NCBI GenBank assembly: GCA_964401295.1 | Contig: CAYNXX010000001.1 | Span: forward strand, 35,671 to 99,670 | Direction: 5' to 3' | Length of the DNA: 64,000 nucleotides | DNA from: an uncultured Candidatus Saccharibacteria bacterium | Lineage (GTDB): Bacteria; Patescibacteriota; Minisyncoccia; Minisyncoccales; CAYJUL01 | In this document: piece by piece, positions 1 to 64,000 of the stretch | Layout of the letters: the number at the start of each line of letters is the position of its first letter | Position numbering within the stretch: position 1 is the stretch's first letter | Notes under the pieces: generated by a model | What the model was told of the DNA's origin: nothing | Database searches by the model: none | The model's input: only the letters and a program-made list of their open reading frames with translations | Made by a program: the position numbers and the translations under genes

Positions 1-147
1 ATCTAGCGGTTTTTCTCCATTTTTAATGTGGCCGGCCGGGCAAGCCCAGCCTAATGGAAAAAAAAACCTATCTATCATCAGTATTTTGTTTCCTCTACGG
101 AGAATAATGCCGGCGCTTTTGCCTTCGCATTTTTTTGACAAAGCCAT
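1..147 (-). CDS. Nudix-family hydrolase, N-terminal fragment (gene runs off the left edge)
   Basis: Absent from the ORF track because only 49 codons lie in the window. ATG at 145-147 on the minus strand, 4 nt after the stop of the upstream gene. Translation MALSKKCEGKSAGIILRRGNKILMIDRFFFPLGWACPAGHIKNGEKPLD resembles the lead-in to a Nudix box (W-x-x-P-x-G-x-x-x-x-GE). Confidence 0.4.
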   Translation of the reverse strand, partial: MALSKKCEGKSAGIILRRGNKILMIDRFFFPLGWACPAGHIKNGEKPLD

Positions 148-151
148 AAAA

Positions 152-565
152 TTAATCTTTTAGATAAGTGAATAATTCTTCCGGAGTTTTAACGATTTTA
201 TCGAATAAAATATCTCTGCATGGCTCTGATTTGTCCTGCTCCAGGGCGAAAATAAATTTATTCAAGGCGGCCGCGGCACCTAACTCCAGCGTAGTATTTA
301 TTCCCACATATCCGCTTTTGTTATACACAAAACATACGTCGGCTTTCAAAATTTTATGCAAATGCCCACGCACTACGCCTGGCAGACGCGCCTTGTATCT
401 TTTAGATTTTAATCTGATCTCTTCGGGCGCCGCGAGCATACGATCGCGCGTCCAGCGAAAATCCGGGATTAAAACTATCGCGACTCCCAGCTGACTGAGA
501 CGCTGGGCAAATTGAGTAATTTCCTTTTTATACCTCTGCGAACCGCAGATAACTATAGATTTCAT
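152..565 (-). CDS. nucleoside 2-deoxyribosyltransferase-like / dNMP N-hydrolase (Rcl)-like protein
   Basis: 137 aa. N-terminal KSIVICGS strand and C-terminal GYVGINTTLELGAAAALNKFIFAL resemble the G-T-x-x-E-x-G catalytic region of the NDT/Rcl fold as I recall it. Lies directly downstream of deoC. Confidence 0.5.
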   Translation of the reverse strand: MKSIVICGSQRYKKEITQFAQRLSQLGVAIVLIPDFRWTRDRMLAAPEEIRLKSKRYKARLPGVVRGHLHKILKADVCFVYNKSGYVGINTTLELGAAAALNKFIFALEQDKSEPCRDILFDKIVKTPEELFTYLKD

Positions 566-573
566 AAATTATT

Positions 574-1275
574 TTAAAAATTTTTAATCATTTCTAGTGC
601 TAAACTCGTTCCGATAATATCCGCGCCGGCCCTGATTAATTTTTCGGCGTCCTCCATAGTTTTGATCCCTCCGGCGGCTTTAATTTTTATGCCGGCGGTA
701 TGTTTCATAATTTTTACATGTTTTATTTTGGTTTCTATGTCTGTATTGGCGATAAAACCTGTTGAAGTTTTCGCGCAAAAAGCTCCAGATCGCCGCACTA
801 ATTTGGATGCTTTTTTTATTTCCCTATCGCTTAAAAGTCCGGTTTCTATAATTACTTTTGTCGGCAGAATTTTGACTATATCTTTTAAATCGGTTAAGAC
901 TTGAGCGTAATTTCCCGACTTGAAATTTCCCATATCCATTACCACATCCAGCTCGTCCGCACCGTCTTTTTTTGCACATTTTGCCGCAAAAATACGCACT
1001 TTATGCCCCGCAGCGCCGAATGGAAAATCAATCACCGGATTTACCTTTATATCCGTATTTTTTAGGAGCTCCTTTGCAAAATGCGTCCACTCAAGATGAA
1101 TGCATACAGCCCTGAATCCGTATTTCTTGGCCTCCTTGCAAGTTTTTTGTATGTCCGAGGCGACAACGCCTGCCTTCAGATTTGTGCTATCGATTAATTT
1201 TACAAGCTCCATATTGTCATATTCTATCAAATAAGAATAAAAAGGAAAGGACCCGATTGGATCCTTTTTGTTCAA
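574..1275 (-). CDS. deoC: deoxyribose-phosphate aldolase
   Basis: LIDSTNLK substrate-lid start, DELDVVMDMG, and the Schiff-base region FCKTSTGF followed by IKAAGGIK all match class I DeoC. An alternative start at MELVKLID (about 1212) is possible. Confidence 0.85.
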   Translation of the reverse strand: MNKKDPIGSFPFYSYLIEYDNMELVKLIDSTNLKAGVVASDIQKTCKEAKKYGFRAVCIHLEWTHFAKELLKNTDIKVNPVIDFPFGAAGHKVRIFAAKCAKKDGADELDVVMDMGNFKSGNYAQVLTDLKDIVKILPTKVIIETGLLSDREIKKASKLVRRSGAFCAKTSTGFIANTDIETKIKHVKIMKHTAGIKIKAAGGIKTMEDAEKLIRAGADIIGTSLALEMIKNF

Positions 1276-1277
1276 AT

Positions 1278-2756
1278 TTATCTTATTAGGGGTTCTTCTA
1301 TTTCTGGAGAAGTCATTCTTGAAGCGAAAATTCTGGCAAGCTCCGGATATCGTTTTTCCAGCTCTTTAAACATCAACCACGCAATGTGACGGTAACTGGA
1401 ATTACCCTTAACTCCGCTGCGAAGAATGGCAAGATAGCGCAATTCTTCATAGTCACATTTCAAGAGAAAACGACAACGAAAAGCAAATGGCAATAAATAT
1501 TGCCCAGCATACATATATTTCTTTTCAAGCCAAGCTGTTTCATCCGCGACTGTCTGCATAACCGTACAGTATTGCGTCTGAGATTCTAGTGTAAGCTCTT
1601 CGAAGTGCTGTGGTAACGAAAAACCGTGCGCCGCCGTGAAATCCTGCAGAATCTGAACACAGCGCCTATGACGGTGAATGTCACGCATCGCACCGATATC
1701 CATCATGATATCAAAAATAAAATCGTATCCGCTCTTAAATTCCGGTATTCCCTCATCATACGGCCCCATGCCTTCAAAAGCCGCTGCGATAATCTTATCT
1801 TTCAACGCTGATGCTATACGGCCAACTTTCTGTTGTACCTGAATATATGGATAATGCGTAACTCTGTAAAGCAGGGTCGCAAGCAATTCATTCCTGGTAT
1901 TTTGGCGCCTTGCTAGTGTCACGATCGGCACATCCGACCATGGAGCCTCGCCAGCGAAAACATCTTTAGCAATCTCGGCAATTCTTGGGTAAACGTTAAT
2001 GAGGTACGGACTTGGATTTGTATATTTTACCAGCGTTGGCGCCACGCGCACTTCGCCCATAGAAGTGTTCCAGAACTCCGGTACAACCGCCGGTTCATTG
2101 CACATTTTTCCCAAATCGCGACCCATCTCTCGGACTTCCGAAATTGAGCTTGACAGAAAACGCACAATCTGTTTTTCAAGGGTTCTATAACTTATGATCT
2201 GGCCCAAATTCGTCTTCATGCCTAGAAACAGCACATACCTTGCTGCGTCCAAAGCCCGTGCCATTACGGTGCGTTCGTATTCGCGCTTGCCCATTTTTGG
2301 TGGTTGCGGTATTTTTGCGCAAAGATGGTCAAAAACCGTATCGCGCAATTTTTCGTATTCTGACAAAAGCAAAGCAGCAACCTCGCAAAAACGCTCGCGA
2401 TCTTCTTGGCCGCCAATCTCTGCCGGGATTACAAAACCTTTATTATACCAATTCTGGTATCTCGTAGAAGATTCCTGGCCATCCCATGGACCGTTGAAAA
2501 ACGGCGTCGCAGTTACCTGTAGCGCCGCTATATGCGAAACATTCTCTATCGCAACTGGAATATGTCCCAAATCCGCAATAGATGTATGGCCATACTGGAA
2601 ATAAAAATTCTCCAAAAACCGGCTTGCTCTTTCATCACTTATCTGTTTTATAGATTCATCAAGCGCATCCGGCGAACGGCTGAACTTTGCCATGCCGAAC
2701 GCCTGAATTTCCGGCGGGACGCCAAATATTGCATAAATTCTGCGCTCGCCGCTCAT
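1278..2756 (-). CDS. thyX: ThyX-family FAD-dependent thymidylate synthase-like protein, long (492 aa) form
   Basis: YGHTSIADLGH (ThyX GH-x-S-x-x-E/D-H type), QESSTRY, and in the C-terminal half GAMRDIHRHRRC (RHR motif). About twice the usual ThyX length. ATGA overlap with the upstream gene at 2753-2756. Confidence 0.65.
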   Translation of the reverse strand: MSGERRIYAIFGVPPEIQAFGMAKFSRSPDALDESIKQISDERASRFLENFYFQYGHTSIADLGHIPVAIENVSHIAALQVTATPFFNGPWDGQESSTRYQNWYNKGFVIPAEIGGQEDRERFCEVAALLLSEYEKLRDTVFDHLCAKIPQPPKMGKREYERTVMARALDAARYVLFLGMKTNLGQIISYRTLEKQIVRFLSSSISEVREMGRDLGKMCNEPAVVPEFWNTSMGEVRVAPTLVKYTNPSPYLINVYPRIAEIAKDVFAGEAPWSDVPIVTLARRQNTRNELLATLLYRVTHYPYIQVQQKVGRIASALKDKIIAAAFEGMGPYDEGIPEFKSGYDFIFDIMMDIGAMRDIHRHRRCVQILQDFTAAHGFSLPQHFEELTLESQTQYCTVMQTVADETAWLEKKYMYAGQYLLPFAFRCRFLLKCDYEELRYLAILRSGVKGNSSYRHIAWLMFKELEKRYPELARIFASRMTSPEIEEPLIR

Positions 2757-3421
2757 CGCTTGGCTCCGACGCTTACTATTTCCACGATACCATCATCCTT
2801 ATCGGCATCTACTAAAACTTGTACGCCGCTGGGAATAATCTTAGTAGCATTACCCGTACCAACTATGCATGGAATTCCGAATTCGCGTGCAATAACTGCG
2901 GCATGACAGGTAATCCCGCCCTGATCTGTAACGATTGCCCTTACTCTTTTTGCAATGCCCGCTATAGCCGGAGTCGCAAATTGAACGACAAGAATGCAAT
3001 CTTGTGGAACCGCATCCAACGGGCAGCTCTCGGAAGCTATATAAGCCGTGCCGGCGATTCTGCCGTGGCAAACAGTCTTACCCTTAACCATATTCACCTT
3101 TTCGGCGCTAAGATTTTGGCGCCTGCGCCAGTCAGTATCTTCCCAATTCTTAAGCCCGGCCTCCAACGCAACCACAACGTCAATTTTACGCAAAAGCATA
3201 GTCGCTATCGTCTGTACAAGAGCCTGACCATAGGCCAGCTCTTCATCGGTCCGCGTACCGTGTGTTCTTGCCTTGGGATTTAAAACCGGATCGTGGGTTA
3301 TATATTTTACTATGTCACCCAGCTCCGTAAGCGCTATAAGCGCCCTAAACTCAACGTCTTTTCTGTCTTCAAGCTCCATGCACCGCTTAATTCTTTCTAC
3401 AATTCCGCCGATATCCATCAT
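2753..3421 (-). CDS. fusion protein: MazG-like all-alpha NTP-pyrophosphohydrolase-like N-domain plus PEP-utilising-enzyme mobile (phosphohistidine swivel) domain
   Basis: C-terminal TDQGGITCHAAVIAREFGIPCIVG matches the PEP-utilising phosphohistidine signature G-G-x-T-x-H-A-A-V-I-A-R. The N-terminal ~100 aa (ALIALTELGDIVKYI ... DEELAYGQALVQTIATMLL) resemble paired MazG-type helices. Confidence 0.6.
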   Translation of the reverse strand: MMDIGGIVERIKRCMELEDRKDVEFRALIALTELGDIVKYITHDPVLNPKARTHGTRTDEELAYGQALVQTIATMLLRKIDVVVALEAGLKNWEDTDWRRRQNLSAEKVNMVKGKTVCHGRIAGTAYIASESCPLDAVPQDCILVVQFATPAIAGIAKRVRAIVTDQGGITCHAAVIAREFGIPCIVGTGNATKIIPSGVQVLVDADKDDGIVEIVSVGAKR

Positions 3422-3546
3422 TTTCTCCTTTCTCTCAGCGTCGGCATCTTACGGAAAACCCCTTCAATATTTCTTTCACCTCCTTTAGTTTGTCTTAAAT
3501 CCCTTGCCTCGTATAATTTCATGACAATCAAAAACCTTCTTGTTTT

Positions 3547-4203
3547 TTATTTTGTTTTAAAGGGACTTTTTTTATCCAAATTTTTAACCACAATATCTAC
3601 AATCTCCTTCGCAGTCTTATCTATAGGTTTTTCGCCATCAACCACATACATATTCTTGAACCGCTTTGCTATTTTCTTATAATTTTCCTGAACTTTTTTC
3701 AGTATTTTTTCCTGCTCAAAAAGATTAATCTGATGACGTGTTGAATGTATTCTTTCAATGCAAACCTTTGGCGAAACTTTAAGAAAAAACATTATATCCG
3801 GCAGCAAAAAATTCTGATTAATTTTAAAAATCCACTCTTTATCTCTAATATCCACCATGCCGTATGCGAAGCTTGAAAAGAAATATCTGTCACAAACCAT
3901 AATTGCACCTTTTTGCAGCATAGGAATTATTTCTTTTTCAAGATGATGAGCCCTATCGGCAGCAAAAAGTAGCTGAAGACATTCCGCGGAAGTTTTCCAG
4001 TCGCTGGAAAGTTGGCCGCGGATAAGTCCGCCTATTAAACCTGAAGTCGGTTCTTTTGTTAAATATGCGCCGATATGACCGAAGCGCATTTTTTGCTTTT
4101 TTTCATTTAAAAAATCAACGAGCTTGGCGGCCTGAGTACTTTGTCCCGAACCATCCAACCCATCAAATACGATGAATCTTCCAGGATAAATATTTTTTTG
4201 CAT
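3547..4203 (-). CDS. tmk: thymidylate kinase
   Basis: P-loop FIVFDGLDGSGQSTQAAKL, a DRY-type motif (CDRYFFSS), 218 aa. Confidence 0.9.
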   Translation of the reverse strand: MQKNIYPGRFIVFDGLDGSGQSTQAAKLVDFLNEKKQKMRFGHIGAYLTKEPTSGLIGGLIRGQLSSDWKTSAECLQLLFAADRAHHLEKEIIPMLQKGAIMVCDRYFFSSFAYGMVDIRDKEWIFKINQNFLLPDIMFFLKVSPKVCIERIHSTRHQINLFEQEKILKKVQENYKKIAKRFKNMYVVDGEKPIDKTAKEIVDIVVKNLDKKSPFKTK

Positions 4204-4206
4204 AAT

Positions 4207-4629
4207 TTATGTTAATCCGGAACTGCCAAAACCTCGCCTGCCGCGTTCGGTTTCGTCCAAAATTTCCTCGGCAATTTCTGGTATTTCTATTTTTTTGATT
4301 ATAAGTTGGGCTATTTTCTGGTGCTTTTCAATTTTATAGGATTCTTTACCGAGATTAAAAAGGACTATTTTCAATTCTCCCCTGTATCCCGAATCTAGAA
4401 CTCCGGCTAAAGTCGTAAGCCCCCCGGCAAGCGCCAGTCCCGATTTATCCCACACAAATCCCGCATACCCTCTTGGCACTGCGATTTTAAAGCCGGTGCC
4501 CACGGCCTTTCTTTCTAGCGGCGCAATCTCGCACTCTTCCGCAGCAAATAAATCCATACCTGCATCCCCTTCGTAAGCAAACGATGGCAATTTTGCATCC
4601 GGATTTATTTTTTGAACTCTAATCTTCAT
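4207..4629 (-). CDS. dut: dUTP diphosphatase
   Basis: GDAGMDLFA, GVLDSGYRGEL and C-terminal RGRRGFGSSG are dUTPase motifs 1, 3 and 5. 140 aa. Confidence 0.9.
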   Translation of the reverse strand: MKIRVQKINPDAKLPSFAYEGDAGMDLFAAEECEIAPLERKAVGTGFKIAVPRGYAGFVWDKSGLALAGGLTTLAGVLDSGYRGELKIVLFNLGKESYKIEKHQKIAQLIIKKIEIPEIAEEILDETERGRRGFGSSGLT

Positions 4630-5221
4630 TTTGTTTGTCTTTAGTTGAGAATCTTATTTCAAAATCCTTATCGGCAAATGCTCCGCCGGATCCGGTCAAT
4701 ATATTAAATTTTTTTCTGAGCACTTCCGAAAAATCAATTTCTACCTTTTTAATTTCTGCATTCTGATTTTTTGCCAGGTCAAAAATATATTCGCCACCCT
4801 TTGCTTGATTGTTATAATCTCTGGTAAAAATTATCTTTTTTATTTTTTTGCTGAGCAATTTTTTAATACAATCAACACATGGCGTGCCAAGCACGTACGC
4901 TGTGACGTCCGTCAGATCAGCAGTGCTATGCAAAATGGCATTGACTTCGGCATGCAGAGTCCTAAGGCAGTGACCATCAATGATGAGATGGCCGACTTCG
5001 TCGCAATGTGGATCGCCCGGTAAGGAACCATTATATCCAGCCCCCACGAGCCGATTGTTTTTATCAACCAAAAGACAGGCGGCTTTCAGTCTGTTACAGG
5101 TGCCGCGCGTGGAATAAAAAAGCGCAATGGTGAACCAAAATTCGTCCCAAGTAGGTCTGTCCGCCGCTCGGGCGGGCCTATTGCTTTTATGCTGATGGAA
5201 CAAAGAAGGATCCACAATCAT
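4619..5221 (-). CDS. comEB: dCMP deaminase (cytidine/deoxycytidylate deaminase zinc-binding family) with a C-terminal extension
   Basis: HAEVNAI ... PCVDCIKK is the H-A-E ... P-C-x-x-C zinc motif. A ~50-aa C-terminal tail lies beyond the deaminase core. Confidence 0.85.
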   Translation of the reverse strand: MIVDPSLFHQHKSNRPARAADRPTWDEFWFTIALFYSTRGTCNRLKAACLLVDKNNRLVGAGYNGSLPGDPHCDEVGHLIIDGHCLRTLHAEVNAILHSTADLTDVTAYVLGTPCVDCIKKLLSKKIKKIIFTRDYNNQAKGGEYIFDLAKNQNAEIKKVEIDFSEVLRKKFNILTGSGGAFADKDFEIRFSTKDKQNED

Positions 5222-5284
5222 TAATCTTTTTATAGCACCCAGGCGTAAAAAAGAAAAGAAAGGCTAGTGACCTTTTCCTCATTG

Positions 5285-5356
5285 TTGCGGGGGTGGGAAT
5301 CGAACCCACGATCTCGTGGTTATGAGCCACGCGAGATACCGCTTCTCTACCCCGCG
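5285..5356 (-). tRNA. tRNA-Met (anticodon CAT), initiator-type; 3' CCA not encoded
   Basis: The reverse complement folds by hand into a cloverleaf: acceptor CGCGGGG/CCCCGCA, D arm GAGA-AGCGGTA-TCTC, anticodon arm CGTGG-CTCATAA-CCACG, variable loop AGATC, T arm GTGGG-TTCGATT-CCCAC, discriminator A. The C1:A72 mismatch and A11:U24 pair are bacterial initiator hallmarks. The discriminator is followed by CAA, not CCA. Confidence 0.88.
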
Positions 5357-5367
5357 ATGCAAAGATA

Positions 5368-5395
5368 ATTATAGATATTTTTACGGTAAAGTCAA
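5368..5395 (-). promoter_or_regulatory. sigma70-type promoter for the tRNA-Met gene
   Basis: Minus strand reads TTGACT (5395-5390), 16 nt, TATAAT (5373-5368). The -10 box ends 11 nt before the tRNA 5' end. Confidence 0.6.
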
Positions 5396-5524
5396 CCCCT
5401 ACAATCCTTGCACAGTTGTTTGTTTCACAGACATCATCACAAGATACGCCTCTGGTGCTTCGCGCCATCCGGCTTATTACATACCAATGCAAAAACGTCA
5501 AATGGATTGTAGCGGGCACTAAGT

Positions 5525-6109
5525 CTATTCCAAGGCCTGCAAATCCTGAAGGGCCTTTTCATATATTTTAAGCGTTCTTTTGGCCTCGTCTAAAGTAAGA
5601 CGATAATTCGGATCGTGAACCACATTATTCCTGACAACATGAGCCTGCTGCAAATCATTAATATTCGGCAACGTGGCATGGCTCAAATGCAAAAGGCGTT
5701 CACTAAGATTGGCGCCGTGATGTCCCATGCGCTTTAAAATTCCGTCTACCACGTCATCGGCCTCTATAATCGCTAGTTTATGTTCGGATTCATCGGGCAG
5801 TTCCAGACGGCTCAGAATTTTTTCCCATGGTTTAACCATGCTTTTTATGCCATATGGCTTGAATGAAAAAAATTCGGACACATCCTGCAAAATTCTATAC
5901 TTGAGATAGTTCGTGTTAAGCACAAAATAAATGACAATTCCAATAAATATTGCGGAGATAAATATAAATATGATTTTTATTATTAAAAAGGTGGGGCCAC
6001 TTGGTGCGGAAGCCACCGAAATGGCGTCTTGCGCCGCGGCCAAAAAGAAATTTGGATTATTGCCAATGCTTTGTAGGCTATTGATGATGGGCTGCAGATT
6101 CGCAGGCAT
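5525..6109 (-). CDS. single-pass membrane protein with a C-terminal HEPN-like (DUF4145-like) helical domain
   Basis: Hydrophobic helix FLIIKIIFIFISAIFIGIVIYFVL (aa 41-64). The C-terminal helical region contains AHVVRNNVVHDP, which matches R-x4-H. Confidence 0.4.
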   Translation of the reverse strand: MPANLQPIINSLQSIGNNPNFFLAAAQDAISVASAPSGPTFLIIKIIFIFISAIFIGIVIYFVLNTNYLKYRILQDVSEFFSFKPYGIKSMVKPWEKILSRLELPDESEHKLAIIEADDVVDGILKRMGHHGANLSERLLHLSHATLPNINDLQQAHVVRNNVVHDPNYRLTLDEAKRTLKIYEKALQDLQALE

Positions 6110-6122
6110 AAATTAAATAATT

Positions 6123-7547
6123 TTATATCACCTTGATTTTATTTTCCATCTCTTTGGCAAAATCAAAAATATCATTTTCTGCAAAATGCCTGCCGATAAT
6201 CTGGAGACCGACCGGCAAGCCGCCGACCGCACCGACTGGCATTGACAGGGCGGGCAAGCCGGCCAAATTCACTCCAATGGTCAATATGTCCGAAAGGTAC
6301 ATCGTAAGAGGATCGTTTTGTTTCTCGCCAATTTTAAAAGCTACGGTCGGAGTTGTCGGCGTCAAAATTAGATCAACGTCTTCAAGCGCCCTGATAAAAT
6401 CTTCTTTTATAAGCGTCCTTACTTTTTGGGCTCTCAAATAATAAGCATCATAATAGCCGGATGAAAGCACGTATGCGCCAAGCATAATTCGTCGCCTAAC
6501 TTCCGGCCCAAAACCATTGCCGCGGCTTTTAAGATAAACGTCTATCAATTCTTCTGTTTCGGATTCTGAAATTCCATATTTTATGCCGTCGTAACGCGCA
6601 AGATTAGCTGATACCTCCGAAGGCATTATGATGTAATAAGTCGAAAGGGCATATTTTGTATAGGGCAGACTGATTTCTCTAACTTCAAAACCAGAATCTT
6701 CCGCTTTTTTTATGGCCGCTTTTACTAATTTTTCAACTTCGCCGCCTACCCCTTTTGCAAAGTATTCTTTCGGCACACCGAGTATAAATTTATAATTCTC
6801 GCCCCTTATAGGTTCGCTTTTGTCCACGCTTGTTGAATCTTTCAGGTCCTTGCCTTTTATCGCATTAAAAATCATTTCTGCGTCTTCAACTGTTTTGGCT
6901 AATGGGCCTATCTGATCGAGCGATGAAGCCATGGCTATGAGGCCGTAACGCGAAACAGCGCCATAAGTTGGCTTTAAGCCCACTACTCCACAAAATGATG
7001 CCGGCTGACGGATAGACCCTCCTGTATCGGATCCCAGAGCGGCGCAGCACATTTTCGCCGCCACCGCGGCCGCCGATCCGCCGGATGAACCGCCTGGCAC
7101 ACGGTTTAAATCATTTGGATTTAAAGTTTTTTGAAAAGCTGAATTTTCCGTTGAAGAGCCCATCGCGAACTCATCCATATTTGTCTTGCCAAGAATTACT
7201 GCGCCCACTGTTTTTAATTTTTTAATAACCGTCGCATCGTACGGCGCCGTATAGTTTTCCAAAATTCTGGAGGCCGCAGTGCACCTTATTCCCTTAACCA
7301 AAATGTTATCTTTAATTGCGAGCGGTATGCCGGCGAGGGGAGGAATATCTTCATTTTGCGAAATCAAATCGTCTACGCGCTCGGCCTCTGAAAGAGCTAA
7401 CTCCCGCGTTCCGGTAAGAAAAGCCGCTATTTTTTTGTCATCCTTTTCGATTTTATCTAAAAAAGCCTTGACAAGTTCTATTGCCGAGAATTTTTTTTGC
7501 AGCAGACCTTGATGCGTTTCTGTTATCGTAAATTCCGTAAGATTCAT
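6123..7547 (-). CDS. gatA: Asp/Glu-tRNA(Asn/Gln) amidotransferase subunit A
   Basis: Amidase signature GGSSGGSAAAVA and GSDTGGSIRQPA. 474 aa. Overlaps the gatC stop. Confidence 0.92.
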   Translation of the reverse strand: MNLTEFTITETHQGLLQKKFSAIELVKAFLDKIEKDDKKIAAFLTGTRELALSEAERVDDLISQNEDIPPLAGIPLAIKDNILVKGIRCTAASRILENYTAPYDATVIKKLKTVGAVILGKTNMDEFAMGSSTENSAFQKTLNPNDLNRVPGGSSGGSAAAVAAKMCCAALGSDTGGSIRQPASFCGVVGLKPTYGAVSRYGLIAMASSLDQIGPLAKTVEDAEMIFNAIKGKDLKDSTSVDKSEPIRGENYKFILGVPKEYFAKGVGGEVEKLVKAAIKKAEDSGFEVREISLPYTKYALSTYYIIMPSEVSANLARYDGIKYGISESETEELIDVYLKSRGNGFGPEVRRRIMLGAYVLSSGYYDAYYLRAQKVRTLIKEDFIRALEDVDLILTPTTPTVAFKIGEKQNDPLTMYLSDILTIGVNLAGLPALSMPVGAVGGLPVGLQIIGRHFAENDIFDFAKEMENKIKVI

Positions 7548-7843
7548 CGGGGTTTTAAAATCGGTTTTGTTTTAATATAATTGTCTGCATCATGCAATGG
7601 CGCCGAACCAACCAATTTTTTTATTGTCGGTTCTTTTTCTTTTTCCGCTTCATCAGCCCTTACTACATTTTGAAGATCAATAGAGTGGCTTGTAGGATTA
7701 ACATTTTTTACATCCAATTCTTTTAATTCTTCCATGTAATCCAAAATCGCAGAAAGATCTTCTCTGTATTTTTCAACTTCTCTGTCTTCAAGCTCTAAAC
7801 GAAGAAGTCTTGCGAGATGTTTTATTTCATCTTTAGATATCAT
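7544..7843 (-). CDS. gatC: Asp/Glu-tRNA(Asn/Gln) amidotransferase subunit C
   Basis: 99 aa with a GatC-like N-terminus (DEIKHLARLLRLELEDRE). Immediately upstream of gatA and overlapping it. Confidence 0.8.
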   Translation of the reverse strand: MISKDEIKHLARLLRLELEDREVEKYREDLSAILDYMEELKELDVKNVNPTSHSIDLQNVVRADEAEKEKEPTIKKLVGSAPLHDADNYIKTKPILKPR

Positions 7844-7864
7844 TTTGGGTTGATCAGATAAATA

Positions 7865-13461: not shown

Positions 13462-14370
13462 TTAAAAATCCATTACCACCAATTCCAATGTTAATTTTTT
13501 ATTAACGTTGGTCGTTGCCAATAGCAAGGCTGCGTTCTGGATGTTCTTTATTAGTTTAACAAATTTATGGGCAGCTTGATAATCTCCTTCGCGCGTCGCG
13601 CGCAATAAATTTTTGCGACCACATTCAAGCCATATGTCTAAAAGCTCCATTTCTTCATCGGTATTTTCGGAATGTTGCGCAGTATACTTAAAACGATTAT
13701 TCAAGTTTTCCCGGTCCAATCTTAAAAAGTCGGCAATTTTTTTTTCATAATCTTGCAGGAATTTAGGATCTTCTAAAAATTTAAACAAAAGTCCTGGCCG
13801 GCCGCCGGCAAGCTTTGTAAGTTCTGATAATTTTGCGGAGTTTTGCACTTTAATCAGCGCTTGCATTTTATCATCCGCAAGCGCAAAAAATTTTATCTCC
13901 TGAATACGCGACAATATCGTCGGCAAAAGCATTAAGGGTTTTGGGGTTATGAGAAAAATTAACGTATTACCCCGCGGTTCTTCCAATGTTTTTAAAAAAG
14001 CGTTTTGCGTAAGTTTTGCCATTAAATGGGCCTCTTCAATAATGGCTATTTTGAGGTTTCCATAAACCGGCTTGCGCGACAAAGCCTCTTGTAATTTTCT
14101 GATTTGCCCGATTTTTATTTCACCGTCAACCGGTCCGATAGCGATCAAATCCGGATGCATCGATTTTGCAAATGCCGCACAGCTTATACAATTTCCGCAG
14201 GGTATTTTCTTGTCACCACGGTTTTGACAAAGAATAATTTGTATCGCTTCCATAGCGATCTGCTTTTTCCCTAAATATTCCCTGCCGGAAAATAAAAAAG
14301 CATGCGGCAACGAATCCAACTCTATCATTTTTAAAATATATTTACGCTGCTTTTGATGGCCCACTAGCAT
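13462..14370 (-). CDS. holB: DNA polymerase III delta-prime subunit
   Basis: LPHAFLFSGREYLGKK, zinc module CGNCISCAAF, HPDL, and LKTLEEP (SRC-box region). Confidence 0.75.
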   Translation of the reverse strand: MLVGHQKQRKYILKMIELDSLPHAFLFSGREYLGKKQIAMEAIQIILCQNRGDKKIPCGNCISCAAFAKSMHPDLIAIGPVDGEIKIGQIRKLQEALSRKPVYGNLKIAIIEEAHLMAKLTQNAFLKTLEEPRGNTLIFLITPKPLMLLPTILSRIQEIKFFALADDKMQALIKVQNSAKLSELTKLAGGRPGLLFKFLEDPKFLQDYEKKIADFLRLDRENLNNRFKYTAQHSENTDEEMELLDIWLECGRKNLLRATREGDYQAAHKFVKLIKNIQNAALLLATTNVNKKLTLELVVMDF

Positions 14371-14389
14371 AAAATCTGAATTCTAGACT

Positions 14390-15397
14390 CTATCTCTTGG
14401 ACATTATGCTCTTTTTGTAGATATCCAGATTTTCAAGCATCGCCCCAGTGCCTTTGGCAACGCAAAGCAATGGCTCGTCGGCTATAAAACACGGCACGCC
14501 GGTACTTTTGGCTATTAATTCATCTATGTTGCGAAGCAACGCTCCGCCGCCAGAGATCACCATGCCCTTATCCATAATGTCGGCCGAAAGTTCTGGAGGC
14601 GCATCTTTCAGCACCAGTTTTATTGATTTTATTATTTCTTCTAGTGTTCCTGAAATGGCCTCACATACTTCATTTGAGGAAATCTTGATCGTTCTTGGCA
14701 ATCCCTGCATAAGGTCTCTACCGCGTACCTCAAGAAACTTAGGCTCTTTTTCCAAAACCGCGGTGCCTATTTTAATTTTAATTTCTTCGGAGGTTTGTTC
14801 GCCGATAGCAAGGTTGTATCTCTTTTTAATATAATCAGCAATCGCAACGTCAAGTTTATCGCCGGCCACACGTACCGATGCCGAATTAACGATGCCGCCG
14901 AGAGAAATAATCGCAACTTCCGCCGTACCTCCGCCGATATCAATTATCATGTGCCCGGAGTAAGAATTTATCGGTATACCTGCGCCAATCGCCGCTAAAA
15001 TTGGCTCTTTGGCGACATAAGCCGCTTTTGCTCCGGCGGAAGTCGCCGCTTCAACCACCGCCCTTCTTTCGGTGCTAGTTATTCCAGCGGGCACAGCAAT
15101 CATAAGTTCAGGTTTTAAAAATTTAAAAGTGCCCATTACTTTATCAATAAAGTGACTCAGCATTGCCTGGGTCACCCTGTAATCCGCAATAACCCCTTCG
15201 CGCAATGGTCTATAAACGCGAATGGTATCGGGAGTACGCCCGGTCATCGCTTTTGCTTCCGTGCCGACGGCCAGAATTTTATTTTCGTCCACCGAGACGG
15301 CGACAACCGAAGGTTCCTGTAGCACAACTCCGCGCTTGGACAAAAAAACAAGCGAATTGCAAGTGCCAAGATCTATTCCCAATTTACGCACTAACAT
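14390..15397 (-). CDS. mreB: rod-shape protein MreB, paralogue 2 (canonical length)
   Basis: DLGTCNSLVF, KEPILAAIGAG, DIGGGTAEVAIISLGG. 335 aa. Confidence 0.9.
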   Translation of the reverse strand: MLVRKLGIDLGTCNSLVFLSKRGVVLQEPSVVAVSVDENKILAVGTEAKAMTGRTPDTIRVYRPLREGVIADYRVTQAMLSHFIDKVMGTFKFLKPELMIAVPAGITSTERRAVVEAATSAGAKAAYVAKEPILAAIGAGIPINSYSGHMIIDIGGGTAEVAIISLGGIVNSASVRVAGDKLDVAIADYIKKRYNLAIGEQTSEEIKIKIGTAVLEKEPKFLEVRGRDLMQGLPRTIKISSNEVCEAISGTLEEIIKSIKLVLKDAPPELSADIMDKGMVISGGGALLRNIDELIAKSTGVPCFIADEPLLCVAKGTGAMLENLDIYKKSIMSKR

Positions 15398-15412
15398 AGC
15401 GATGAAAAATAA

Positions 15413-16700
15413 TTAAGCTTCCGTATTTATTCTTTTAATATCCGCGCCTAATTTTTGCAACCTTTCCTCTATTTTTTCATAACCCCGGTCTATCTGGTAA
15501 ACGTTTTCCACTTTGCTTTCGCCATCCGCCACTAAGCCGGCGATGACCAAAGCCGCCCCGCCCCTTAAATCCGTCGTTTTTAAAACCCTTCCGCGAAGCG
15601 GCGTAGGCCCATTGATAACGGCCCTATGCGGATCGCAAAATATGATGTTTGCTCCCATCCTGTTTAACTCTTCAAGGTATTTAAGTCGTCCCTCATAGAG
15701 CGGATCGTGAACCAATGTGACACCTTTTGCCTGCGTTGCCAAAACTCCGAAGGCAGAAAGTAAATCTGACTGAAGCCCTGGGTACGGCAAACTTTGGAGC
15801 CGATCTATATAAAGCTCGCGCCATGGCGAAACTTTGACGGTTCCGAATCCCGGCCTTTCCTCTTCTATTTTACACGGCAGACCAAAACTCGAAAGCCGTT
15901 TGAAAAAAAGATCCAAAAATCCAGTTTCTACATTTCTCACAGCCACATTACCCCGCGTCGCGGCCGCAGTCAAGATAAACGTTCCTGCCTCAATCGGATC
16001 ATACATCAAATCGTATTCCGCACCGAAAAGTTCATTATTACCCTCAATCAAAATGGTATGCTGGGGCAAAATCTCAATTTTCGCACCCATAAGTCTTAAA
16101 AATCTAGCTAGCTCCTGCACTTGATAATCCGTATCTGCACCCTTAATTATCGTCTTTCCTGGCCGATTAGCCGCGAAAAGCATCGCGTTTTCCGTGCCTG
16201 TTACGCTAAATTCATTCAGAATGACTACTGCATTTTCGGCTTTCGGCGTTAATTTCAATTCGTAAAAATCTCCGTCGAATTCGATCTCGGCACCCAGCTG
16301 GCGGAATGCATCAGTATGCGTATCTATCGGTCTTGCACCAATCAGACATCCACCAGGCCTAGCCATACGCGCGCGCCCGAATCTCGCAAGCAATGGGCCC
16401 ATAAAAAGCACTGACCCGCGCAACTGTGTTACCAGATCATCGTTTATCTTTACGGGATCAACGCTGGCAGTTTGGACTTTAATCTTCTGCTTGCCAAGCC
16501 AAGAAATTTCCGCGCCCATACTTTTTAAAAGCTCTATCATTCTAAAAACATCTTCGATTAATGGAAGATTTCCTATACTAGAAGGTTTCTTTGTGAGGAG
16601 TGTTGCCGCCAGTAGAGGAAAAACGGTATTTTTCGCACCCCTGACCTCAATCGTTCCTTCCAGCGCCTTGCCACCGCGGATAATAAAAGCTTCGCGCATA
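15413..16700 (-). CDS. murA: UDP-N-acetylglucosamine 1-carboxyvinyltransferase
   Basis: RGAKNTVFPLLAATLL and the active-site loop RPGGCLIGARPID. I place the start at MREAFIIRGG (ATG 16698-16700), which gives a normal ~429-aa MurA. The ORF track extends to 16876 through a repeat-encoded, non-MurA leader. Confidence 0.88.
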
Positions 16701-16764
16701 TCTTCTGATATATCGGGCTTATAGTCCGCTATATCTTCTGATATATCGGGCTTATAGTCCGCTA
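16699..16764. repeat. perfect 33-bp tandem duplication abutting the murA start
   Basis: ATATCTTCTGATATATCGGGCTTATAGTCCGCT occurs twice, at 16699-16731 and 16732-16764. Confidence 0.95.
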
Positions 16765-16897
16765 TAGATATTGTATTATAATTGAAAATCGCCACCCTGG
16801 CAAGAAGCGTAAACAAAAACGGTACCCATCGCAAGCACTCTAACGCATGTAGCTTGCGCAAAAAGACTAAATTCATTAGTTTTGATAATATAAATAT

Positions 16898-18244
16898 ATG
16901 ACTAGAAGGTCTAAAACATTGCTTTTCTTGGCCTTGGCTTTTGTATTTTTTTTGACCGCTCCGGCTACAATTTTTTACGGTCAGGGCTATCGTTTCGATC
17001 TTAGCGCAAAAAAAATAGTTAAAACCGGAGGATTGTTAATAGGGGTCTGGCCAAAAAGCGCCAACGTTTATATTGACGGCAAAGAGAGACAACAAACTGA
17101 TTTCTTACGCGGACAGGCATTTATAAGCAATCTACTGCCGCGTAATTACAAAGTGCTCGTTTCAAAAGACGGCTATTTTGACTGGATTAAAGAATTACCG
17201 ATCCAAGAAAAACAGCTGACTGAAGCTCCAAATATAATTCTTGTGCCGAAAGATTTTCAATGGAACATCGCCGAGGAAAATGTTACAAAAGTATGGTTTA
17301 ATCCCAATGACCAAGTGGTCGCATTAGAAAAAAAAGATCAAACGCTGGAATTTATGGATTTATCCACCAACCGAACGATTAAATCCTTAGGTCTTGGCGC
17401 TAGGACGGAAAATATCATCTGGTCAAAGGAGGAGAACATTTTAATAGCACTGAATGATGGTTCTTACCTATTGATCAATCCGTATTCTAACGAAAAACCG
17501 GCAACCGTCATTATTAAGGGCCAGCCGCGAGGGATTATTTTTGATCCTACCTCGCAGCAAAAAGTGTTTGTTTTGAAAAATTATAAAATCAGCTCGGTTG
17601 ATTTAAATTCTGGAACGGAAATAACGCTTTTGGATAAAGTGCTGACTTTTAAAATTTTACAGGATGGTCTCATTTGGCTTGACCGCGAGGGATATCTTTA
17701 TAAAAGCAATCTCTCCGCAAAAATGAAAAACAAACTTGCAGAAAAACCCATAGATACTATCAATAGATCAAGTTTTAAAATACCCTTCGCCGATAATCAA
17801 AATATATTCATAGCCGCAGATGAAGATTTATACTCTTGGAATTCAAAATCTAATGCCTTAATAAAGCTGTCCGGAGGATTCAAAGGATTAGCATTTTCCC
17901 CGGATTCAACAAAAATAGCTTATTTTGACAGCCACGAAATAAGAATAATGTATCTTGTTGAGCAAAAAACTCAACCGCCAAAAAAAGAGGGAGAAATAAT
18001 ACTCTTAACGCGTTTATCCGACTCAATAAACGATATTCAATGGTTAAATTCTAATTATTTAATGATTAAGATCGGTGGCAAAATAAAAATCGCCGAAATA
18101 GATGATAGAGACACTCTAAATATTGTAGATATCCGTACCCCATCAGCAAGCTACCGCCAAGATGTTTTTTTTGATAAATCCGGAAAGAAGATTTATATTT
18201 TAGAAGATAATAAGCTTTCCTTTTCCGGAAACAAACTATACTAA
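16898..18244 (+). CDS. membrane-anchored PEGA-domain protein with a beta-propeller-like (TolB/WD40-like) C-terminal region
   Basis: N-terminal TM helix LLFLALAFVFFLTAPATIFY. PEGA-like segment ANVYIDGKERQQTD...NYKVLVSKDGYFDW. Repeated beta-strand-rich segments follow (AFSPDSTKIAYFD). Confidence 0.55.
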   Translation: MTRRSKTLLFLALAFVFFLTAPATIFYGQGYRFDLSAKKIVKTGGLLIGVWPKSANVYIDGKERQQTDFLRGQAFISNLLPRNYKVLVSKDGYFDWIKELPIQEKQLTEAPNIILVPKDFQWNIAEENVTKVWFNPNDQVVALEKKDQTLEFMDLSTNRTIKSLGLGARTENIIWSKEENILIALNDGSYLLINPYSNEKPATVIIKGQPRGIIFDPTSQQKVFVLKNYKISSVDLNSGTEITLLDKVLTFKILQDGLIWLDREGYLYKSNLSAKMKNKLAEKPIDTINRSSFKIPFADNQNIFIAADEDLYSWNSKSNALIKLSGGFKGLAFSPDSTKIAYFDSHEIRIMYLVEQKTQPPKKEGEIILLTRLSDSINDIQWLNSNYLMIKIGGKIKIAEIDDRDTLNIVDIRTPSASYRQDVFFDKSGKKIYILEDNKLSFSGNKLY

Positions 18245-18285
18245 ACTTATTTGTAACCTGCTTTGCTAGGTAATAAATTCATCAA

Positions 18286-18993
18286 TTAGTTTAACTCCAA
18301 TTCGGTTTTATTTTTAAATTCGTTCCAGTTAACCTCGCCCGGACCCGCTAGATCGCATACTCCCCTAAATGAGCAATATTCGCATTGCCAACCCTTAGGA
18401 TATTCCGGCAAACGATCTGGAATTATATCGCCGTCAATTTGCGTTTTTAAAGTTTCGAGCGTGCCAAGTAAAGCCTTAACCCGCCTCTCATCGTAAGGCG
18501 ATATAAACTCCTTAAGATCCTGCGTATCTTTGTTTACGTAAAGCAAAATGCCTTTAGGAATTCTGAAATAATGCATATAAAGCTGGACCTGATCAACGTT
18601 TTCCTCTTTTGGCGCGGCTAAGGATTTAAAGCCGAAGCTATTGATACTTTTAATATCCAAAACGTATAAATCTTTGCCATCGCTAACTATTGCATCTGCT
18701 CTTCCGGATATTATTTCCTGCGGCGGAATATCCACCTCCGAAGCTACCACATGTATATCGCGCGTGCTGAGCAACGGTTTCATTATCAACTGATGTATAT
18801 GATCGCCATGCTCAAATAAACGCAGCATCCTTGGTTCCATTGCTTCTCGCGGAGCATTTTTAAATTTAAAAAAAATTGCGCGGCCACATTTCCCGGCGTC
18901 AGTAATGTAAAAATGGCTTTGCCCTTTGTCTTTTTGCTTATCGGTATAAAATTTGTCTATGATTTCTTTTAGCATCTTTATCGTTTTGCCCAC
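18286..18993 (-). CDS. Cas4/RecB-like PD-(D/E)XK nuclease with a 4-Cys cluster
   Basis: N-terminal DAGKCGRAIFF (Cys1), GRADAIV (motif II Asp), VLDIKS (D/E-x-K), QVQLYMHY (Q-x-x-x-Y), and C-terminal CEYCSFRGVC (Cys2-4). The start overlaps the rpsI stop. Confidence 0.75.
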   Translation of the reverse strand: MGKTIKMLKEIIDKFYTDKQKDKGQSHFYITDAGKCGRAIFFKFKNAPREAMEPRMLRLFEHGDHIHQLIMKPLLSTRDIHVVASEVDIPPQEIISGRADAIVSDGKDLYVLDIKSINSFGFKSLAAPKEENVDQVQLYMHYFRIPKGILLYVNKDTQDLKEFISPYDERRVKALLGTLETLKTQIDGDIIPDRLPEYPKGWQCEYCSFRGVCDLAGPGEVNWNEFKNKTELELN

Positions 18994-19520
18994 TGGGGGG
19001 CTCTCCGCGCGCGTTTGAGTCCAAATTTTTTACGCTCACGCATGCGAGGATCTCGCGTTAAGTAACCGGAACGCCGCAATCTCTTTTTAAAATCTGGGTT
19101 GAAAAAAACCAAAGCGCGCGAAATGCCATGTCTTATAGCTTGCGCCTGGCCGTGAAGTCCTCCGCCTCCGACTTTCACGACCACCCTGAACTTATCTTGG
19201 CACTTCATTTTTCTTAAAGCCGCGTCTGCCATCTGCTGAGTTTCAGGTGTCGGGAAATACGACGTATATGGTTTGTCGTTAACGATAAATTCTTTCTCTC
19301 CCCTGGTCCACATTCTAACGCGGGCCACTGAGGTTTTCCTTCGCCCCATTGCTTCATAATATTTCGTCTCCTCGTTCTTTGGAAATGCCAATTCTTCCGG
19401 CGTTTCCATGACTTGTGTTTTAATTTTTGCCGCCCTACGAACAACCGCCTTGGTATGGAGAGGTTTTTTGCGTCTTGCCTGTATTTTTATAGATTTCTTT
19501 TGGGGCATAAATTTTAACAA
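18978..19520 (-). CDS. rpsI: ribosomal protein S9 with a ~50-aa basic N-terminal extension
   Basis: YYEAMGRRKTSVARVRMW and C-terminal KKFGLKRARRAPQWAKR. The ORF begins 2 nt after the rplM stop. Confidence 0.9.
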   Translation of the reverse strand: MLKFMPQKKSIKIQARRKKPLHTKAVVRRAAKIKTQVMETPEELAFPKNEETKYYEAMGRRKTSVARVRMWTRGEKEFIVNDKPYTSYFPTPETQQMADAALRKMKCQDKFRVVVKVGGGGLHGQAQAIRHGISRALVFFNPDFKKRLRRSGYLTRDPRMRERKKFGLKRARRAPQWAKR

Positions 19521-19522
19521 AT

Positions 19523-19891
19523 CTAATCGCTCTTTTTAACGACTATTAATCTTTTGATCCTTTTCGCGCGCAGTTTATTCTTTGGCAACATTCCTAAAAC
19601 CGCTCTCTTTAAAACCCACGCTGGATTTCCTTCAAACGCCACTCTTTGTGCTACGGCCTTTAGCCCGCCCGGATAACCGGAATGGCGATAATAAACTTTT
19701 TTGTTCAGCTTTTCTCCTGTAAATTTTACTTTGTCTATATTTTTAACCTCCACAAAATCACCGCCATCTTTATAAGGTACGTACATCGGCTTGTGTTTGC
19801 CCTGCAGCAAACGCGCGATTTCGCTAGCCAATCTTCCAATAGACTTTCCGTCAGCATCAACTGTGTAAGTTTTTCTTTCCATGAAAATCAT
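19523..19891 (-). CDS. rplM: ribosomal protein L13
   Basis: TYTVDADGKSIGRLASEIARLLQGKHKP and YYRHSGYPGGLK. Confidence 0.9.
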   Translation of the reverse strand: MIFMERKTYTVDADGKSIGRLASEIARLLQGKHKPMYVPYKDGGDFVEVKNIDKVKFTGEKLNKKVYYRHSGYPGGLKAVAQRVAFEGNPAWVLKRAVLGMLPKNKLRAKRIKRLIVVKKSD

Positions 19892-20238
19892 TTAATTAAT
19901 TCTATTATTGCCATCTTCGCGCCTTCCGCGGATCTGGGGCCTAATTTAATAATCCTTGAATATCCGCCCGGGCGCGATTTGTATCGTGGCCCAAGCTCGT
20001 CAATTAATTTTTTTGCGACATTCGGAGCAAAATATCTAGCCAGCAATCTTCTTGAATGAAGATCGCCTTTTTTGGCCCGTGTTATGTATTTAGCCGAAAG
20101 AGATGCTGTTTCTTTTGCCCTAGCTTCCGTTGTCCTTATTTTTTCATGTAAAATAAGAGCGCTTATCAATGCCCTTAAAAATGCTTTTCTCTGACTTTTT
20201 TCTCTTGAAAATTTTCGTCCTTTTTTGCGCTTTCGCAT
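19888..20238 (-). CDS. rplQ: ribosomal protein L17
   Basis: RKFSREKSQRKAFLRALISALILHEKIRTTEARAKE and PGGYSRIIKLGPR. Confidence 0.9.
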   Translation of the reverse strand: MRKRKKGRKFSREKSQRKAFLRALISALILHEKIRTTEARAKETASLSAKYITRAKKGDLHSRRLLARYFAPNVAKKLIDELGPRYKSRPGGYSRIIKLGPRSAEGAKMAIIELIK

Positions 20239-20253
20239 GTAAAAATTAGAAAT

Positions 20254-21168
20254 TTATTTTAGCGCTAAGCCAAGTTTTTTCAATTTCCTTTTTATTTCCT
20301 GCAATCCCTTTTCACCCAAACCCTCCAGCTCTGATACGCCAGCCTCACTCCTCTTGAGTAAGCCTCCGACGGTTTTTATATTATTTGCAAGCAGGGCATT
20401 AAGCGTTCTGGTTGAAAATTTAAGCTCTTCTATGGGCATTTTCATAACATCTTCGGTCGTTTCCTTTGGCGCCGGCACCTCCTTTCTAGGAAATGCATCC
20501 CGTATCTGGATAAAATGGCTTGCGAGCACATCCGATGCCTGGAAAATCGCATCTTCGGACGCTATGGTTCCGTCCGTCTTTATTTCCAAAAATAATCTAT
20601 CGAAATCGGTTCTGTCTCCCACGCGAATGTTTTCCACACGAAAAGAGACATTTTTTATCGGCGTGAAAATCGCATCCAACAAAATCGTGCCTATTTCCAA
20701 TTTTTCTCTTTTCCTTTTGTCGGCGGATTCGTAGCCTAAACCGCGCTCCACCAAAACCTCCATTTGAAGCGATGAACTTTTACTTCCAAGTGTCGCGATG
20801 TGCGCATTTTTGTTAATAATTTCCACTTGGCTTGGGGCCTTGAAATCGCCGGCGACAACTTCTTTTTCGCCCTTGACCAAAAGCTCCATTTTTTGCGGCT
20901 CGGAACCATATAGTTTGCACCTAATTTGTTTTAAATTAAGCGTTATACGAAGCATATCTTCTAAAACTCCCTGTAGTGCGGAAAATTCATGCTGTGCGCC
21001 CTTAATTCTGACTTGCGTAATGGCAGCGCCATCGAGCGAAGACAACAATGCCCTTCTCAAACTGTTACCAATGGTAACACCATAGCCGGGGTAAAGACCC
21101 TCTATTTCAAAAACGGCTTTATTATCTTTTTTCTCAAGTAATTTTATAGAAAATGGCAACGGAATCAT
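20254..21168 (-). CDS. rpoA: DNA-directed RNA polymerase alpha subunit
   Basis: 304 aa. N-terminal domain GYGVTIGNSLRRALLSS. C-terminal HhH domain IEELKFSTRTLNALLANNIKTVGGLL. Confidence 0.92.
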   Translation of the reverse strand: MIPLPFSIKLLEKKDNKAVFEIEGLYPGYGVTIGNSLRRALLSSLDGAAITQVRIKGAQHEFSALQGVLEDMLRITLNLKQIRCKLYGSEPQKMELLVKGEKEVVAGDFKAPSQVEIINKNAHIATLGSKSSSLQMEVLVERGLGYESADKRKREKLEIGTILLDAIFTPIKNVSFRVENIRVGDRTDFDRLFLEIKTDGTIASEDAIFQASDVLASHFIQIRDAFPRKEVPAPKETTEDVMKMPIEELKFSTRTLNALLANNIKTVGGLLKRSEAGVSELEGLGEKGLQEIKRKLKKLGLALK

Positions 21169-21248
21169 ATTTAAAAATTATTCTCGATCGCGGCGTTGCG
21201 GCAAAAGCCAACGGTCGGCAGCCGCAAAGCTGCAATCTTATAAATTAA

Positions 21249-21860
21249 TTAACGCGAATAAAACTCGAAAATAGCCGACATTTCAACCGGCGGTATCGCT
21301 TCTTCCAGGGAGGGCGCGCCGGTAACTTTTACCGTAGAATTAGTTTTATCCAATTCTAACCAAGTGGGTGGTTGAAAACCTTTGATTTTTTGGCCTAAAT
21401 CTTTGAAAAGCGTTTTTGTTTTTGACTGAGGCCTTAAAGTAATAACATCTCCTCTGCGCAAACGATAGCTTGGAACCGTAGTCCTGGTGCCGTTGACCAA
21501 AAAGTGACCGTGCGAAATCATTTGCCTTGCCTGCTGACGAGTTGAAGCGAATCCAGATCTGAATACGGAATTGTCTAATCTTAATTCCAAAAGTTGGATA
21601 AGTGACTGCGCCGCGTCTGACGCGCCCGCACGCATGGCTAACGTCTCCCTTACATAATTTCTGAATTGCCTTTCTTTAAGATTATATAAATATCTCAGTT
21701 TCTGTTTTTCGCGCACTTCCTTTCCGTATTCAGAAAGCTGACCGAAGGTTTTTTTCTTTTTTTGTCCCGGTGGATATGGCCTTCGTGCAAAAACTTTTTC
21801 GCATTTCGGGAAAAGGCTAGTTCCCAGTCTTCTTGTAATTTTACATTTTGCTTGCTGCAT
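21249..21860 (-). CDS. rpsD: ribosomal protein S4
   Basis: YGKEVREKQKLRYLYNLKERQFRNY and S4 RNA-binding domain RLDNSVFRSGFASTRQQARQMISHGHFLVNG. Confidence 0.92.
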   Translation of the reverse strand: MQQAKCKITRRLGTSLFPKCEKVFARRPYPPGQKKKKTFGQLSEYGKEVREKQKLRYLYNLKERQFRNYVRETLAMRAGASDAAQSLIQLLELRLDNSVFRSGFASTRQQARQMISHGHFLVNGTRTTVPSYRLRRGDVITLRPQSKTKTLFKDLGQKIKGFQPPTWLELDKTNSTVKVTGAPSLEEAIPPVEMSAIFEFYSR

Positions 21861-21865
21861 AATTT

Positions 21866-22318
21866 TTAGACTCTTCTTACTTTAGGCGCCCTGCAGCCGT
21901 TGTGGGGAATCGGCGTGACGTCTTTTAACAAATCTATTTCAAGACCACGAGCTGCCAGCGATCTGATGGCCGAATCCCTGCCGCTGCCAACTCCTTTTAC
22001 GAAAACTTCCACATGGGTTATGCCAAGTTTTTTAGCCGTCTGGCTGAGAGCTTCGGCTACGCGAGATGCTGCGAACGGCGTTGCCTTCCTGGTTCCTTTG
22101 AATCCCACGTTTCCCGCGGAAAACCAAGCCAGGGTATTGCCGCGCATGTCAGTCATAGTCATAATCGTATTATTATAGGAAGACGAAATGTAAATACGCG
22201 CCGTCTGGGTTTTTGTGCGTGATTGAGGTTTAATATCTTTATCCACGGCCGATTCAATGCGCTTGCGTTCGGCCATCAACTCCTGTTCAGTTTTTTGCAC
22301 TATACGTTTTTTTCCCAT
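21866..22318 (-). CDS. rpsK: ribosomal protein S11
   Basis: [47 protein letters not shown]. Confidence 0.92.
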
Positions 22319-22322
22319 ATTT

Positions 22323-22712
22323 TTATGTCGGCGTTGGCGGCGGTTTGCGGCCGGATCCGACCGTTTTTCTTATATTACCTCTTATTGTTCTGGTATTAGT
22401 TCTGGTCCTTTGTCCTCGCGCCGGAAGGCCTTTTAGATGGCGCAAACCTCGCCACGCCCCTATATCTTTTAATTGCTTTATGTTCATCATTATTTCGCGC
22501 CTGAGGTTACCCTCAACTTTATGATGACCATCTATGATTTCCTGCAATTTTTTTACCTGATCGGGTGTCAATTTGGAAGCGCGAATTGTCGGCTCGATTC
22601 GCGCAGCGATTAAAATGCGCCTAGCCGAAGGACGCCCTACTCCATAAATATAGGTCAGTGCGGTTTCTATTTGTTTATTTTCCGGAATATTTACACCCGC
22701 TATACGCGGCAT
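22323..22712 (-). CDS. rpsM: ribosomal protein S13
   Basis: [26 protein letters not shown] and [19 protein letters not shown]. Confidence 0.92.
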
Positions 22713-22716
22713 TTTC

Positions 22717-22773
22717 AGAAAATAGAAAATAGAAAATAGAAAATAGAATATGTTTTTCCGGATTCTATTTTCT
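22717..22773. repeat. AGAAAAT heptamer run (4.7 copies) forming a 12-bp perfect inverted repeat
   Basis: AGAAAAT x4 plus AGAAT at 22717-22749. AGAAAATAGAAT (22738-22749) pairs with ATTCTATTTTCT (22762-22773) across a 12-nt loop. Confidence 0.9.
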
Positions 22774-22789
22774 AAATTCTATCTTCCTG

Positions 22790-22903
22790 TTATCCCTGGC
22801 GCTGTTTATGCTTAGGATTCTTACAAATTATATACAACCGCCCTTTGCGGCGGACGGTTTTACAATCTTTGCAAATTTTTTTAACCGATGCCCTAACTTT
22901 CAT
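22790..22903 (-). CDS. rpmJ: ribosomal protein L36 (missed by the ORF track)
   Basis: Hand translation of the minus strand gives [37 protein letters not shown] (37 aa, C-x2-C ... C-x4-H zinc ribbon). It sits in the canonical infA-rpmJ-rpsM position. Confidence 0.93.
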
Positions 22904-22954
22904 ATCAAAAATAGAAAATAGATTTCTTAAAATTCTACTTTCTAAATTCTAAAT

Positions 22955-23176
22955 TTATTTTCCTCTGTATACTATCCTACCTCTTTTTTCGTCGTACGGC
23001 GTCATTTCCACAGTTACCTTATCTCCGCCCAAAATTCTTATTCGATGCATGCGCAATCTTCCAGCCAAATGAGCCAGTATTTCCCGCCCGTCATCAAGCC
23101 GAACTTTAAAATTGGCGTCGGGTAGGGCTTCTATGACCTGTCCAGAAACACGAATGGTTTGTTTGTTCTGATTCAT
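22955..23176 (-). CDS. infA: translation initiation factor IF-1
   Basis: 73 aa. GQVIEALPDANFKVRLDDGREILAHLAGRLRMHRIRILGGDKVTVEMTPYD. Confidence 0.92.
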   Translation of the reverse strand: MNQNKQTIRVSGQVIEALPDANFKVRLDDGREILAHLAGRLRMHRIRILGGDKVTVEMTPYDEKRGRIVYRGK

Positions 23177-23214
23177 TTACCTTAACCCCTAAAAATTAGC
23201 ACAAAGATAATCTA

Positions 23215-24465
23215 TTAGTCAAGTACCATAAGTAGTTTAATTTTTTGCTGGTCGCGTGGCACGTTCAGCGCCGCAATCGGAAAGAATTTAATCTCCACGC
23301 TCCCAATGCCGGGCAAACCCTTAATATAAGCTTGCACATCTGCAGTCTTTTTGCCGGCAATTTCCCGCTTGAGACTATCCAAATCTATCTTTGTATAAGT
23401 TTTTACGGAAGCGGAAATGACAAGCGCCATCGTTTGTTTGTCCCAATCAATGCTCTTAAAAGATATATTGATTTCTATGCTCTGGTCATTAATCGCCTTA
23501 TCCGATTTCAGCTTTGATATGTATCCGATAACAAAATTCTTAAGGTTCTCTTTTGATAGCAAAAGCGCTTTTGAAACAACTTTGCCGCTGGCATTGAAAT
23601 AGGCCACATTTGCGCCGGCTTCAACCGTCGGCTTTATGTCCTGAACATCTTGAGCGACTGCTCCATTTACCAAAATGGTGTTTTTATCCTGGCTCAATTT
23701 GGCTTGAAGCTTTTTTAGGCCTTCATCTCTTAATGTTTGTTCCAGCGAAGTTTTTGCCTTATCCAAATCGCCTACCGTGACTTGTGCGGCCTGCTTAACG
23801 CTTCCGCCTGCCATTGCCGCAGATGATTTGCCATAAACAACCGTGTAGCGCGGCGAACCCAAAAGTCCGGGAATGGAAAAACTAGAAGGCCCGATGTTAT
23901 AATCTTCTCCCGATGCTATAGCCTCAACCTTAATATCTTGAGATCGTCCAGTTGGTATTACGACCCGTTCCTGAGATTTAAAAAGTTTGCCTTCACTGGA
24001 TAAAAATCTCGTCCCGGCCACTAAAATCTGCGGCAGGTTGTAATTATTAAAGACCTTGATCGTTCCTGCAGCCTTTGCTTCCTGCAGCGCCTGGCCGGAG
24101 CTTTGAAATTGCCTAGACAACTCCTGCGTATCATCTGTTATATAACCTGGTATAACTTTGGAATCAAAATTAATCGCGTCTGTGCCAGTTTGGATCGTAA
24201 CATCTTCCGTAAATTCCACTTTTTCCTGAATTGGCTTTATGGTTATTCTGGCTTCGACGATCTTGGAGTATAAACCGATCCCCAAAATAAACAATAAAAG
24301 CACTAAAACAACCAAGCTGATTTTTTTCACTGAGGGGAGCCGGCTAAATCTTTTTTTTCCCCCGGAAACGCTGATTTCTTCTTTGTGCGCAGTAGGCAAG
24401 ATAACGGCTTTTAATCCAGGCCGGCCCTTTGGCGGAACAATATCATATATTTTATTATCTGCCAT
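23215..24465 (-). CDS. hypothetical N-terminally membrane-anchored protein
   Basis: 416 aa. One TM helix (ISLVVLVLLLFILGIGLY) followed by a large beta-rich ectodomain. Directly downstream of the FtsA/PilM-like gene. I recognise no motif. Confidence 0.5.
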   Translation of the reverse strand: MADNKIYDIVPPKGRPGLKAVILPTAHKEEISVSGGKKRFSRLPSVKKISLVVLVLLLFILGIGLYSKIVEARITIKPIQEKVEFTEDVTIQTGTDAINFDSKVIPGYITDDTQELSRQFQSSGQALQEAKAAGTIKVFNNYNLPQILVAGTRFLSSEGKLFKSQERVVIPTGRSQDIKVEAIASGEDYNIGPSSFSIPGLLGSPRYTVVYGKSSAAMAGGSVKQAAQVTVGDLDKAKTSLEQTLRDEGLKKLQAKLSQDKNTILVNGAVAQDVQDIKPTVEAGANVAYFNASGKVVSKALLLSKENLKNFVIGYISKLKSDKAINDQSIEINISFKSIDWDKQTMALVISASVKTYTKIDLDSLKREIAGKKTADVQAYIKGLPGIGSVEIKFFPIAALNVPRDQQKIKLLMVLD

Positions 24466-24494
24466 ATTAATAGTTGATTTTATTATAAAAATAT

Positions 24495-25697
24495 TTAGCT
24501 ATCATGGCCGTAACAGAGCAAAAGCGATGGCGCATAGTGCGAGAAAAACATCTGAGCCTTAAAACCCTCCAAATGAGGTAAATCAGTAACATTCAATGGC
24601 CTAAGGTGCTTAAGCGCGATTGGCAAATTTTCCCAATTGCCATGCTCCAAAACTTTTTTTATATCCGGCTGCAAAGCTCCTCCGCCGGCCATCAAGATAA
24701 TTGACGGCACAACCGGAACGTCCATTGCTAGCTTATTTTTAAGAGCCGTGAACCAGGCTAAAGCTAGCGGCGAAAACTCTTGCCGCAACCTTTCGGCCAC
24801 GGAGGCAGTCAAATTACCCAAACAATATTGCTCTTGAAGCATTCTAGCCTCGGCTAATCCTAAACCCATAGTTTCGGCTATCTTTAGCGAAAAGTCGGAT
24901 CCTCCCATTTCAAACTTATCCGCGAAGACCAGCGAAGCATCTTTGATGATAAAGATTTGGGTGAATTTTCCTCCTACGTCTAATAAAAGTGCGTCTGGCA
25001 AAAACTTGCTTAAATTTGCAATTCCCTGTGCCGCATGTAAAAGTCTGACCTCGCGAAATTTAATACCTATCTCTTTTTGAAATCCGGAAAGGAAAATTGG
25101 AAAATTATTCTTGTCTAAATACTTCTTGATGATAAAAATAACTAGAACGTCGGCGGTAATATTTTTCCCATTGAAGTTACGAAGCGCCTTAACTTTATAA
25201 CCGTCAATCTTCACGCTGATTGTCCGAGGCGGAAAGAAAAATATATTTTCCGGTGCCATATTCGCCGCTTTTGAAATTGCATATTTTGCTTCTTTATGTG
25301 CCCTGGCCCAGATTTCCCCTTCTTCGCTTACCGATATGTGCCGGTTTCTATCCGACCGCACCGTCGATGTTTTGACGATGCGAACCTGCAAAACATTCGG
25401 CGGCGGGGCGATGAAAAAAGAAACAGGATTTTTCTTGCACATCTCGATCGCTCCTTTTGCGGTTTTTATCGCGAATTTTCTTATAACTTTTGCACGAAAG
25501 TCAAGCTGGCCATCATGCGCATTCCACACTCCGAATTCATCCATATATTCCAAAGAACTGCCCAAAATGATTCTTTTTCCTTCCTGCACCTTAAATACTA
25601 TGGCCTTTGCGGCTTCGCTGCCAAGATCCAAGGTCAAACAAATCTCACTTTCTTTTTGCCCTGGAAGTTTGAATCCGGAAAACATATCTATTTTCAT
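24495..25697 (-). CDS. FtsA/PilM-like actin-fold ATPase
   Basis: LDLGSEAAKAIVF (phosphate 1), LLDVGGKFTQIFIIKD (phosphate 2), IILMAGGGAL (adenosine). 400 aa. Confidence 0.65.
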   Translation of the reverse strand: MKIDMFSGFKLPGQKESEICLTLDLGSEAAKAIVFKVQEGKRIILGSSLEYMDEFGVWNAHDGQLDFRAKVIRKFAIKTAKGAIEMCKKNPVSFFIAPPPNVLQVRIVKTSTVRSDRNRHISVSEEGEIWARAHKEAKYAISKAANMAPENIFFFPPRTISVKIDGYKVKALRNFNGKNITADVLVIFIIKKYLDKNNFPIFLSGFQKEIGIKFREVRLLHAAQGIANLSKFLPDALLLDVGGKFTQIFIIKDASLVFADKFEMGGSDFSLKIAETMGLGLAEARMLQEQYCLGNLTASVAERLRQEFSPLALAWFTALKNKLAMDVPVVPSIILMAGGGALQPDIKKVLEHGNWENLPIALKHLRPLNVTDLPHLEGFKAQMFFSHYAPSLLLCYGHDS

Positions 25698-25733
25698 TAT
25701 ACCAGCAGGGCCAAGTATTTCAAAAACCGCGGG

Positions 25734-27410
25734 CTAATCAATCGTGGCCCTTATACGACGCACTCCCATTGCAATGGCCTCTTCTTTTATGATTTTAAAT
25801 CGGCCTATCTCTCCTGTGTTTTGAACATGCGGCCCGCCGCATACCTCTTTAGAAAATCTATTAACGCTGTAAACTTTTACTTTTTCGGGATAGCCGCTGC
25901 CAGGAACGGTAAGCGCGCTCTCTTTTAGGGCCTCTTCAAAAGGCATCTGACGCATTTCAACTTTCAAATTCGCGTCAATCTTCTCCTGAACTAATTTTTC
26001 AACTGCGGCCAATTCCTCCGACGTCAGTTTACGTCTAAATGTAAAATCAAAGCGTAACCTTTCAGCTGTGATGTCCGATCCTTTTTGCCGCACTTCCGGA
26101 CCCAAAATCTTCCTTAATGCGGCCTGCAAAAGATGAGTTGCCGTATGGAGTCGGATTACTATTTTTAATTCTTCTTCGTTGGCGGCCCGCGCTTCGCCGG
26201 TATTTAACACCAACCCGTGGCCGCCAAATTTTTTCTCGACGCCGGCACGGGAAATTGCCTGGTGCTTATTGAATTCTTCTTTAAATGATGCTCTATCAAG
26301 ACCAGCGGCTTTTATGCCAGCAACATCTTTTATTGTTTCGTAGGGCAAACCAAAACTTTCATATAATTTAAAAGCGGATTGAGCATCAACTAACTCTAGC
26401 CTGTCCAATTCTTTCAACCCTATGCCTACTGACTTTATAAATTTTGAATGTTCCAAATCATAAATCTGTTTGGTGATGTTATAATCTAGATTTGGATAGA
26501 TATTTTTATATTCATTCACAACCGTTTCCAAAATTTCTTCCAGAGGGGTTTGAATACGCTCCTGATACGCATACGCAATGATGCGCCTTATGAGCCGGCG
26601 CAATACATAACCTTGCTCTTTGTTTGATGGCGCGATGCCGTCCGAAACAAGAAAAACAATCGCACGCGCGTGGTCGGCTATAACTCTTTTAATTTTTTCG
26701 GGTAAATCTTTGCGGATTTTCCTGATGATGGGCGAGAATAAGTCAGTTTCAAAGACATTTTTTTTATCCTGCACGAGTATTGCCAATCGCTCCAAACCCA
26801 TTCCGGTGTCAACTCCTTTTTGCGGCAACGGCGTCAATTTGCCGTTTTTATCGCAAAAATATTCGTTAAAAACTATGTTCCACATCTCAATGCCATTTAT
26901 ATAAATCTCAGTCGTTGGCCCGCATGGACCCTCGGTTCCGGTCGGCCCCCAAAAATTATCCTCGCGGCCTGCCTTCCTGATATCTTTTAAGCCCAAATTT
27001 TTCCAAAGATTATAAGACTCCTCATCAAATGGAGTTTTTTCGTCTCCGGCGAAAACGGTAACATATTCTATTTTTAATCCGATGCTTTCCAAAAATTCCT
27101 TAGCGTATTCAATCGCTTCTTTTTTAAAGTATCCGCCGAAACTGAAATTGCCGAGCATCTCAAAAAAAGTAAGGTGGCGTTCATCTCCAACCTCGTCAAT
27201 GTCCGAAGTCCTGACGCATTTTTGGCAGCTTGCAGCGTTCTCGCCCCATGGAGATTTTTCGCCCAAAAAATATGGTTTGAACTGTTGCATGCCGGCCGTA
27301 GTAAAAAGCACCGAGGGATCTGTCGGTATTAAAGACGAAGAGGGAACGATTTTGTGTCTCCTGCTCTCAAAAAAATCCAGAAATTTTTGGCGTAGTTCTC
27401 CCGAAATCAT
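25734..27410 (-). CDS. alaS: alanyl-tRNA synthetase, truncated architecture (558 aa, no C-Ala domain)
   Basis: LRQKFLDFFESRRHKIVPSSSLIPTDPSVLFTTAGMQQFKPYFLG (AlaRS N-terminus). The editing-domain motifs HTATHLL and CGGPHV are present. The protein ends soon after them. Confidence 0.88.
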   Translation of the reverse strand: MISGELRQKFLDFFESRRHKIVPSSSLIPTDPSVLFTTAGMQQFKPYFLGEKSPWGENAASCQKCVRTSDIDEVGDERHLTFFEMLGNFSFGGYFKKEAIEYAKEFLESIGLKIEYVTVFAGDEKTPFDEESYNLWKNLGLKDIRKAGREDNFWGPTGTEGPCGPTTEIYINGIEMWNIVFNEYFCDKNGKLTPLPQKGVDTGMGLERLAILVQDKKNVFETDLFSPIIRKIRKDLPEKIKRVIADHARAIVFLVSDGIAPSNKEQGYVLRRLIRRIIAYAYQERIQTPLEEILETVVNEYKNIYPNLDYNITKQIYDLEHSKFIKSVGIGLKELDRLELVDAQSAFKLYESFGLPYETIKDVAGIKAAGLDRASFKEEFNKHQAISRAGVEKKFGGHGLVLNTGEARAANEEELKIVIRLHTATHLLQAALRKILGPEVRQKGSDITAERLRFDFTFRRKLTSEELAAVEKLVQEKIDANLKVEMRQMPFEEALKESALTVPGSGYPEKVKVYSVNRFSKEVCGGPHVQNTGEIGRFKIIKEEAIAMGVRRIRATID

Positions 27411-27440
27411 ACAATAATACTAAAACATTTTTGCGAAATT

Positions 27441-27474
27441 CAAAAGGGCGGAGCCCGGGGCGCTCCGCCCTTTA
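27441..27474 (-). terminator. intrinsic terminator downstream of the 69-aa gene
   Basis: GGGCGGAGC (27446-27454) pairs with GCTCCGCCC (27462-27470). On the minus strand the stem is followed by TTTTG. Confidence 0.6.
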
Positions 27475-27560
27475 TTAGTTTGGCCACCTGCCGAAAATCC
27501 GGACCATTCCAGAAGTGTCGGACAAAATAAAAAGCACGTGGGGTTAAATCCGGCTATTTC

Positions 27561-27770
27561 TTAGAAGCGTCTCGTATTTTTTTGTTCTGTCTCCTGACGA
27601 AACTGACCTAATTTTAAGCGCAGATCATCAAGAATATTGCTTATTTCCTGCAATTTCCAAGATAAATCCTGCTCAATTTTTTTAAGATTGTAATCCGTAT
27701 TCGCCTTGAGCTCGCCGGTCTTTCTTTTCAACTCGTCAAGCTGCGATTGCAATGAATAAAAATCCATCAA
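27561..27770 (-). CDS. small coiled-coil protein, unknown function
   Basis: 69 aa with heptad-like charged/Leu periodicity (LQSQLDELKRKTGELK...LDDLRLKLGQFRQE). Packed 7 nt after the mnmA stop. Confidence 0.45.
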   Translation of the reverse strand: MMDFYSLQSQLDELKRKTGELKANTDYNLKKIEQDLSWKLQEISNILDDLRLKLGQFRQETEQKNTRRF

Positions 27771-27777
27771 TTTTATA

Positions 27778-28893
27778 TTATCGCAAAATCACTCCACCGC
27801 CAAGCATCTCCTGCCCTTTATAAAACACTATCGACTGGCCGGGAGCTATAGCTTTTTGCGCATTTTGAAATTTTATAATGTAAGTTCTGCCCTCTGATTG
27901 TTTGAAAAGCATGGCTTTTGCCAATGGCTGGCGATAGCGTATGCGCGCATGGCAAACAAACGGAAATTTAGGTTCGCTACCGGAAACCCAGCTTGCGTTA
28001 TGTACGGAAAGTTGTTTTCTGTTTAAATCGTTTTCTTTATCGCTTACAACCAATATGTTATCCTTTGCTCTTTTTTCTAAAACTCGATGGGGTCCTCCGG
28101 CCAATTTTATTCCCCTGCGCTGGCCAATGGTATAAAAATAAACGCCTGTGTGCCTTCCCAAAATTTTACCGCTTTTATTTATAATTTTTCCGGGCTTTGA
28201 CTTAATATAATTCTTCAAAAAATCAACCATGGACACTTTTCCAATAAAACATATTCCCTGACTGTCTTTGCGTTCGGAATTTGGAAGTCCAGCCTTGCGG
28301 GCTATCTCGCGAATTTCCTGCTTGGTGTAGTCTCCTATCGGAAAAAGGCAGTTTTTCAACTGCTCTTGCGTTAAAGTCCACAGAAAATAACTCTGGTCTT
28401 TATTCTTATCTTTTGCCTGTAATAATTTTATTTTGTTTTTATTTGGAAACTGGAAATCTGTCCTGTCCTTAAACGGGGTGGAAATTGAAAATTTCCGCTT
28501 TATGCGGATGTAGTGTCCTGTTGCAATATAGTCGAATCCCAACTTCCTAGCCCGCTCCAGAAAAAGTCCGAACTTTATCTGTTTATTGCACATCACATCC
28601 GGATTCGGAGTTATGCCGTTTTTATAGCCCGAAACAAAATAATCAATAACCAGTTTTTTGTATTGTCGAGCAAAATCAAAGGTGTAAAATGGAATCTTAA
28701 GATGCCTCGTCGCACGCCTTGCCCAAATTTCATCTTCTTCGCTAGAGCACCCGCCTGAAAAATTATCGTTAAAACATCTCATAAAAGCTCCGGCAACGTC
28801 AAAACCGGCTTGCTTTAAAAGAATGGCCGCAACCGAGGAATCAACGCCCCCGGACAGCGCAATGAGAATTTTTATTGCTTTTTTATTGCGCAT
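27778..28893 (-). CDS. mnmA: tRNA-specific 2-thiouridylase
   Basis: PP-loop ALSGGVDSSVAA, ATGHY, KDQSYFL and the catalytic-Cys region DSQGICF. Confidence 0.9.
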   Translation of the reverse strand: MRNKKAIKILIALSGGVDSSVAAILLKQAGFDVAGAFMRCFNDNFSGGCSSEEDEIWARRATRHLKIPFYTFDFARQYKKLVIDYFVSGYKNGITPNPDVMCNKQIKFGLFLERARKLGFDYIATGHYIRIKRKFSISTPFKDRTDFQFPNKNKIKLLQAKDKNKDQSYFLWTLTQEQLKNCLFPIGDYTKQEIREIARKAGLPNSERKDSQGICFIGKVSMVDFLKNYIKSKPGKIINKSGKILGRHTGVYFYTIGQRRGIKLAGGPHRVLEKRAKDNILVVSDKENDLNRKQLSVHNASWVSGSEPKFPFVCHARIRYRQPLAKAMLFKQSEGRTYIIKFQNAQKAIAPGQSIVFYKGQEMLGGGVILR

Positions 28894-28931
28894 AATTATT
28901 ATTTTTACAGCATCATCTTGATTTTCGCAAA

Positions 28932-28973
28932 TAAAAATAAAAATCCGAAGTGGTGAGGCTCCCTCCGGATTTC
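28932..28973 (-). terminator. intrinsic terminator downstream of the DUF458-like gene
   Basis: On the minus strand: AAATCCGGAGGGAGCCTCACCACTTCGGATTT followed by TTATTTTTATTT. Confidence 0.55.
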
Positions 28974-28989
28974 TTTTATGAACTACCTC

Positions 28990-29502
28990 TTATGAGTATC
29001 TGTCTGCCACAACTGAGGCTGCGTAGGATTCCGGTTTTATTTTCGGTTCAAAGCCATTGCCGCGTATCAAACCCGTAACCTCGCGGACCATATCGCGCGT
29101 TCTGCCGTTTTCGCCGACATCCGCATGAATATATAAAAACTGATATTTAATTTGCGCCAAATCCTGAGCTAACTCTTTCAGTTTTTCCTTTAAGATCGCG
29201 GCCAGTTCGCATGACAAAACGACTTCCTGCAAAATACGCTGACGCCATGAAATAAAACGCATTTCATTACGAGAATAATGGACTTTTTGCAAAAAAAATC
29301 TTCCGCCTTCCCGTTCGCGCAAAACTACTATGGCTACCGGAAAATATGGTTCATCTTCCGATGAAGAGTCACAACCGACTATTATTTCATAAGATTTTTC
29401 TGGTTTTGTCTGCATCCAAGCCGTAATTTCTTTCATAACCTCACCAAAATCTAAGTTGCCACGGCTCGGATTATAAAAATATCCTTCGGAAAAATTATGC
29501 AT
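28990..29502 (-). CDS. YkuK/DUF458-like (RNase H-fold) protein
   Basis: 170 aa. YEIIVGCDSS followed by FPVAIVVLRE resembles the DUF458 core as I remember it. Confidence 0.4.
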   Translation of the reverse strand: MHNFSEGYFYNPSRGNLDFGEVMKEITAWMQTKPEKSYEIIVGCDSSSEDEPYFPVAIVVLREREGGRFFLQKVHYSRNEMRFISWRQRILQEVVLSCELAAILKEKLKELAQDLAQIKYQFLYIHADVGENGRTRDMVREVTGLIRGNGFEPKIKPESYAASVVADRYS

Positions 29503-29554
29503 TGCTTTTTAAATAGCAAAACCGCAATTCAAAGTCAATGGATAAAAAGCGTTT

Positions 29555-30310
29555 TTATGCCCCTCTAGTCTCTTCAATAATTTTTATAAATTCTCTTGCG
29601 TCCAGCGACGCTCCGCCAATCAAAAGACCGCGCAGTGCGGCTTCTTTTATATAAGCGGCATAATTCTGAGAATTGACCGAACCGCCATATAAAATAACAA
29701 GTTCGTCGGCCGTTTTTCTGCCAAATCTGGAAAAAATTATTCTCTTGATAAAGAGTCCGGCCGATATCGCATCTTGGATGGAACATGCTTTTCCAGTGCC
29801 TATGGCCCAAATCGGTTCGTAGGCGATAATCAAATTTTTTATTTGCTTGCGGTTGACTCCCTGCAAGGCTTTATGCGTCTGGTGCGATAAAATATTATGC
29901 ATTGTGCCGCGTTTTTTTTCTTCCAGCGTCTCGCCAACGCATAAAATTGCCTTTAATCCTACGCCGAGAGCCATTTTTAATTTTTTATTTATAAGTTCGT
30001 CTGTTTCGCTGGCATATTTTCTACGCTCCGAATGGCCAAGAATTACATATTTCACTCCGAGATTTTTAAGCATTACAGGTGAAATTTGTCCGGTATACGC
30101 GCCTTTTTCTTCCCAAAAAGAATCCTGCGCTCCAATGCTTATTTTTTTAGCAATGCGCGACAGCGCTTCAAGATAAATAAATGGCGGGCAGATAATTAAT
30201 TGTGTGTTATTTTTAATTTTTTGGGATGAATATGAATTAAAAAGCCGCTTGGCCTCTGTTAGGGTTGTGGGGTTGCATTTCCAGTTGGCAATAATAAAAT
30301 TTTTTTTCAT
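29555..30310 (-). CDS. tpiA: triosephosphate isomerase
   Basis: IIANWKCN, ILGHSERR, AYEPIWAIGTG, GGASL. Confidence 0.92.
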   Translation of the reverse strand: MKKNFIIANWKCNPTTLTEAKRLFNSYSSQKIKNNTQLIICPPFIYLEALSRIAKKISIGAQDSFWEEKGAYTGQISPVMLKNLGVKYVILGHSERRKYASETDELINKKLKMALGVGLKAILCVGETLEEKKRGTMHNILSHQTHKALQGVNRKQIKNLIIAYEPIWAIGTGKACSIQDAISAGLFIKRIIFSRFGRKTADELVILYGGSVNSQNYAAYIKEAALRGLLIGGASLDAREFIKIIEETRGA

Positions 30311-30314
30311 GGCC

Positions 30315-30773
30315 CTATATCCCTATGGCTAATATTGTTAACGTAGTTACTATCAACCCGGCCGTGGCGGCGCCGAGAGTTAAAAGCCACGCTGCCGTGC
30401 GCCATGGAATTCCGAAAACAAAAGCGGCAATCGCACCCGTCCAGCCACCGATAAAAGGAATGGGGGTTGCGGTCAAAATCACAACCGTTAGGTTTTTGCC
30501 GAATTTTTTGATTTTAGATTGATGTGAGCTTCTAGTGTGATCAAATAGCCAATTTAACAGTCTATTTAAAAAATATGATTTATGTGCAATATAACGCGAA
30601 GCAGGATCGGCTAGCGTCACTATTAAAAGAAGCGGCACCAAATTTCCGGCTACAGAAAAAAAATAGGCCGACCATAACGGCATTTTATAAATACCGATGG
30701 CAATCGGGATGGCGCCGCGCAATTCAATAATCGGAGACATAGCGATTAAAAATGTTTTCAATTCTAGAGGCAT
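30315..30773 (-). CDS. small multi-pass membrane protein (COG2426 / small multidrug export-like family)
   Basis: 152 aa with four hydrophobic helices and an N-terminal IELRGAIPIAI motif. Confidence 0.5.
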   Translation of the reverse strand: MPLELKTFLIAMSPIIELRGAIPIAIGIYKMPLWSAYFFSVAGNLVPLLLIVTLADPASRYIAHKSYFLNRLLNWLFDHTRSSHQSKIKKFGKNLTVVILTATPIPFIGGWTGAIAAFVFGIPWRTAAWLLTLGAATAGLIVTTLTILAIGI

Positions 30774-30781
30774 AAAATTTA

Positions 30782-31939
30782 CTATTTTCTTAGATATTCC
30801 GCGGCTTTTTCCGGCTCAATCGTTGAAATCTCAATGCCGGTCCCGAGCTCAAATCCTGCCCAAGTAGCAGTTTTAGGCAAAATCTCCCAATGCCAGTGAA
30901 AATAATCATAATTCTTGCCATCGCACGGAGCGGTATGCAGGAAAAAATTATAAGGAGGGTTGGTCAGACCTTTATATATTTTTTGAAGAGCTTTTAAAAA
31001 AGCGTCGGCCAGCTGTTCTTTTTGTTCGGCAGTGATCCTTTCAAAATAGGCAAGATGCTCTTTGGGAAAAATACGCACCTCAAAAGCGCCGCGCGAGGCG
31101 AAAGGACACAGCGCGGCAAATCCGTCATTTTCATATATTATCCTTTTACCATCCTGAAGATCCCAGGCCAACATGACGCAATGAACGCATTTTTTGTGTA
31201 CCTCCCAATAACGCTTAGAACCGCTCAAACTTCCGGTTATGTCCAGATCGGTAACGGGGATTGCTATCAACTGCGAATGCGGATGGGCAATTGAAGCTCC
31301 GGCCTCATAACCATGATTATGAAAAATAGATATATAATTTACGAACTTCTCGTTCATTAAATCAAGATATCTTTCCTGATAAACATCCAGCGTTTCTTTG
31401 ACCTCTCTTATTGAAAATTGAGCTATGCTTTTACTATGGCTTCTTGTTACTATAACCTCGTGGATGCCCACGCCGTTCATTGATTTGTATGGTCCGGTAA
31501 CGCGCTCGCCCAAATTTGCTGTGTCGGAAAAAGCCGGATATTTGTTTGGTATAACTATTGTCGTCCAGTCTTGCGGTATAATTCTACCAAGTACCATTCC
31601 GCCGGGAGTTAACGGCTGGGCAAACGGAATTTTCTGGCCATTGGCGTAAATAAGCGTGGGTTTTTCCTGATGGTCTATTTCACAAAACGGACATTTACCG
31701 CTTTTTTCCGCCCACAAACCCTTTTTGTCTTTTTTAAAAGATTCCGGACGCCGGCCGCGGGCAGTAGCTATAACTACCCAATCTTTTGAGACCAAATCAA
31801 ATCTTAACTCAGAGGGTGAAATTCCTGGAGGGCAAATTTTAGGTTTTTCGCTGATTGTTTTTTTAGAATCGGGGTTGATCGACATTGGCTTTGATATAAA
31901 CATTAGCAGCCATATTCTTGCGTATTTCAATGAGCTCAA
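30782..31939 (-). CDS. galT: galactose-1-phosphate uridylyltransferase-like HIT-family nucleotidyltransferase
   Basis: Zinc knuckle CPFCE, active site HPHSQL (H-x-H-x-Q), and a second half-domain with HWHWEI. The ORF 5' end overlaps the upstream gene, so the true start may be internal. Confidence 0.7.
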   Translation of the reverse strand: MSSLKYARIWLLMFISKPMSINPDSKKTISEKPKICPPGISPSELRFDLVSKDWVVIATARGRRPESFKKDKKGLWAEKSGKCPFCEIDHQEKPTLIYANGQKIPFAQPLTPGGMVLGRIIPQDWTTIVIPNKYPAFSDTANLGERVTGPYKSMNGVGIHEVIVTRSHSKSIAQFSIREVKETLDVYQERYLDLMNEKFVNYISIFHNHGYEAGASIAHPHSQLIAIPVTDLDITGSLSGSKRYWEVHKKCVHCVMLAWDLQDGKRIIYENDGFAALCPFASRGAFEVRIFPKEHLAYFERITAEQKEQLADAFLKALQKIYKGLTNPPYNFFLHTAPCDGKNYDYFHWHWEILPKTATWAGFELGTGIEISTIEPEKAAEYLRK

Positions 31940-32624
31940 AAAGCATTTTTATCATTCCCGAAAGCTTAACTTTACTCTTCAGATCATTTTTCCAGCGTAT
32001 CGGAATTTCTTTTATTTTATATCCGCATTTGGCCGCTATTGCCAAAATTTCTGGATCAAATGCCCAGCGGTCTATTTTGCATCTTGGCAAAACATTCTCT
32101 GCCGCGGCCTTGGTCATAGCCTTAAATCCGCACTGCGTATCCTGAATCCCCCACAAACCGACTATTATTTTGCGCACTAGTTTAAATCCGTCGCCCAAAA
32201 CAACTTGCCTAAGCCAGGGTTGTGGGGGGTCTAAAATAGCGCCCTTAATGTCGCGCGAGCCAATAACGATATCGTATCCTTGATCAAACCAAGCTCGCAT
32301 CGCATCAAACTGATCAATGGAGGTGGAATTATCCGCGTCCATAAAAAGGCGTATCTGGCCTTTAGCCGCGAGTATTCCTTGCCTGACGACATAACCCTTG
32401 CCATGATTTTCCTGATTAGCCATAAGACGCGAATTATTTATCTCGGCTTTTGCATTTTCAACTAATAGCGCAGTTGCATCGTGAGATCCGTCGTCGACCA
32501 CAATAATTTCGTATTCATATGGTTGTCTGCGCAAATAGGCATCCACCGCTGCCAAAGTCTTGGGAAGGCGTTTTTCTTCATTGTAAGCCGGAATGATAAC
32601 CGACAAATAAATTTCTTCCAACAT
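31863..32624 (-). CDS. GT2 polyprenyl-phosphate glycosyltransferase (dolichyl-phosphate glucosyl/mannosyltransferase-like)
   Basis: LSVIIPAYNEEKRLPKTL, VVDDGSHD and FMDADNS (DxD). Confidence 0.75.
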   Translation of the reverse strand: MLEEIYLSVIIPAYNEEKRLPKTLAAVDAYLRRQPYEYEIIVVDDGSHDATALLVENAKAEINNSRLMANQENHGKGYVVRQGILAAKGQIRLFMDADNSTSIDQFDAMRAWFDQGYDIVIGSRDIKGAILDPPQPWLRQVVLGDGFKLVRKIIVGLWGIQDTQCGFKAMTKAAAENVLPRCKIDRWAFDPEILAIAAKCGYKIKEIPIRWKNDLKSKVKLSGMIKMLFELIEIRKNMAANVYIKANVDQPRF

Positions 32625-32696
32625 TAATCTATTTTATCATGCGTCGATGCAATAAAAAAGCCAGCCGATGGTTGACATAAAAATATCTGTTTCTAT

Positions 32697-34448
32697 TTAA
32701 AACATTGAATTAATTTTTTGCCGCGTCAGCGCGCCGACGAAGCCGGTTCCACGATTCAATCCGACCGGTTTTAAAATTTCACTTGCGTATTTTTCCTGAA
32801 AACGGATTACAGCTGCTTTTGTTAGTCCTAAGAAATTACCGGTCACCAAACCTTCCGGATAAATTTCGGCTCCCTGTCCCTTCAAAACCCCCTGCAAACA
32901 GCTAACTTCATAACCCTTCATTCCATAGCGCAAATCTGTTTCTAATTTTTGGCATACGATATTTGCTGATTGTCCTGAATAACTTCCGGTCGAAAGCTTT
33001 GTCTGCAAAACCGCGATTTGAGCTTTAAGCTCGGCTATTTTCTGCTGCAATTGAGCCAAATTATCATTTGCCCCTGAAGAAACTACACTCGTTTCGTTGC
33101 CCTTAAGAGATATTGTCCATGATAATGGGTAAGACTGGCGCGGAGTTGAAGAATCGCCAAGTCTTATATCCTGAATTGTCGGCATCAAAATTATGGAAAT
33201 ATTTTTCGTGCCAAAATCCGGGAATTCCGCACGCGCGGGACGGTTCGTGTCTAACCTTAATTCGCCAACCTGAAATTTATTTTCCGGCAGTTCAACCACA
33301 TAGACGACTCTCGTATTTACATTTTTGGGCGCATTAAAATCAATCTTTAGGGTATCGCGCCCTCCTATAAATTTGTACCAACTTGCGGCCCAGTTATTAG
33401 CCCATAACGTTATAGAAATGGTGCTGTCGCCTGAAAGAGGCAAGAAATAGATTGATGGCGTTATTTTTATTTTGGCCACAGCCGGATTCGTATAACAATA
33501 CTCTTGACCGATTGAACAATTATTAACGGCTAGGGCGACAATCCATTTGGTAAAAACATCGCTGAAACTATCTTTGAAACCTTCCTTGGCCAAGGCTTCA
33601 TTAATAGCATTGATGCCCGTAGATTGTGTCTTTAAGATATCGGCTAAAACCTGCCAGCCGTAACGATCTAAAAGATACTGGCCAAAAAGATCTATTACGC
33701 CGTAATCCGATAAATCTCCGTTCCACTCGGTAAGGGAATCGGTAGGTTTTGCCAAAAATATTTTCAATCTTTGTTCCAGGAGGCTGCCGGAAAAACTATC
33801 ATTATAGCCTAAAACAGATACGGACATGTCAGCCAGCATCTCTTGGAGCCATAAATCATCTCCTATGCCGATTTTTTTTTCTTTCTGATTAAAAGCTATA
33901 AGATGAGTAAACTCGTGTGCAAGGCTACTTTTGGCAATAGGATCCTGGATTTTATCTGCATTCAAATAAACCATCTCTCTTTCATTTGAAACAGCGCCCT
34001 GAAGAGTATAATATTCATCGTCGGACCTCCAGTAACCGCTGACATCTTTTTTCATCTGCTGCAATAAAATAGTTATGCGTGAATCGTTATCTATGCCGGG
34101 ATTCCATTCCGAACCGAATTTGGAAGTTAAATTTGGGTAAATTTTGTTTTCAAATTCCGAAGTTAATTCATCTATTTTGTTCAAATACGCGGAGCGATCC
34201 AGGGCTGGATTATTCCACCAATCTTTATCTGCATACCAATATAATCGATCCGAAGTTTTGATTAAAACTGCGGCTAATTGATTTCTGTTATAGAGATCAT
34301 AATTTTTGGAAATGTAAAAATTTTGCTGCGTCTCTGCCGAAATGCCGCTAATTAAAAAAAACAGCGCTGCAAAAGAAAAAATGAAAACGCGTATATTTTT
34401 TTGAGAATTTAATTGCATGGATTTCTTATCATAACTTCTATCTGTCAA
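32697..34448 (-). CDS. secreted HExxH metalloprotease-like protein with a C-terminal peptidoglycan-binding domain
   Basis: N-terminal signal/anchor VFIFSFAALFFLISGISA, LAHEFTHL (HExxH), a coiled segment, and a C-terminal PG_binding_1-like region GYEVSCLQGVL...GNFLGLTKAAVIRFQEKY. Confidence 0.55.
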   Translation of the reverse strand: MTDRSYDKKSMQLNSQKNIRVFIFSFAALFFLISGISAETQQNFYISKNYDLYNRNQLAAVLIKTSDRLYWYADKDWWNNPALDRSAYLNKIDELTSEFENKIYPNLTSKFGSEWNPGIDNDSRITILLQQMKKDVSGYWRSDDEYYTLQGAVSNEREMVYLNADKIQDPIAKSSLAHEFTHLIAFNQKEKKIGIGDDLWLQEMLADMSVSVLGYNDSFSGSLLEQRLKIFLAKPTDSLTEWNGDLSDYGVIDLFGQYLLDRYGWQVLADILKTQSTGINAINEALAKEGFKDSFSDVFTKWIVALAVNNCSIGQEYCYTNPAVAKIKITPSIYFLPLSGDSTISITLWANNWAASWYKFIGGRDTLKIDFNAPKNVNTRVVYVVELPENKFQVGELRLDTNRPARAEFPDFGTKNISIILMPTIQDIRLGDSSTPRQSYPLSWTISLKGNETSVVSSGANDNLAQLQQKIAELKAQIAVLQTKLSTGSYSGQSANIVCQKLETDLRYGMKGYEVSCLQGVLKGQGAEIYPEGLVTGNFLGLTKAAVIRFQEKYASEILKPVGLNRGTGFVGALTRQKINSMF

Positions 34449-34473
34449 AAAAGCAAATTATGTAAATACGCCG

Positions 34474-35541
34474 TTATTGGCCTTTTGCAAAAAGCACTAT
34501 TTTAATTGATTTTAAAATAATCGATAGGTCCAGCAAAACCGACATGTTTTGGATATAATAGAGATCGTATTTTAATTTTTCTCTGGCATCCTCCACAGAG
34601 TCGCCATAAGGAAAATTCAGCTGCGCCCAGCCTAAAACTCCAGGCTGAGTAAGCAGTCTAAGTTTATAATGCGGTATTTCTTTCTCGAGCATGGCCGTGA
34701 ATTCGGGCCTTTCTGGTCTGGGCCCCACCAATGAGATGTCGCCTTTTAAAATATTTATGGCCTGCGGAAGCTCATCCAGATGCAATCTCCTCAAAATATA
34801 GCCAGCCACAGTAACTCTTTCGTCAATTTTGCCAGCCCAACGGGGTCCTTCTTTTTCCGCATCCTCTACCATCGTACGGAATTTATATAGCGCGAATATC
34901 TTTCCCCCTTTACCCAGTCTTTTTTGTGTATAGAAAATTTTTCCCGAAGAGGTAAATTTTATCAGAGAAGCCACAGGTATAAAAAACAGACCTAAAATAA
35001 TCAAACCGATGGCTCCAAAAATTAAATCAATCGTTCTTTTTGCCAAATATCCAGTTTTGTTTCTTTTTTTTGCAAATGATTCTAAAAATAGATCTTCCTG
35101 TAATTTTTCCAAATATACGATTTTAATTTCGCTGCCGTCTTTTATGGGAGAAACTATGAAAAGCGCAGAACGAAAAATAAGAATAAAAATAGTGAATATT
35201 GCCGTATAAAACAGCAAAATAGTTTTAGGCGCGATGCCAGCTGATGATTTAAAATAAAAATAAGCTATGCCGGAGATGAATATAGCAATCACCAAACCAA
35301 TAATATTTCTGGCGAAATCTTTATCTGCGCTTATGCGTGGTTCATAAAAATCAAATATAAAGAGGAACAAAATCCATAATGGCGCTAAAACTGAAAAATG
35401 ATACAATAATTGGTTAAATTCGGCTCCGCCCAAAAATTCAAAATTTCCATGTCTTATGGCAAGAGTTAAAAATAAAGATAAATAAATTAAAAAGATGTCC
35501 CCAGCAATCAAAGCCATCCAGAGGACATTTGAAATTTTCAT
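34474..35541 (-). CDS. polyprenyl-phosphate glycosyl-1-phosphate transferase (bacterial sugar transferase, WbaP-like)
   Basis: KRTIDLIFGAIGLIIL...YTQKRLGKGGKIFALYKFRTM...PGVLGWAQ. Start set at MKISNVLW (ATG 35539-35541). The ORF-track 5' extension overlaps the upstream gene. Confidence 0.85.
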   Translation of the reverse strand: MKISNVLWMALIAGDIFLIYLSLFLTLAIRHGNFEFLGGAEFNQLLYHFSVLAPLWILFLFIFDFYEPRISADKDFARNIIGLVIAIFISGIAYFYFKSSAGIAPKTILLFYTAIFTIFILIFRSALFIVSPIKDGSEIKIVYLEKLQEDLFLESFAKKRNKTGYLAKRTIDLIFGAIGLIILGLFFIPVASLIKFTSSGKIFYTQKRLGKGGKIFALYKFRTMVEDAEKEGPRWAGKIDERVTVAGYILRRLHLDELPQAINILKGDISLVGPRPERPEFTAMLEKEIPHYKLRLLTQPGVLGWAQLNFPYGDSVEDAREKLKYDLYYIQNMSVLLDLSIILKSIKIVLFAKGQ

Positions 35542-35548
35542 GATGAAT

Positions 35549-36517
35549 TTACTTAGAACTTCCCACTTGCTGGATGATCCAATTGTAAGTTTTTCCCAAT
35601 CCCTCTTCAAGAGACATTTTCGGTTCCCAACCCAAAACTTGTTTGCACAATGTATTGTCGGAATTTCTGCCGCGAACGCCCTGCGGTTTATCCAAAAGAT
35701 ATTTCTTGTGGATGGTTTTACCTGCATGATTTGCAATAATATCCGCCATTTCGTCTATAGTAATCAGCCGGTCTGAACCGATATTGAGCGGCTCTTTGAT
35801 TTCCGACTCCATCAACCTGTAAACACCTTCAACACAATCATCTATATAGCAAAAAGATCTGGTTTGCTTTCCGTCGCCCCAAATCTCAAGTTCGCCGCCA
35901 TCGGGCAAAAGGGCAATTTTGCGCGACAACGCAGCTGGCGCTTTTTCCCTACCTCCGTCATAAGTACCTTCAGGCCCATAAATATTATGAAACCTTGCGA
36001 TTCGCACTTCAAGATTGTAATCTCTGTTGTATTTCTGGTACATATGCTCAGAAAATAATTTTTCCCAGCCGTAACCGTCTTCCGGATCCGCGGGATAGGC
36101 ATCACTTTCTTTAAGCGCCGTTATTTGCGCATCTTTTTGCTTATATCCTGGATAAATGCAGGCTGAAGAAGAATAAAACAGGCGCTTAACTCCGGAAAGG
36201 CGCGAAGCTTCAGCTATATTTATATTAATGGTGGCATTATCCCTTACCACATCCGCTTTAACTGCGCTGATAAAACCGATTCCGCCCATGTTTGCGGCCA
36301 AAGTATACACTTTATCTATGCCATTGACCGCTTCCATGGCGTTTCTGAAATTGCGCAAATCCAAAATTAAAAACTCATCCGCTTCATCCTTGGGTGAATA
36401 TTCCGGATATTTAATATCTACGCCCCTAACCCAATAGCCATTGTTTTTGAGATATCGCACCAGGTGATGCCCGATAAATCCTCCGGCGCCGGTAACTAAA
36501 ATTTTTTCTTGCGGCAT
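35549..36517 (-). CDS. SDR NDP-sugar epimerase, GDP-mannose 3,5-epimerase-like
   Basis: VTGAGGFIGHHL Rossmann motif. AANMGGIGFI...NINIAEASRLSGVKRLFYSSSACIYP closely follows the GME pattern NMGGMGFI...SSACIYP as I recall it. Confidence 0.65.
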   Translation of the reverse strand: MPQEKILVTGAGGFIGHHLVRYLKNNGYWVRGVDIKYPEYSPKDEADEFLILDLRNFRNAMEAVNGIDKVYTLAANMGGIGFISAVKADVVRDNATININIAEASRLSGVKRLFYSSSACIYPGYKQKDAQITALKESDAYPADPEDGYGWEKLFSEHMYQKYNRDYNLEVRIARFHNIYGPEGTYDGGREKAPAALSRKIALLPDGGELEIWGDGKQTRSFCYIDDCVEGVYRLMESEIKEPLNIGSDRLITIDEMADIIANHAGKTIHKKYLLDKPQGVRGRNSDNTLCKQVLGWEPKMSLEEGLGKTYNWIIQQVGSSK

Positions 36518-36528
36518 AGATAAATAAT

Positions 36529-37140
36529 CTAAGAAACTTTTCCTTCTTTTTTAAGCCCCTCCCATTTATACTCTCTCTCTTTAAGAGCGTTCACCAATAA
36601 ATGCACCAAGACAATTTGCCAGCCTTCCGCATGGGGCGTAATTCGTTCTTCGTGGACGACAGGCACCAAAATACAGGCGTCAGCCATTTTTTTGGTCATA
36701 CCCCCATCTCGACTCACAATTCCCAAAATTTTTGCCCCAATTTCTTTGGCATGCTCCATCGCCAGCACAATATTTTTGGATGTATGCTCGGACCCGCCGC
36801 CAACCGAAAGAACGAAAACAGCATCTTTTTTGTTTAAACGCGAGCCCTTTAATGCGCGCACGAATGTGGATTCCCATCCATGATCATTGGTCAAAGCGGT
36901 CAACTGCGCAACGTGATCAAGCGGAGCATATGCCTCAATGTTGCACGTAAGACGAAAATCGCTTGCCGCATGCGAAGCGTTTGCAGCCGATCCTCCAACG
37001 CCAACGAAAAACAAACGTCCTCCTTCCTCACGAACAACCCGCAAAGCTTCAATGGTCTTTTGAATCTGCTCACGATCAATTGTCTGTGCAATCTGCGCAG
37101 ATTCCTTTAAATGGGTATTGATATATTCTTTATAATCCAT
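36529..37140 (-). CDS. gmhA: SIS-domain sedoheptulose-7-phosphate isomerase
   Basis: GRLFFVGVGGSAANASHAASDF and VFVLSVGGGSEHT are SIS/GmhA-type motifs. 203 aa. Confidence 0.75.
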   Translation of the reverse strand: MDYKEYINTHLKESAQIAQTIDREQIQKTIEALRVVREEGGRLFFVGVGGSAANASHAASDFRLTCNIEAYAPLDHVAQLTALTNDHGWESTFVRALKGSRLNKKDAVFVLSVGGGSEHTSKNIVLAMEHAKEIGAKILGIVSRDGGMTKKMADACILVPVVHEERITPHAEGWQIVLVHLLVNALKEREYKWEGLKKEGKVS

Positions 37141-37175
37141 GATGATTTTTAGAGATTGAAATTGATAATTGAAAA

Positions 37176-37895
37176 TTATAATTTATATCCGGCCAACTTT
37201 GCATCATTATAAAACATTCGTACCGTGTCAAGCGAAAGATCTGTAAGATCGCGTCCGAGCTGTTCTACATTTTTAAGCAAATCCGGAGTTACCGTAATGA
37301 TGTGACAACCCGATTCTTCGGCGTGAAAGATGTTTAAAAATTCGCGAGAGCTTGCCCATAGAAGTTCTGCGCCGTTAACCGACGAAACTAACTGGGCAGC
37401 TTCGCTCATTATAGGCAAAGGATTTATTCCAGTATTGGATATTCTGCCGGCAAAAACTGAAATTATACTGGGAACTCCTGGATTTAAGGCCGACAAAATG
37501 TGTTTTACCTGCTCTAAGGTTAAAATTGCGGTAATGTTCAGTTTAACTTTGGCCTCGGCCAAACGCTTTACTAAATCAAAAGACGATTCTCCTTTTGTAT
37601 TCGTTATCGGTATTTTCACGTAAATATTATCCGCCCATCCGGCTATTTTTTTTGCCTGACGTTCCATCTCGCCGAATTCATCGGAAAAAACCTCAAAAGA
37701 TATCGGTTTATCTTTGATCTCCGTCAAAAGTTCCTTCGCGAACTCTTCATAATCCGAAATACCGGCCTTTTTCATCAAAGTGGGATTGGTGGTAAATCCT
37801 TTGATGTACGGCTTCTTGTTTAATGCCAAAAAGCTAGCTTTGTCAGCTCCATCGGCAAAAATTTTCACCTTAAGATCTTCTATTTTCAAACTCAT
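37176..37895 (-). CDS. transaldolase / fructose-6-phosphate aldolase family protein
   Basis: KIFADGAD, GFTTNPTLM, and YVKIPIT (Schiff-base Lys region). 239 aa, the short Tal/FSA type. Confidence 0.8.
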   Translation of the reverse strand: MSLKIEDLKVKIFADGADKASFLALNKKPYIKGFTTNPTLMKKAGISDYEEFAKELLTEIKDKPISFEVFSDEFGEMERQAKKIAGWADNIYVKIPITNTKGESSFDLVKRLAEAKVKLNITAILTLEQVKHILSALNPGVPSIISVFAGRISNTGINPLPIMSEAAQLVSSVNGAELLWASSREFLNIFHAEESGCHIITVTPDLLKNVEQLGRDLTDLSLDTVRMFYNDAKLAGYKL

Positions 37896-37950
37896 ACGAA
37901 TTGCTAATCTTATGCCTAATCTAACCAGATTTAAAGGTATAAGTCAAGGC

Positions 37951-38670
37951 TTAGCCGTCTATTTGCGCACAATATTCTTCGGCATCTTTATATGATCCAA
38001 GCGTATCTATACCTTTAGAATAATCGTCGCATTCGTAGCCATAAAATTTTTCGCCACGCACAATAACATCAGGCAAAAGCTGGCTGCCGATTTCATAGTA
38101 TATATTTTCCGGCACGTATTGTAAAATTCTTTTTTTCAAAATGAATATGCCGCGCATTCCTTTATAATTTAGCGGCAATTCTTTATGTGGCTTGGCGTAA
38201 ATTTTAACAAAGCGAAGTTCGCTATCAACTTCAACTAGGTCTTTATCTCGCGGATTTGCCGTCTCGCCAATTCTTTGCATGCCTATAGCATCGGGCTTCG
38301 TTTTCCAGTATTCATAATATCTTGCGTAATCCATCAGGGAGAAAATGTCTCCATATATTACAAAAAATTCTTCATTCAATTTTGACTCAAAGCTTTTTAT
38401 TCCGCCGGCCGTGCCCAAAATTTCCGGTTCAAAACGATAATTTATTTTCACATCCAATTTTGATCCGTCGCCAAAATAATTTGTAATCGCGTCCGGCAAA
38501 TAATGCAGATTTAGAAAAAACTCGCCGACGCCGTATTTTTTGAACTGCAAAATATTTCGCTCCAAAAGCGGACGGCCCGCGATCGGAATCATAACCTTCG
38601 GAATATTATCGGTTATGGGGCGCAGACGTGTACCCAGGCCAGCCGATAAAATAACCGCTTGTTTTATCAT
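37951..38670 (-). CDS. hddC: heptose/mannose-1-phosphate guanylyltransferase-like nucleotidyltransferase
   Basis: AVILSAGLGTRLRPITDNIPKVMIPIAGRPLL. ATGA overlap with gmhB. Confidence 0.7.
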   Translation of the reverse strand: MIKQAVILSAGLGTRLRPITDNIPKVMIPIAGRPLLERNILQFKKYGVGEFFLNLHYLPDAITNYFGDGSKLDVKINYRFEPEILGTAGGIKSFESKLNEEFFVIYGDIFSLMDYARYYEYWKTKPDAIGMQRIGETANPRDKDLVEVDSELRFVKIYAKPHKELPLNYKGMRGIFILKKRILQYVPENIYYEIGSQLLPDVIVRGEKFYGYECDDYSKGIDTLGSYKDAEEYCAQIDG

Positions 38671-39236
38671 CGTTTTGCCTCTCGTTTAATTATTGACGCC
38701 GCTTCTTTTAAGTTGCGCGCGATAAAATCCGGCTTGCCGGCATGCTTTCCGTCGCGACCGGCAGATCCAGTTTTAACCAAAATCATTTTTATTTTCGCGC
38801 GGTTTCCCGCGGCAATATCCGCGGTTCTGTCGCCAACGATAAAACTTTTTTTAAGATCAATGTTGAATTTTTTTACGGCTTGAAGGATCATTCCGATATT
38901 TGGTTTTCTGCAGCGACACCGTATGCGGTATTTTGGTAATGTGGCTTCGGGATGATGCGGGCAAAAATAAACGGCGTCTATTTTTGCGCCTTTTTTTGCG
39001 AGCCGTTGCGCCAATAAAGCATGAATGGCATCAACTTCTTTTTTTGTTGCAAAACCCCGTGCCACAACCGGCTGATTTGTAACGACAATTATTAAAAATC
39101 CTAATTTATTAAGCGTTTTGACGGCCTCGGCCACTCCGGGAAAGAGTCTTACCCTTTCAAAGTTTTCTAATTTCGTATTGGAACTTTCAAGAATAAGCGT
39201 GCCGTCCCTGTCAAAAAAAACCGCCGGCTTTTTCAT
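38667..39236 (-). CDS. gmhB: D,D-heptose 1,7-bisphosphate phosphatase (HAD-IIIA)
   Basis: FFDRDGTL (DxDxT), VVTNQP, zinc site CPHHPE...CRCRKP, and GDRTADI. Start set at MKKPAVFFD (ATG 39234-39236), which forms an ATGA overlap with the upstream gene. Confidence 0.82.
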   Translation of the reverse strand: MKKPAVFFDRDGTLILESSNTKLENFERVRLFPGVAEAVKTLNKLGFLIIVVTNQPVVARGFATKKEVDAIHALLAQRLAKKGAKIDAVYFCPHHPEATLPKYRIRCRCRKPNIGMILQAVKKFNIDLKKSFIVGDRTADIAAGNRAKIKMILVKTGSAGRDGKHAGKPDFIARNLKEAASIIKREAKR

Positions 39237-40258
39237 AGCCCATCGCGAGTCGTCTTTTTTTCCGCCCAATAATAAACGCGGCGCAAACCCTCATCCAGGA
39301 CAGTTTCCGGCTGCCAGTCAAGAAGCATTTTTACCCTGCGCATGTTTGCGGTTCGCGAAATTGGCCCGACCGGTTTTTTTAAATCGTACTTCAGTTTGAT
39401 TTTTTTTCCTGAAATGGCGATAATTTTTTTGGCCAGCTCTCTGATTGTTGTGGGCTTTCCTGATCCAAGGTTAATAATCAACGGTGAATCGTTCAAAATG
39501 GCTTCAAGTCTTAACAAAGCCTCAGCGCAGTCGCTGACATAAATATAATCTCGGCTTTGCTTTCCTGATCCCCAAATAATAAAATCTTCTTTTGGGTACG
39601 CCAAAGATTTCTTTATGAATCTTGAAATCACGTGGGCTTTTTCGTCAAGCGGCTCATTTTCGCCGTATGCGCTGAAAATTCTAGCAATGCCGACTTTTAT
39701 TTTTTTATTCTGGCAAAGCTCAATCTCGGCCAAGATTTTTGCCAGGCCATAACCGCCGTCAGGATTTATATACATCTTAAACTGCCTTTTGGGATTGTTT
39801 TTAGTAAGCGGCGAAAAATCTTTTTCCGAAAAAACCGTGCCGTCAGCGTATTGTTTTTCCATATCGTAAACTGCCACGCTTGAAGCATAAATTAGTTTTG
39901 AAACTTCCTGTTCCTGACAAGCCCTAAAAACATTCGCATCGATAGCAAGATTGTTTTCCAGAACTCTTAACTCCGCGTTTTCTCTACCGTGAAGATATTG
40001 AAGCCCGCCGACCACTGCGGCAAGATGAAAAACGCTGCTGGCATTTTTAAAAATATTTTGTAGCGAGTTACAATCGGCCAGGTCAATTTTCTTGAAACTG
40101 AAATCATTACGCGTCAAACCAAGACCCAGCAAATTATCTATGCTTCCGGATGATAAATCATCCAAAATTAGAACTTCTCGTCCTTTTTTAATTAGTTTCT
40201 TTACAAGATGTGAACCGATAAATCCGGCCCCGCCGGTAACTATTGTAAATTTTTTCAT
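39233..40258 (-). CDS. SDR NDP-sugar epimerase/dehydratase/reductase
   Basis: VTGGAGFIGSHL. The Y-x-x-x-K region reads GGYGLAKILAE. 341 aa. Embedded in the heptose operon. Confidence 0.7.
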   Translation of the reverse strand: MKKFTIVTGGAGFIGSHLVKKLIKKGREVLILDDLSSGSIDNLLGLGLTRNDFSFKKIDLADCNSLQNIFKNASSVFHLAAVVGGLQYLHGRENAELRVLENNLAIDANVFRACQEQEVSKLIYASSVAVYDMEKQYADGTVFSEKDFSPLTKNNPKRQFKMYINPDGGYGLAKILAEIELCQNKKIKVGIARIFSAYGENEPLDEKAHVISRFIKKSLAYPKEDFIIWGSGKQSRDYIYVSDCAEALLRLEAILNDSPLIINLGSGKPTTIRELAKKIIAISGKKIKLKYDLKKPVGPISRTANMRRVKMLLDWQPETVLDEGLRRVYYWAEKKTTRDGL

Positions 40259-40259
40259 A

Positions 40260-41246
40260 TTAAAAGTTCATTAAAGTTTTTGAACCTTCGAAATCAAAAT
40301 GGTAGCGCATTTCTTCCAGGCCGAGATTCTTCATTTTTTTTCTAAACTGGTTATGGTTTTTTTCTATATAAAAAGTAAAAAATCCTCCGCCACCAGCTCC
40401 GGAAATTTTACCGCCCAAAGCGCCGGCTTCCTTGGCTTCTTCATAAATATTGTCAAAACGCGGATTTGTCATTTTTGCCGAAATGCGTTTTTTGTACTGC
40501 CAATGCTTGTCAAAAAGCAAACCTATGTCAGTCAAATTTCCGCTCTCGGCGGCTTCTAGAATTTTATAGCCGATGTCTTTTATATAATGCATGCTCTCAA
40601 TCACATCTTTTTTCTCGTCTTTGGCTCCCTGTGACTGTTCAGATAAAATCTCGTCTGCCGAGCGCGAGATTTGGGTATAAAACATCAAAAGATTAATATT
40701 CAATTCGTCTATGTTTTCCTGCGAGATTTTTGCGGCTCTTACTTTAACCTTGCCCTCTTTGTCTATGTCTAAAACCGTGGTGCCTCCGAAAGCCGCCATA
40801 TATTGATCCTGTTTGCCGATCGGTCTTTTTAAAATTTCTATTTCAAGATGGCAGGCCTGTTCCGCCAACTCCTCCAGCGAAACGTATTCCCTTTTTAAAA
40901 CGTGCAAGGCGTGGAGCAATCCCACAACATAGCAACTTGAAGATCCGAGGCCGGTTCCGGCCGGCACGTCGGCCAAAGAATCAATTTCTATGGCATTGTT
41001 TATGCCCATCACGCGCAGCGCCTCACGCGCCAAATCGTGCTTTAAGCCCTCAATGTTTTCCGTGATTTCGGTCTGGCTGTATTTCAGACGCACAAGCTTA
41101 TCAACAATTGGCCGGTTAACGCTTATGAACATATATTTGTCTATACCCGCGGAAAAAATAAAACCGCCGTATTTTGAATAATAGGCCGGGATATCGGTCC
41201 CCCCTCCGCCCAAAGTAACCCTGAATGGCGAACGCGTAATAATCAT
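40260..41246 (-). CDS. hddA: GHMP kinase, D-glycero-D-manno-heptose 7-phosphate kinase-like
   Basis: SPFRVTLGGGGTDIPAYY and the GHMP motif PAGTGLGSSS. 328 aa. Confidence 0.78.
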   Translation of the reverse strand: MIITRSPFRVTLGGGGTDIPAYYSKYGGFIFSAGIDKYMFISVNRPIVDKLVRLKYSQTEITENIEGLKHDLAREALRVMGINNAIEIDSLADVPAGTGLGSSSCYVVGLLHALHVLKREYVSLEELAEQACHLEIEILKRPIGKQDQYMAAFGGTTVLDIDKEGKVKVRAAKISQENIDELNINLLMFYTQISRSADEILSEQSQGAKDEKKDVIESMHYIKDIGYKILEAAESGNLTDIGLLFDKHWQYKKRISAKMTNPRFDNIYEEAKEAGALGGKISGAGGGGFFTFYIEKNHNQFRKKMKNLGLEEMRYHFDFEGSKTLMNF

Positions 41247-42178
41247 TTGATGTTTCCTTTTTGAATTTCTTTTTTTATGTAATCTATCATCTGTCTTAAG
41301 CCAGCATCAATATCGGTCTTCGGACGCCAACCGAGTTTTTTTGCCCTGCTTATGTCGGCAATGCTATCCATAACTTCGTCGCCCTCAAGCGCAGGCTTGA
41401 AAATAGGCTTAATATTTGTTTTTAGAATTTTTTGTATCTTGTCGTATATCTCAAGCACCGAATAGCTTTTCCCGCTGCCGAGATTAAAAACTTGGCCAAT
41501 AACGCGATCGTCCTTTAGGCACTGAAGATGAAAGTCATTTATATCGTCCACATAGATAAAATCCCGCCGCTGCTTGCCGGAACCATAAATAAATGGTCGC
41601 TTGCCGCGCAAAAGCTTAATGATAAATGCCGACATCACCGGCGGAATGGTACGTCGGTAATCTTGACGCGGACCGTAAACATTAAAATAACGAAGGCCAA
41701 CTACCGGAAGGCCAGACCATCTATAATACGCATTTGCGAACATATTATCCGCTACCTTGCTTAAAGCATAAAATCCTTCAGGCGCTATGGTATCCTCGCT
41801 GACTGGCATTTTTTTGATGCCGTCGTAGAGCGCCGCAGTTTCTGCGTATACGATTCTTTTCGCCTTAGCCCTACGGCTGGCTTCATAAACATTAACTGTA
41901 CCAGTAATGTTTATATCCGCGGTTTCCACCGGATCTTTCTGGCAATCAACAATGGTATTTTTGGCCGCAAGATGAAAAACCACATCGGTTCCGCGCAGCA
42001 AAGGATAAATCGCCTGCGAGCGTATATCGACTTTGCGAAATTTTATCCCTTTGGGTATTTGAGACTTTACGCCGTAGGCAAGATTGTCTACACCTATCAC
42101 TTTGTGCTTGGCGGCTATAAGACGCTGGCCCAAGTTGCTGCCGATAAATCCAGCCACGCCAGTAATTATTATTCTCAT
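41243..42178 (-). CDS. SDR NDP-sugar epimerase (GalE-like)
   Basis: ITGVAGFIGSNL and YALSKVADN (YxxxK). Start set at MRIIITG (ATG 42176-42178). ATGA overlap with hddA at the 3' end. Confidence 0.75.
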   Translation of the reverse strand: MRIIITGVAGFIGSNLGQRLIAAKHKVIGVDNLAYGVKSQIPKGIKFRKVDIRSQAIYPLLRGTDVVFHLAAKNTIVDCQKDPVETADINITGTVNVYEASRRAKAKRIVYAETAALYDGIKKMPVSEDTIAPEGFYALSKVADNMFANAYYRWSGLPVVGLRYFNVYGPRQDYRRTIPPVMSAFIIKLLRGKRPFIYGSGKQRRDFIYVDDINDFHLQCLKDDRVIGQVFNLGSGKSYSVLEIYDKIQKILKTNIKPIFKPALEGDEVMDSIADISRAKKLGWRPKTDIDAGLRQMIDYIKKEIQKGNIK

Positions 42179-42265
42179 AAAATTATTTGTAGAAATTTCC
42201 AGCGTTGTTACAAGATAGATGGGCTGTTTCCCCCGAGCGGAAAGTATAAACAATGCTCCGATTTC

Positions 42266-43291
42266 TTACAGATTTTTATTTTTTTTTACGGCGCTCCAAT
42301 ACGTTCCCGACTTGGGCTTATAAGTCATTCTGTTTAAAAATCCGCTGGCCCAAGCAAAATGCATACAAGGAAATACTAACATAAGCGCGAAGAAAAGCAT
42401 AATGTTTTTTTGACGAAACGCAAGCGATAAACTTACAATAATATCGGTGGCAAGATATGCGCCAACCAGTAGAACAAGGACATATAGAAAGATGTAATTT
42501 ATAAAGCCCAATAGGATAAGAATTGGCAAGGACAGCAAGAGAGTCGGCGGAATTATCTGACGAAATTTAAGCGCCTTATGCTTCAAGAAAAATGCCGCCC
42601 TAGCGCTGCCATATCTTAAATACTGCTCCCACAAATTTGAAAAACTATCGCGCGGCAAATGGTAAGCAATTATATCTGGATTTAAATATACTTTTCCTCC
42701 GGCTTTTTTTATCCTCCAGTTAAAATCTGCGTCCTCGGCAATAACAAAAGCTTTTTCGTCAAACATTCCGACCTTATCAAAAATTTCCTTTCTGAAGCAT
42801 CCCAGATAAACGCTGTCGGCAGACCCCCTCTTTCTACTTACCCGGAACGGTGCATTGCCTGCGCCGAAAGGATGCGTCATCGCAAGGCCTACCGCTCTTT
42901 GGACAAGGCCGGCTTGCGCCGGAATAAATGGCGCTTCCATTCCGCCGACGTTATCAGCTCTGGTTAAAAGCAGCGTTTGGACGCACTTTTGAACGTAATC
43001 TTTCGGAACAAATGTCCTCGCATCCACACGCATTATGATTTCTCCTTGTGCGTTTTTTATTCCGATATTTAAACCTGGGTAAATATAGCGTTTCGGATTT
43101 TCAAGTATGCGCACCGGAAACTTCTGGGCTATTTCTCGCGTCCGATCGCTACTCATGCCATCAATCAAAATAACCTCAATTTTATCTTTTGGATATGTTT
43201 GCGCGAAGATATTTTCTAAAGATTGCTGTATATATTTTTCTTCATTGCGCGTCGGCAAGATAATGGAAACCGATGGAGATTCCTTCTTCAT
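42266..43291 (-). CDS. GT2 glycosyltransferase with a C-terminal multi-TM region
   Basis: VSIILPTRNEEKYI, LIDGMSSD and IAEDADF, plus three or four C-terminal helices. Confidence 0.8.
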   Translation of the reverse strand: MKKESPSVSIILPTRNEEKYIQQSLENIFAQTYPKDKIEVILIDGMSSDRTREIAQKFPVRILENPKRYIYPGLNIGIKNAQGEIIMRVDARTFVPKDYVQKCVQTLLLTRADNVGGMEAPFIPAQAGLVQRAVGLAMTHPFGAGNAPFRVSRKRGSADSVYLGCFRKEIFDKVGMFDEKAFVIAEDADFNWRIKKAGGKVYLNPDIIAYHLPRDSFSNLWEQYLRYGSARAAFFLKHKALKFRQIIPPTLLLSLPILILLGFINYIFLYVLVLLVGAYLATDIIVSLSLAFRQKNIMLFFALMLVFPCMHFAWASGFLNRMTYKPKSGTYWSAVKKNKNL

Positions 43292-44292
43292 GGATTTAAT
43301 TTAATGAAATTACGCCGCTGCCATTGCCGCCATAAACCGGTAAGTAATTTTTTGCGCGGCGCAGGCGGAATGGCGCCAGCCACGCCGCCGACAACCGCAA
43401 AAATAAAACGCATCCAAAAAGTCCTTATTGATTTTATGGCGCCGGAAAATCCGGCCATATTGTTGTTTAAAAGGTAAGCTAGCGCGGCTTTCATTTTTAA
43501 ATTATCGAGAATTTTTGAGGCGTCGCACTGATTTCTTTTTTCCTGCGGCATTTTGGAGAATAATTTTTCAAACATATCGAGCGTATATTTTTTTAATACC
43601 GCCTGAACTTCCATCGTGGTGTTGCTTTCTTCGCGAATTTCCACTTTCACTAAATCCTCATCTATATGTCCGAATTTATATCCGACCCCTGCTAACCGCA
43701 GCCACAAATCCCATTCTTCCGGCCAATATCTTGTTTCGTTGAATCCACCGATTTTTTCCAGAGCCTCACGATGGAACATCGCTGTGTTGAGATTAATCAG
43801 AGGCGAACGCAACAATTTATCAAAAATATCTCCAGAAAAATGACTGCATTTCTTTTTAAACAGAGCGCCGGGATTTGCCGCGTAAAAATGCAGGGTATGG
43901 CAATAAACTATTTTATAATCTGGATTTTTCTCTAAAAACTCTGTCTGCCTTTCAACTTTTTGCGGCAAATAAATGTCATCGGCGTCAAGAAAAGTGATAT
44001 ATTTGCCGCGGCTTTCCTTAATTCCACGATTCCTAGCCACTCCCTGACCTTTATTTTCCTGCCGAAAATAATACATTCGCTGATCGGCAAAACCGCGCGC
44101 GACGCCAACGGTTGAATCAAAGGACCCATCGTCGATAACAATAATTTCAATATTCTCATAAGTCTGTGTAATGGCGCTTTGGATCGCCCGGCCAAGGTAT
44201 TTTTCTGCATTGTATGCCGGAATAATTATAGAAATGAGGGGTTTGCTAGTCATAAAATATATTCTTTTAATTTTACTCCGGCCAGACCCCAA
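43288..44292 (-). CDS. GT2 glycosyltransferase
   Basis: ISIIIPAYNAEKYL, VIDDGSFD, FLDADD. Confidence 0.8.
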   Translation of the reverse strand: MGSGRSKIKRIYFMTSKPLISIIIPAYNAEKYLGRAIQSAITQTYENIEIIVIDDGSFDSTVGVARGFADQRMYYFRQENKGQGVARNRGIKESRGKYITFLDADDIYLPQKVERQTEFLEKNPDYKIVYCHTLHFYAANPGALFKKKCSHFSGDIFDKLLRSPLINLNTAMFHREALEKIGGFNETRYWPEEWDLWLRLAGVGYKFGHIDEDLVKVEIREESNTTMEVQAVLKKYTLDMFEKLFSKMPQEKRNQCDASKILDNLKMKAALAYLLNNNMAGFSGAIKSIRTFWMRFIFAVVGGVAGAIPPAPRKKLLTGLWRQWQRRNFIKLNP

Positions 44293-45203
44293 TTTTCATC
44301 ATTAAAAATAATTGGCTTTTTTTCTTTGAGCATTCTTTTTCGTGCAATGCGGTATTCATCTATTGCTGCGGTATCGGCCTCTCTTCTACCCCAATGCTTT
44401 TGATGATAAATTCTTTTGCCTCCGCCGGAAATTATTCTTTGTTTTATGCCTGCCGCAAGCGCCATATAACAAAGATAACCGTCAATAAAATAATTATTCT
44501 CTTTTTCGGGATAACCGCGTAGGCTATACCAATTATTTTTATGCATCAGGAAAAAGTCACCAGCAACCTTGGCAAATGGATAATCAAATGGGGAATGTGT
44601 AATTTTCAGCGCTATATATCGGAAAAAATCTTTTGCAAATTCTATGGGATTAAAATGCGCGCCGTGAGAATGCCAATAACCATGCGTAATAATGACATTC
44701 TTTTTGCATTGCTCCAAAATATTGCCTAAGTCATTGATAAGGCTGAGCGATTTTATATCCCATCTTGCAATACGATAAAAATGTTCGGAAGATAATTTAG
44801 CTCGGGCAAGCCATTTAATAAGCTCATCGCTGAATATTATATCGGGATTTGTAACCAGTATGTATTCTCCGCTTGCGCGGCGCAGGCCAACGTTTTTTCC
44901 CCTGTATTCAAAAAGGGGTAATTTACCAGCCCCGGGGAATTTATTGTGGGTTTCCGGCGGTACTTCTATAATTTTAACGCGGCAGTATTTTAATTTTTCC
45001 GGCCAGGCAAGGACATTTTTTAAGGCGGGCTTTTCCGACGGAGGATTCCATTCAACAAAAATAACCTCGGAATTAAGTCCATATTTCTCGCAGGAAATTA
45101 AGATGCTGTCTATAGACGCCTGCGCCCTGGAAATAAAATCGCCGCCGTAATTATCATTTCGGCCGACCATTACAAAAGTTATATATGGTTTTTCCGATAT
45201 CAT
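44250..45203 (-). CDS. putative GT-A-fold glycosyltransferase (family uncertain)
   Basis: ITFVMVGRNDNYGGDF and ILVTNPDIIF resemble a GT-A Rossmann strand plus an acidic motif. There is no clean DxD, so this is a weak call. Confidence 0.4.
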   Translation of the reverse strand: MISEKPYITFVMVGRNDNYGGDFISRAQASIDSILISCEKYGLNSEVIFVEWNPPSEKPALKNVLAWPEKLKYCRVKIIEVPPETHNKFPGAGKLPLFEYRGKNVGLRRASGEYILVTNPDIIFSDELIKWLARAKLSSEHFYRIARWDIKSLSLINDLGNILEQCKKNVIITHGYWHSHGAHFNPIEFAKDFFRYIALKITHSPFDYPFAKVAGDFFLMHKNNWYSLRGYPEKENNYFIDGYLCYMALAAGIKQRIISGGGKRIYHQKHWGRREADTAAIDEYRIARKRMLKEKKPIIFNDENWGLAGVKLKEYIL

Positions 45204-46330
45204 TTCCCTTCTATTATTTTAACGGAGTCTATCCATATTTTCATATTGCCTGCCATAAGTTTAAAATAATTTTTTGCTTCATTGGTCCAAAGGTGACCAG
45301 AAAATTTATCTATATCTTTTTCCATAAAATCTGCTAGCGCTAAATAAGTTTCTGTATAACTTCCTCCTTCAAGTTTCAATTCTTTAAGCCATGGCAAGAT
45401 ATCTTCCAATAACCACACGCAGGCTAATTCCTTTGTTACGTCTTTAAATGGGTCGTGGGCGTTTCTTTCGTGCCTGACAATCGGCGAACCAAACCTTATT
45501 GCGTGGCCCAAGTGTTTGGCGCATTTTTCAACAAAATAACCGCTGAAAATATCGCCGTATCTGTCAATTTCAAAACCGCCGATTGGATAACCCATGCGGA
45601 AAAAGTAGTAAGCTGCAAGCGCATCTTTGTAGATGGCGGTATTTTGCGTGTTAATCGGCGCCCAGGTATTTTCATGCAAAAAAATAGATTCGCCCTTAAA
45701 AGAAAGAGACTTTGGATTTTGAACCAAAATAGTCAAGGCGTCAACGTCCGGATGCCCCACCCACAAACCCTGATTTATATGCACTGCGCCGTCGCCTGAC
45801 GCTTCGGAAGATTTCCATTCTTTTCGTCTGGCAAGATAAGGAAAACCCCTCGGATATATAACATCCGGTTCCGTATCCAACAGATCGCATACGTTCAACC
45901 ATCCACTTTCACAGCTGATTGATTGCGCTTCGGCTGTTTTCCCAACAATCATATGCTCCTTGAAAAAAGAATCCGATCCGATCGGATAATTATCATCGTC
46001 TATTGAAACGATAATATCGCAGCCTTTTTCCAGCGCCATAAGATAGCCGATATTTCTCCTGTTGTCTGAATTATATGGGATTATATCTTTTATTTTACCT
46101 AGCTTTGACAAAAAAATTTCCTGATCTTCCAAAGACGGACAAAATATATTTATGCCATTGCTTTTGATATCATCGCATTTTTTATAAAGAGCCTTCGGCG
46201 TTTTTTTATCTGGAATAACAATAAAAATCGTTCCTTCCCTGATCCTCTCTTCCATAAGCTTTCCGGCGTAATCATCTAGAAAATTGCCCTCGTTGATGGT
46301 AGTGCAGACTAAAGCAATTTTATGATTCAT
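45200..46330 (-). CDS. reversibly-glycosylated-polypeptide (RGP/GT75, UDP-arabinopyranose mutase)-like protein
   Basis: IALVCTTINEGNFL, NIGYLMALEKGCDIIVSIDDDNYP, YPRGFPYLARR and NQGLWVGHPDVDALT run parallel to the plant RGP strings IVIPTIRNLDFL, CFGYMVSKKKYIFTIDDDC, VRGYPFSLR and SHGLWLNIPDYDAPT as I remember them. Confidence 0.55.
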   Translation of the reverse strand: MNHKIALVCTTINEGNFLDDYAGKLMEERIREGTIFIVIPDKKTPKALYKKCDDIKSNGINIFCPSLEDQEIFLSKLGKIKDIIPYNSDNRRNIGYLMALEKGCDIIVSIDDDNYPIGSDSFFKEHMIVGKTAEAQSISCESGWLNVCDLLDTEPDVIYPRGFPYLARRKEWKSSEASGDGAVHINQGLWVGHPDVDALTILVQNPKSLSFKGESIFLHENTWAPINTQNTAIYKDALAAYYFFRMGYPIGGFEIDRYGDIFSGYFVEKCAKHLGHAIRFGSPIVRHERNAHDPFKDVTKELACVWLLEDILPWLKELKLEGGSYTETYLALADFMEKDIDKFSGHLWTNEAKNYFKLMAGNMKIWIDSVKIIEGK

Positions 46331-47813
46331 ATTCTTCTGTTTCTTTTTTATTTTTGTCTATTTTGGTGAGGGCCATTGCCAGCAAAATCCAGAACGGAAA
46401 ACCGAAAAGGCGATTTGCAATGCCAGGAAATGTGCCGGCGGCTATAAAACCAATCCAAACCACCATTGCGCCGAAATAGTATGCAGTATGCTCTCCGGCC
46501 GAACTTCTAATGTGATTACGCATATTTTTTAAAACAAGCGCGATCATCCATAAGATTCCGATTAGCAATAAAATTCCGCCAAATAGAAATACATCAAGGG
46601 AACTTTCTACTGATTCGGCGCCAATAGTTTTTATTGAATCGCCGATACTAATAAAGAAATTAAACCGTTGTTCAAAATTAAATCCGAGGCCAAAAATAAA
46701 AGAATAAATGTCTTTTTGAAATAAGAATATATAATAAGCGGTGGAAAATAATCTACTTTCTACTGACGATGACGCCACGATTTCTGAAGGCTGAATAATT
46801 GGCAAGGCACGACCTCCGATCGTGTCTTTATATTGCCCGACATCCGTATACATTTTAATATTGGGCATTTCAGTTTTTTGGTTCAAGGTTATGTCAACCA
46901 TCTTCTGCGATATATCCTTGGCCAATGGGGCATAAGTTATGTAACCTTTTAGCTGCGAATAACCACGCATCAAAGTTTCACGGTGCAGCCACGGCGGAGA
47001 AGAAAAAAACACGAACAGTCCAATCGCAAAGGCAGCCAAAAGATATAAGGCTATGGTTGCGGCTTTTTTCTTATAAATTATTCCCATTCCGACGATAGAA
47101 AGAGTTATGGAAAACCACATCGCCCCAAAATAAGATCTGGACCACGTCCAAATAAGCAAAGATTCAAGCCCTGCGCCCGAAAATAAATATAGCAATATAT
47201 TTTTTATTTTATCTTTTTGGCCGGGCGCCATTGTATAACGCAAAAGAAAAATAAGGCTGAAGGTTAGGGCAATGAATAGATATAAGCCAACCGTGTTTGG
47301 CGTATCGCTAATGCCCAAAAACCGCACCTGATCCAAAAGACGTAACCTTTGAGCCGCATTCGGAAAAAATAAAAATGGAATAAAAAGCAGCGGCGGGAAA
47401 AAGAAAGCATAACATAGTCTTTTATAAAAAACTTCATCTTTCTCGAGAAATATAAAAAATAAAATAAAAAGCGCGATACCGATCAAAAGATGTAATGCGT
47501 AAAAAATACCCTTAAGCGTCCAGCCAAGATCGTATTTAAAGTATCCGTACAGCGTGGCGATTGTCATTGATAAAACTATAATCGCAATGCCAACCCAAAC
47601 CAATAAAGGAATATTTTTTAGGCTTTTGAACCGGTCAAAGAAAATAAAATAGACTATGCCCAAAAGCAAGGCAAGCCCAAAGAAAAATTGCGAAGGCTTA
47701 GGAATCAAAGTTTCCCTTAAGGACCACTTCCATATAAAAAGCGTGGCAACGCCCGCCAAGAGCACAAATTTAATTATTTCTTCCAGTTTTGATTTTGATA
47801 TCATTTTGTTCAA
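46320..47813 (-). CDS. O-antigen polymerase/ligase-like (Wzy-type) polytopic membrane protein
   Basis: 497 aa with at least 10 hydrophobic helices and one large loop. Context is a glycan cluster containing a Wzx flippase. Confidence 0.55.
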   Translation of the reverse strand: MNKMISKSKLEEIIKFVLLAGVATLFIWKWSLRETLIPKPSQFFFGLALLLGIVYFIFFDRFKSLKNIPLLVWVGIAIIVLSMTIATLYGYFKYDLGWTLKGIFYALHLLIGIALFILFFIFLEKDEVFYKRLCYAFFFPPLLFIPFLFFPNAAQRLRLLDQVRFLGISDTPNTVGLYLFIALTFSLIFLLRYTMAPGQKDKIKNILLYLFSGAGLESLLIWTWSRSYFGAMWFSITLSIVGMGIIYKKKAATIALYLLAAFAIGLFVFFSSPPWLHRETLMRGYSQLKGYITYAPLAKDISQKMVDITLNQKTEMPNIKMYTDVGQYKDTIGGRALPIIQPSEIVASSSVESRLFSTAYYIFLFQKDIYSFIFGLGFNFEQRFNFFISIGDSIKTIGAESVESSLDVFLFGGILLLIGILWMIALVLKNMRNHIRSSAGEHTAYYFGAMVVWIGFIAAGTFPGIANRLFGFPFWILLAMALTKIDKNKKETEEYES

Positions 47814-48678
47814 TCCGCCAAATTACGTTTTCGCCTTCTTCTAATTTTGTGATGTCCACCCTGCGGCTTGGAGTATAAATACCATAAGCGTGGTATCTGT
47901 ATTGGCGCATATAATCTATCAACTGCTCTCGTGTTAGCCCTAAAAATTTGTAAGCTGATGGCGTTATCTCGCAAATGATCGGCGGTCTGCAACCGGTATC
48001 TTTAAAATAATTCTCAAGGCCCTTTAGAACCAGAAACTCGTAGCCTTCTACGTCTATTTTAATTAAACCTATTTTTTTAATATTATTTTTCAAAATATAA
48101 TCGTCCAAACGGATAATTCTGGCTTTAAAAATTTCTTCCGCCCGAAGGCCGTGCGACGCCGAAAAGCCAGAAATGGCGCTGCTTCCGCCACTATGCTTAG
48201 GTCCTTGATATTCTATTTCCACCGTGTCATCACGATCGCCCACAGCGCAATTATTCAGAAAAAACTTGTATTTGGGGTTATTTTGAGCCAGCAGTTTAAG
48301 ATATTGAAATGTCGGCGGAACAGGTTCAAAACTATGCACCTGACCATTTTTACCGACCAATGACGCGCCAACCGCAGAAAGATAGCCGATATGCGCTCCA
48401 ATATCTATAAAAACGTCGCCGGGTTTCAATGCACTTTTCATATACTTGACAGTAGCGATCTCATAATTATTAAAAAAGATTTGGCTGCCAAAAAGCGGCT
48501 CGCCAACTGAAAAAAATTCAAAAATAACGCCATTGATATTTTTTTGATAAATTTTGGGTTTAAAAATAAGCGGCGGATAAAACCTGTCAACAAAAAACTT
48601 CTTAAGATATAGGAAAAACAAAATCGGATTGAAAATGATTAATCTTAAAGATGTCTCTATTTTTTTGCGAAATGTCAT
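47770..48678 (-). CDS. FkbM-family methyltransferase
   Basis: FIDIGAHIGYLS, VHSFEPVPPTFQYL, IKIDVEGYEFLVLKG. Confidence 0.8.
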   Translation of the reverse strand: MTFRKKIETSLRLIIFNPILFFLYLKKFFVDRFYPPLIFKPKIYQKNINGVIFEFFSVGEPLFGSQIFFNNYEIATVKYMKSALKPGDVFIDIGAHIGYLSAVGASLVGKNGQVHSFEPVPPTFQYLKLLAQNNPKYKFFLNNCAVGDRDDTVEIEYQGPKHSGGSSAISGFSASHGLRAEEIFKARIIRLDDYILKNNIKKIGLIKIDVEGYEFLVLKGLENYFKDTGCRPPIICEITPSAYKFLGLTREQLIDYMRQYRYHAYGIYTPSRRVDITKLEEGENVIWRIEQNDIKIKTGRNN

Positions 48679-49730
48679 TTTATTGAATTATATAAATTGA
48701 TTAATTGCCTGACCCGATGCCTATAAGTATGCTTGCCAAGAACCAATGCTGTTCCTGCGGTCTGAATCTTTCTGCGTTCTTTATCGTGCCGCAGATAATA
48801 ATCAATCGCCGAAAACCATTCTTCTGGCGTTCTGATAACCATGATTTCTTTGCCGAAATTAAAATAGCGCTCCATACCCGGGCAATAATCCGAAAGTTCA
48901 AAACCGCCGGAGGCGAGTATTTTAAACTCCCGTTCGTTGGATAAACCCTTACTAGCGCCATCGTTATAATACTCATGTATATTTACGCAGATTTTTGCTG
49001 AGGCATATAACCTGCGCTCGTCATCCGACAAGATAGTTATTCGCTGGTCATTGATCAAACGAGCTAGAACTTCAAAACGCAAGCATCTCGCAACTCCGCT
49101 TCCTAAGCGCAAAATTTTATCCCCCATGGTCCAACCAGTGCCATAAATCCGCACTTTATATTTTTTTTTTAATGGAAGGAGCAATTTGTCAAATACCTGT
49201 TTTTTTTGCGCATAGTAACTTCCGACAAAAGCGATATCGCAGGCAAACTTCTGATCTGGATTTTCGGGAAAATAATATTTGGTGTTGGCGGCGTGTGCAA
49301 TGAAATAAAGTTTTTTTCCGAATTTTTTCTCAAAAATATTTGTTTGCTGCGGCGAATGGGTATTGGTAAAGCAAACGTCCATATACAACATGTAACGCCT
49401 CCAGAGGTCTGCCGCGAATTGATTGTGTTCGTCTTTATCCAACCCGGCACCAACCCCCGCCAAACACATAATTTTAACTCCATTATTTTTTATCTCTCTG
49501 AAAAAATCTTCTTTTACTTCGCCGGCGCGCTTAACATAAGTTATAAAAAAAGCGAAGTCAAGAAAGAAAAAATCGGGCATTAAATCGCGAACCGATTTTT
49601 CAAAATCGTCAAACTCGCTCAAGGTAAAAAACTCATGTCCTTCATCTCTAAAGGCATCGCGGTAACCTTCCCATATCCAACGATCGGCCCCAAGCCCATA
49701 TGGATTTGGGATGGTATATAAAATTTTCAT
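48675..49730 (-). CDS. CgeB-like / GT1-related glycosyltransferase (DUF3880-type)
   Basis: 351 aa. IAFVGSYYAQKKQVF and a C-terminal GT-B-like half (NEREFKILASGGF). Confidence 0.4.
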   Translation of the reverse strand: MKILYTIPNPYGLGADRWIWEGYRDAFRDEGHEFFTLSEFDDFEKSVRDLMPDFFFLDFAFFITYVKRAGEVKEDFFREIKNNGVKIMCLAGVGAGLDKDEHNQFAADLWRRYMLYMDVCFTNTHSPQQTNIFEKKFGKKLYFIAHAANTKYYFPENPDQKFACDIAFVGSYYAQKKQVFDKLLLPLKKKYKVRIYGTGWTMGDKILRLGSGVARCLRFEVLARLINDQRITILSDDERRLYASAKICVNIHEYYNDGASKGLSNEREFKILASGGFELSDYCPGMERYFNFGKEIMVIRTPEEWFSAIDYYLRHDKERRKIQTAGTALVLGKHTYRHRVRQLINLYNSIK

Positions 49731-49880
49731 AAAATTGATTTGATTCTTGTATTCTCGGCTTTCTTATTTTCCATCAAAATCGAACAAGAAAAATTCATAC
49801 AAAAATATCGCCTCGATTTTCTTTGCAAATTTTTACGCGATGTAGACATTGGCACAACCATAGAAACTAGCTCAAGTCTA

Positions 49881-50636
49881 TTAAGACGGTGGTCTGTCAA
49901 AATAATTTTTTAAAATATTTTCATCTTTGGAAAAAAAATAATCACCATACGCCCCAAGAAAAGTAAAACCGGCTTCGTGCATGAATTTAAAAATCTCAAT
50001 AAAATGCTCTGAATGAATAGGATGCCTCCATGCATCAATTTCTATAAAAACATTGTCTATTTTGTTTTTAAATGTTTCCATTCCGCCCCTTAAAACTTCC
50101 AGCTCTGCACCCTCAACGTCTATTTTTATAAAATCTATGCGATTTATGCCAATTTTTTTTATAACTGCATCCAGGGGTTTAACTTTGATAGTTTCCATCC
50201 CAACTTCTTCTTGACTCTGCATTTTAAGATACTTTGGCATTGGCAAAAGAGAACTGGCATCCCTATGAGAAATTATATGAAATTCTAGATTATCTTCTTT
50301 ATTCCATAATCCAAAATTTAATAATTTAACTTTTTGATTTTTTTTAAGCCGACTTTTTAACTGATTTAACCTATCTTGTTGCGGCTCAAAACAATAAATT
50401 GTGGCTCCTGGAAACTCTTTCAGAAAAGCAAAGGTTTTCTCGCCAATTGCAGCGCCTACGTCAAAAATCACCTCGATCGGCCTTTGTCCCCTACGGCCTT
50501 TTTTGATCTCATCCATAACAAGGTATATATTATCTTTCCCGAAAACAAAGTGCTTGATCGGCCTTAGGCAGCAATCTTTTATATTTTTTACCCAATTATA
50601 TTTATAAAATTTTCCCAAGATTTCAACTAAAACCAT
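49881..50636 (-). CDS. FkbM-family methyltransferase
   Basis: IFDVGAAIGEKT, IYCFEPQQDRLNQL, IKIDVEGAELEVLRG. Confidence 0.8.
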   Translation of the reverse strand: MVLVEILGKFYKYNWVKNIKDCCLRPIKHFVFGKDNIYLVMDEIKKGRRGQRPIEVIFDVGAAIGEKTFAFLKEFPGATIYCFEPQQDRLNQLKSRLKKNQKVKLLNFGLWNKEDNLEFHIISHRDASSLLPMPKYLKMQSQEEVGMETIKVKPLDAVIKKIGINRIDFIKIDVEGAELEVLRGGMETFKNKIDNVFIEIDAWRHPIHSEHFIEIFKFMHEAGFTFLGAYGDYFFSKDENILKNYFDRPPS

Positions 50637-50667
50637 TTAATAAGTTTATTAAATAAACTGTAAAAAT

Positions 50668-51552
50668 CTATAAACCGTGTTTGAGTTTTCCATAATTTCC
50701 GGAAATAGCATCCAAAATACCCCATGTAATCATTCTTATTTTTTTTATTTTTTCCTGTTCAAAAAAAAGCATTCTTGTCACGAGGTAAATGTTTGAAATC
50801 ATACAGCCCAAAACTGATTTAAAATCATTTTTCCAATAATGGCCATAAAGATAAAGGGAATTGCGGATCGTATAATAATACCTCCATGGCGAATCGTTGG
50901 GCACAATGATTTTCTTTCCAAAAACATTGCGCACATGAGGATTTTCACCCATATGATGATGCAACAGAGCGCCAGGTACGAGTATGATTTTAAGTTTATT
51001 TTTCCTAAGGCGGAAGGAAAATTCCGTATCTATACAATATATAAAAAAATCGTCCAGAAAAAATCCGATTTTTTGAAAGGTTTGTTTTTTTATGAGCTCT
51101 CCCGAAGTTATGCTACCCGGCAATTCTACCGGAATCTTGCTTGTGTGCACTGGGCCCTTTAAGATCGTATAATTCGGGGCCAAAACGGCTATATTTTCCT
51201 TTTCTTCATCCGAAAAATCGAAATAAGTTTTAAGCATTTCCGCTATCATGTCGTTCTCTACTTCGCTGTCATCGTCAAGTGTCAAAATCCAATCGCACCC
51301 TTCTCCTAGCGCCCTCCGAACGCCTATATTCAAAGCAGTTGCGAGGCCAAAATTTTCTCCATTTTCAATAAGTTCTATTTTATGAGACGTTTTGAGAAGT
51401 CCGCGCAAGTTTTCAAGCGCTTGCGCTCCGGAACCGTTGTCAACGATAAGAATTCTATCTACTTGCCCCAAGAGTGGATTTAACCGCCGCGGGAATTCCT
51501 TGTCTGTGTTATAAGTGACAATTACCGCGAAAACGCTTATTTTCATGCCCAT
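50668..51552 (-). CDS. GT2 glycosyltransferase (rhamnosyltransferase-like)
   Basis: FAVIVTYNTDKEF, ILIVDNGS, LTLDDDS. Confidence 0.78.
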   Translation of the reverse strand: MGMKISVFAVIVTYNTDKEFPRRLNPLLGQVDRILIVDNGSGAQALENLRGLLKTSHKIELIENGENFGLATALNIGVRRALGEGCDWILTLDDDSEVENDMIAEMLKTYFDFSDEEKENIAVLAPNYTILKGPVHTSKIPVELPGSITSGELIKKQTFQKIGFFLDDFFIYCIDTEFSFRLRKNKLKIILVPGALLHHHMGENPHVRNVFGKKIIVPNDSPWRYYYTIRNSLYLYGHYWKNDFKSVLGCMISNIYLVTRMLFFEQEKIKKIRMITWGILDAISGNYGKLKHGL

Positions 51553-51560
51553 TTTATATC

Positions 51561-51590
51561 ACAAAATTCGGAGGCGGGCAAACGCTCCGA
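51561..51590 (-). terminator. possible intrinsic terminator after the 4,6-dehydratase gene
   Basis: On the minus strand: TCGGAG-CGTTTGCCCGC-CTCCGA followed by ATTTTGTG. Confidence 0.4.
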
Positions 51591-51613
51591 GAAACGATTT
51601 TTGCGCCTTGAAT

Positions 51614-52612
51614 TTAAAGGTGAAGCCATCGCTGATGCTTAAGTGTCCAGTGGGCCGTCTTTTTAAGAGATTCTTCAAGGTCAACCGGCGGCTTCCAGCC
51701 CATTTTCGCTAATTTTTCGCCGGAAAGCGCGTAACGCTTATCGTGCCCCGGCCGAGCAGCATGATAATCAATAAAACTTATTTCCTCATCTTTAAGATCC
51801 CGCCCCTTTATTTCCTGGCAAATCCAGTTCGCCATATCTAAAACCGTCCTTTCTTCCCCGACTATATGATAAAACTGTTCTCTTTCGGCCTTATTAAGCA
51901 AAAACATAATCCCGTCGGCAACATTGCGGGCATGAATCCAGCAGCGCGATGATAAATCCTCCTTGCTTTTTCCGTGCAAAATAACTTTTTCGCCATTAAG
52001 CACTGCTTTTATTACTTTGGGTACGAATTTTTCCGGATGCTGTCTTTCACCGATTATATTCATTGAGCGCACAACCGAAATCGGCAAACCAAAAGCGTGA
52101 GCAAAAGAGTAAGCAATCATTTCTTCTCCGGCTTTGGCGGCGCTATATGGATTGCTAGGTTTGAATCTGTCGTCTTCTTTATAGTAAACCCCCTTCGGCG
52201 CAGGCCCGAAAACTTCGTCGGTGGAAAAAATAATCGTTCTACATCTAGGTTGATAGTGTTTTAGGTATTCAACAAGATTGGCTGTGCCCAAGACATTTGA
52301 TTTCACGAATGGAATGCTATCTTCCAGGCTTCTATCCACGTGCGATTCTGCCGCGAAATGCACGCAGTAGTCAAAATTGCCCATTAGTTTGTGCGTCGTC
52401 TCGGAAATCGGCGCCTGCAAATCGTGCCACACGAATTTGACGCGTTCCGGCGTAAATTCCTTAATATCGGTTATACGGTTCATATTGCCCGCATAATTCA
52501 AAGAATCCAGAACTACAACCTGCCAGTCTGTGTTTTTTAATAAATGCTCTACGTTATGGTGTCCGACGAAGCCAGCGCCGCCGGTGATAAGTATACTTTT
52601 TGTTATATTCAT
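51614..52612 (-). CDS. rfbB: NDP-glucose 4,6-dehydratase (dTDP-glucose 4,6-dehydratase-like SDR)
   Basis: ITGGAGFVGHH, STDEVFG, YSAAKAG (YxxxK). Confidence 0.72.
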   Translation of the reverse strand: MNITKSILITGGAGFVGHHNVEHLLKNTDWQVVVLDSLNYAGNMNRITDIKEFTPERVKFVWHDLQAPISETTHKLMGNFDYCVHFAAESHVDRSLEDSIPFVKSNVLGTANLVEYLKHYQPRCRTIIFSTDEVFGPAPKGVYYKEDDRFKPSNPYSAAKAGEEMIAYSFAHAFGLPISVVRSMNIIGERQHPEKFVPKVIKAVLNGEKVILHGKSKEDLSSRCWIHARNVADGIMFLLNKAEREQFYHIVGEERTVLDMANWICQEIKGRDLKDEEISFIDYHAARPGHDKRYALSGEKLAKMGWKPPVDLEESLKKTAHWTLKHQRWLHL

Positions 52613-52622
52613 ATTGACTATA

Positions 52623-53537
52623 TTAAAAATGGCTTAAATATTTTTTATATAATCCATGGACTTTTTGGTAGAAATCTTTACCCAGAAAACTTAAAATAAA
52701 CTGCGCGTAAACTTGGAGGCCTAAGGGATCCGCACCGAGAGCGCGCAAAATATATTTTCTGCCATCATAATTTTTACCGATGCGACATAATTTTCCCCCG
52801 ACTCTTTGAAGATAAAAAACTTTCAATTTCCTATCTTTTTCAAAAACCTCTTTCCAGCGCTCCAAAAGAAATGCTTCCAACTCCGCGGCATCTTGCAATT
52901 TGTCCCCCAGGCGTGTTCCGCTATGCTTGGTTATTTTTACAACGAATTCATCGGTAAAATCAATAGCGTATTTATCCGCGAGGCGCATATAAAGCTCCAC
53001 ATCTTCCCCGGTTTTAAAACGCTCGTCGTATCCTCCGACCGCTTTAATTGCGGATTTTCTTAACATCGGATTTGAAGCGGAACCGCAAAAGGGATTCCGC
53101 TGCCAAAGAAGATCTTTTAAAATGCGTCCGCGCAATATCGCTCTATGTCTTCCAAATTCTTTGCCCTTGTCATTAATCAATATAAATCCTCCGTAAACTA
53201 AACCCGAATTATTATCACTTTTTTCAAAAATTTTCAATTCCGCGCTTAATTTATTCGGCAGCCATTCGTCGTCATCGTCCAAAAAAGCAACAAACTCTCC
53301 CTGCGCCTCCCCAATCCCCAGATTTCGCGACTCGGCTATGCCAAGGGGCCGATGTTTTATATATCTGATTCTTTTATCGGCAAAACTGCGCACCGTGGCT
53401 TCGGTATCATCGGAAGAGCTATTATCCAAGATTATCAGCTCAAAATCGCCGTATGTTTGGCCCAAAACACTTTTAATTGCTTTTTTTAAAAATTTAGCGC
53501 GGTTAAAGGTGGTAATGATTGCGCTAACTTTAACCAT
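52623..53537 (-). CDS. GT2 glycosyltransferase
   Basis: VSAIITTFNRAKFL, ILDNSSSD, FLDDDDEW. Confidence 0.8.
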   Translation of the reverse strand: MVKVSAIITTFNRAKFLKKAIKSVLGQTYGDFELIILDNSSSDDTEATVRSFADKRIRYIKHRPLGIAESRNLGIGEAQGEFVAFLDDDDEWLPNKLSAELKIFEKSDNNSGLVYGGFILINDKGKEFGRHRAILRGRILKDLLWQRNPFCGSASNPMLRKSAIKAVGGYDERFKTGEDVELYMRLADKYAIDFTDEFVVKITKHSGTRLGDKLQDAAELEAFLLERWKEVFEKDRKLKVFYLQRVGGKLCRIGKNYDGRKYILRALGADPLGLQVYAQFILSFLGKDFYQKVHGLYKKYLSHF

Positions 53538-53549
53538 AAAATCTTATTG

Positions 53550-54425
53550 TTAAACATTTTTTCTGGCAAGGCAATATATGCTCTCTCCTTTGCCGCCAAA
53601 CATGTATAGCGGAGGCCACAAAATAAGCGCGCCGGAGGCGGCCACAGCAAGCCTTACGAATGTTTTGTGATTATACATTAAATGATTGATATGCCGCGCC
53701 AGATATAAAAAATCGCACGGTTCCACAAAAATCTTCTCCATGATGAAGCCGGATTTTTCAAGCAGAGAAGAAACTGACCTTACGCTCCATCTCGTGAGAT
53801 GCGCTGGTGGAAAATCAAATTTGCACCTGGAAATAGGTGTCGTGCTATTACGATATGGAACGCTCAAATAAATACGGCCACCATCTTTCAACATCGCGGC
53901 GACATCCTCTATAATCTCTGCCGGATTCGCTGTGTGTTCTAGGGTTTCAATTAAGGTAATATAATTGAATTTGTTTTTCCATTTTTTTGAGAAATGGTCC
54001 GTCATACCCTTAAAAACATCTTTTAATCCCTCTGCCCGGCAAAATTCAACTGCGCTATTGTCAATCTCCAAACCCCAGACATCAAAACCAGCATTCTTAC
54101 AAAGTTTAAGAAATCTTCCGTCTGCGCAGCCAATGTCTAAAAGCTTATCTGTCTGCAATGCACCAGCTGGCAATTCCGTATTTTCTCTGATTAATTTCAG
54201 AAAATACTTATGATTTCGCGAGACAAAACCTAATTTTTTACGCAACCAAGAATATTTTTTTTCGGAGAAATTGGTTTTATAATAATCTGTTCCGGGATGC
54301 TCTAACGGCCACCAAAATTGGCCATCGCAATTATTGCATTGATATAGCGTATATTTTTCGAACTTTTCAATCGCCGACAATTCCGAACTCTGGCACAACA
54401 CGCAATTTGACGGTTTGGAAAGCAT
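53550..54425 (-). CDS. class I SAM-dependent methyltransferase with an N-terminal zinc ribbon
   Basis: CVLCQS...CNNCDGQFW (CxxC...CxxC) and the SAM motif I LLDIGCADGRFL. Confidence 0.75.
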   Translation of the reverse strand: MLSKPSNCVLCQSSELSAIEKFEKYTLYQCNNCDGQFWWPLEHPGTDYYKTNFSEKKYSWLRKKLGFVSRNHKYFLKLIRENTELPAGALQTDKLLDIGCADGRFLKLCKNAGFDVWGLEIDNSAVEFCRAEGLKDVFKGMTDHFSKKWKNKFNYITLIETLEHTANPAEIIEDVAAMLKDGGRIYLSVPYRNSTTPISRCKFDFPPAHLTRWSVRSVSSLLEKSGFIMEKIFVEPCDFLYLARHINHLMYNHKTFVRLAVAASGALILWPPLYMFGGKGESIYCLARKNV

Positions 54426-54426
54426 T

Positions 54427-55362
54427 TTAGTGATTTTTATTTATTGCGTAATCTACAATCTGTTTTAAGCCCTCGTCAATCGTTATCGTCGGCTTCCAGC
54501 CAAGCTCCTTTCTTATCTTTGCCGAATCAAGGCAATAGCGCACCTGTTCGCCCGGCCGATCTGGATGGTAAATCGGCTTTGCCTCTTTTCCCAGCAAATC
54601 TGCGATCTTCCTATAAACTTCGTTTAGCGTTGTTTCTTTTCCGGTGCCGATATTAAAAAGCGGGTTCGGATGGCCATCCGGCGTATCCAGCGCCAGAAGA
54701 TTCGCGGCCACCACGTCGTCTATATAGACATAGTCTCTTGTTTTCTGGCCATCGCCCCACATCTCTGCCTGCTGGCCCGATGACAATCTTCTTATATAAT
54801 CTGCCATTGCGCCGGTAACTTGGCCGGGCCCATAGATCGCGGCATAACGCAAAATAACATAGGGCAGGCCGAATGTTTTTTTATAAAAGCGGAGATAATT
54901 TTCTATGGCATATTTTGAAACGACATAGGGCGAAACCGGATCAACCGGCTCGGTCTCGCTGACCGGCAGATTGGGATTGTTGCCGTAAAGAAAACCCGAC
55001 GAAGCGAAGAAAAACTTTTCAAGGCACCCCAATTCTTTCATTGTTTTAATCATGCGCACCGAACCGGTTAAAACGTCCATGTCCAGAAGAGGGTTTTCCA
55101 GGGACTTGGGCACCAAAACGAAAAAGGCGAAGTGATAAATTATCTGCGGCTTTTCTTCTTTTAAAATATCTTCAAGCCGCGGATCGCCCATATTAATTTC
55201 GTAAAACTTCGCCGCGGGATTTAAGTTTTCTCTTCTGCCGGTTGATAAATCGTCAACAACCATAACATCCGCGCCCTTTTTAATAAGGGCGTCAACCGTA
55301 TGCGACCCTATAAAACCGGCGCCACCGGTAACCAATATTTTTTTATTTTTTAATTCTGGCAT
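54427..55362 (-). CDS. SDR NDP-sugar 4-epimerase (GalE-like)
   Basis: VTGGAGFIGSHT and YVVSKYAIE (YxxxK). 311 aa. Confidence 0.78.
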   Translation of the reverse strand: MPELKNKKILVTGGAGFIGSHTVDALIKKGADVMVVDDLSTGRRENLNPAAKFYEINMGDPRLEDILKEEKPQIIYHFAFFVLVPKSLENPLLDMDVLTGSVRMIKTMKELGCLEKFFFASSGFLYGNNPNLPVSETEPVDPVSPYVVSKYAIENYLRFYKKTFGLPYVILRYAAIYGPGQVTGAMADYIRRLSSGQQAEMWGDGQKTRDYVYIDDVVAANLLALDTPDGHPNPLFNIGTGKETTLNEVYRKIADLLGKEAKPIYHPDRPGEQVRYCLDSAKIRKELGWKPTITIDEGLKQIVDYAINKNH

Positions 55363-55375
55363 ATATTATCATTGA

Positions 55376-56287
55376 TCAGCTCCTAACGCAGAGAATATTA
55401 ATTAAGATCTTCTTTTGCGAAGATAATCGCGATGGAAATTCTTCTATCATAAGCGGCTTCAGCTTTTTTTCTTTTTCATTTATCTCGGTAAGCTCGAAAG
55501 CCAAATCTTTTAAGGCGCGGAGATATTTTATGGGATCAGTACCGCATAAAACCAACTTACGGCTATCAAATTCGCTGATGATTTTTATGTTTTTATTTTT
55601 TGATAAAAGCTTTTGCATGCCGCGAAGCGCTTTAAATTCCATGCCCTCAATATCCATCTTGATAACGCTAATGGGCTCTTTGTAATCTATGAAGAATTCA
55701 TCAAGCGAGATGGTTTCAACTACCACGGATTTAACAGCGGGGTCATCGGGCGCCCTGCCCATTCTGTAACCCATGGTGCTATCTAAAGTTTCCAGAAAAA
55801 GTTTTCCGCTACCGCCTGCATCCGAAATGGCCTTCGGAACGATAGTAACCCGCTGGCTATAATTATTTGCATCAACATTTTTCTTTAAAAAATCAAGGTT
55901 AATCGGTGCGGGCTCAAAGGCAAACACCTTTCCCCTTGGTCCAACTTTTCGTGCGGCAATAAGGGTGTAATACCCAAGATGTGCCCCAAGATCCAAAACG
56001 ATATTACCCTCCTTAACCGAATCTTCAAAAATTTCTCTTGTATATTTTTCAAAATTTCCGCCCGTCGTGGCCAATGCCAAACTATCAAGAGGATCTAAAT
56101 ACATTTTGTGTTCCAAAAACATAACATATTCTGGCCTTAAACGGGAAAAAATAAAATGATAAACTGCTTGAATCGGTTTTATTTGCCTCAAACCCAGCCC
56201 CTGAAAGGGAAAAACTAAAGATTTTGAGATAGAAAATAAAATATTGCGCGCGTTAGCCATAAATTCTTTGGCGGGCGGAAGCCTCAC
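55376..56287 (-). CDS. FkbM-family methyltransferase
   Basis: VLDLGAHLGYYT, VFAFEPAPINLDFL, IKMDIEGMEFKALRG. Confidence 0.8.
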   Translation of the reverse strand: MRLPPAKEFMANARNILFSISKSLVFPFQGLGLRQIKPIQAVYHFIFSRLRPEYVMFLEHKMYLDPLDSLALATTGGNFEKYTREIFEDSVKEGNIVLDLGAHLGYYTLIAARKVGPRGKVFAFEPAPINLDFLKKNVDANNYSQRVTIVPKAISDAGGSGKLFLETLDSTMGYRMGRAPDDPAVKSVVVETISLDEFFIDYKEPISVIKMDIEGMEFKALRGMQKLLSKNKNIKIISEFDSRKLVLCGTDPIKYLRALKDLAFELTEINEKEKKLKPLMIEEFPSRLSSQKKILINILCVRS

Positions 56288-56340
56288 ATATCACCAGATA
56301 TAGCACAAACTAAAGCTTATATAAAGCTTGGTTTATAGGT

Positions 56341-57792
56341 TTATATTAGAAAGGCAGCGGCTATTCTAGCCGATAAAAAGATCAAGAGATAAACAATGCC
56401 GCCTATTAAAATTTCCTCCAAAACATATAATTTTGCGACCGCCGGAATAAAAAGAAAGAAATACGTTGCGCCTCCGGCCAAAATGGCGCTTACAAACGAA
56501 ATGCCAAGATTGACATTGAAAAGTTTTATCGGAACCAGCGTACTGACGAAGTAAGAAAAAGCAAAAAACATTAATAGAGTCGCAACAAAAGTCGCAAAAG
56601 CCGTGCCGTACAGGCTCAAAATAGGAATCAATATCAGATCCAAAAGAACATTAGCCCCGACTGCCAGAAAACTAACCATAAAAACCTGTTTTTCGCGGCC
56701 ACAGGCTATCAAAAGCAAGCTCAATGGCGCGCCAAGAAAAAGAAAGGCAGCCGCCGGCAATAAGAAATTTAAACTAAAAATCGCAGGCGAATATGTCGGT
56801 TTATATATAAAATTTATCAGCTTGGACGAAAGCGCAAGCCCGCCAGAGAGAAAACCGAAGGCCAGAAAAATCATAATCTCCATTTGAAAATTATAAGCTT
56901 TTTGCAGTTGGTCTTTTGAAGTTTTAAAAGCTCGGCTCAAAACCGGGGCAAAAACCTGAGTAATTACAGTAGCTGGCAAAAATACGGCGTTAAAAAGACT
57001 GTAAGCCGCACTGTACCATCCTACTTGGTTAATCTGCCCGAAAATGCCAAGCGTAATTGCGTCAACGCTGCCGAAAACGCCATTAAGGAATCCGATCAAG
57101 CCAAGAGGCAAAGACATGGCCAAAAATTTTTTCCATGCCGCGAACGAAATCGAAATTCTGATCGGAGCTATTTTTGCGTTAAAAACTAATACCGCAAGCG
57201 TCAAACCCAAAGCGCCAGATAAAACGTAAACCCAGCTTAATAATTTAATTGATGGCCAGGTAAACAAAATTACAAAAGCCAATCCGGTAAAAATAATTGC
57301 TTCTGAAATTCCCAATAAAGATATATATTCCATTCTTTGCCGAGCGGAAAAAAAAGGATAAAATACGCTCTTGATGCCCTGAATAAACAGATAAATGGCC
57401 AGAATCCACATTACGACCCTAATAGAGGAATCTTGGGTGGCAAAAAAAGAAATTAAAATAATGGTTGCGGTAACCAATAAAGATAAAATTGCTTTCAGGG
57501 AAAGCATGGTCGGAAACCATTGTTCTTTCTCTCTGTCGCGCGAAACCTCTCGCGCGATAATGGTGCTAAGTCCTAAATCTGAAAAAACCGTGAAAAATAT
57601 TGTAAACGCCAAGGCAAAAGAAAGCTTGCCGTATTCGGTAATGCCAAGGATCCTTGCCGCAAAAACCACGTAAAAAAATTTCAGCGCACGGCTTAAAAAT
57701 TCGGTTGCCGCCACCCAAAAAGTATTCTTGGCGATTATCTGCTTGGTATTTGTATGATCAAACAAAAAAGTTTTAATTTTTGGCAGCATCAA
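56341..57792 (-). CDS. wzx: Wzx-type polysaccharide flippase (MOP superfamily)
   Basis: 483 aa with ~12-14 TM helices and an N-terminal KNTFWVAATEFLSRALKFFYVVFAARILG typical of polysaccharide biosynthesis protein family flippases. Confidence 0.72.
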   Translation of the reverse strand: MMLPKIKTFLFDHTNTKQIIAKNTFWVAATEFLSRALKFFYVVFAARILGITEYGKLSFALAFTIFFTVFSDLGLSTIIAREVSRDREKEQWFPTMLSLKAILSLLVTATIILISFFATQDSSIRVVMWILAIYLFIQGIKSVFYPFFSARQRMEYISLLGISEAIIFTGLAFVILFTWPSIKLLSWVYVLSGALGLTLAVLVFNAKIAPIRISISFAAWKKFLAMSLPLGLIGFLNGVFGSVDAITLGIFGQINQVGWYSAAYSLFNAVFLPATVITQVFAPVLSRAFKTSKDQLQKAYNFQMEIMIFLAFGFLSGGLALSSKLINFIYKPTYSPAIFSLNFLLPAAAFLFLGAPLSLLLIACGREKQVFMVSFLAVGANVLLDLILIPILSLYGTAFATFVATLLMFFAFSYFVSTLVPIKLFNVNLGISFVSAILAGGATYFFLFIPAVAKLYVLEEILIGGIVYLLIFLSARIAAAFLI

Positions 57793-59002
57793 GAATTTTA
57801 GAATAAAGATTTAGGTATTTTTCGGCCATTTTTTGCCAAGTGTTGGCGGCATTAAAAGCATTTTCGCCCATAATTTTCTTTTCGAATTCGGAAAGCGACA
57901 TAAACTGTTTCATTTTGTCGGCAAGGGCCTTGAAATTTTCGGATTCGAAAACCAAACCCATCTCGCGACGCTTAACCAAATAGCCCATTTCAGAAACTTC
58001 GCTGACAATAACTGGCCTTTTGTGCATTGCAGCCTCTTTTAAAAGTGGCCCCGTACCGCCGGTGTATATTTTGCGGTAGGGAAAAACAGCGCAATCAGAT
58101 GCAAAAAAATAAATGGGGATATCGTCATCAGAAACATAACCAAGACGCAAAACAACTTTGTTTTCTATGTCAAATTTTTTAATTAAAGTCATAATTTCTT
58201 CTTCGGTATAATCAAAGGGCGATCCAGCGATCAAAACTCTGAAATCTTCATTTTTTATCAGCGAGGCGGCCTCAAAAAGATATTCTATGCCTTTGTCTTT
58301 CCTTAATATGCCGAATAGCATAAAAATCGTGCCGCCGTAATCTATGCCAAGTTTTTTTCTCGCTTCTTTTTCATCAACAAAAAATTGCGGCGGCTCGGCA
58401 CCATCGTATATCGCCTCAACAGGAAACTCGAGCCGCAAACGAAATTGTTTTTGCAGTTGGCTTTTATGATATTCGCCCAAGGCCACTATAGCCTTAATCT
58501 GTTTACCCAAGACTGGGCGCAAGAATTCTCGCTGAAAAACTTTATAAAAACGGAATGCCAGATTTCCTGGATATTTAAAAAATGAAAAATTCGGGGCATG
58601 GATAAGCAAAACTACTGGCGGAATATTTTTTCCCTTTGCCCTCAAAAGCAAAGATAAAATGCCGAATTCAACATCGCTGACCTGGATAATATCAAATTTT
58701 TCTTTACAACTAAAATCAATAGCGGCATTAAAAATAACAAATGAATTGCGCAAATAGCCCCAAAGATAAAGCCATGGCTTAGTTTTTTTTATTTCATCAA
58801 AATACCCAAAAGAAAAAGAACTCTGTTTGTATTCTACGATTTTAAAAAGCGGGGCGGCTTTAAAAAACTCTTGCGGCTCAGCTTTATTCGTAAAAAGAGT
58901 AACCTCGTTTCCTTGCTGGCCGAGATTTTGACAAAGATTTAGAGTATATTTCCCATAGTGGCCGCGTTTATCCGCAGTCGGCTGAACAAAAAGAATTTTC
59001 AT
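57773..59002 (-). CDS. GT4 (GT-B) glycosyltransferase
   Basis: MKILFVQP start (ATG 59000-59002, ATGA overlap with the upstream gene) and a C-terminal E-x7-E-type region (GGTGPLLKEAAMHKRPVIVSEVSEMGYLV). Confidence 0.75.
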   Translation of the reverse strand: MKILFVQPTADKRGHYGKYTLNLCQNLGQQGNEVTLFTNKAEPQEFFKAAPLFKIVEYKQSSFSFGYFDEIKKTKPWLYLWGYLRNSFVIFNAAIDFSCKEKFDIIQVSDVEFGILSLLLRAKGKNIPPVVLLIHAPNFSFFKYPGNLAFRFYKVFQREFLRPVLGKQIKAIVALGEYHKSQLQKQFRLRLEFPVEAIYDGAEPPQFFVDEKEARKKLGIDYGGTIFMLFGILRKDKGIEYLFEAASLIKNEDFRVLIAGSPFDYTEEEIMTLIKKFDIENKVVLRLGYVSDDDIPIYFFASDCAVFPYRKIYTGGTGPLLKEAAMHKRPVIVSEVSEMGYLVKRREMGLVFESENFKALADKMKQFMSLSEFEKKIMGENAFNAANTWQKMAEKYLNLYSKILDAAKN

Positions 59003-59817
59003 TGTAATTTCGCCCTGATGAGTGTATGCCAACCCAATGCTTTTTCAAGCTGCCGGAACGCGGATTTTGGCAAATATCTTAAATACCATACCTTGCGGTA
59101 TTCATAGCGCTTGTAAGGCTCAATTTCATATGGAAAAATGTGATCTTTGTGAATTTCTATTATTTTAAAACCCGTAAGCAATTTACGGATATCCCCGAAA
59201 GAATAAACATAAGTAACTGGGCTGCCTATCTGCGCCTCGGAGTATTTGGGCACCAACTCCTCCGCTTTCCAAAACATTCCATTGCCGTATCTTAAAATAA
59301 TCCATAAAATTTTCCAGCTCCATTTTGAATAAAGCATCAGGCGGACTTCTGTTTCCGGGCCGCAATATTTTTTTATCTCTTCAATGACTTTTTCCGGATG
59401 CGGAGTGTGGTGGATGACGCCGAAAGAATATATTAAATCGTATTTTTCAACCGGAACAAATGTGTTTAATTTTTCGGCATCGCCTAAATAAAAATTGGCT
59501 CTTAGGCCATAAACGCCGAACCTTTGTCTGCATATTTCCAGACTTTTTTGCGAAAGCTCAACTGCGCTGAGTTTTGCGCCGGCGCTTGCGAAATTTATGG
59601 AATCGGTCCCTATGCCGCAGCCTATTTCAAGTACCTTTTTTCCGCGCCATTTTTCAAACTCGGCAAAGACCGGAATATGCGGCTCGACAAAATATTTCCT
59701 CTTTTCAACCTCATCAAAATATTCCCTCGTACCTAAAGGTTTGGGCGAATGACGGATATTGCATGGCCGACTATCCCAATACTTTTTTACTTGTTCTAAA
59801 GTTTTAGCTATCGGCAT
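58999..59817 (-). CDS. class I SAM-dependent methyltransferase
   Basis: SAM motif I VLEIGCGIGTDSINFA and post-I AVELS. Confidence 0.78.
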   Translation of the reverse strand: MPIAKTLEQVKKYWDSRPCNIRHSPKPLGTREYFDEVEKRKYFVEPHIPVFAEFEKWRGKKVLEIGCGIGTDSINFASAGAKLSAVELSQKSLEICRQRFGVYGLRANFYLGDAEKLNTFVPVEKYDLIYSFGVIHHTPHPEKVIEEIKKYCGPETEVRLMLYSKWSWKILWIILRYGNGMFWKAEELVPKYSEAQIGSPVTYVYSFGDIRKLLTGFKIIEIHKDHIFPYEIEPYKRYEYRKVWYLRYLPKSAFRQLEKALGWHTLIRAKLQ

Positions 59818-61135
59818 TTGAGTATTGTCCGAGGCCGATATATTTTATCCTTGGACTGTTTTTTAACCCCTCAAGCATCCTCCAGCAATCTATAACTACT
59901 GTCGGGTTATGAATTAAATCCCCTTCCTGAAGATTTTGGAATTGCTCATCGCGCGTTGTAACGATTAAGCACGAAGCCTCGACTAAAGCATCTTTAACAG
60001 AATCCGCATAAACTATTTTGTCGCCGAAAATAGCTCTAGCGTTTTGTTGGGCCAGCGAATCATAAGCTATTACGCGCACGCCGTTTTTTAGCAGTTCCGC
60101 GATTATCTTGATTGCCGGAGACTCTTCTACAACCGGCGTATTCGGCTTAAAGGCCAAGCCCAAAATCGCAACTTTTTTATTGGCGCCGGCAAAACGTAGC
60201 GCTTTTTTCGTAATTACGGCTATCTGAAAATCGTTTATCTCGTCCGTAGCCCGGGCAAGTTTGGCATCTACCCCGAAATACTTGGCAAAAGCCGCAAAAG
60301 CCCGCGAGTCGCGCGGAAAACAAGGCCCAGAAAAAGGAGGGCCCGCCTTTAAGTAATGCGGAGAAATCCTTATATCGGCTCCTAAAGCCGAAGTTATATC
60401 GTCAACGTTCGCTTCCGGAATTTTCTCGCATATATTTGAAAGAGTGTTGGCGAAACTGATTTTCATCGTAACGTAGGCATTGAGCGATATCTTGGTTATT
60501 TCCGCCGAAACGAGCGACATACGGCCGACATAGGGCGAATTGTCCAAAGTTTGCCTGTATATTTCCTCAAGCGTATCGCCCACTTGCTTGCTGCTCTCGC
60601 CGATAAGAAGAAGATCTGGATTCAAAAATCCATGCAAAACTTCGCCCAGCGCTATAAACTCCGGATTATATGCCACGCCGAATCCATGATTGAGCTTCCT
60701 TTTGGAAAATTCTTCTATCAATGGAATCAAACTCTTGTTTATGGTTCCGGGCGAAACCGTTGAGGTAATCACGAAAATATGGTAAGGTTTTGCCGCTCTT
60801 TTTAATTCTTGAGCTGATTTTTGAACGGCGTCTTTCAAATAATCGTCTGAAAAACTGCCATCTGACTTTGATGGCGTAGGAATAATATAAAAAGTTATTT
60901 CGGATTCGCGAACCAATTCGGCATAATCCTGCGTTGCCCGAAAATTGCCGCGTCCTATATTCAAATACTCCTGCAGCTTGGGTTCATACACCGGCGCAAT
61001 ACCCTTATTTATGGCATCAACGTATTTTGGATTTAAATCTAAACCGGTAACTGAAAACCCCTTCGCCGCGAATGCGGCGAGCACAGGCGCTCCAAGTTTT
61101 CCGAGGCCAATAACTGACAATTTAGGTTTTGGCAT
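59804..61135 (-). CDS. NDP-sugar dehydrogenase (UDP-glucose/GDP-mannose dehydrogenase family)
   Basis: N-terminal VIGLGKLGAPVLAAFAAKG Rossmann motif, a catalytic-Cys region GPCFPRD, and a C-terminal ILGLAFKPNT. Confidence 0.8.
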   Translation of the reverse strand: MPKPKLSVIGLGKLGAPVLAAFAAKGFSVTGLDLNPKYVDAINKGIAPVYEPKLQEYLNIGRGNFRATQDYAELVRESEITFYIIPTPSKSDGSFSDDYLKDAVQKSAQELKRAAKPYHIFVITSTVSPGTINKSLIPLIEEFSKRKLNHGFGVAYNPEFIALGEVLHGFLNPDLLLIGESSKQVGDTLEEIYRQTLDNSPYVGRMSLVSAEITKISLNAYVTMKISFANTLSNICEKIPEANVDDITSALGADIRISPHYLKAGPPFSGPCFPRDSRAFAAFAKYFGVDAKLARATDEINDFQIAVITKKALRFAGANKKVAILGLAFKPNTPVVEESPAIKIIAELLKNGVRVIAYDSLAQQNARAIFGDKIVYADSVKDALVEASCLIVTTRDEQFQNLQEGDLIHNPTVVIDCWRMLEGLKNSPRIKYIGLGQYSNADS

Positions 61136-61143
61136 AAAATTAT

Positions 61144-62823
61144 TTAAATTGCATATCTATTTGTAATCGGCATCCTTCTGTCTTTTCCGAAAGCTTTTGG
61201 CGTTATTTTTATTCCGGGCGGAGCTTGACGGCGTTTATATTCGTTTTTATCCACCATCGCCGCGACCTTACGCGCAACGGCGCCGGAAAATCCCATATCA
61301 ATAATTTCTTTTATGCTTTTATCTTCCTCAACGTATGCTTTAAGTATCGGATCTAAAATATCGTAAGGCGGCAAACTGTCAGTATCTTTTTGTCCGGGCC
61401 GCAATTCTGCTGAAGGAGCTTTTTCCAATACGCGTTGCGGTATGACCTGACCCAATGAATTTCTGTATTGCGCGAGCTGATAGACCAAAACCTTCGGCAC
61501 GTCTTTTATAACCGCAAATCCGCCGGCGGTATCGCCGTATAAAGTCGCATAGCCGACGCTTGTTTCCGATTTGTTACCAGTTGTCAAGACCAGCCAGCCG
61601 AATTTGTTAGCTAGGGCCATTAAAATGTTGCCCCTGATGCGCGCCTGCAGATTTTCTTCCGTTACGTCGCTTTTACATCCCTTAAATTCGCTATGCAAGA
61701 TGCGAAGATACGTTTTAAATATCTGTCCGATCGGAACCGTAAGAAATTTTATGCTCATCCCATTTGCTAATGATTTCGCATCGTCTTTAGAAATCTTGGA
61801 AGTAAAAGGTGAAGGCATAGAAACGCCGATGACATTACAGCTGCCCAAAGCATCCACGGCCAGCGCCGCGACCAAAGAAGAATCTATACCGCCGCTAAAC
61901 CCGATTACAACTTTTTTAAAACCATTTTTGCTTATGTAATCTTTTAATCCTAGCAAAAGAGCTTTATATACTTCTTCAACCACCGGCAATGGCTGCACCT
62001 CTTTAGGAATAATTTTTGTTTTGTTTTTATGCTCTTTTATATTTAAAATAGAAATCATTTTTGCTGAATCTTTGCTTTTTATCTGCGCTCCGCCGCCGGC
62101 AATTTCCAAATCCGCAAGCAATAAATCTTCTTTAAAAGCTTTTGCCCGACCTATAATACTGCCATCCGGAGCCACAATCATGCTTTGGCCGTCAAAAACA
62201 AGCTCGTCCTGTCCGCCGACCAGATTGACATAAACAATGTACGCGCCGTAAGCTCTAGCCTGGTTTTTTACAATTGTCTCTCTGTCGCGCCATTTTCCAA
62301 AGTGATAGGGCGAAGCGTTTAAAACGAAAATTATTTTAGCGCCTTTTGCCGCCTCGGCACGTCCAGGCCCGTCGGTAAACCAAATATCTTCGCAAATCGT
62401 TACGCCGAAAATTTTAGTGAGGGCCCGAACGACTAAGGCCTCGCATCCAGGCTTAAAATAGCGCTTTTCGTCAAAAACGCCGTAATTTGGCAAAATGGCC
62501 TTGTGATAAATAGTTCTTATTTTTCCGCGATAAATAATTGCCGCGGCGTTATAAATATTCCTGTCCTCTCGGTCCACAAAGCCCACCATGACGATTATAT
62601 TGCCTACCGAGGCGGCCAAGGTTCTCAATTTTTTAATGTTATCTTCAATAAAACCTGATTTAAGCAATAAATCTTCCGGCGGATAACCTGTCATTGCAAG
62701 CTCCGGAAAACAAACAACATCAACGCCGTTTTGTTCGGCTTTTTTTATACATTGTCGGATTTTCTTAAAGTTTCCCGAAAAATCTCCTACTGTGCAATTA
62801 ATTTGCGCTAACGCAATGCGCAT
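61144..62823 (-). CDS. nadE: glutamine-dependent NAD+ synthetase
   Basis: An N-terminal nitrilase-type domain (MRIALAQINCTVGD, CFPELAMTGY, ICEDIW) plus a synthetase domain with the PP-loop GFSGGIDSS. Start set at ATG 62821-62823. The ORF-track extension overlaps the upstream gene. Confidence 0.88.
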   Translation of the reverse strand: MRIALAQINCTVGDFSGNFKKIRQCIKKAEQNGVDVVCFPELAMTGYPPEDLLLKSGFIEDNIKKLRTLAASVGNIIVMVGFVDREDRNIYNAAAIIYRGKIRTIYHKAILPNYGVFDEKRYFKPGCEALVVRALTKIFGVTICEDIWFTDGPGRAEAAKGAKIIFVLNASPYHFGKWRDRETIVKNQARAYGAYIVYVNLVGGQDELVFDGQSMIVAPDGSIIGRAKAFKEDLLLADLEIAGGGAQIKSKDSAKMISILNIKEHKNKTKIIPKEVQPLPVVEEVYKALLLGLKDYISKNGFKKVVIGFSGGIDSSLVAALAVDALGSCNVIGVSMPSPFTSKISKDDAKSLANGMSIKFLTVPIGQIFKTYLRILHSEFKGCKSDVTEENLQARIRGNILMALANKFGWLVLTTGNKSETSVGYATLYGDTAGGFAVIKDVPKVLVYQLAQYRNSLGQVIPQRVLEKAPSAELRPGQKDTDSLPPYDILDPILKAYVEEDKSIKEIIDMGFSGAVARKVAAMVDKNEYKRRQAPPGIKITPKAFGKDRRMPITNRYAI

Positions 62824-62920
62824 ATATGCGGTGTTTACATTTTCGCTCGGGAAAAACAGCGCCGGGAACGCGTAGTTCCGACCTGATCGGTCGGACTGCT
62901 CTCTCGGCGGTTTATTCCAC

Positions 62921-63673
62921 TTATTTCCAGTCTTCAAGCGCTTTTTCGTATCTTTCCCATGTGCCGCAATCCGCCCAGCGACCCTCAAATTTAAATCCGG
63001 CCAGCCGTCCTTCTTTGGCTAATTTTGGAAAAATATCTTTTTCAATCATCAAAAACTTTGGCCCCGGATGATAATCAAAAATGTGCGGCGATAAAAGATA
63101 TAAGCCCGAATTGATATAATCGAAAACTGGATTCCGGCCTGACCAATTCTTTTTCAACTGCGAAATTTGAAAAGCTGACGGCTTCTCTAAAAAATCTTTA
63201 ACCAAGTAATTATCGCATAAAACTGTACCGTAATCCTGCGGATTAGGAACGCGAACTAATGCCACAGTTGCGAGCGCATTTGTTTTCTTGTGGAAGGCCG
63301 CCATTTCTGCAAGATCAATTTCCTTTAATTCGTCGCCGTTGGTCATAAAAAAATGGCCATTATTAGCCCATTTACGCAAAAAATGCAAACCTCCAAAAGT
63401 TCCAAGGGGTTCTTGTTCCTTAAAAAATTCAATGTTTTGCTTTGGATAGTAACGCCTTTTCCACCATTCAAAATCGTCGCGAAAATCCGTACTGATCATA
63501 ACCGCTAAACTCTCAACTCCGTGCGCCAAAAATAAATCCGCCAAATAGTTTAAAATCGGCTTTCTTGCCACCGGCAAAAGAGGCTTGGGCAACTGTTTAG
63601 TTATTGGATAAAGACGCGTCCCCTTGCCTCCGGCAAGGATGACTGCTTTTTTGACTATAAAATCGGCTGCCAT
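62921..63673 (-). CDS. sugar-1-phosphate nucleotidyltransferase
   Basis: AVILAGGKGTRLYPITKQLPKPLLPVARKPIL. Confidence 0.78.
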   Translation of the reverse strand: MAADFIVKKAVILAGGKGTRLYPITKQLPKPLLPVARKPILNYLADLFLAHGVESLAVMISTDFRDDFEWWKRRYYPKQNIEFFKEQEPLGTFGGLHFLRKWANNGHFFMTNGDELKEIDLAEMAAFHKKTNALATVALVRVPNPQDYGTVLCDNYLVKDFLEKPSAFQISQLKKNWSGRNPVFDYINSGLYLLSPHIFDYHPGPKFLMIEKDIFPKLAKEGRLAGFKFEGRWADCGTWERYEKALEDWK

Positions 63674-63743
63674 ATTGAAACCTTACTACAAAAACGGCTA
63701 AATGGCAAGAGAAAGAGTTCTTTATTAATTAAATCGAAAACGG

Positions 63744-64000
63744 CTATTGTTTTACCTCTATCTTAAGCGTATTCCAGCCGTTTTTCTGAAAACCATCCAA
63801 TATTGCTTGGTATGTTTCAGATTTTTTAGGCTCCAGATTGTTAATCAAGCCTTGTTTATATTGATCTTCTTGATTTTTTTCCCACATTCTTTCAATTTTT
63901 ATCGCGCCGGTAAGGGCTCGAATAAAGCCATCTTTATCTTTGTCTATATAAAGATTGAGCATAAATTGTTCGTAGATTTTTCTCAAAACTGAAATCTCTT
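63744..64000 (-). CDS. hypothetical protein, C-terminal part (frame stays open to the right window edge)
   Basis: The track ORF begins at a TTG (63984-63986), but the frame has no stop before 64000, so the gene probably starts outside the window. The C-terminus NGWNTLKIEVKQ is faintly DUF1080-like. Confidence 0.35.
   Translation of the reverse strand, partial: EISVLRKIYEQFMLNLYIDKDKDGFIRALTGAIKIERMWEKNQEDQYKQGLINNLEPKKSETYQAILDGFQKNGWNTLKIEVKQ

What the first reader, a model, noticed from the sequence alone, without database searches (positions are those of the whole stretch)
35549..42178. Complete GDP-D-glycero-alpha-D-manno-heptose operon with a dedicated transaldolase and three SDR tailoring enzymes
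**The pathway genes.** Eight tightly packed genes, four junctions being ATGA overlaps, encode:
- GmhA (SIS isomerase)
- HddA (GHMP heptose-7-P kinase)
- GmhB (HAD bisphosphate phosphatase with a CxH...CxC zinc site)
- HddC (nucleotidyltransferase)

This is the established four-step route from sedoheptulose-7-P to GDP-heptose, known from Gram-positive S-layer glycans and Campylobacter capsules.

**The extra genes.** A short transaldolase/FSA-type enzyme sits inside the operon. It can make the precursor sedoheptulose-7-P, which is notable if the organism lacks a full pentose-phosphate pathway. Three SDRs are interleaved: one GDP-mannose-3,5-epimerase-like and two GalE/dehydratase-like. This is the enzyme set used elsewhere to turn GDP-heptose into 6-deoxy or epimerised heptoses.

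Heptose is best known from LPS cores. In a probable monoderm, ultra-small bacterium it points to a heptose-containing S-layer glycan, capsule or wall polymer.
Basis: partly seen in the sequence, partly recalled or inferred. Interest (0 to 1): 0.6.

Follow-up and report, generated by a model that had tools for sequence, protein, structure and literature searches.

The report
Transaldolase-linked heptose/octose nucleotide-sugar cassette
Eight real, tightly packed genes in a candidate-phyla-radiation bacterium encode a self-contained route to a nucleotide-activated seven- or eight-carbon sugar for a surface glycan, and they belong to a widespread, uncharacterised cassette whose built-in transaldolase resembles the lincomycin GDP-octose pathway as much as the textbook GDP-heptose pathway.

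Summary
The eight minus-strand genes exist as described: SDR, GHMP kinase, SDR, HAD-IIIA phosphatase with a zinc site, short nucleotidyltransferase, transaldolase, SIS isomerase and a GDP-mannose-3,5-epimerase homologue. Only three junctions, not four, are ATGA overlaps.

However, all four "heptose" enzymes score below NCBIfam's curated cut-offs. The SIS protein carries Asp where GmhA has its catalytic Glu. None of the three SDRs has a dehydratase motif.

The operon belongs to a cassette found across many phyla (kinase 53-79% identical). A transaldolase lies within 10 kb in 21 of 24 well-flanked metagenomic loci and in all 5 plasmid records that carry the cassette-type SIS. Three sister HddA-like loci lack it.

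The only characterised pathway built this way is lincomycin's LmbR/N/P/K/O route to GDP-octose. I could not fetch Lmb sequences, so whether the sugar has eight carbons (about 0.45) or seven (about 0.38) is unresolved. I call it a new variant of a known kind, of moderate to high interest.

The parts
41243..42178 (-). SDR_A: extended SDR of the GalE/WbpP 4-epimerase type (311 aa). It is the conserved SDR of the cassette.
   Evidence: Pfam Epimerase E 1.9e-51. Best PDB matches are UDP-Glc/GlcNAc 4-epimerases: 4zrm at 6e-48, plus WbpP and WbgU. It is 59-69% identical to the SDR next to the kinase in Brocadiia, Kryptonia, GCA_016222845 and Wildermuthbacteria loci. No dehydratase triad.
40260..41246 (-). 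GHMP sugar-phosphate 1-kinase of the HddA/WcbL/LmbP type (328 aa).
   Evidence: PF00288 and PF08544. PDB matches: WcbL 4usm 3.6e-41, 3k85 1.5e-40, 4n3o 8.6e-37. WcbL's essential residues are conserved. NCBIfam HddA scores 161 bits against a cut-off of 600. It is 70-79% identical to proteins from many phyla.
39233..40258 (-). SDR_B: extended SDR, a distant GME/GalE relative that lacks the GME catalytic Cys (341 aa). Likely an epimerase or 4-ketoreductase. Specific to the CPR variant.
   Evidence: Pfam Epimerase 3.5e-40. Best PDB match is GME at 1.5e-27. The only orthologue is in Wildermuthbacteria locus L008, at 51% identity. The motif is SSVAVYD rather than SSACIYP.
38667..39236 (-). HAD-IIIA phosphatase of the GmhB/LmbK type with a Cys/His zinc site (189 aa). 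Removes the terminal phosphate of the sugar bisphosphate.
   Evidence: TIGR01656 scores 141.6 against a cut-off of 84, and TIGR01662 scores 114 against 44.6. PRK08942 (158 vs 178) and TIGR00213 (137.5 vs 149.6) fall just below their cut-offs. DRDGT and CPHH...CRC motifs are present.
37951..38670 (-). Short sugar-1-phosphate nucleotidyltransferase without a beta-helix domain (239 aa). The nucleotide is probably GTP.
   Evidence: PF00483 6.8e-23. NCBIfam best hits are Arch_glmU and ManC-Rv at 110 bits; HddC scores 75 bits against a cut-off of 300, over the N-terminal part only. PDB matches: 8x7s 1e-29, MurU 5e-20, HddC 5xhw 1e-17. GDP is inferred only from the adjacent GME homologue.
37176..37895 (-). 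Short transaldolase of the Staphylococcus/Coxiella type (239 aa). An integral member of the cassette.
   Evidence: TIGR02134 scores 321.9 bits against a cut-off of 282. Catalytic Asp, Glu, Lys and the transaldolase-type Phe are present. A TAL gene lies within 10 kb of the kinase in 21/24 well-flanked loci, and is adjacent to SIS in 22/34 loci that have both.
36529..37140 (-). SIS-fold ketose-phosphate/aldose-phosphate isomerase, a divergent GmhA/LmbN-like clade (203 aa).
   Evidence: PF13580 1.1e-9. All 13 PDB hits are phosphoheptose isomerases, the best at 4e-15. TIGR00441 scores 67 bits against a cut-off of 209. The clade signature is His61 kept, Glu65 to Asp, Gln172 to Glu, His180 kept, and a loop insertion, seen in 34 cassette SIS proteins.
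35549..36517 (-). SDR_C: GDP-sugar 3,5-epimerase, an orthologue-level match to plant GDP-mannose 3,5-epimerase (322 aa).
   Evidence: 2c59 E 1e-103, about 50% identity over the full length. SSACIYP Cys, GYGxEK Tyr/Lys and GGREKAPAA Lys are conserved. It sits in the same position after SIS in L008 (80% identity) and L039 (66%).
34474..35541 (-). Initiating polyprenyl-phosphate sugar transferase (Bac_transf), 8 nt downstream of SDR_C. It links the cassette to lipid-carrier glycan assembly.
   Evidence: PF02397 9.2e-61. The start codon at 35541 was read from sequence. Same gene order in L008.
42266..61135 (-). The rest of the co-directional glycan cluster, as context. It holds GT2 x5, an RGP-like protein, three FkbM and three class-I methyltransferases, an RmlB-like 4,6-dehydratase (51614-52612), an SDR (54427-55362), a Wzx flippase (56341-57792), a GT4 and a UDP-glucose dehydrogenase.
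   Evidence: Pfam and NCBIfam scans.

Best explanation
**Layer 1 (confidence about 0.9).** The eight genes are a self-contained cassette that turns central sugar phosphates into a nucleotide-activated higher-carbon aldose. That sugar then enters a Wzx-dependent, heavily methylated surface glycan. The steps are:
1. The transaldolase makes a ketose phosphate.
2. The SIS isomerase converts it to the aldose phosphate.
3. The GHMP kinase phosphorylates C1, giving the alpha anomer by analogy with HddA and LmbP.
4. The zinc-containing HAD phosphatase removes the terminal phosphate.
5. The short nucleotidyltransferase makes the NDP-sugar, probably the GDP-sugar.
6. SDR_A (4-epimerase-like), SDR_B and the GME-type 3,5-epimerase SDR_C change the stereochemistry.

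**Layer 2 (the commitment, confidence about 0.45).** The transaldolase is the committed first enzyme and works like LmbR. It moves a C3 unit from fructose-6-P or sedoheptulose-7-P onto ribose-5-P to give octulose-8-P. The product would then be a GDP-octose that is epimerised, not GDP-D-glycero-D-manno-heptose.

**Shown:** gene identities, family placements, cassette conservation and the clade-specific link to the transaldolase.

**Inferred:** the substrates, the nucleotide, the anomer and the number of carbons.
For: 1. The cassette recurs across phyla. The kinase is 70-79% identical in Wildermuth-/Jorgensenbacteria, Poribacteria, Brocadiia, Kryptonia, Aminicenantes and Deltaproteobacteria. Housekeeping GatA is only 66-71% identical to its nearest Patescibacteria relatives.

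2. Four genome contexts keep SDR_A, nucleotidyltransferase, kinase, HAD, SIS and TAL together.

3. Among 80 metagenomic loci, 24 have at least 4 kb upstream and 7 kb downstream of the kinase. Of these, 21 carry a TAL gene within about 10 kb. TAL is adjacent to SIS in 22 of the 34 loci that have both.

4. Two different TAL lineages fill this slot: the Staphylococcus type in 3 loci and the FSA/TalC type in 18. Both carry the transaldolase signature (Glu and Phe), not the aldolase one.

5. The TAL link is clade-specific. The cassette-type SIS occurs in only 5 of 72,556 plasmid records. These are Lawsonia intracellularis plasmid 3 (three strains) and two Rhizobium replicons; the cassette kinase is on all five and a transaldolase was seen in the three examined. 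Three loci with sister HddA-like kinases (36-40% identical) have no TAL.

6. Lawsonia and GCA_016222845 carry both kinds of gene set.

7. The SIS clade replaces GmhA's catalytic Glu65 with Asp and Gln172 with Glu. It also has an insertion in the SxSGxS loop.

8. The lincomycin/celesticetin pathway has the same architecture and similar protein sizes: R transaldolase 222 aa, N isomerase 202, P kinase 323, K phosphatase 185, O guanylyltransferase 232, M SDR epimerase 325.

9. The common form of the cassette also carries UDPG-dehydrogenase-like and Gfo/Idh/MocA genes, the families of LmbL and LmbZ.

10. LmbR uses F6P or S7P as donor and R5P as acceptor to make octulose-8-P. Ordinary transaldolases can also do this.
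Against: - No Lmb or Ccb sequence could be compared, so the similarity to lincomycin's pathway is architectural only.
- CcbP, CcbN and CcbO were reported to be at most 37-39% identical to any non-lincosamide protein. They therefore need not belong to this clade.
- The nearest characterised relatives available here are all heptose enzymes.
- The window's transaldolase passes the cut-off of a family (TIGR02134) annotated as ordinary pentose-phosphate transaldolases.
- In organisms that run the non-oxidative pathway in reverse, transaldolase is the enzyme that makes sedoheptulose-7-P. A supply role is therefore plausible.
- A GME-type epimerase fits a manno-configured GDP-sugar such as GDP-heptose, whereas LmbN gives a gluco-octose.
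- To my knowledge, linear octoses have not been reported in bacterial polysaccharides.
- The window variant lacks the LmbL- and LmbZ-like genes.
Confidence: 0.45

Rival explanations
1. [quoted passage not shown] The transaldolase only secures the precursor sedoheptulose-7-P (F6P + E4P -> S7P + G3P), which makes the cassette portable between hosts. The three SDRs then epimerise the GDP-heptose, with the GME homologue giving an L-galacto- or L-gulo-heptose.
For: - All four core enzymes have heptose enzymes as their nearest characterised relatives, and the kinase keeps WcbL's heptose- and ATP-binding residues.
- The HAD protein has the GmhB-type zinc site.
- The GME homologue is about 50% identical to an enzyme that acts on a manno-configured GDP-sugar.
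- The transaldolase passes the TIGR02134 cut-off as a regular transaldolase.
- Heptoses are common in glycans; linear octoses are not (own knowledge).
Against: - All four proteins score below the curated cut-offs.
- The catalytic Glu of GmhA is replaced by Asp throughout the clade.
- HddC is only the fourth-ranked family for the nucleotidyltransferase.
- The characterised GDP-heptose clusters that I know of carry no transaldolase, and neither do three sister HddA-like loci examined here. A pure supply role does not explain why the transaldolase is tied to one SIS/kinase clade across hosts that mostly have their own pentose-phosphate pathway.
- In hosts with transketolase, S7P is already available.
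- Two organisms carry both this cassette and a transaldolase-free set.
Confidence: 0.38
2. The cassette makes a heptose from sedoheptulose-7-P, but not the manno isomer. The divergent SIS isomerase would set a different C2/C3 stereochemistry, as HygP does in hygromycin B biosynthesis. The product would be a GDP- or other NDP-heptose of gluco or altro type that is then epimerised.
For: - The SIS clade has altered catalytic residues and an altered loop and fails the GmhA equivalog cut-off.
- The nucleotidyltransferase is not specifically HddC-like.
- That SIS isomerases in natural-product heptose pathways give other stereoisomers is my own knowledge (Tang et al., PNAS 2018) and was not checked here.
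Against: - It does not explain the clade-specific transaldolase any better than the plain heptose model does.
- Nothing here is direct evidence for the stereochemistry.
Confidence: 0.1
3. The block is not one pathway. The transaldolase would be the genome's housekeeping pentose-phosphate enzyme that happens to sit here. The GME homologue would act on GDP-mannose made elsewhere, for example by the second nucleotidyltransferase at 62921-63673, to give GDP-L-galactose or GDP-L-gulose for the same glycan.
For: - A second short nucleotidyltransferase whose best NCBIfam match is mannose-1-P guanylyltransferase lies at 62921-63673.
- The transaldolase and SIS genes are separated from their neighbours by spacers of 55, 35 and 11 nt rather than overlaps.
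Against: - Transaldolase and SIS travel together with the kinase in many phyla and on plasmids.
- The GME homologue follows SIS in all three loci where it occurs: the window, L008 and L039.
- No phosphomannomutase or PMI was seen in the window.
Confidence: 0.05

Closest known systems
[quoted passage not shown]
   Same: - Same four enzyme folds in the same logical order: SIS isomerase, GHMP 1-kinase, HAD-IIIA zinc phosphatase and short nucleotidyltransferase.
- The kinase's best solved relatives are WcbL, 3k85 and 4n3o, and WcbL's essential residues are kept.
- The product feeds a surface polysaccharide.
   Different: - All four proteins fall below NCBIfam's curated cut-offs.
- The isomerase has Asp instead of the catalytic Glu65, plus a loop insertion.
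- The nucleotidyltransferase is no closer to HddC than to ManC, MurU or a UDP-Glc pyrophosphorylase.
- An integral transaldolase is present, which known heptose clusters lack (own knowledge).
- The tailoring enzymes are epimerase-type SDRs, including a GME homologue. They are not the GMD-like 4,6-dehydratase, cupin epimerases and reductases used in Campylobacter.
[quoted passage not shown]
   Same: - It is the only characterised pathway in which a short transaldolase sits with a SIS isomerase, GHMP kinase, HAD phosphatase, short nucleotidyltransferase and SDR epimerase.
- Protein sizes match within about 20 residues.
- The common form of the cassette in other phyla also has UDPG-dehydrogenase-like and Gfo/Idh/MocA genes, like LmbL and LmbZ.
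   Different: - The setting here is a polysaccharide cluster, not an antibiotic cluster.
- There is no LmbS aminotransferase. The common form has an adh_short reductase instead, and the window variant has SDR_B plus a GME homologue in place of L and Z.
- No sequence comparison with Lmb/Ccb proteins was possible here.
- Reported Ccb-to-outsider identities are only 33-49%.
- The window's transaldolase is of the Staphylococcus type. CcbR's closest relative is a Cellulomonas short transaldolase.
GDP-mannose 3,5-epimerase (GME; Arabidopsis 2c59)
   Same: SDR_C aligns over its full length at about 50% identity. The catalytic Cys, Tyr-x3-Lys and second Lys are conserved.
   Different: - It is bacterial (CPR) and sits at the end of a higher-sugar cassette.
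- Its substrate is presumably the cassette's GDP-heptose or GDP-octose rather than GDP-mannose. This is an inference from gene position in three loci.

Membership tests
GmhA (sedoheptulose-7-P isomerase, TIGR00441 equivalog) | Score at or above the curated equivalog cut-off | tested here: not met
   67.3 bits against a cut-off of 209.45. The cassette SIS of L006 scores 46 bits.
GmhA (sedoheptulose-7-P isomerase, TIGR00441 equivalog) | Catalytic Glu65 and His180, plus His61 and Gln172 of the metal/active site (E. coli numbering) | tested here: not met
   His61 and His180 are kept. Glu65 is Asp (at least 90% of 34 cassette SIS proteins) and Gln172 is Glu.
GmhA (sedoheptulose-7-P isomerase, TIGR00441 equivalog) | SIS fold closest to GmhA rather than to KpsF/GutQ arabinose-5-P isomerase | tested here: met
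   All 13 PDB matches are phosphoheptose isomerases, and no KpsF/GutQ appears. NCBIfam lists only gmhA and MurQ-type models.
HddA (D-glycero-D-manno-heptose-7-P 1-kinase) | GHMP-kinase fold, not the ribokinase-type HldA/HldE fold | tested here: met
   PF00288 and PF08544.
HddA (D-glycero-D-manno-heptose-7-P 1-kinase) | Nearest characterised or solved relatives are heptose-7-P kinases, and WcbL's essential residues are present | tested here: met
   4usm 3.6e-41, 3k85 1.5e-40 and 4n3o 8.6e-37, against fucokinase 5.5e-15 and galactokinase 6.5e-9. R13, D22, SSS118-120, Q162 and D163 are conserved.
HddA (D-glycero-D-manno-heptose-7-P 1-kinase) | NCBIfam NF049969 equivalog cut-off | tested here: not met
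   161.4 bits against a cut-off of 600. The paralogous kinase in L006 scores much the same, 157 bits, so the model does not separate the clades.
GmhB (heptose-1,7-bisphosphate 7-phosphatase) | HAD-IIIA core with the DxDGT nucleophile motif and a Cys/His zinc site | tested here: met
   TIGR01656 scores 141.6 against 84, and TIGR01662 scores 114 against 44.6. DRDGT and CPHH...CRC motifs are in the translation.
GmhB (heptose-1,7-bisphosphate 7-phosphatase) | Curated GmhB cut-offs (PRK08942, TIGR00213, and NF050049 for the alpha-specific type) | tested here: not met
   158.4 vs 178, 137.5 vs 149.6 and 105.5 vs 250 bits. The first two are near misses.
HddC (heptose-1-P guanylyltransferase) | NF049965 cut-off, and HddC as the best-matching nucleotidyltransferase family | tested here: not met
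   75 bits against a cut-off of 300, covering only residues 3-114; ranked fourth. In the PDB, 8x7s (1e-29) and MurU (5e-20) outrank HddC 5xhw (1e-17).
Transaldolase, Staphylococcus/Coxiella type (TIGR02134) | Curated cut-off, plus the catalytic Asp, Glu and Schiff-base Lys, and Phe rather than the Tyr of FSA | tested here: met
   321.9 bits against a cut-off of 281.95. Motifs FADGA, SFEV, VKIP and SVFAGR are present. The assignment of residue roles is my own knowledge.
GDP-mannose 3,5-epimerase (GME) | Full-length similarity, plus catalytic Cys145, Tyr174, Lys178 and Lys217 | tested here: met
   E 1e-103 to 2c59, about 50% identity. SSACIYP, GYGWEK and GGREKAPAA motifs are present. The substrate was not tested.
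NDP-heptose/hexose 4,6-dehydratase (DmhA/GMD/RmlB), needed for 6-deoxyheptose | Thr-Asp/Glu-Glu catalytic motif preceding Tyr-x3-Lys | tested here: not met
   SDR_A has ETAALYD, SDR_B has SSVAVYD and SDR_C has SSACIYP. GMD (TIGR01472) scores at most 32 bits. An RmlB-like SDR does exist elsewhere in the cluster at 51614-52612.
Lincosamide GDP-octose pathway (LmbR/N/P/K/O/M) | Co-located transaldolase, SIS isomerase, GHMP kinase, HAD phosphatase, short nucleotidyltransferase and SDR epimerase | tested here: met
   Window gene content compared with the Lmb/Ccb tables.
Lincosamide GDP-octose pathway (LmbR/N/P/K/O/M) | Sequence orthology to the Lmb/Ccb proteins | not testable with these tools
   The S. 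lincolnensis locus was not retrievable. Two primer-derived patterns in genome contigs found nothing relevant. A peptide-tag query found no word match. The Liu-lab papers are not held.
Lincosamide GDP-octose pathway (LmbR/N/P/K/O/M) | Transaldolase uses ribose-5-P as acceptor, and the product is a C8 sugar nucleotide | not testable with these tools
   This needs enzymology or glycan analysis.

The most novel reading that the evidence does not exclude
This operon would be one member of a very widespread bacterial cassette that builds GDP-octoses (C8 sugars) for cell-surface glycans, using a dedicated transaldolase on ribose-5-P. The cassette has thousands of homologues and occurs in CPR bacteria, Planctomycetota, Acidobacteriota-like lineages, Desulfovibrionaceae and Rhizobium. 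It would be the primary-metabolism counterpart, and the likely evolutionary source, of the lincomycin octose pathway. The CPR variant would add a GME-type 3,5-epimerase and so produce an L-configured octose.
Probability: 0.45. Interest if true: 0.8.

Novelty: new variant of a known kind. Interest (0 to 1): 0.6.

Why it matters
Automatic annotation labels these genes as galactokinase, heptose kinase, SIS protein and transaldolase. A curator would file the locus as an ordinary GDP-heptose operon.

The comparative evidence shows instead a distinct, strongly conserved and horizontally mobile cassette whose product has never been determined. It occurs in many uncultured phyla and in a few cultured bacteria: Lawsonia intracellularis, a pig pathogen, and Rhizobium jaguaris.

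If the product is a C8 sugar, linear octoses would be a common but overlooked building block of bacterial surface glycans. The origin of lincomycin's sugar pathway would also be explained.

If the product is a heptose, the cassette would still define a new GmhA/HddA clade with a built-in precursor supply. In CPR bacteria it would also have an unusual GME-type epimerase acting on a higher sugar.

Either way, five soluble enzymes and commercially available substrates are enough to test the question directly.

Tried and rejected
**Fetching the S. lincolnensis lmb locus for a direct comparison.** I searched genome contigs with two exact patterns taken from published REDIRECT and expression primers. 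One search gave no hits and one search gave two unrelated MAG contigs.

**Pulling LmbN out of the protein database.** I built a synthetic query from primer-encoded peptide tags. It was too short at 39 aa, and at 42 aa it shared no words with any candidate.

**Reading the primary literature.** Sasaki 2012, Lin 2014 and Wang 2020 are not held.

**Literature searches** for a transaldolase linked to HddA/GmhA/HddC, for octose in polysaccharides, for octulose-8-P outside lincosamides, and for heptose in CPR bacteria. None turned up a description of this cassette.

**Using NCBIfam's HddA model to separate the two kinase paralogues in L006.** It scores both about equally (157 and 164 bits), so it is uninformative.

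**Looking for the two Streptomyces plasmid hits to the kinase.** They never appeared in the listed rows. I abandoned this because they are unlikely to be characterised clusters.

**Testing for GT9 heptosyltransferase or DegT aminotransferase near the cassette.** GT9 occurs in 1 locus and DegT in 2, so neither is enriched.

**Promoter and terminator scan.** Counts are at background level, so it says nothing about operon boundaries.

**Rejected readings.**
- KpsF/GutQ-type isomerase: no such hits.
- Galactokinase or mevalonate kinase: far weaker matches than to the heptose kinases.
- Fructose-6-P aldolase rather than transaldolase: the protein carries the Glu and Phe signature of a transaldolase.
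- A 6-deoxyheptose product from these eight genes: there is no dehydratase motif.

Full report
**1. What is in the sequence**

Between 35549 and 42178 there are eight co-directional minus-strand ORFs.

| Gene | Coordinates | Length |
|---|---|---|
| SDR_A | 41243-42178 | 311 aa |
| GHMP kinase | 40260-41246 | 328 aa |
| SDR_B | 39233-40258 | 341 aa |
| HAD-IIIA phosphatase | 38667-39236 | 189 aa |
| Short nucleotidyltransferase | 37951-38670 | 239 aa |
| Transaldolase | 37176-37895 | 239 aa |
| SIS protein | 36529-37140 | 203 aa |
| SDR_C | 35549-36517 | 322 aa |

- Pfam and NCBIfam confirm every superfamily assignment.
- Reading the junctions directly shows three ATGA overlaps: SDR_A/kinase, SDR_B/HAD and HAD/nucleotidyltransferase. 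The other junctions are spacers of 1, 55, 35 and 11 nt.
- The block is part of a longer co-directional glycan cluster from about 34.4 to 61 kb. That cluster contains:
  - an initiating Bac_transf transferase 8 nt downstream of SDR_C;
  - five GT2 genes and a GT4;
  - an RGP-like protein;
  - three FkbM and three class-I methyltransferases;
  - an RmlB-like dehydratase, another SDR and a UDP-glucose dehydrogenase;
  - a Wzx flippase.
- The rest of the window is housekeeping.
- GatA places the organism in Patescibacteria/Parcubacteria. It is 66-71% identical to Parcubacteria, Staskawicz-, Nealson- and Pacebacteria proteins.

**2.

*Kinase.*
- It has the GHMP fold, not the ribokinase fold of HldE.
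- Its best solved relatives are the heptose-7-P kinases WcbL (3.6e-41), 3k85 and 4n3o. Fucokinase (5.5e-15) and galactokinase (6.5e-9) are far behind.
- The residues whose mutation kills WcbL are R13, D22, S118-120, Q162 and D163 (PMC4691232). All are conserved.

*SIS protein.* It matches only phosphoheptose isomerases in the PDB (best 4e-15) and shows no KpsF/GutQ signal.

Membership in the named families is nevertheless weak:

| Family | Score (bits) | Curated cut-off |
|---|---|---|
| GmhA | 67 | 209 |
| HddA | 161 | 600 |
| GmhB | 158 | 178 |
| HddC | 75 (N-terminal part only, ranked fourth) | 300 |

- In the PDB the nucleotidyltransferase is closer to a UDP-glucose pyrophosphorylase (8x7s, 1e-29) and to MurU (5e-20) than to HddC (5xhw, 1e-17).
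- Only the transaldolase passes its curated cut-off (TIGR02134, 322 vs 282 bits). SDR_C is a clear family member by its near-full-length match to plant GME (E 1e-103; next subsection).

**3. The SDRs**

*SDR_C.*
- It is about 50% identical to Arabidopsis GDP-mannose 3,5-epimerase over its full length (E 1e-103).
- It keeps the catalytic Cys (SSACIYP), the Tyr-x3-Lys pair and the second Lys (GGREKAPAA).

*SDR_A.* It resembles the UDP-hexose and UDP-HexNAc 4-epimerases 4zrm, WbpP and WbgU.

*SDR_B.* It is a distant GME/GalE relative that lacks the GME Cys.

None of the three has the Thr-Asp/Glu-Glu motif of 4,6-dehydratases (sequences). These eight genes can therefore epimerise a sugar, and perhaps reduce it, but cannot make it 6-deoxy.

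**4. The decisive comparative result**

*Conservation of the kinase.*
- It is 70-79% identical to more than a hundred proteins from unrelated phyla: Wildermuth- and Jorgensenbacteria, Poribacteria, Brocadiia, Kryptonia, Aminicenantes and Deltaproteobacteria.
- 7995 hits have E <= 1e-20.
- This exceeds the conservation of housekeeping GatA within the organism's own superphylum.

*Four genome contexts.* Brocadiia, Kryptonia, GCA_016222845 and Wildermuthbacteria all keep SDR_A, nucleotidyltransferase, kinase, HAD, SIS and transaldolase together. Identities to the window proteins are 59-69% for SDR_A, 45-86% for SIS, 31-77% for TAL, 35-68% for HAD and 32-74% for the nucleotidyltransferase.

*Metagenome scan.* It returned 80 loci with kinases 53-75% identical. 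Twenty-four of them have at least 4 kb upstream and 7 kb downstream of the kinase. Gene content in those 24:

| Gene family | Loci with it (of 24) |
|---|---|
| adh_short | 22 |
| Transaldolase | 21 |
| Gfo/Idh/MocA | 21 |
| SIS | 18 |
| SDR_A | 17 |
| Nucleotidyltransferase | 17 |
| HAD | 16 |
| UDPG-dehydrogenase-like | 13 |

- TAL is directly adjacent to SIS in 22 of the 34 loci that have both.
- Two different transaldolase lineages occupy this slot. The FSA/TalC type is found in 18 loci and the Staphylococcus type, as in the window, in 3.
- Both lineages have the Glu/Phe transaldolase signature rather than the Gln/Tyr aldolase signature.

*Clade specificity.*
- Among 72,556 plasmids, the cassette-type SIS occurs in only five records. 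Three are Lawsonia intracellularis plasmid 3 from three strains; the other two are Rhizobium jaguaris pRCCGE525c and Rhizobium sp. CB3060.
- All five also carry the cassette kinase. The transaldolase was confirmed in the three examined: Lawsonia PHE/MN1-00 plasmid 3, R. jaguaris and CB3060. The dehydrogenase-like, adh_short and Gfo genes were confirmed in the first two.
- Three loci with sister HddA-like kinases (36-40% identical) carry nucleotidyltransferase-HAD fusions or other partners but no transaldolase. They are R. leguminosarum, Lawsonia plasmid 1 and Solidesulfovibrio magneticus.
- Lawsonia and GCA_016222845 carry both kinds of gene set.

*SIS signature.* The cassette SIS proteins (n = 34) share a signature that departs from GmhA:
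- His61 and His180 are kept.
- The catalytic Glu65 is Asp.
- Gln172 is Glu.
- The SxSGxS loop carries an insertion. In GmhA, as far as I know, this loop binds the substrate phosphate.

**5. What this means**

The transaldolase is not an accessory explained by a poor pentose-phosphate pathway in CPR bacteria. It is a hallmark of one SIS/kinase clade wherever that clade occurs.

The only characterised pathway with this architecture is the lincosamide sugar pathway:
- LmbR is a transaldolase that uses F6P or S7P as C3 donor and ribose-5-P as acceptor, giving D-glycero-D-altro-octulose-8-P.
- LmbM (an SDR epimerase), LmbL (nucleotide-sugar-dehydrogenase-like), LmbZ (Gfo-like) and LmbS then act on that sugar.
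- Sources: PMC4351081, PMC12945683 and PMC5854111.
- Protein sizes match. The common form of the cassette even contains LmbL- and LmbZ-family genes, with an adh_short reductase where lincomycin has the transaminase.

The window and its Wildermuthbacteria relative L008 are a rarer variant. In them SDR_B and the GME homologue replace the dehydrogenase-like, adh_short and Gfo genes. L039 has both sets.

**6. Limits**

- I could not obtain any Lmb or Ccb sequence. The link to lincomycin is therefore architectural, not phylogenetic.
- Published Ccb-to-outsider identities (33-49%) neither prove nor exclude descent from this cassette.
- The heptose reading remains live:
  - Every available characterised relative is a heptose enzyme.
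  - The window's transaldolase belongs to a family annotated as regular transaldolases.
  - Transaldolase does produce S7P when the non-oxidative pathway runs in reverse.
  - A GME-type enzyme fits a manno-configured GDP-sugar.
  - Linear octoses are not known from polysaccharides.
- My estimates: about 0.9 that this is one pathway to an NDP-activated higher sugar. Within that, about 0.45 for a C8 (LmbR-like) product, about 0.38 for GDP-D-glycero-D-manno-heptose with a supply transaldolase, about 0.1 for another heptose isomer, and about 0.05 for unrelated neighbouring genes.

**7. Novelty and verdict**

- No paper in the held library describes a transaldolase-containing HddA/GmhA cassette, octoses in polysaccharides by this route, or heptose in CPR bacteria.
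- Public annotation calls these genes galactokinase, heptose kinase, SIS protein and transaldolase.
- The locus is best described as a new variant of a known kind: NDP-higher-sugar biosynthesis of the HddA/LmbP type.
- The open question is sharp and cheap to test, because it needs only a five-enzyme reconstitution.
- Interest: 0.6.

Noticed in passing
window 40260-41246; P0002-P0120: The cassette kinase is 70-79% identical to proteins from unrelated phyla. The same organism's housekeeping GatA is only 66-71% identical to its closest Patescibacteria relatives. This points to strong constraint combined with horizontal spread of the cassette.
   Followed up: partly
L006/L007 (GCA_016222845 and GCA_016213825) 1-3854 and 9029-17945: One locus carries two HddA-like gene sets side by side. 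The first is transaldolase-free: a nucleotidyltransferase-HAD fusion, a 371-aa SDR, a kinase 38% identical to the window's, and a truncated 137-aa SIS. The second is the full transaldolase cassette.
   Followed up: partly
L093 (Lawsonia intracellularis plasmid 3, NC_008014 about 14.5-23 kb) and L095 (plasmid 1, NC_008012): This cultured pig pathogen carries the full transaldolase cassette on plasmid 3, next to rfbC, ABC-transporter and GT2 genes. It also has a separate HddA-like kinase with an HAD fusion, but no transaldolase, on plasmid 1. I am not aware of any determined glycan structure for it.
   Followed up: partly
L092 (Rhizobium jaguaris pRCCGE525c, NZ_CP032695, 966533-987507): The complete cassette lies in a stretch with no annotation in PLSDB: UDPG-dehydrogenase-like, adh_short, Gfo, kinase, nucleotidyltransferase, SIS, HAD and a Staphylococcus-type transaldolase 62% identical to the window's. 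This is a tractable organism for genetics.
   Followed up: partly
window 62921-63673 and 51614-52612: There is a second short nucleotidyltransferase. Its best NCBIfam match is mannose-1-P guanylyltransferase, and it is 28% identical to the operon's enzyme. The same cluster also has an RmlB-like 4,6-dehydratase. The glycan therefore probably also contains a 6-deoxyhexose made by a separate branch.
   Followed up: partly
window 45200-46330: A protein of the reversibly glycosylated polypeptide (RGP) family (PF03214, E 4e-14) sits inside the glycan cluster. In plants this family includes UDP-arabinopyranose mutases. It is unusual in bacteria and hints at a furanose sugar.
   Followed up: no
window 47770-48678, 49881-50636, 55376-56287, 53550-54425, 58999-59817: Three FkbM-family and at least two class-I SAM methyltransferases lie in one glycan cluster. 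This suggests a heavily O-methylated polysaccharide.
   Followed up: no
L008/L009 (Wildermuthbacteria GCA_001824925 and GCA_001823375) 2109-9958: In the closest relative, a block of other genes is inserted between SDR_A and the kinase. It holds a PEP mutase fused to a cytidylyltransferase, a phosphonopyruvate decarboxylase fused to an Fe-ADH, a glycerophosphotransferase-like gene and two sulfatase-family (LTA-synthase-like) genes. This suggests a phosphonate-decorated version of the same glycan.
   Followed up: no
window 7865-9004 and 14390-15397: There are two MreB/Mbl paralogues within 7 kb. One (379 aa) matches the model in two stretches, which suggests an insertion.
   Followed up: no
window 32697-34448, 44250-45203, 46320-47813: Three sizeable ORFs in or beside the glycan cluster (583, 317 and 497 aa) match nothing in Pfam or NCBIfam. 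The 497-aa ORF could be the missing Wzy-type polymerase.
   Followed up: no
L002/L003 (Brocadiia) 172-1215 and 6745-8244; L095 1-3327: Radical-SAM genes, including a B12-binding type, recur next to cassette or HddA-like loci in Brocadiia, Lawsonia and S. magneticus. They may carry out C-methylation or other radical tailoring of the higher sugar.
   Followed up: no
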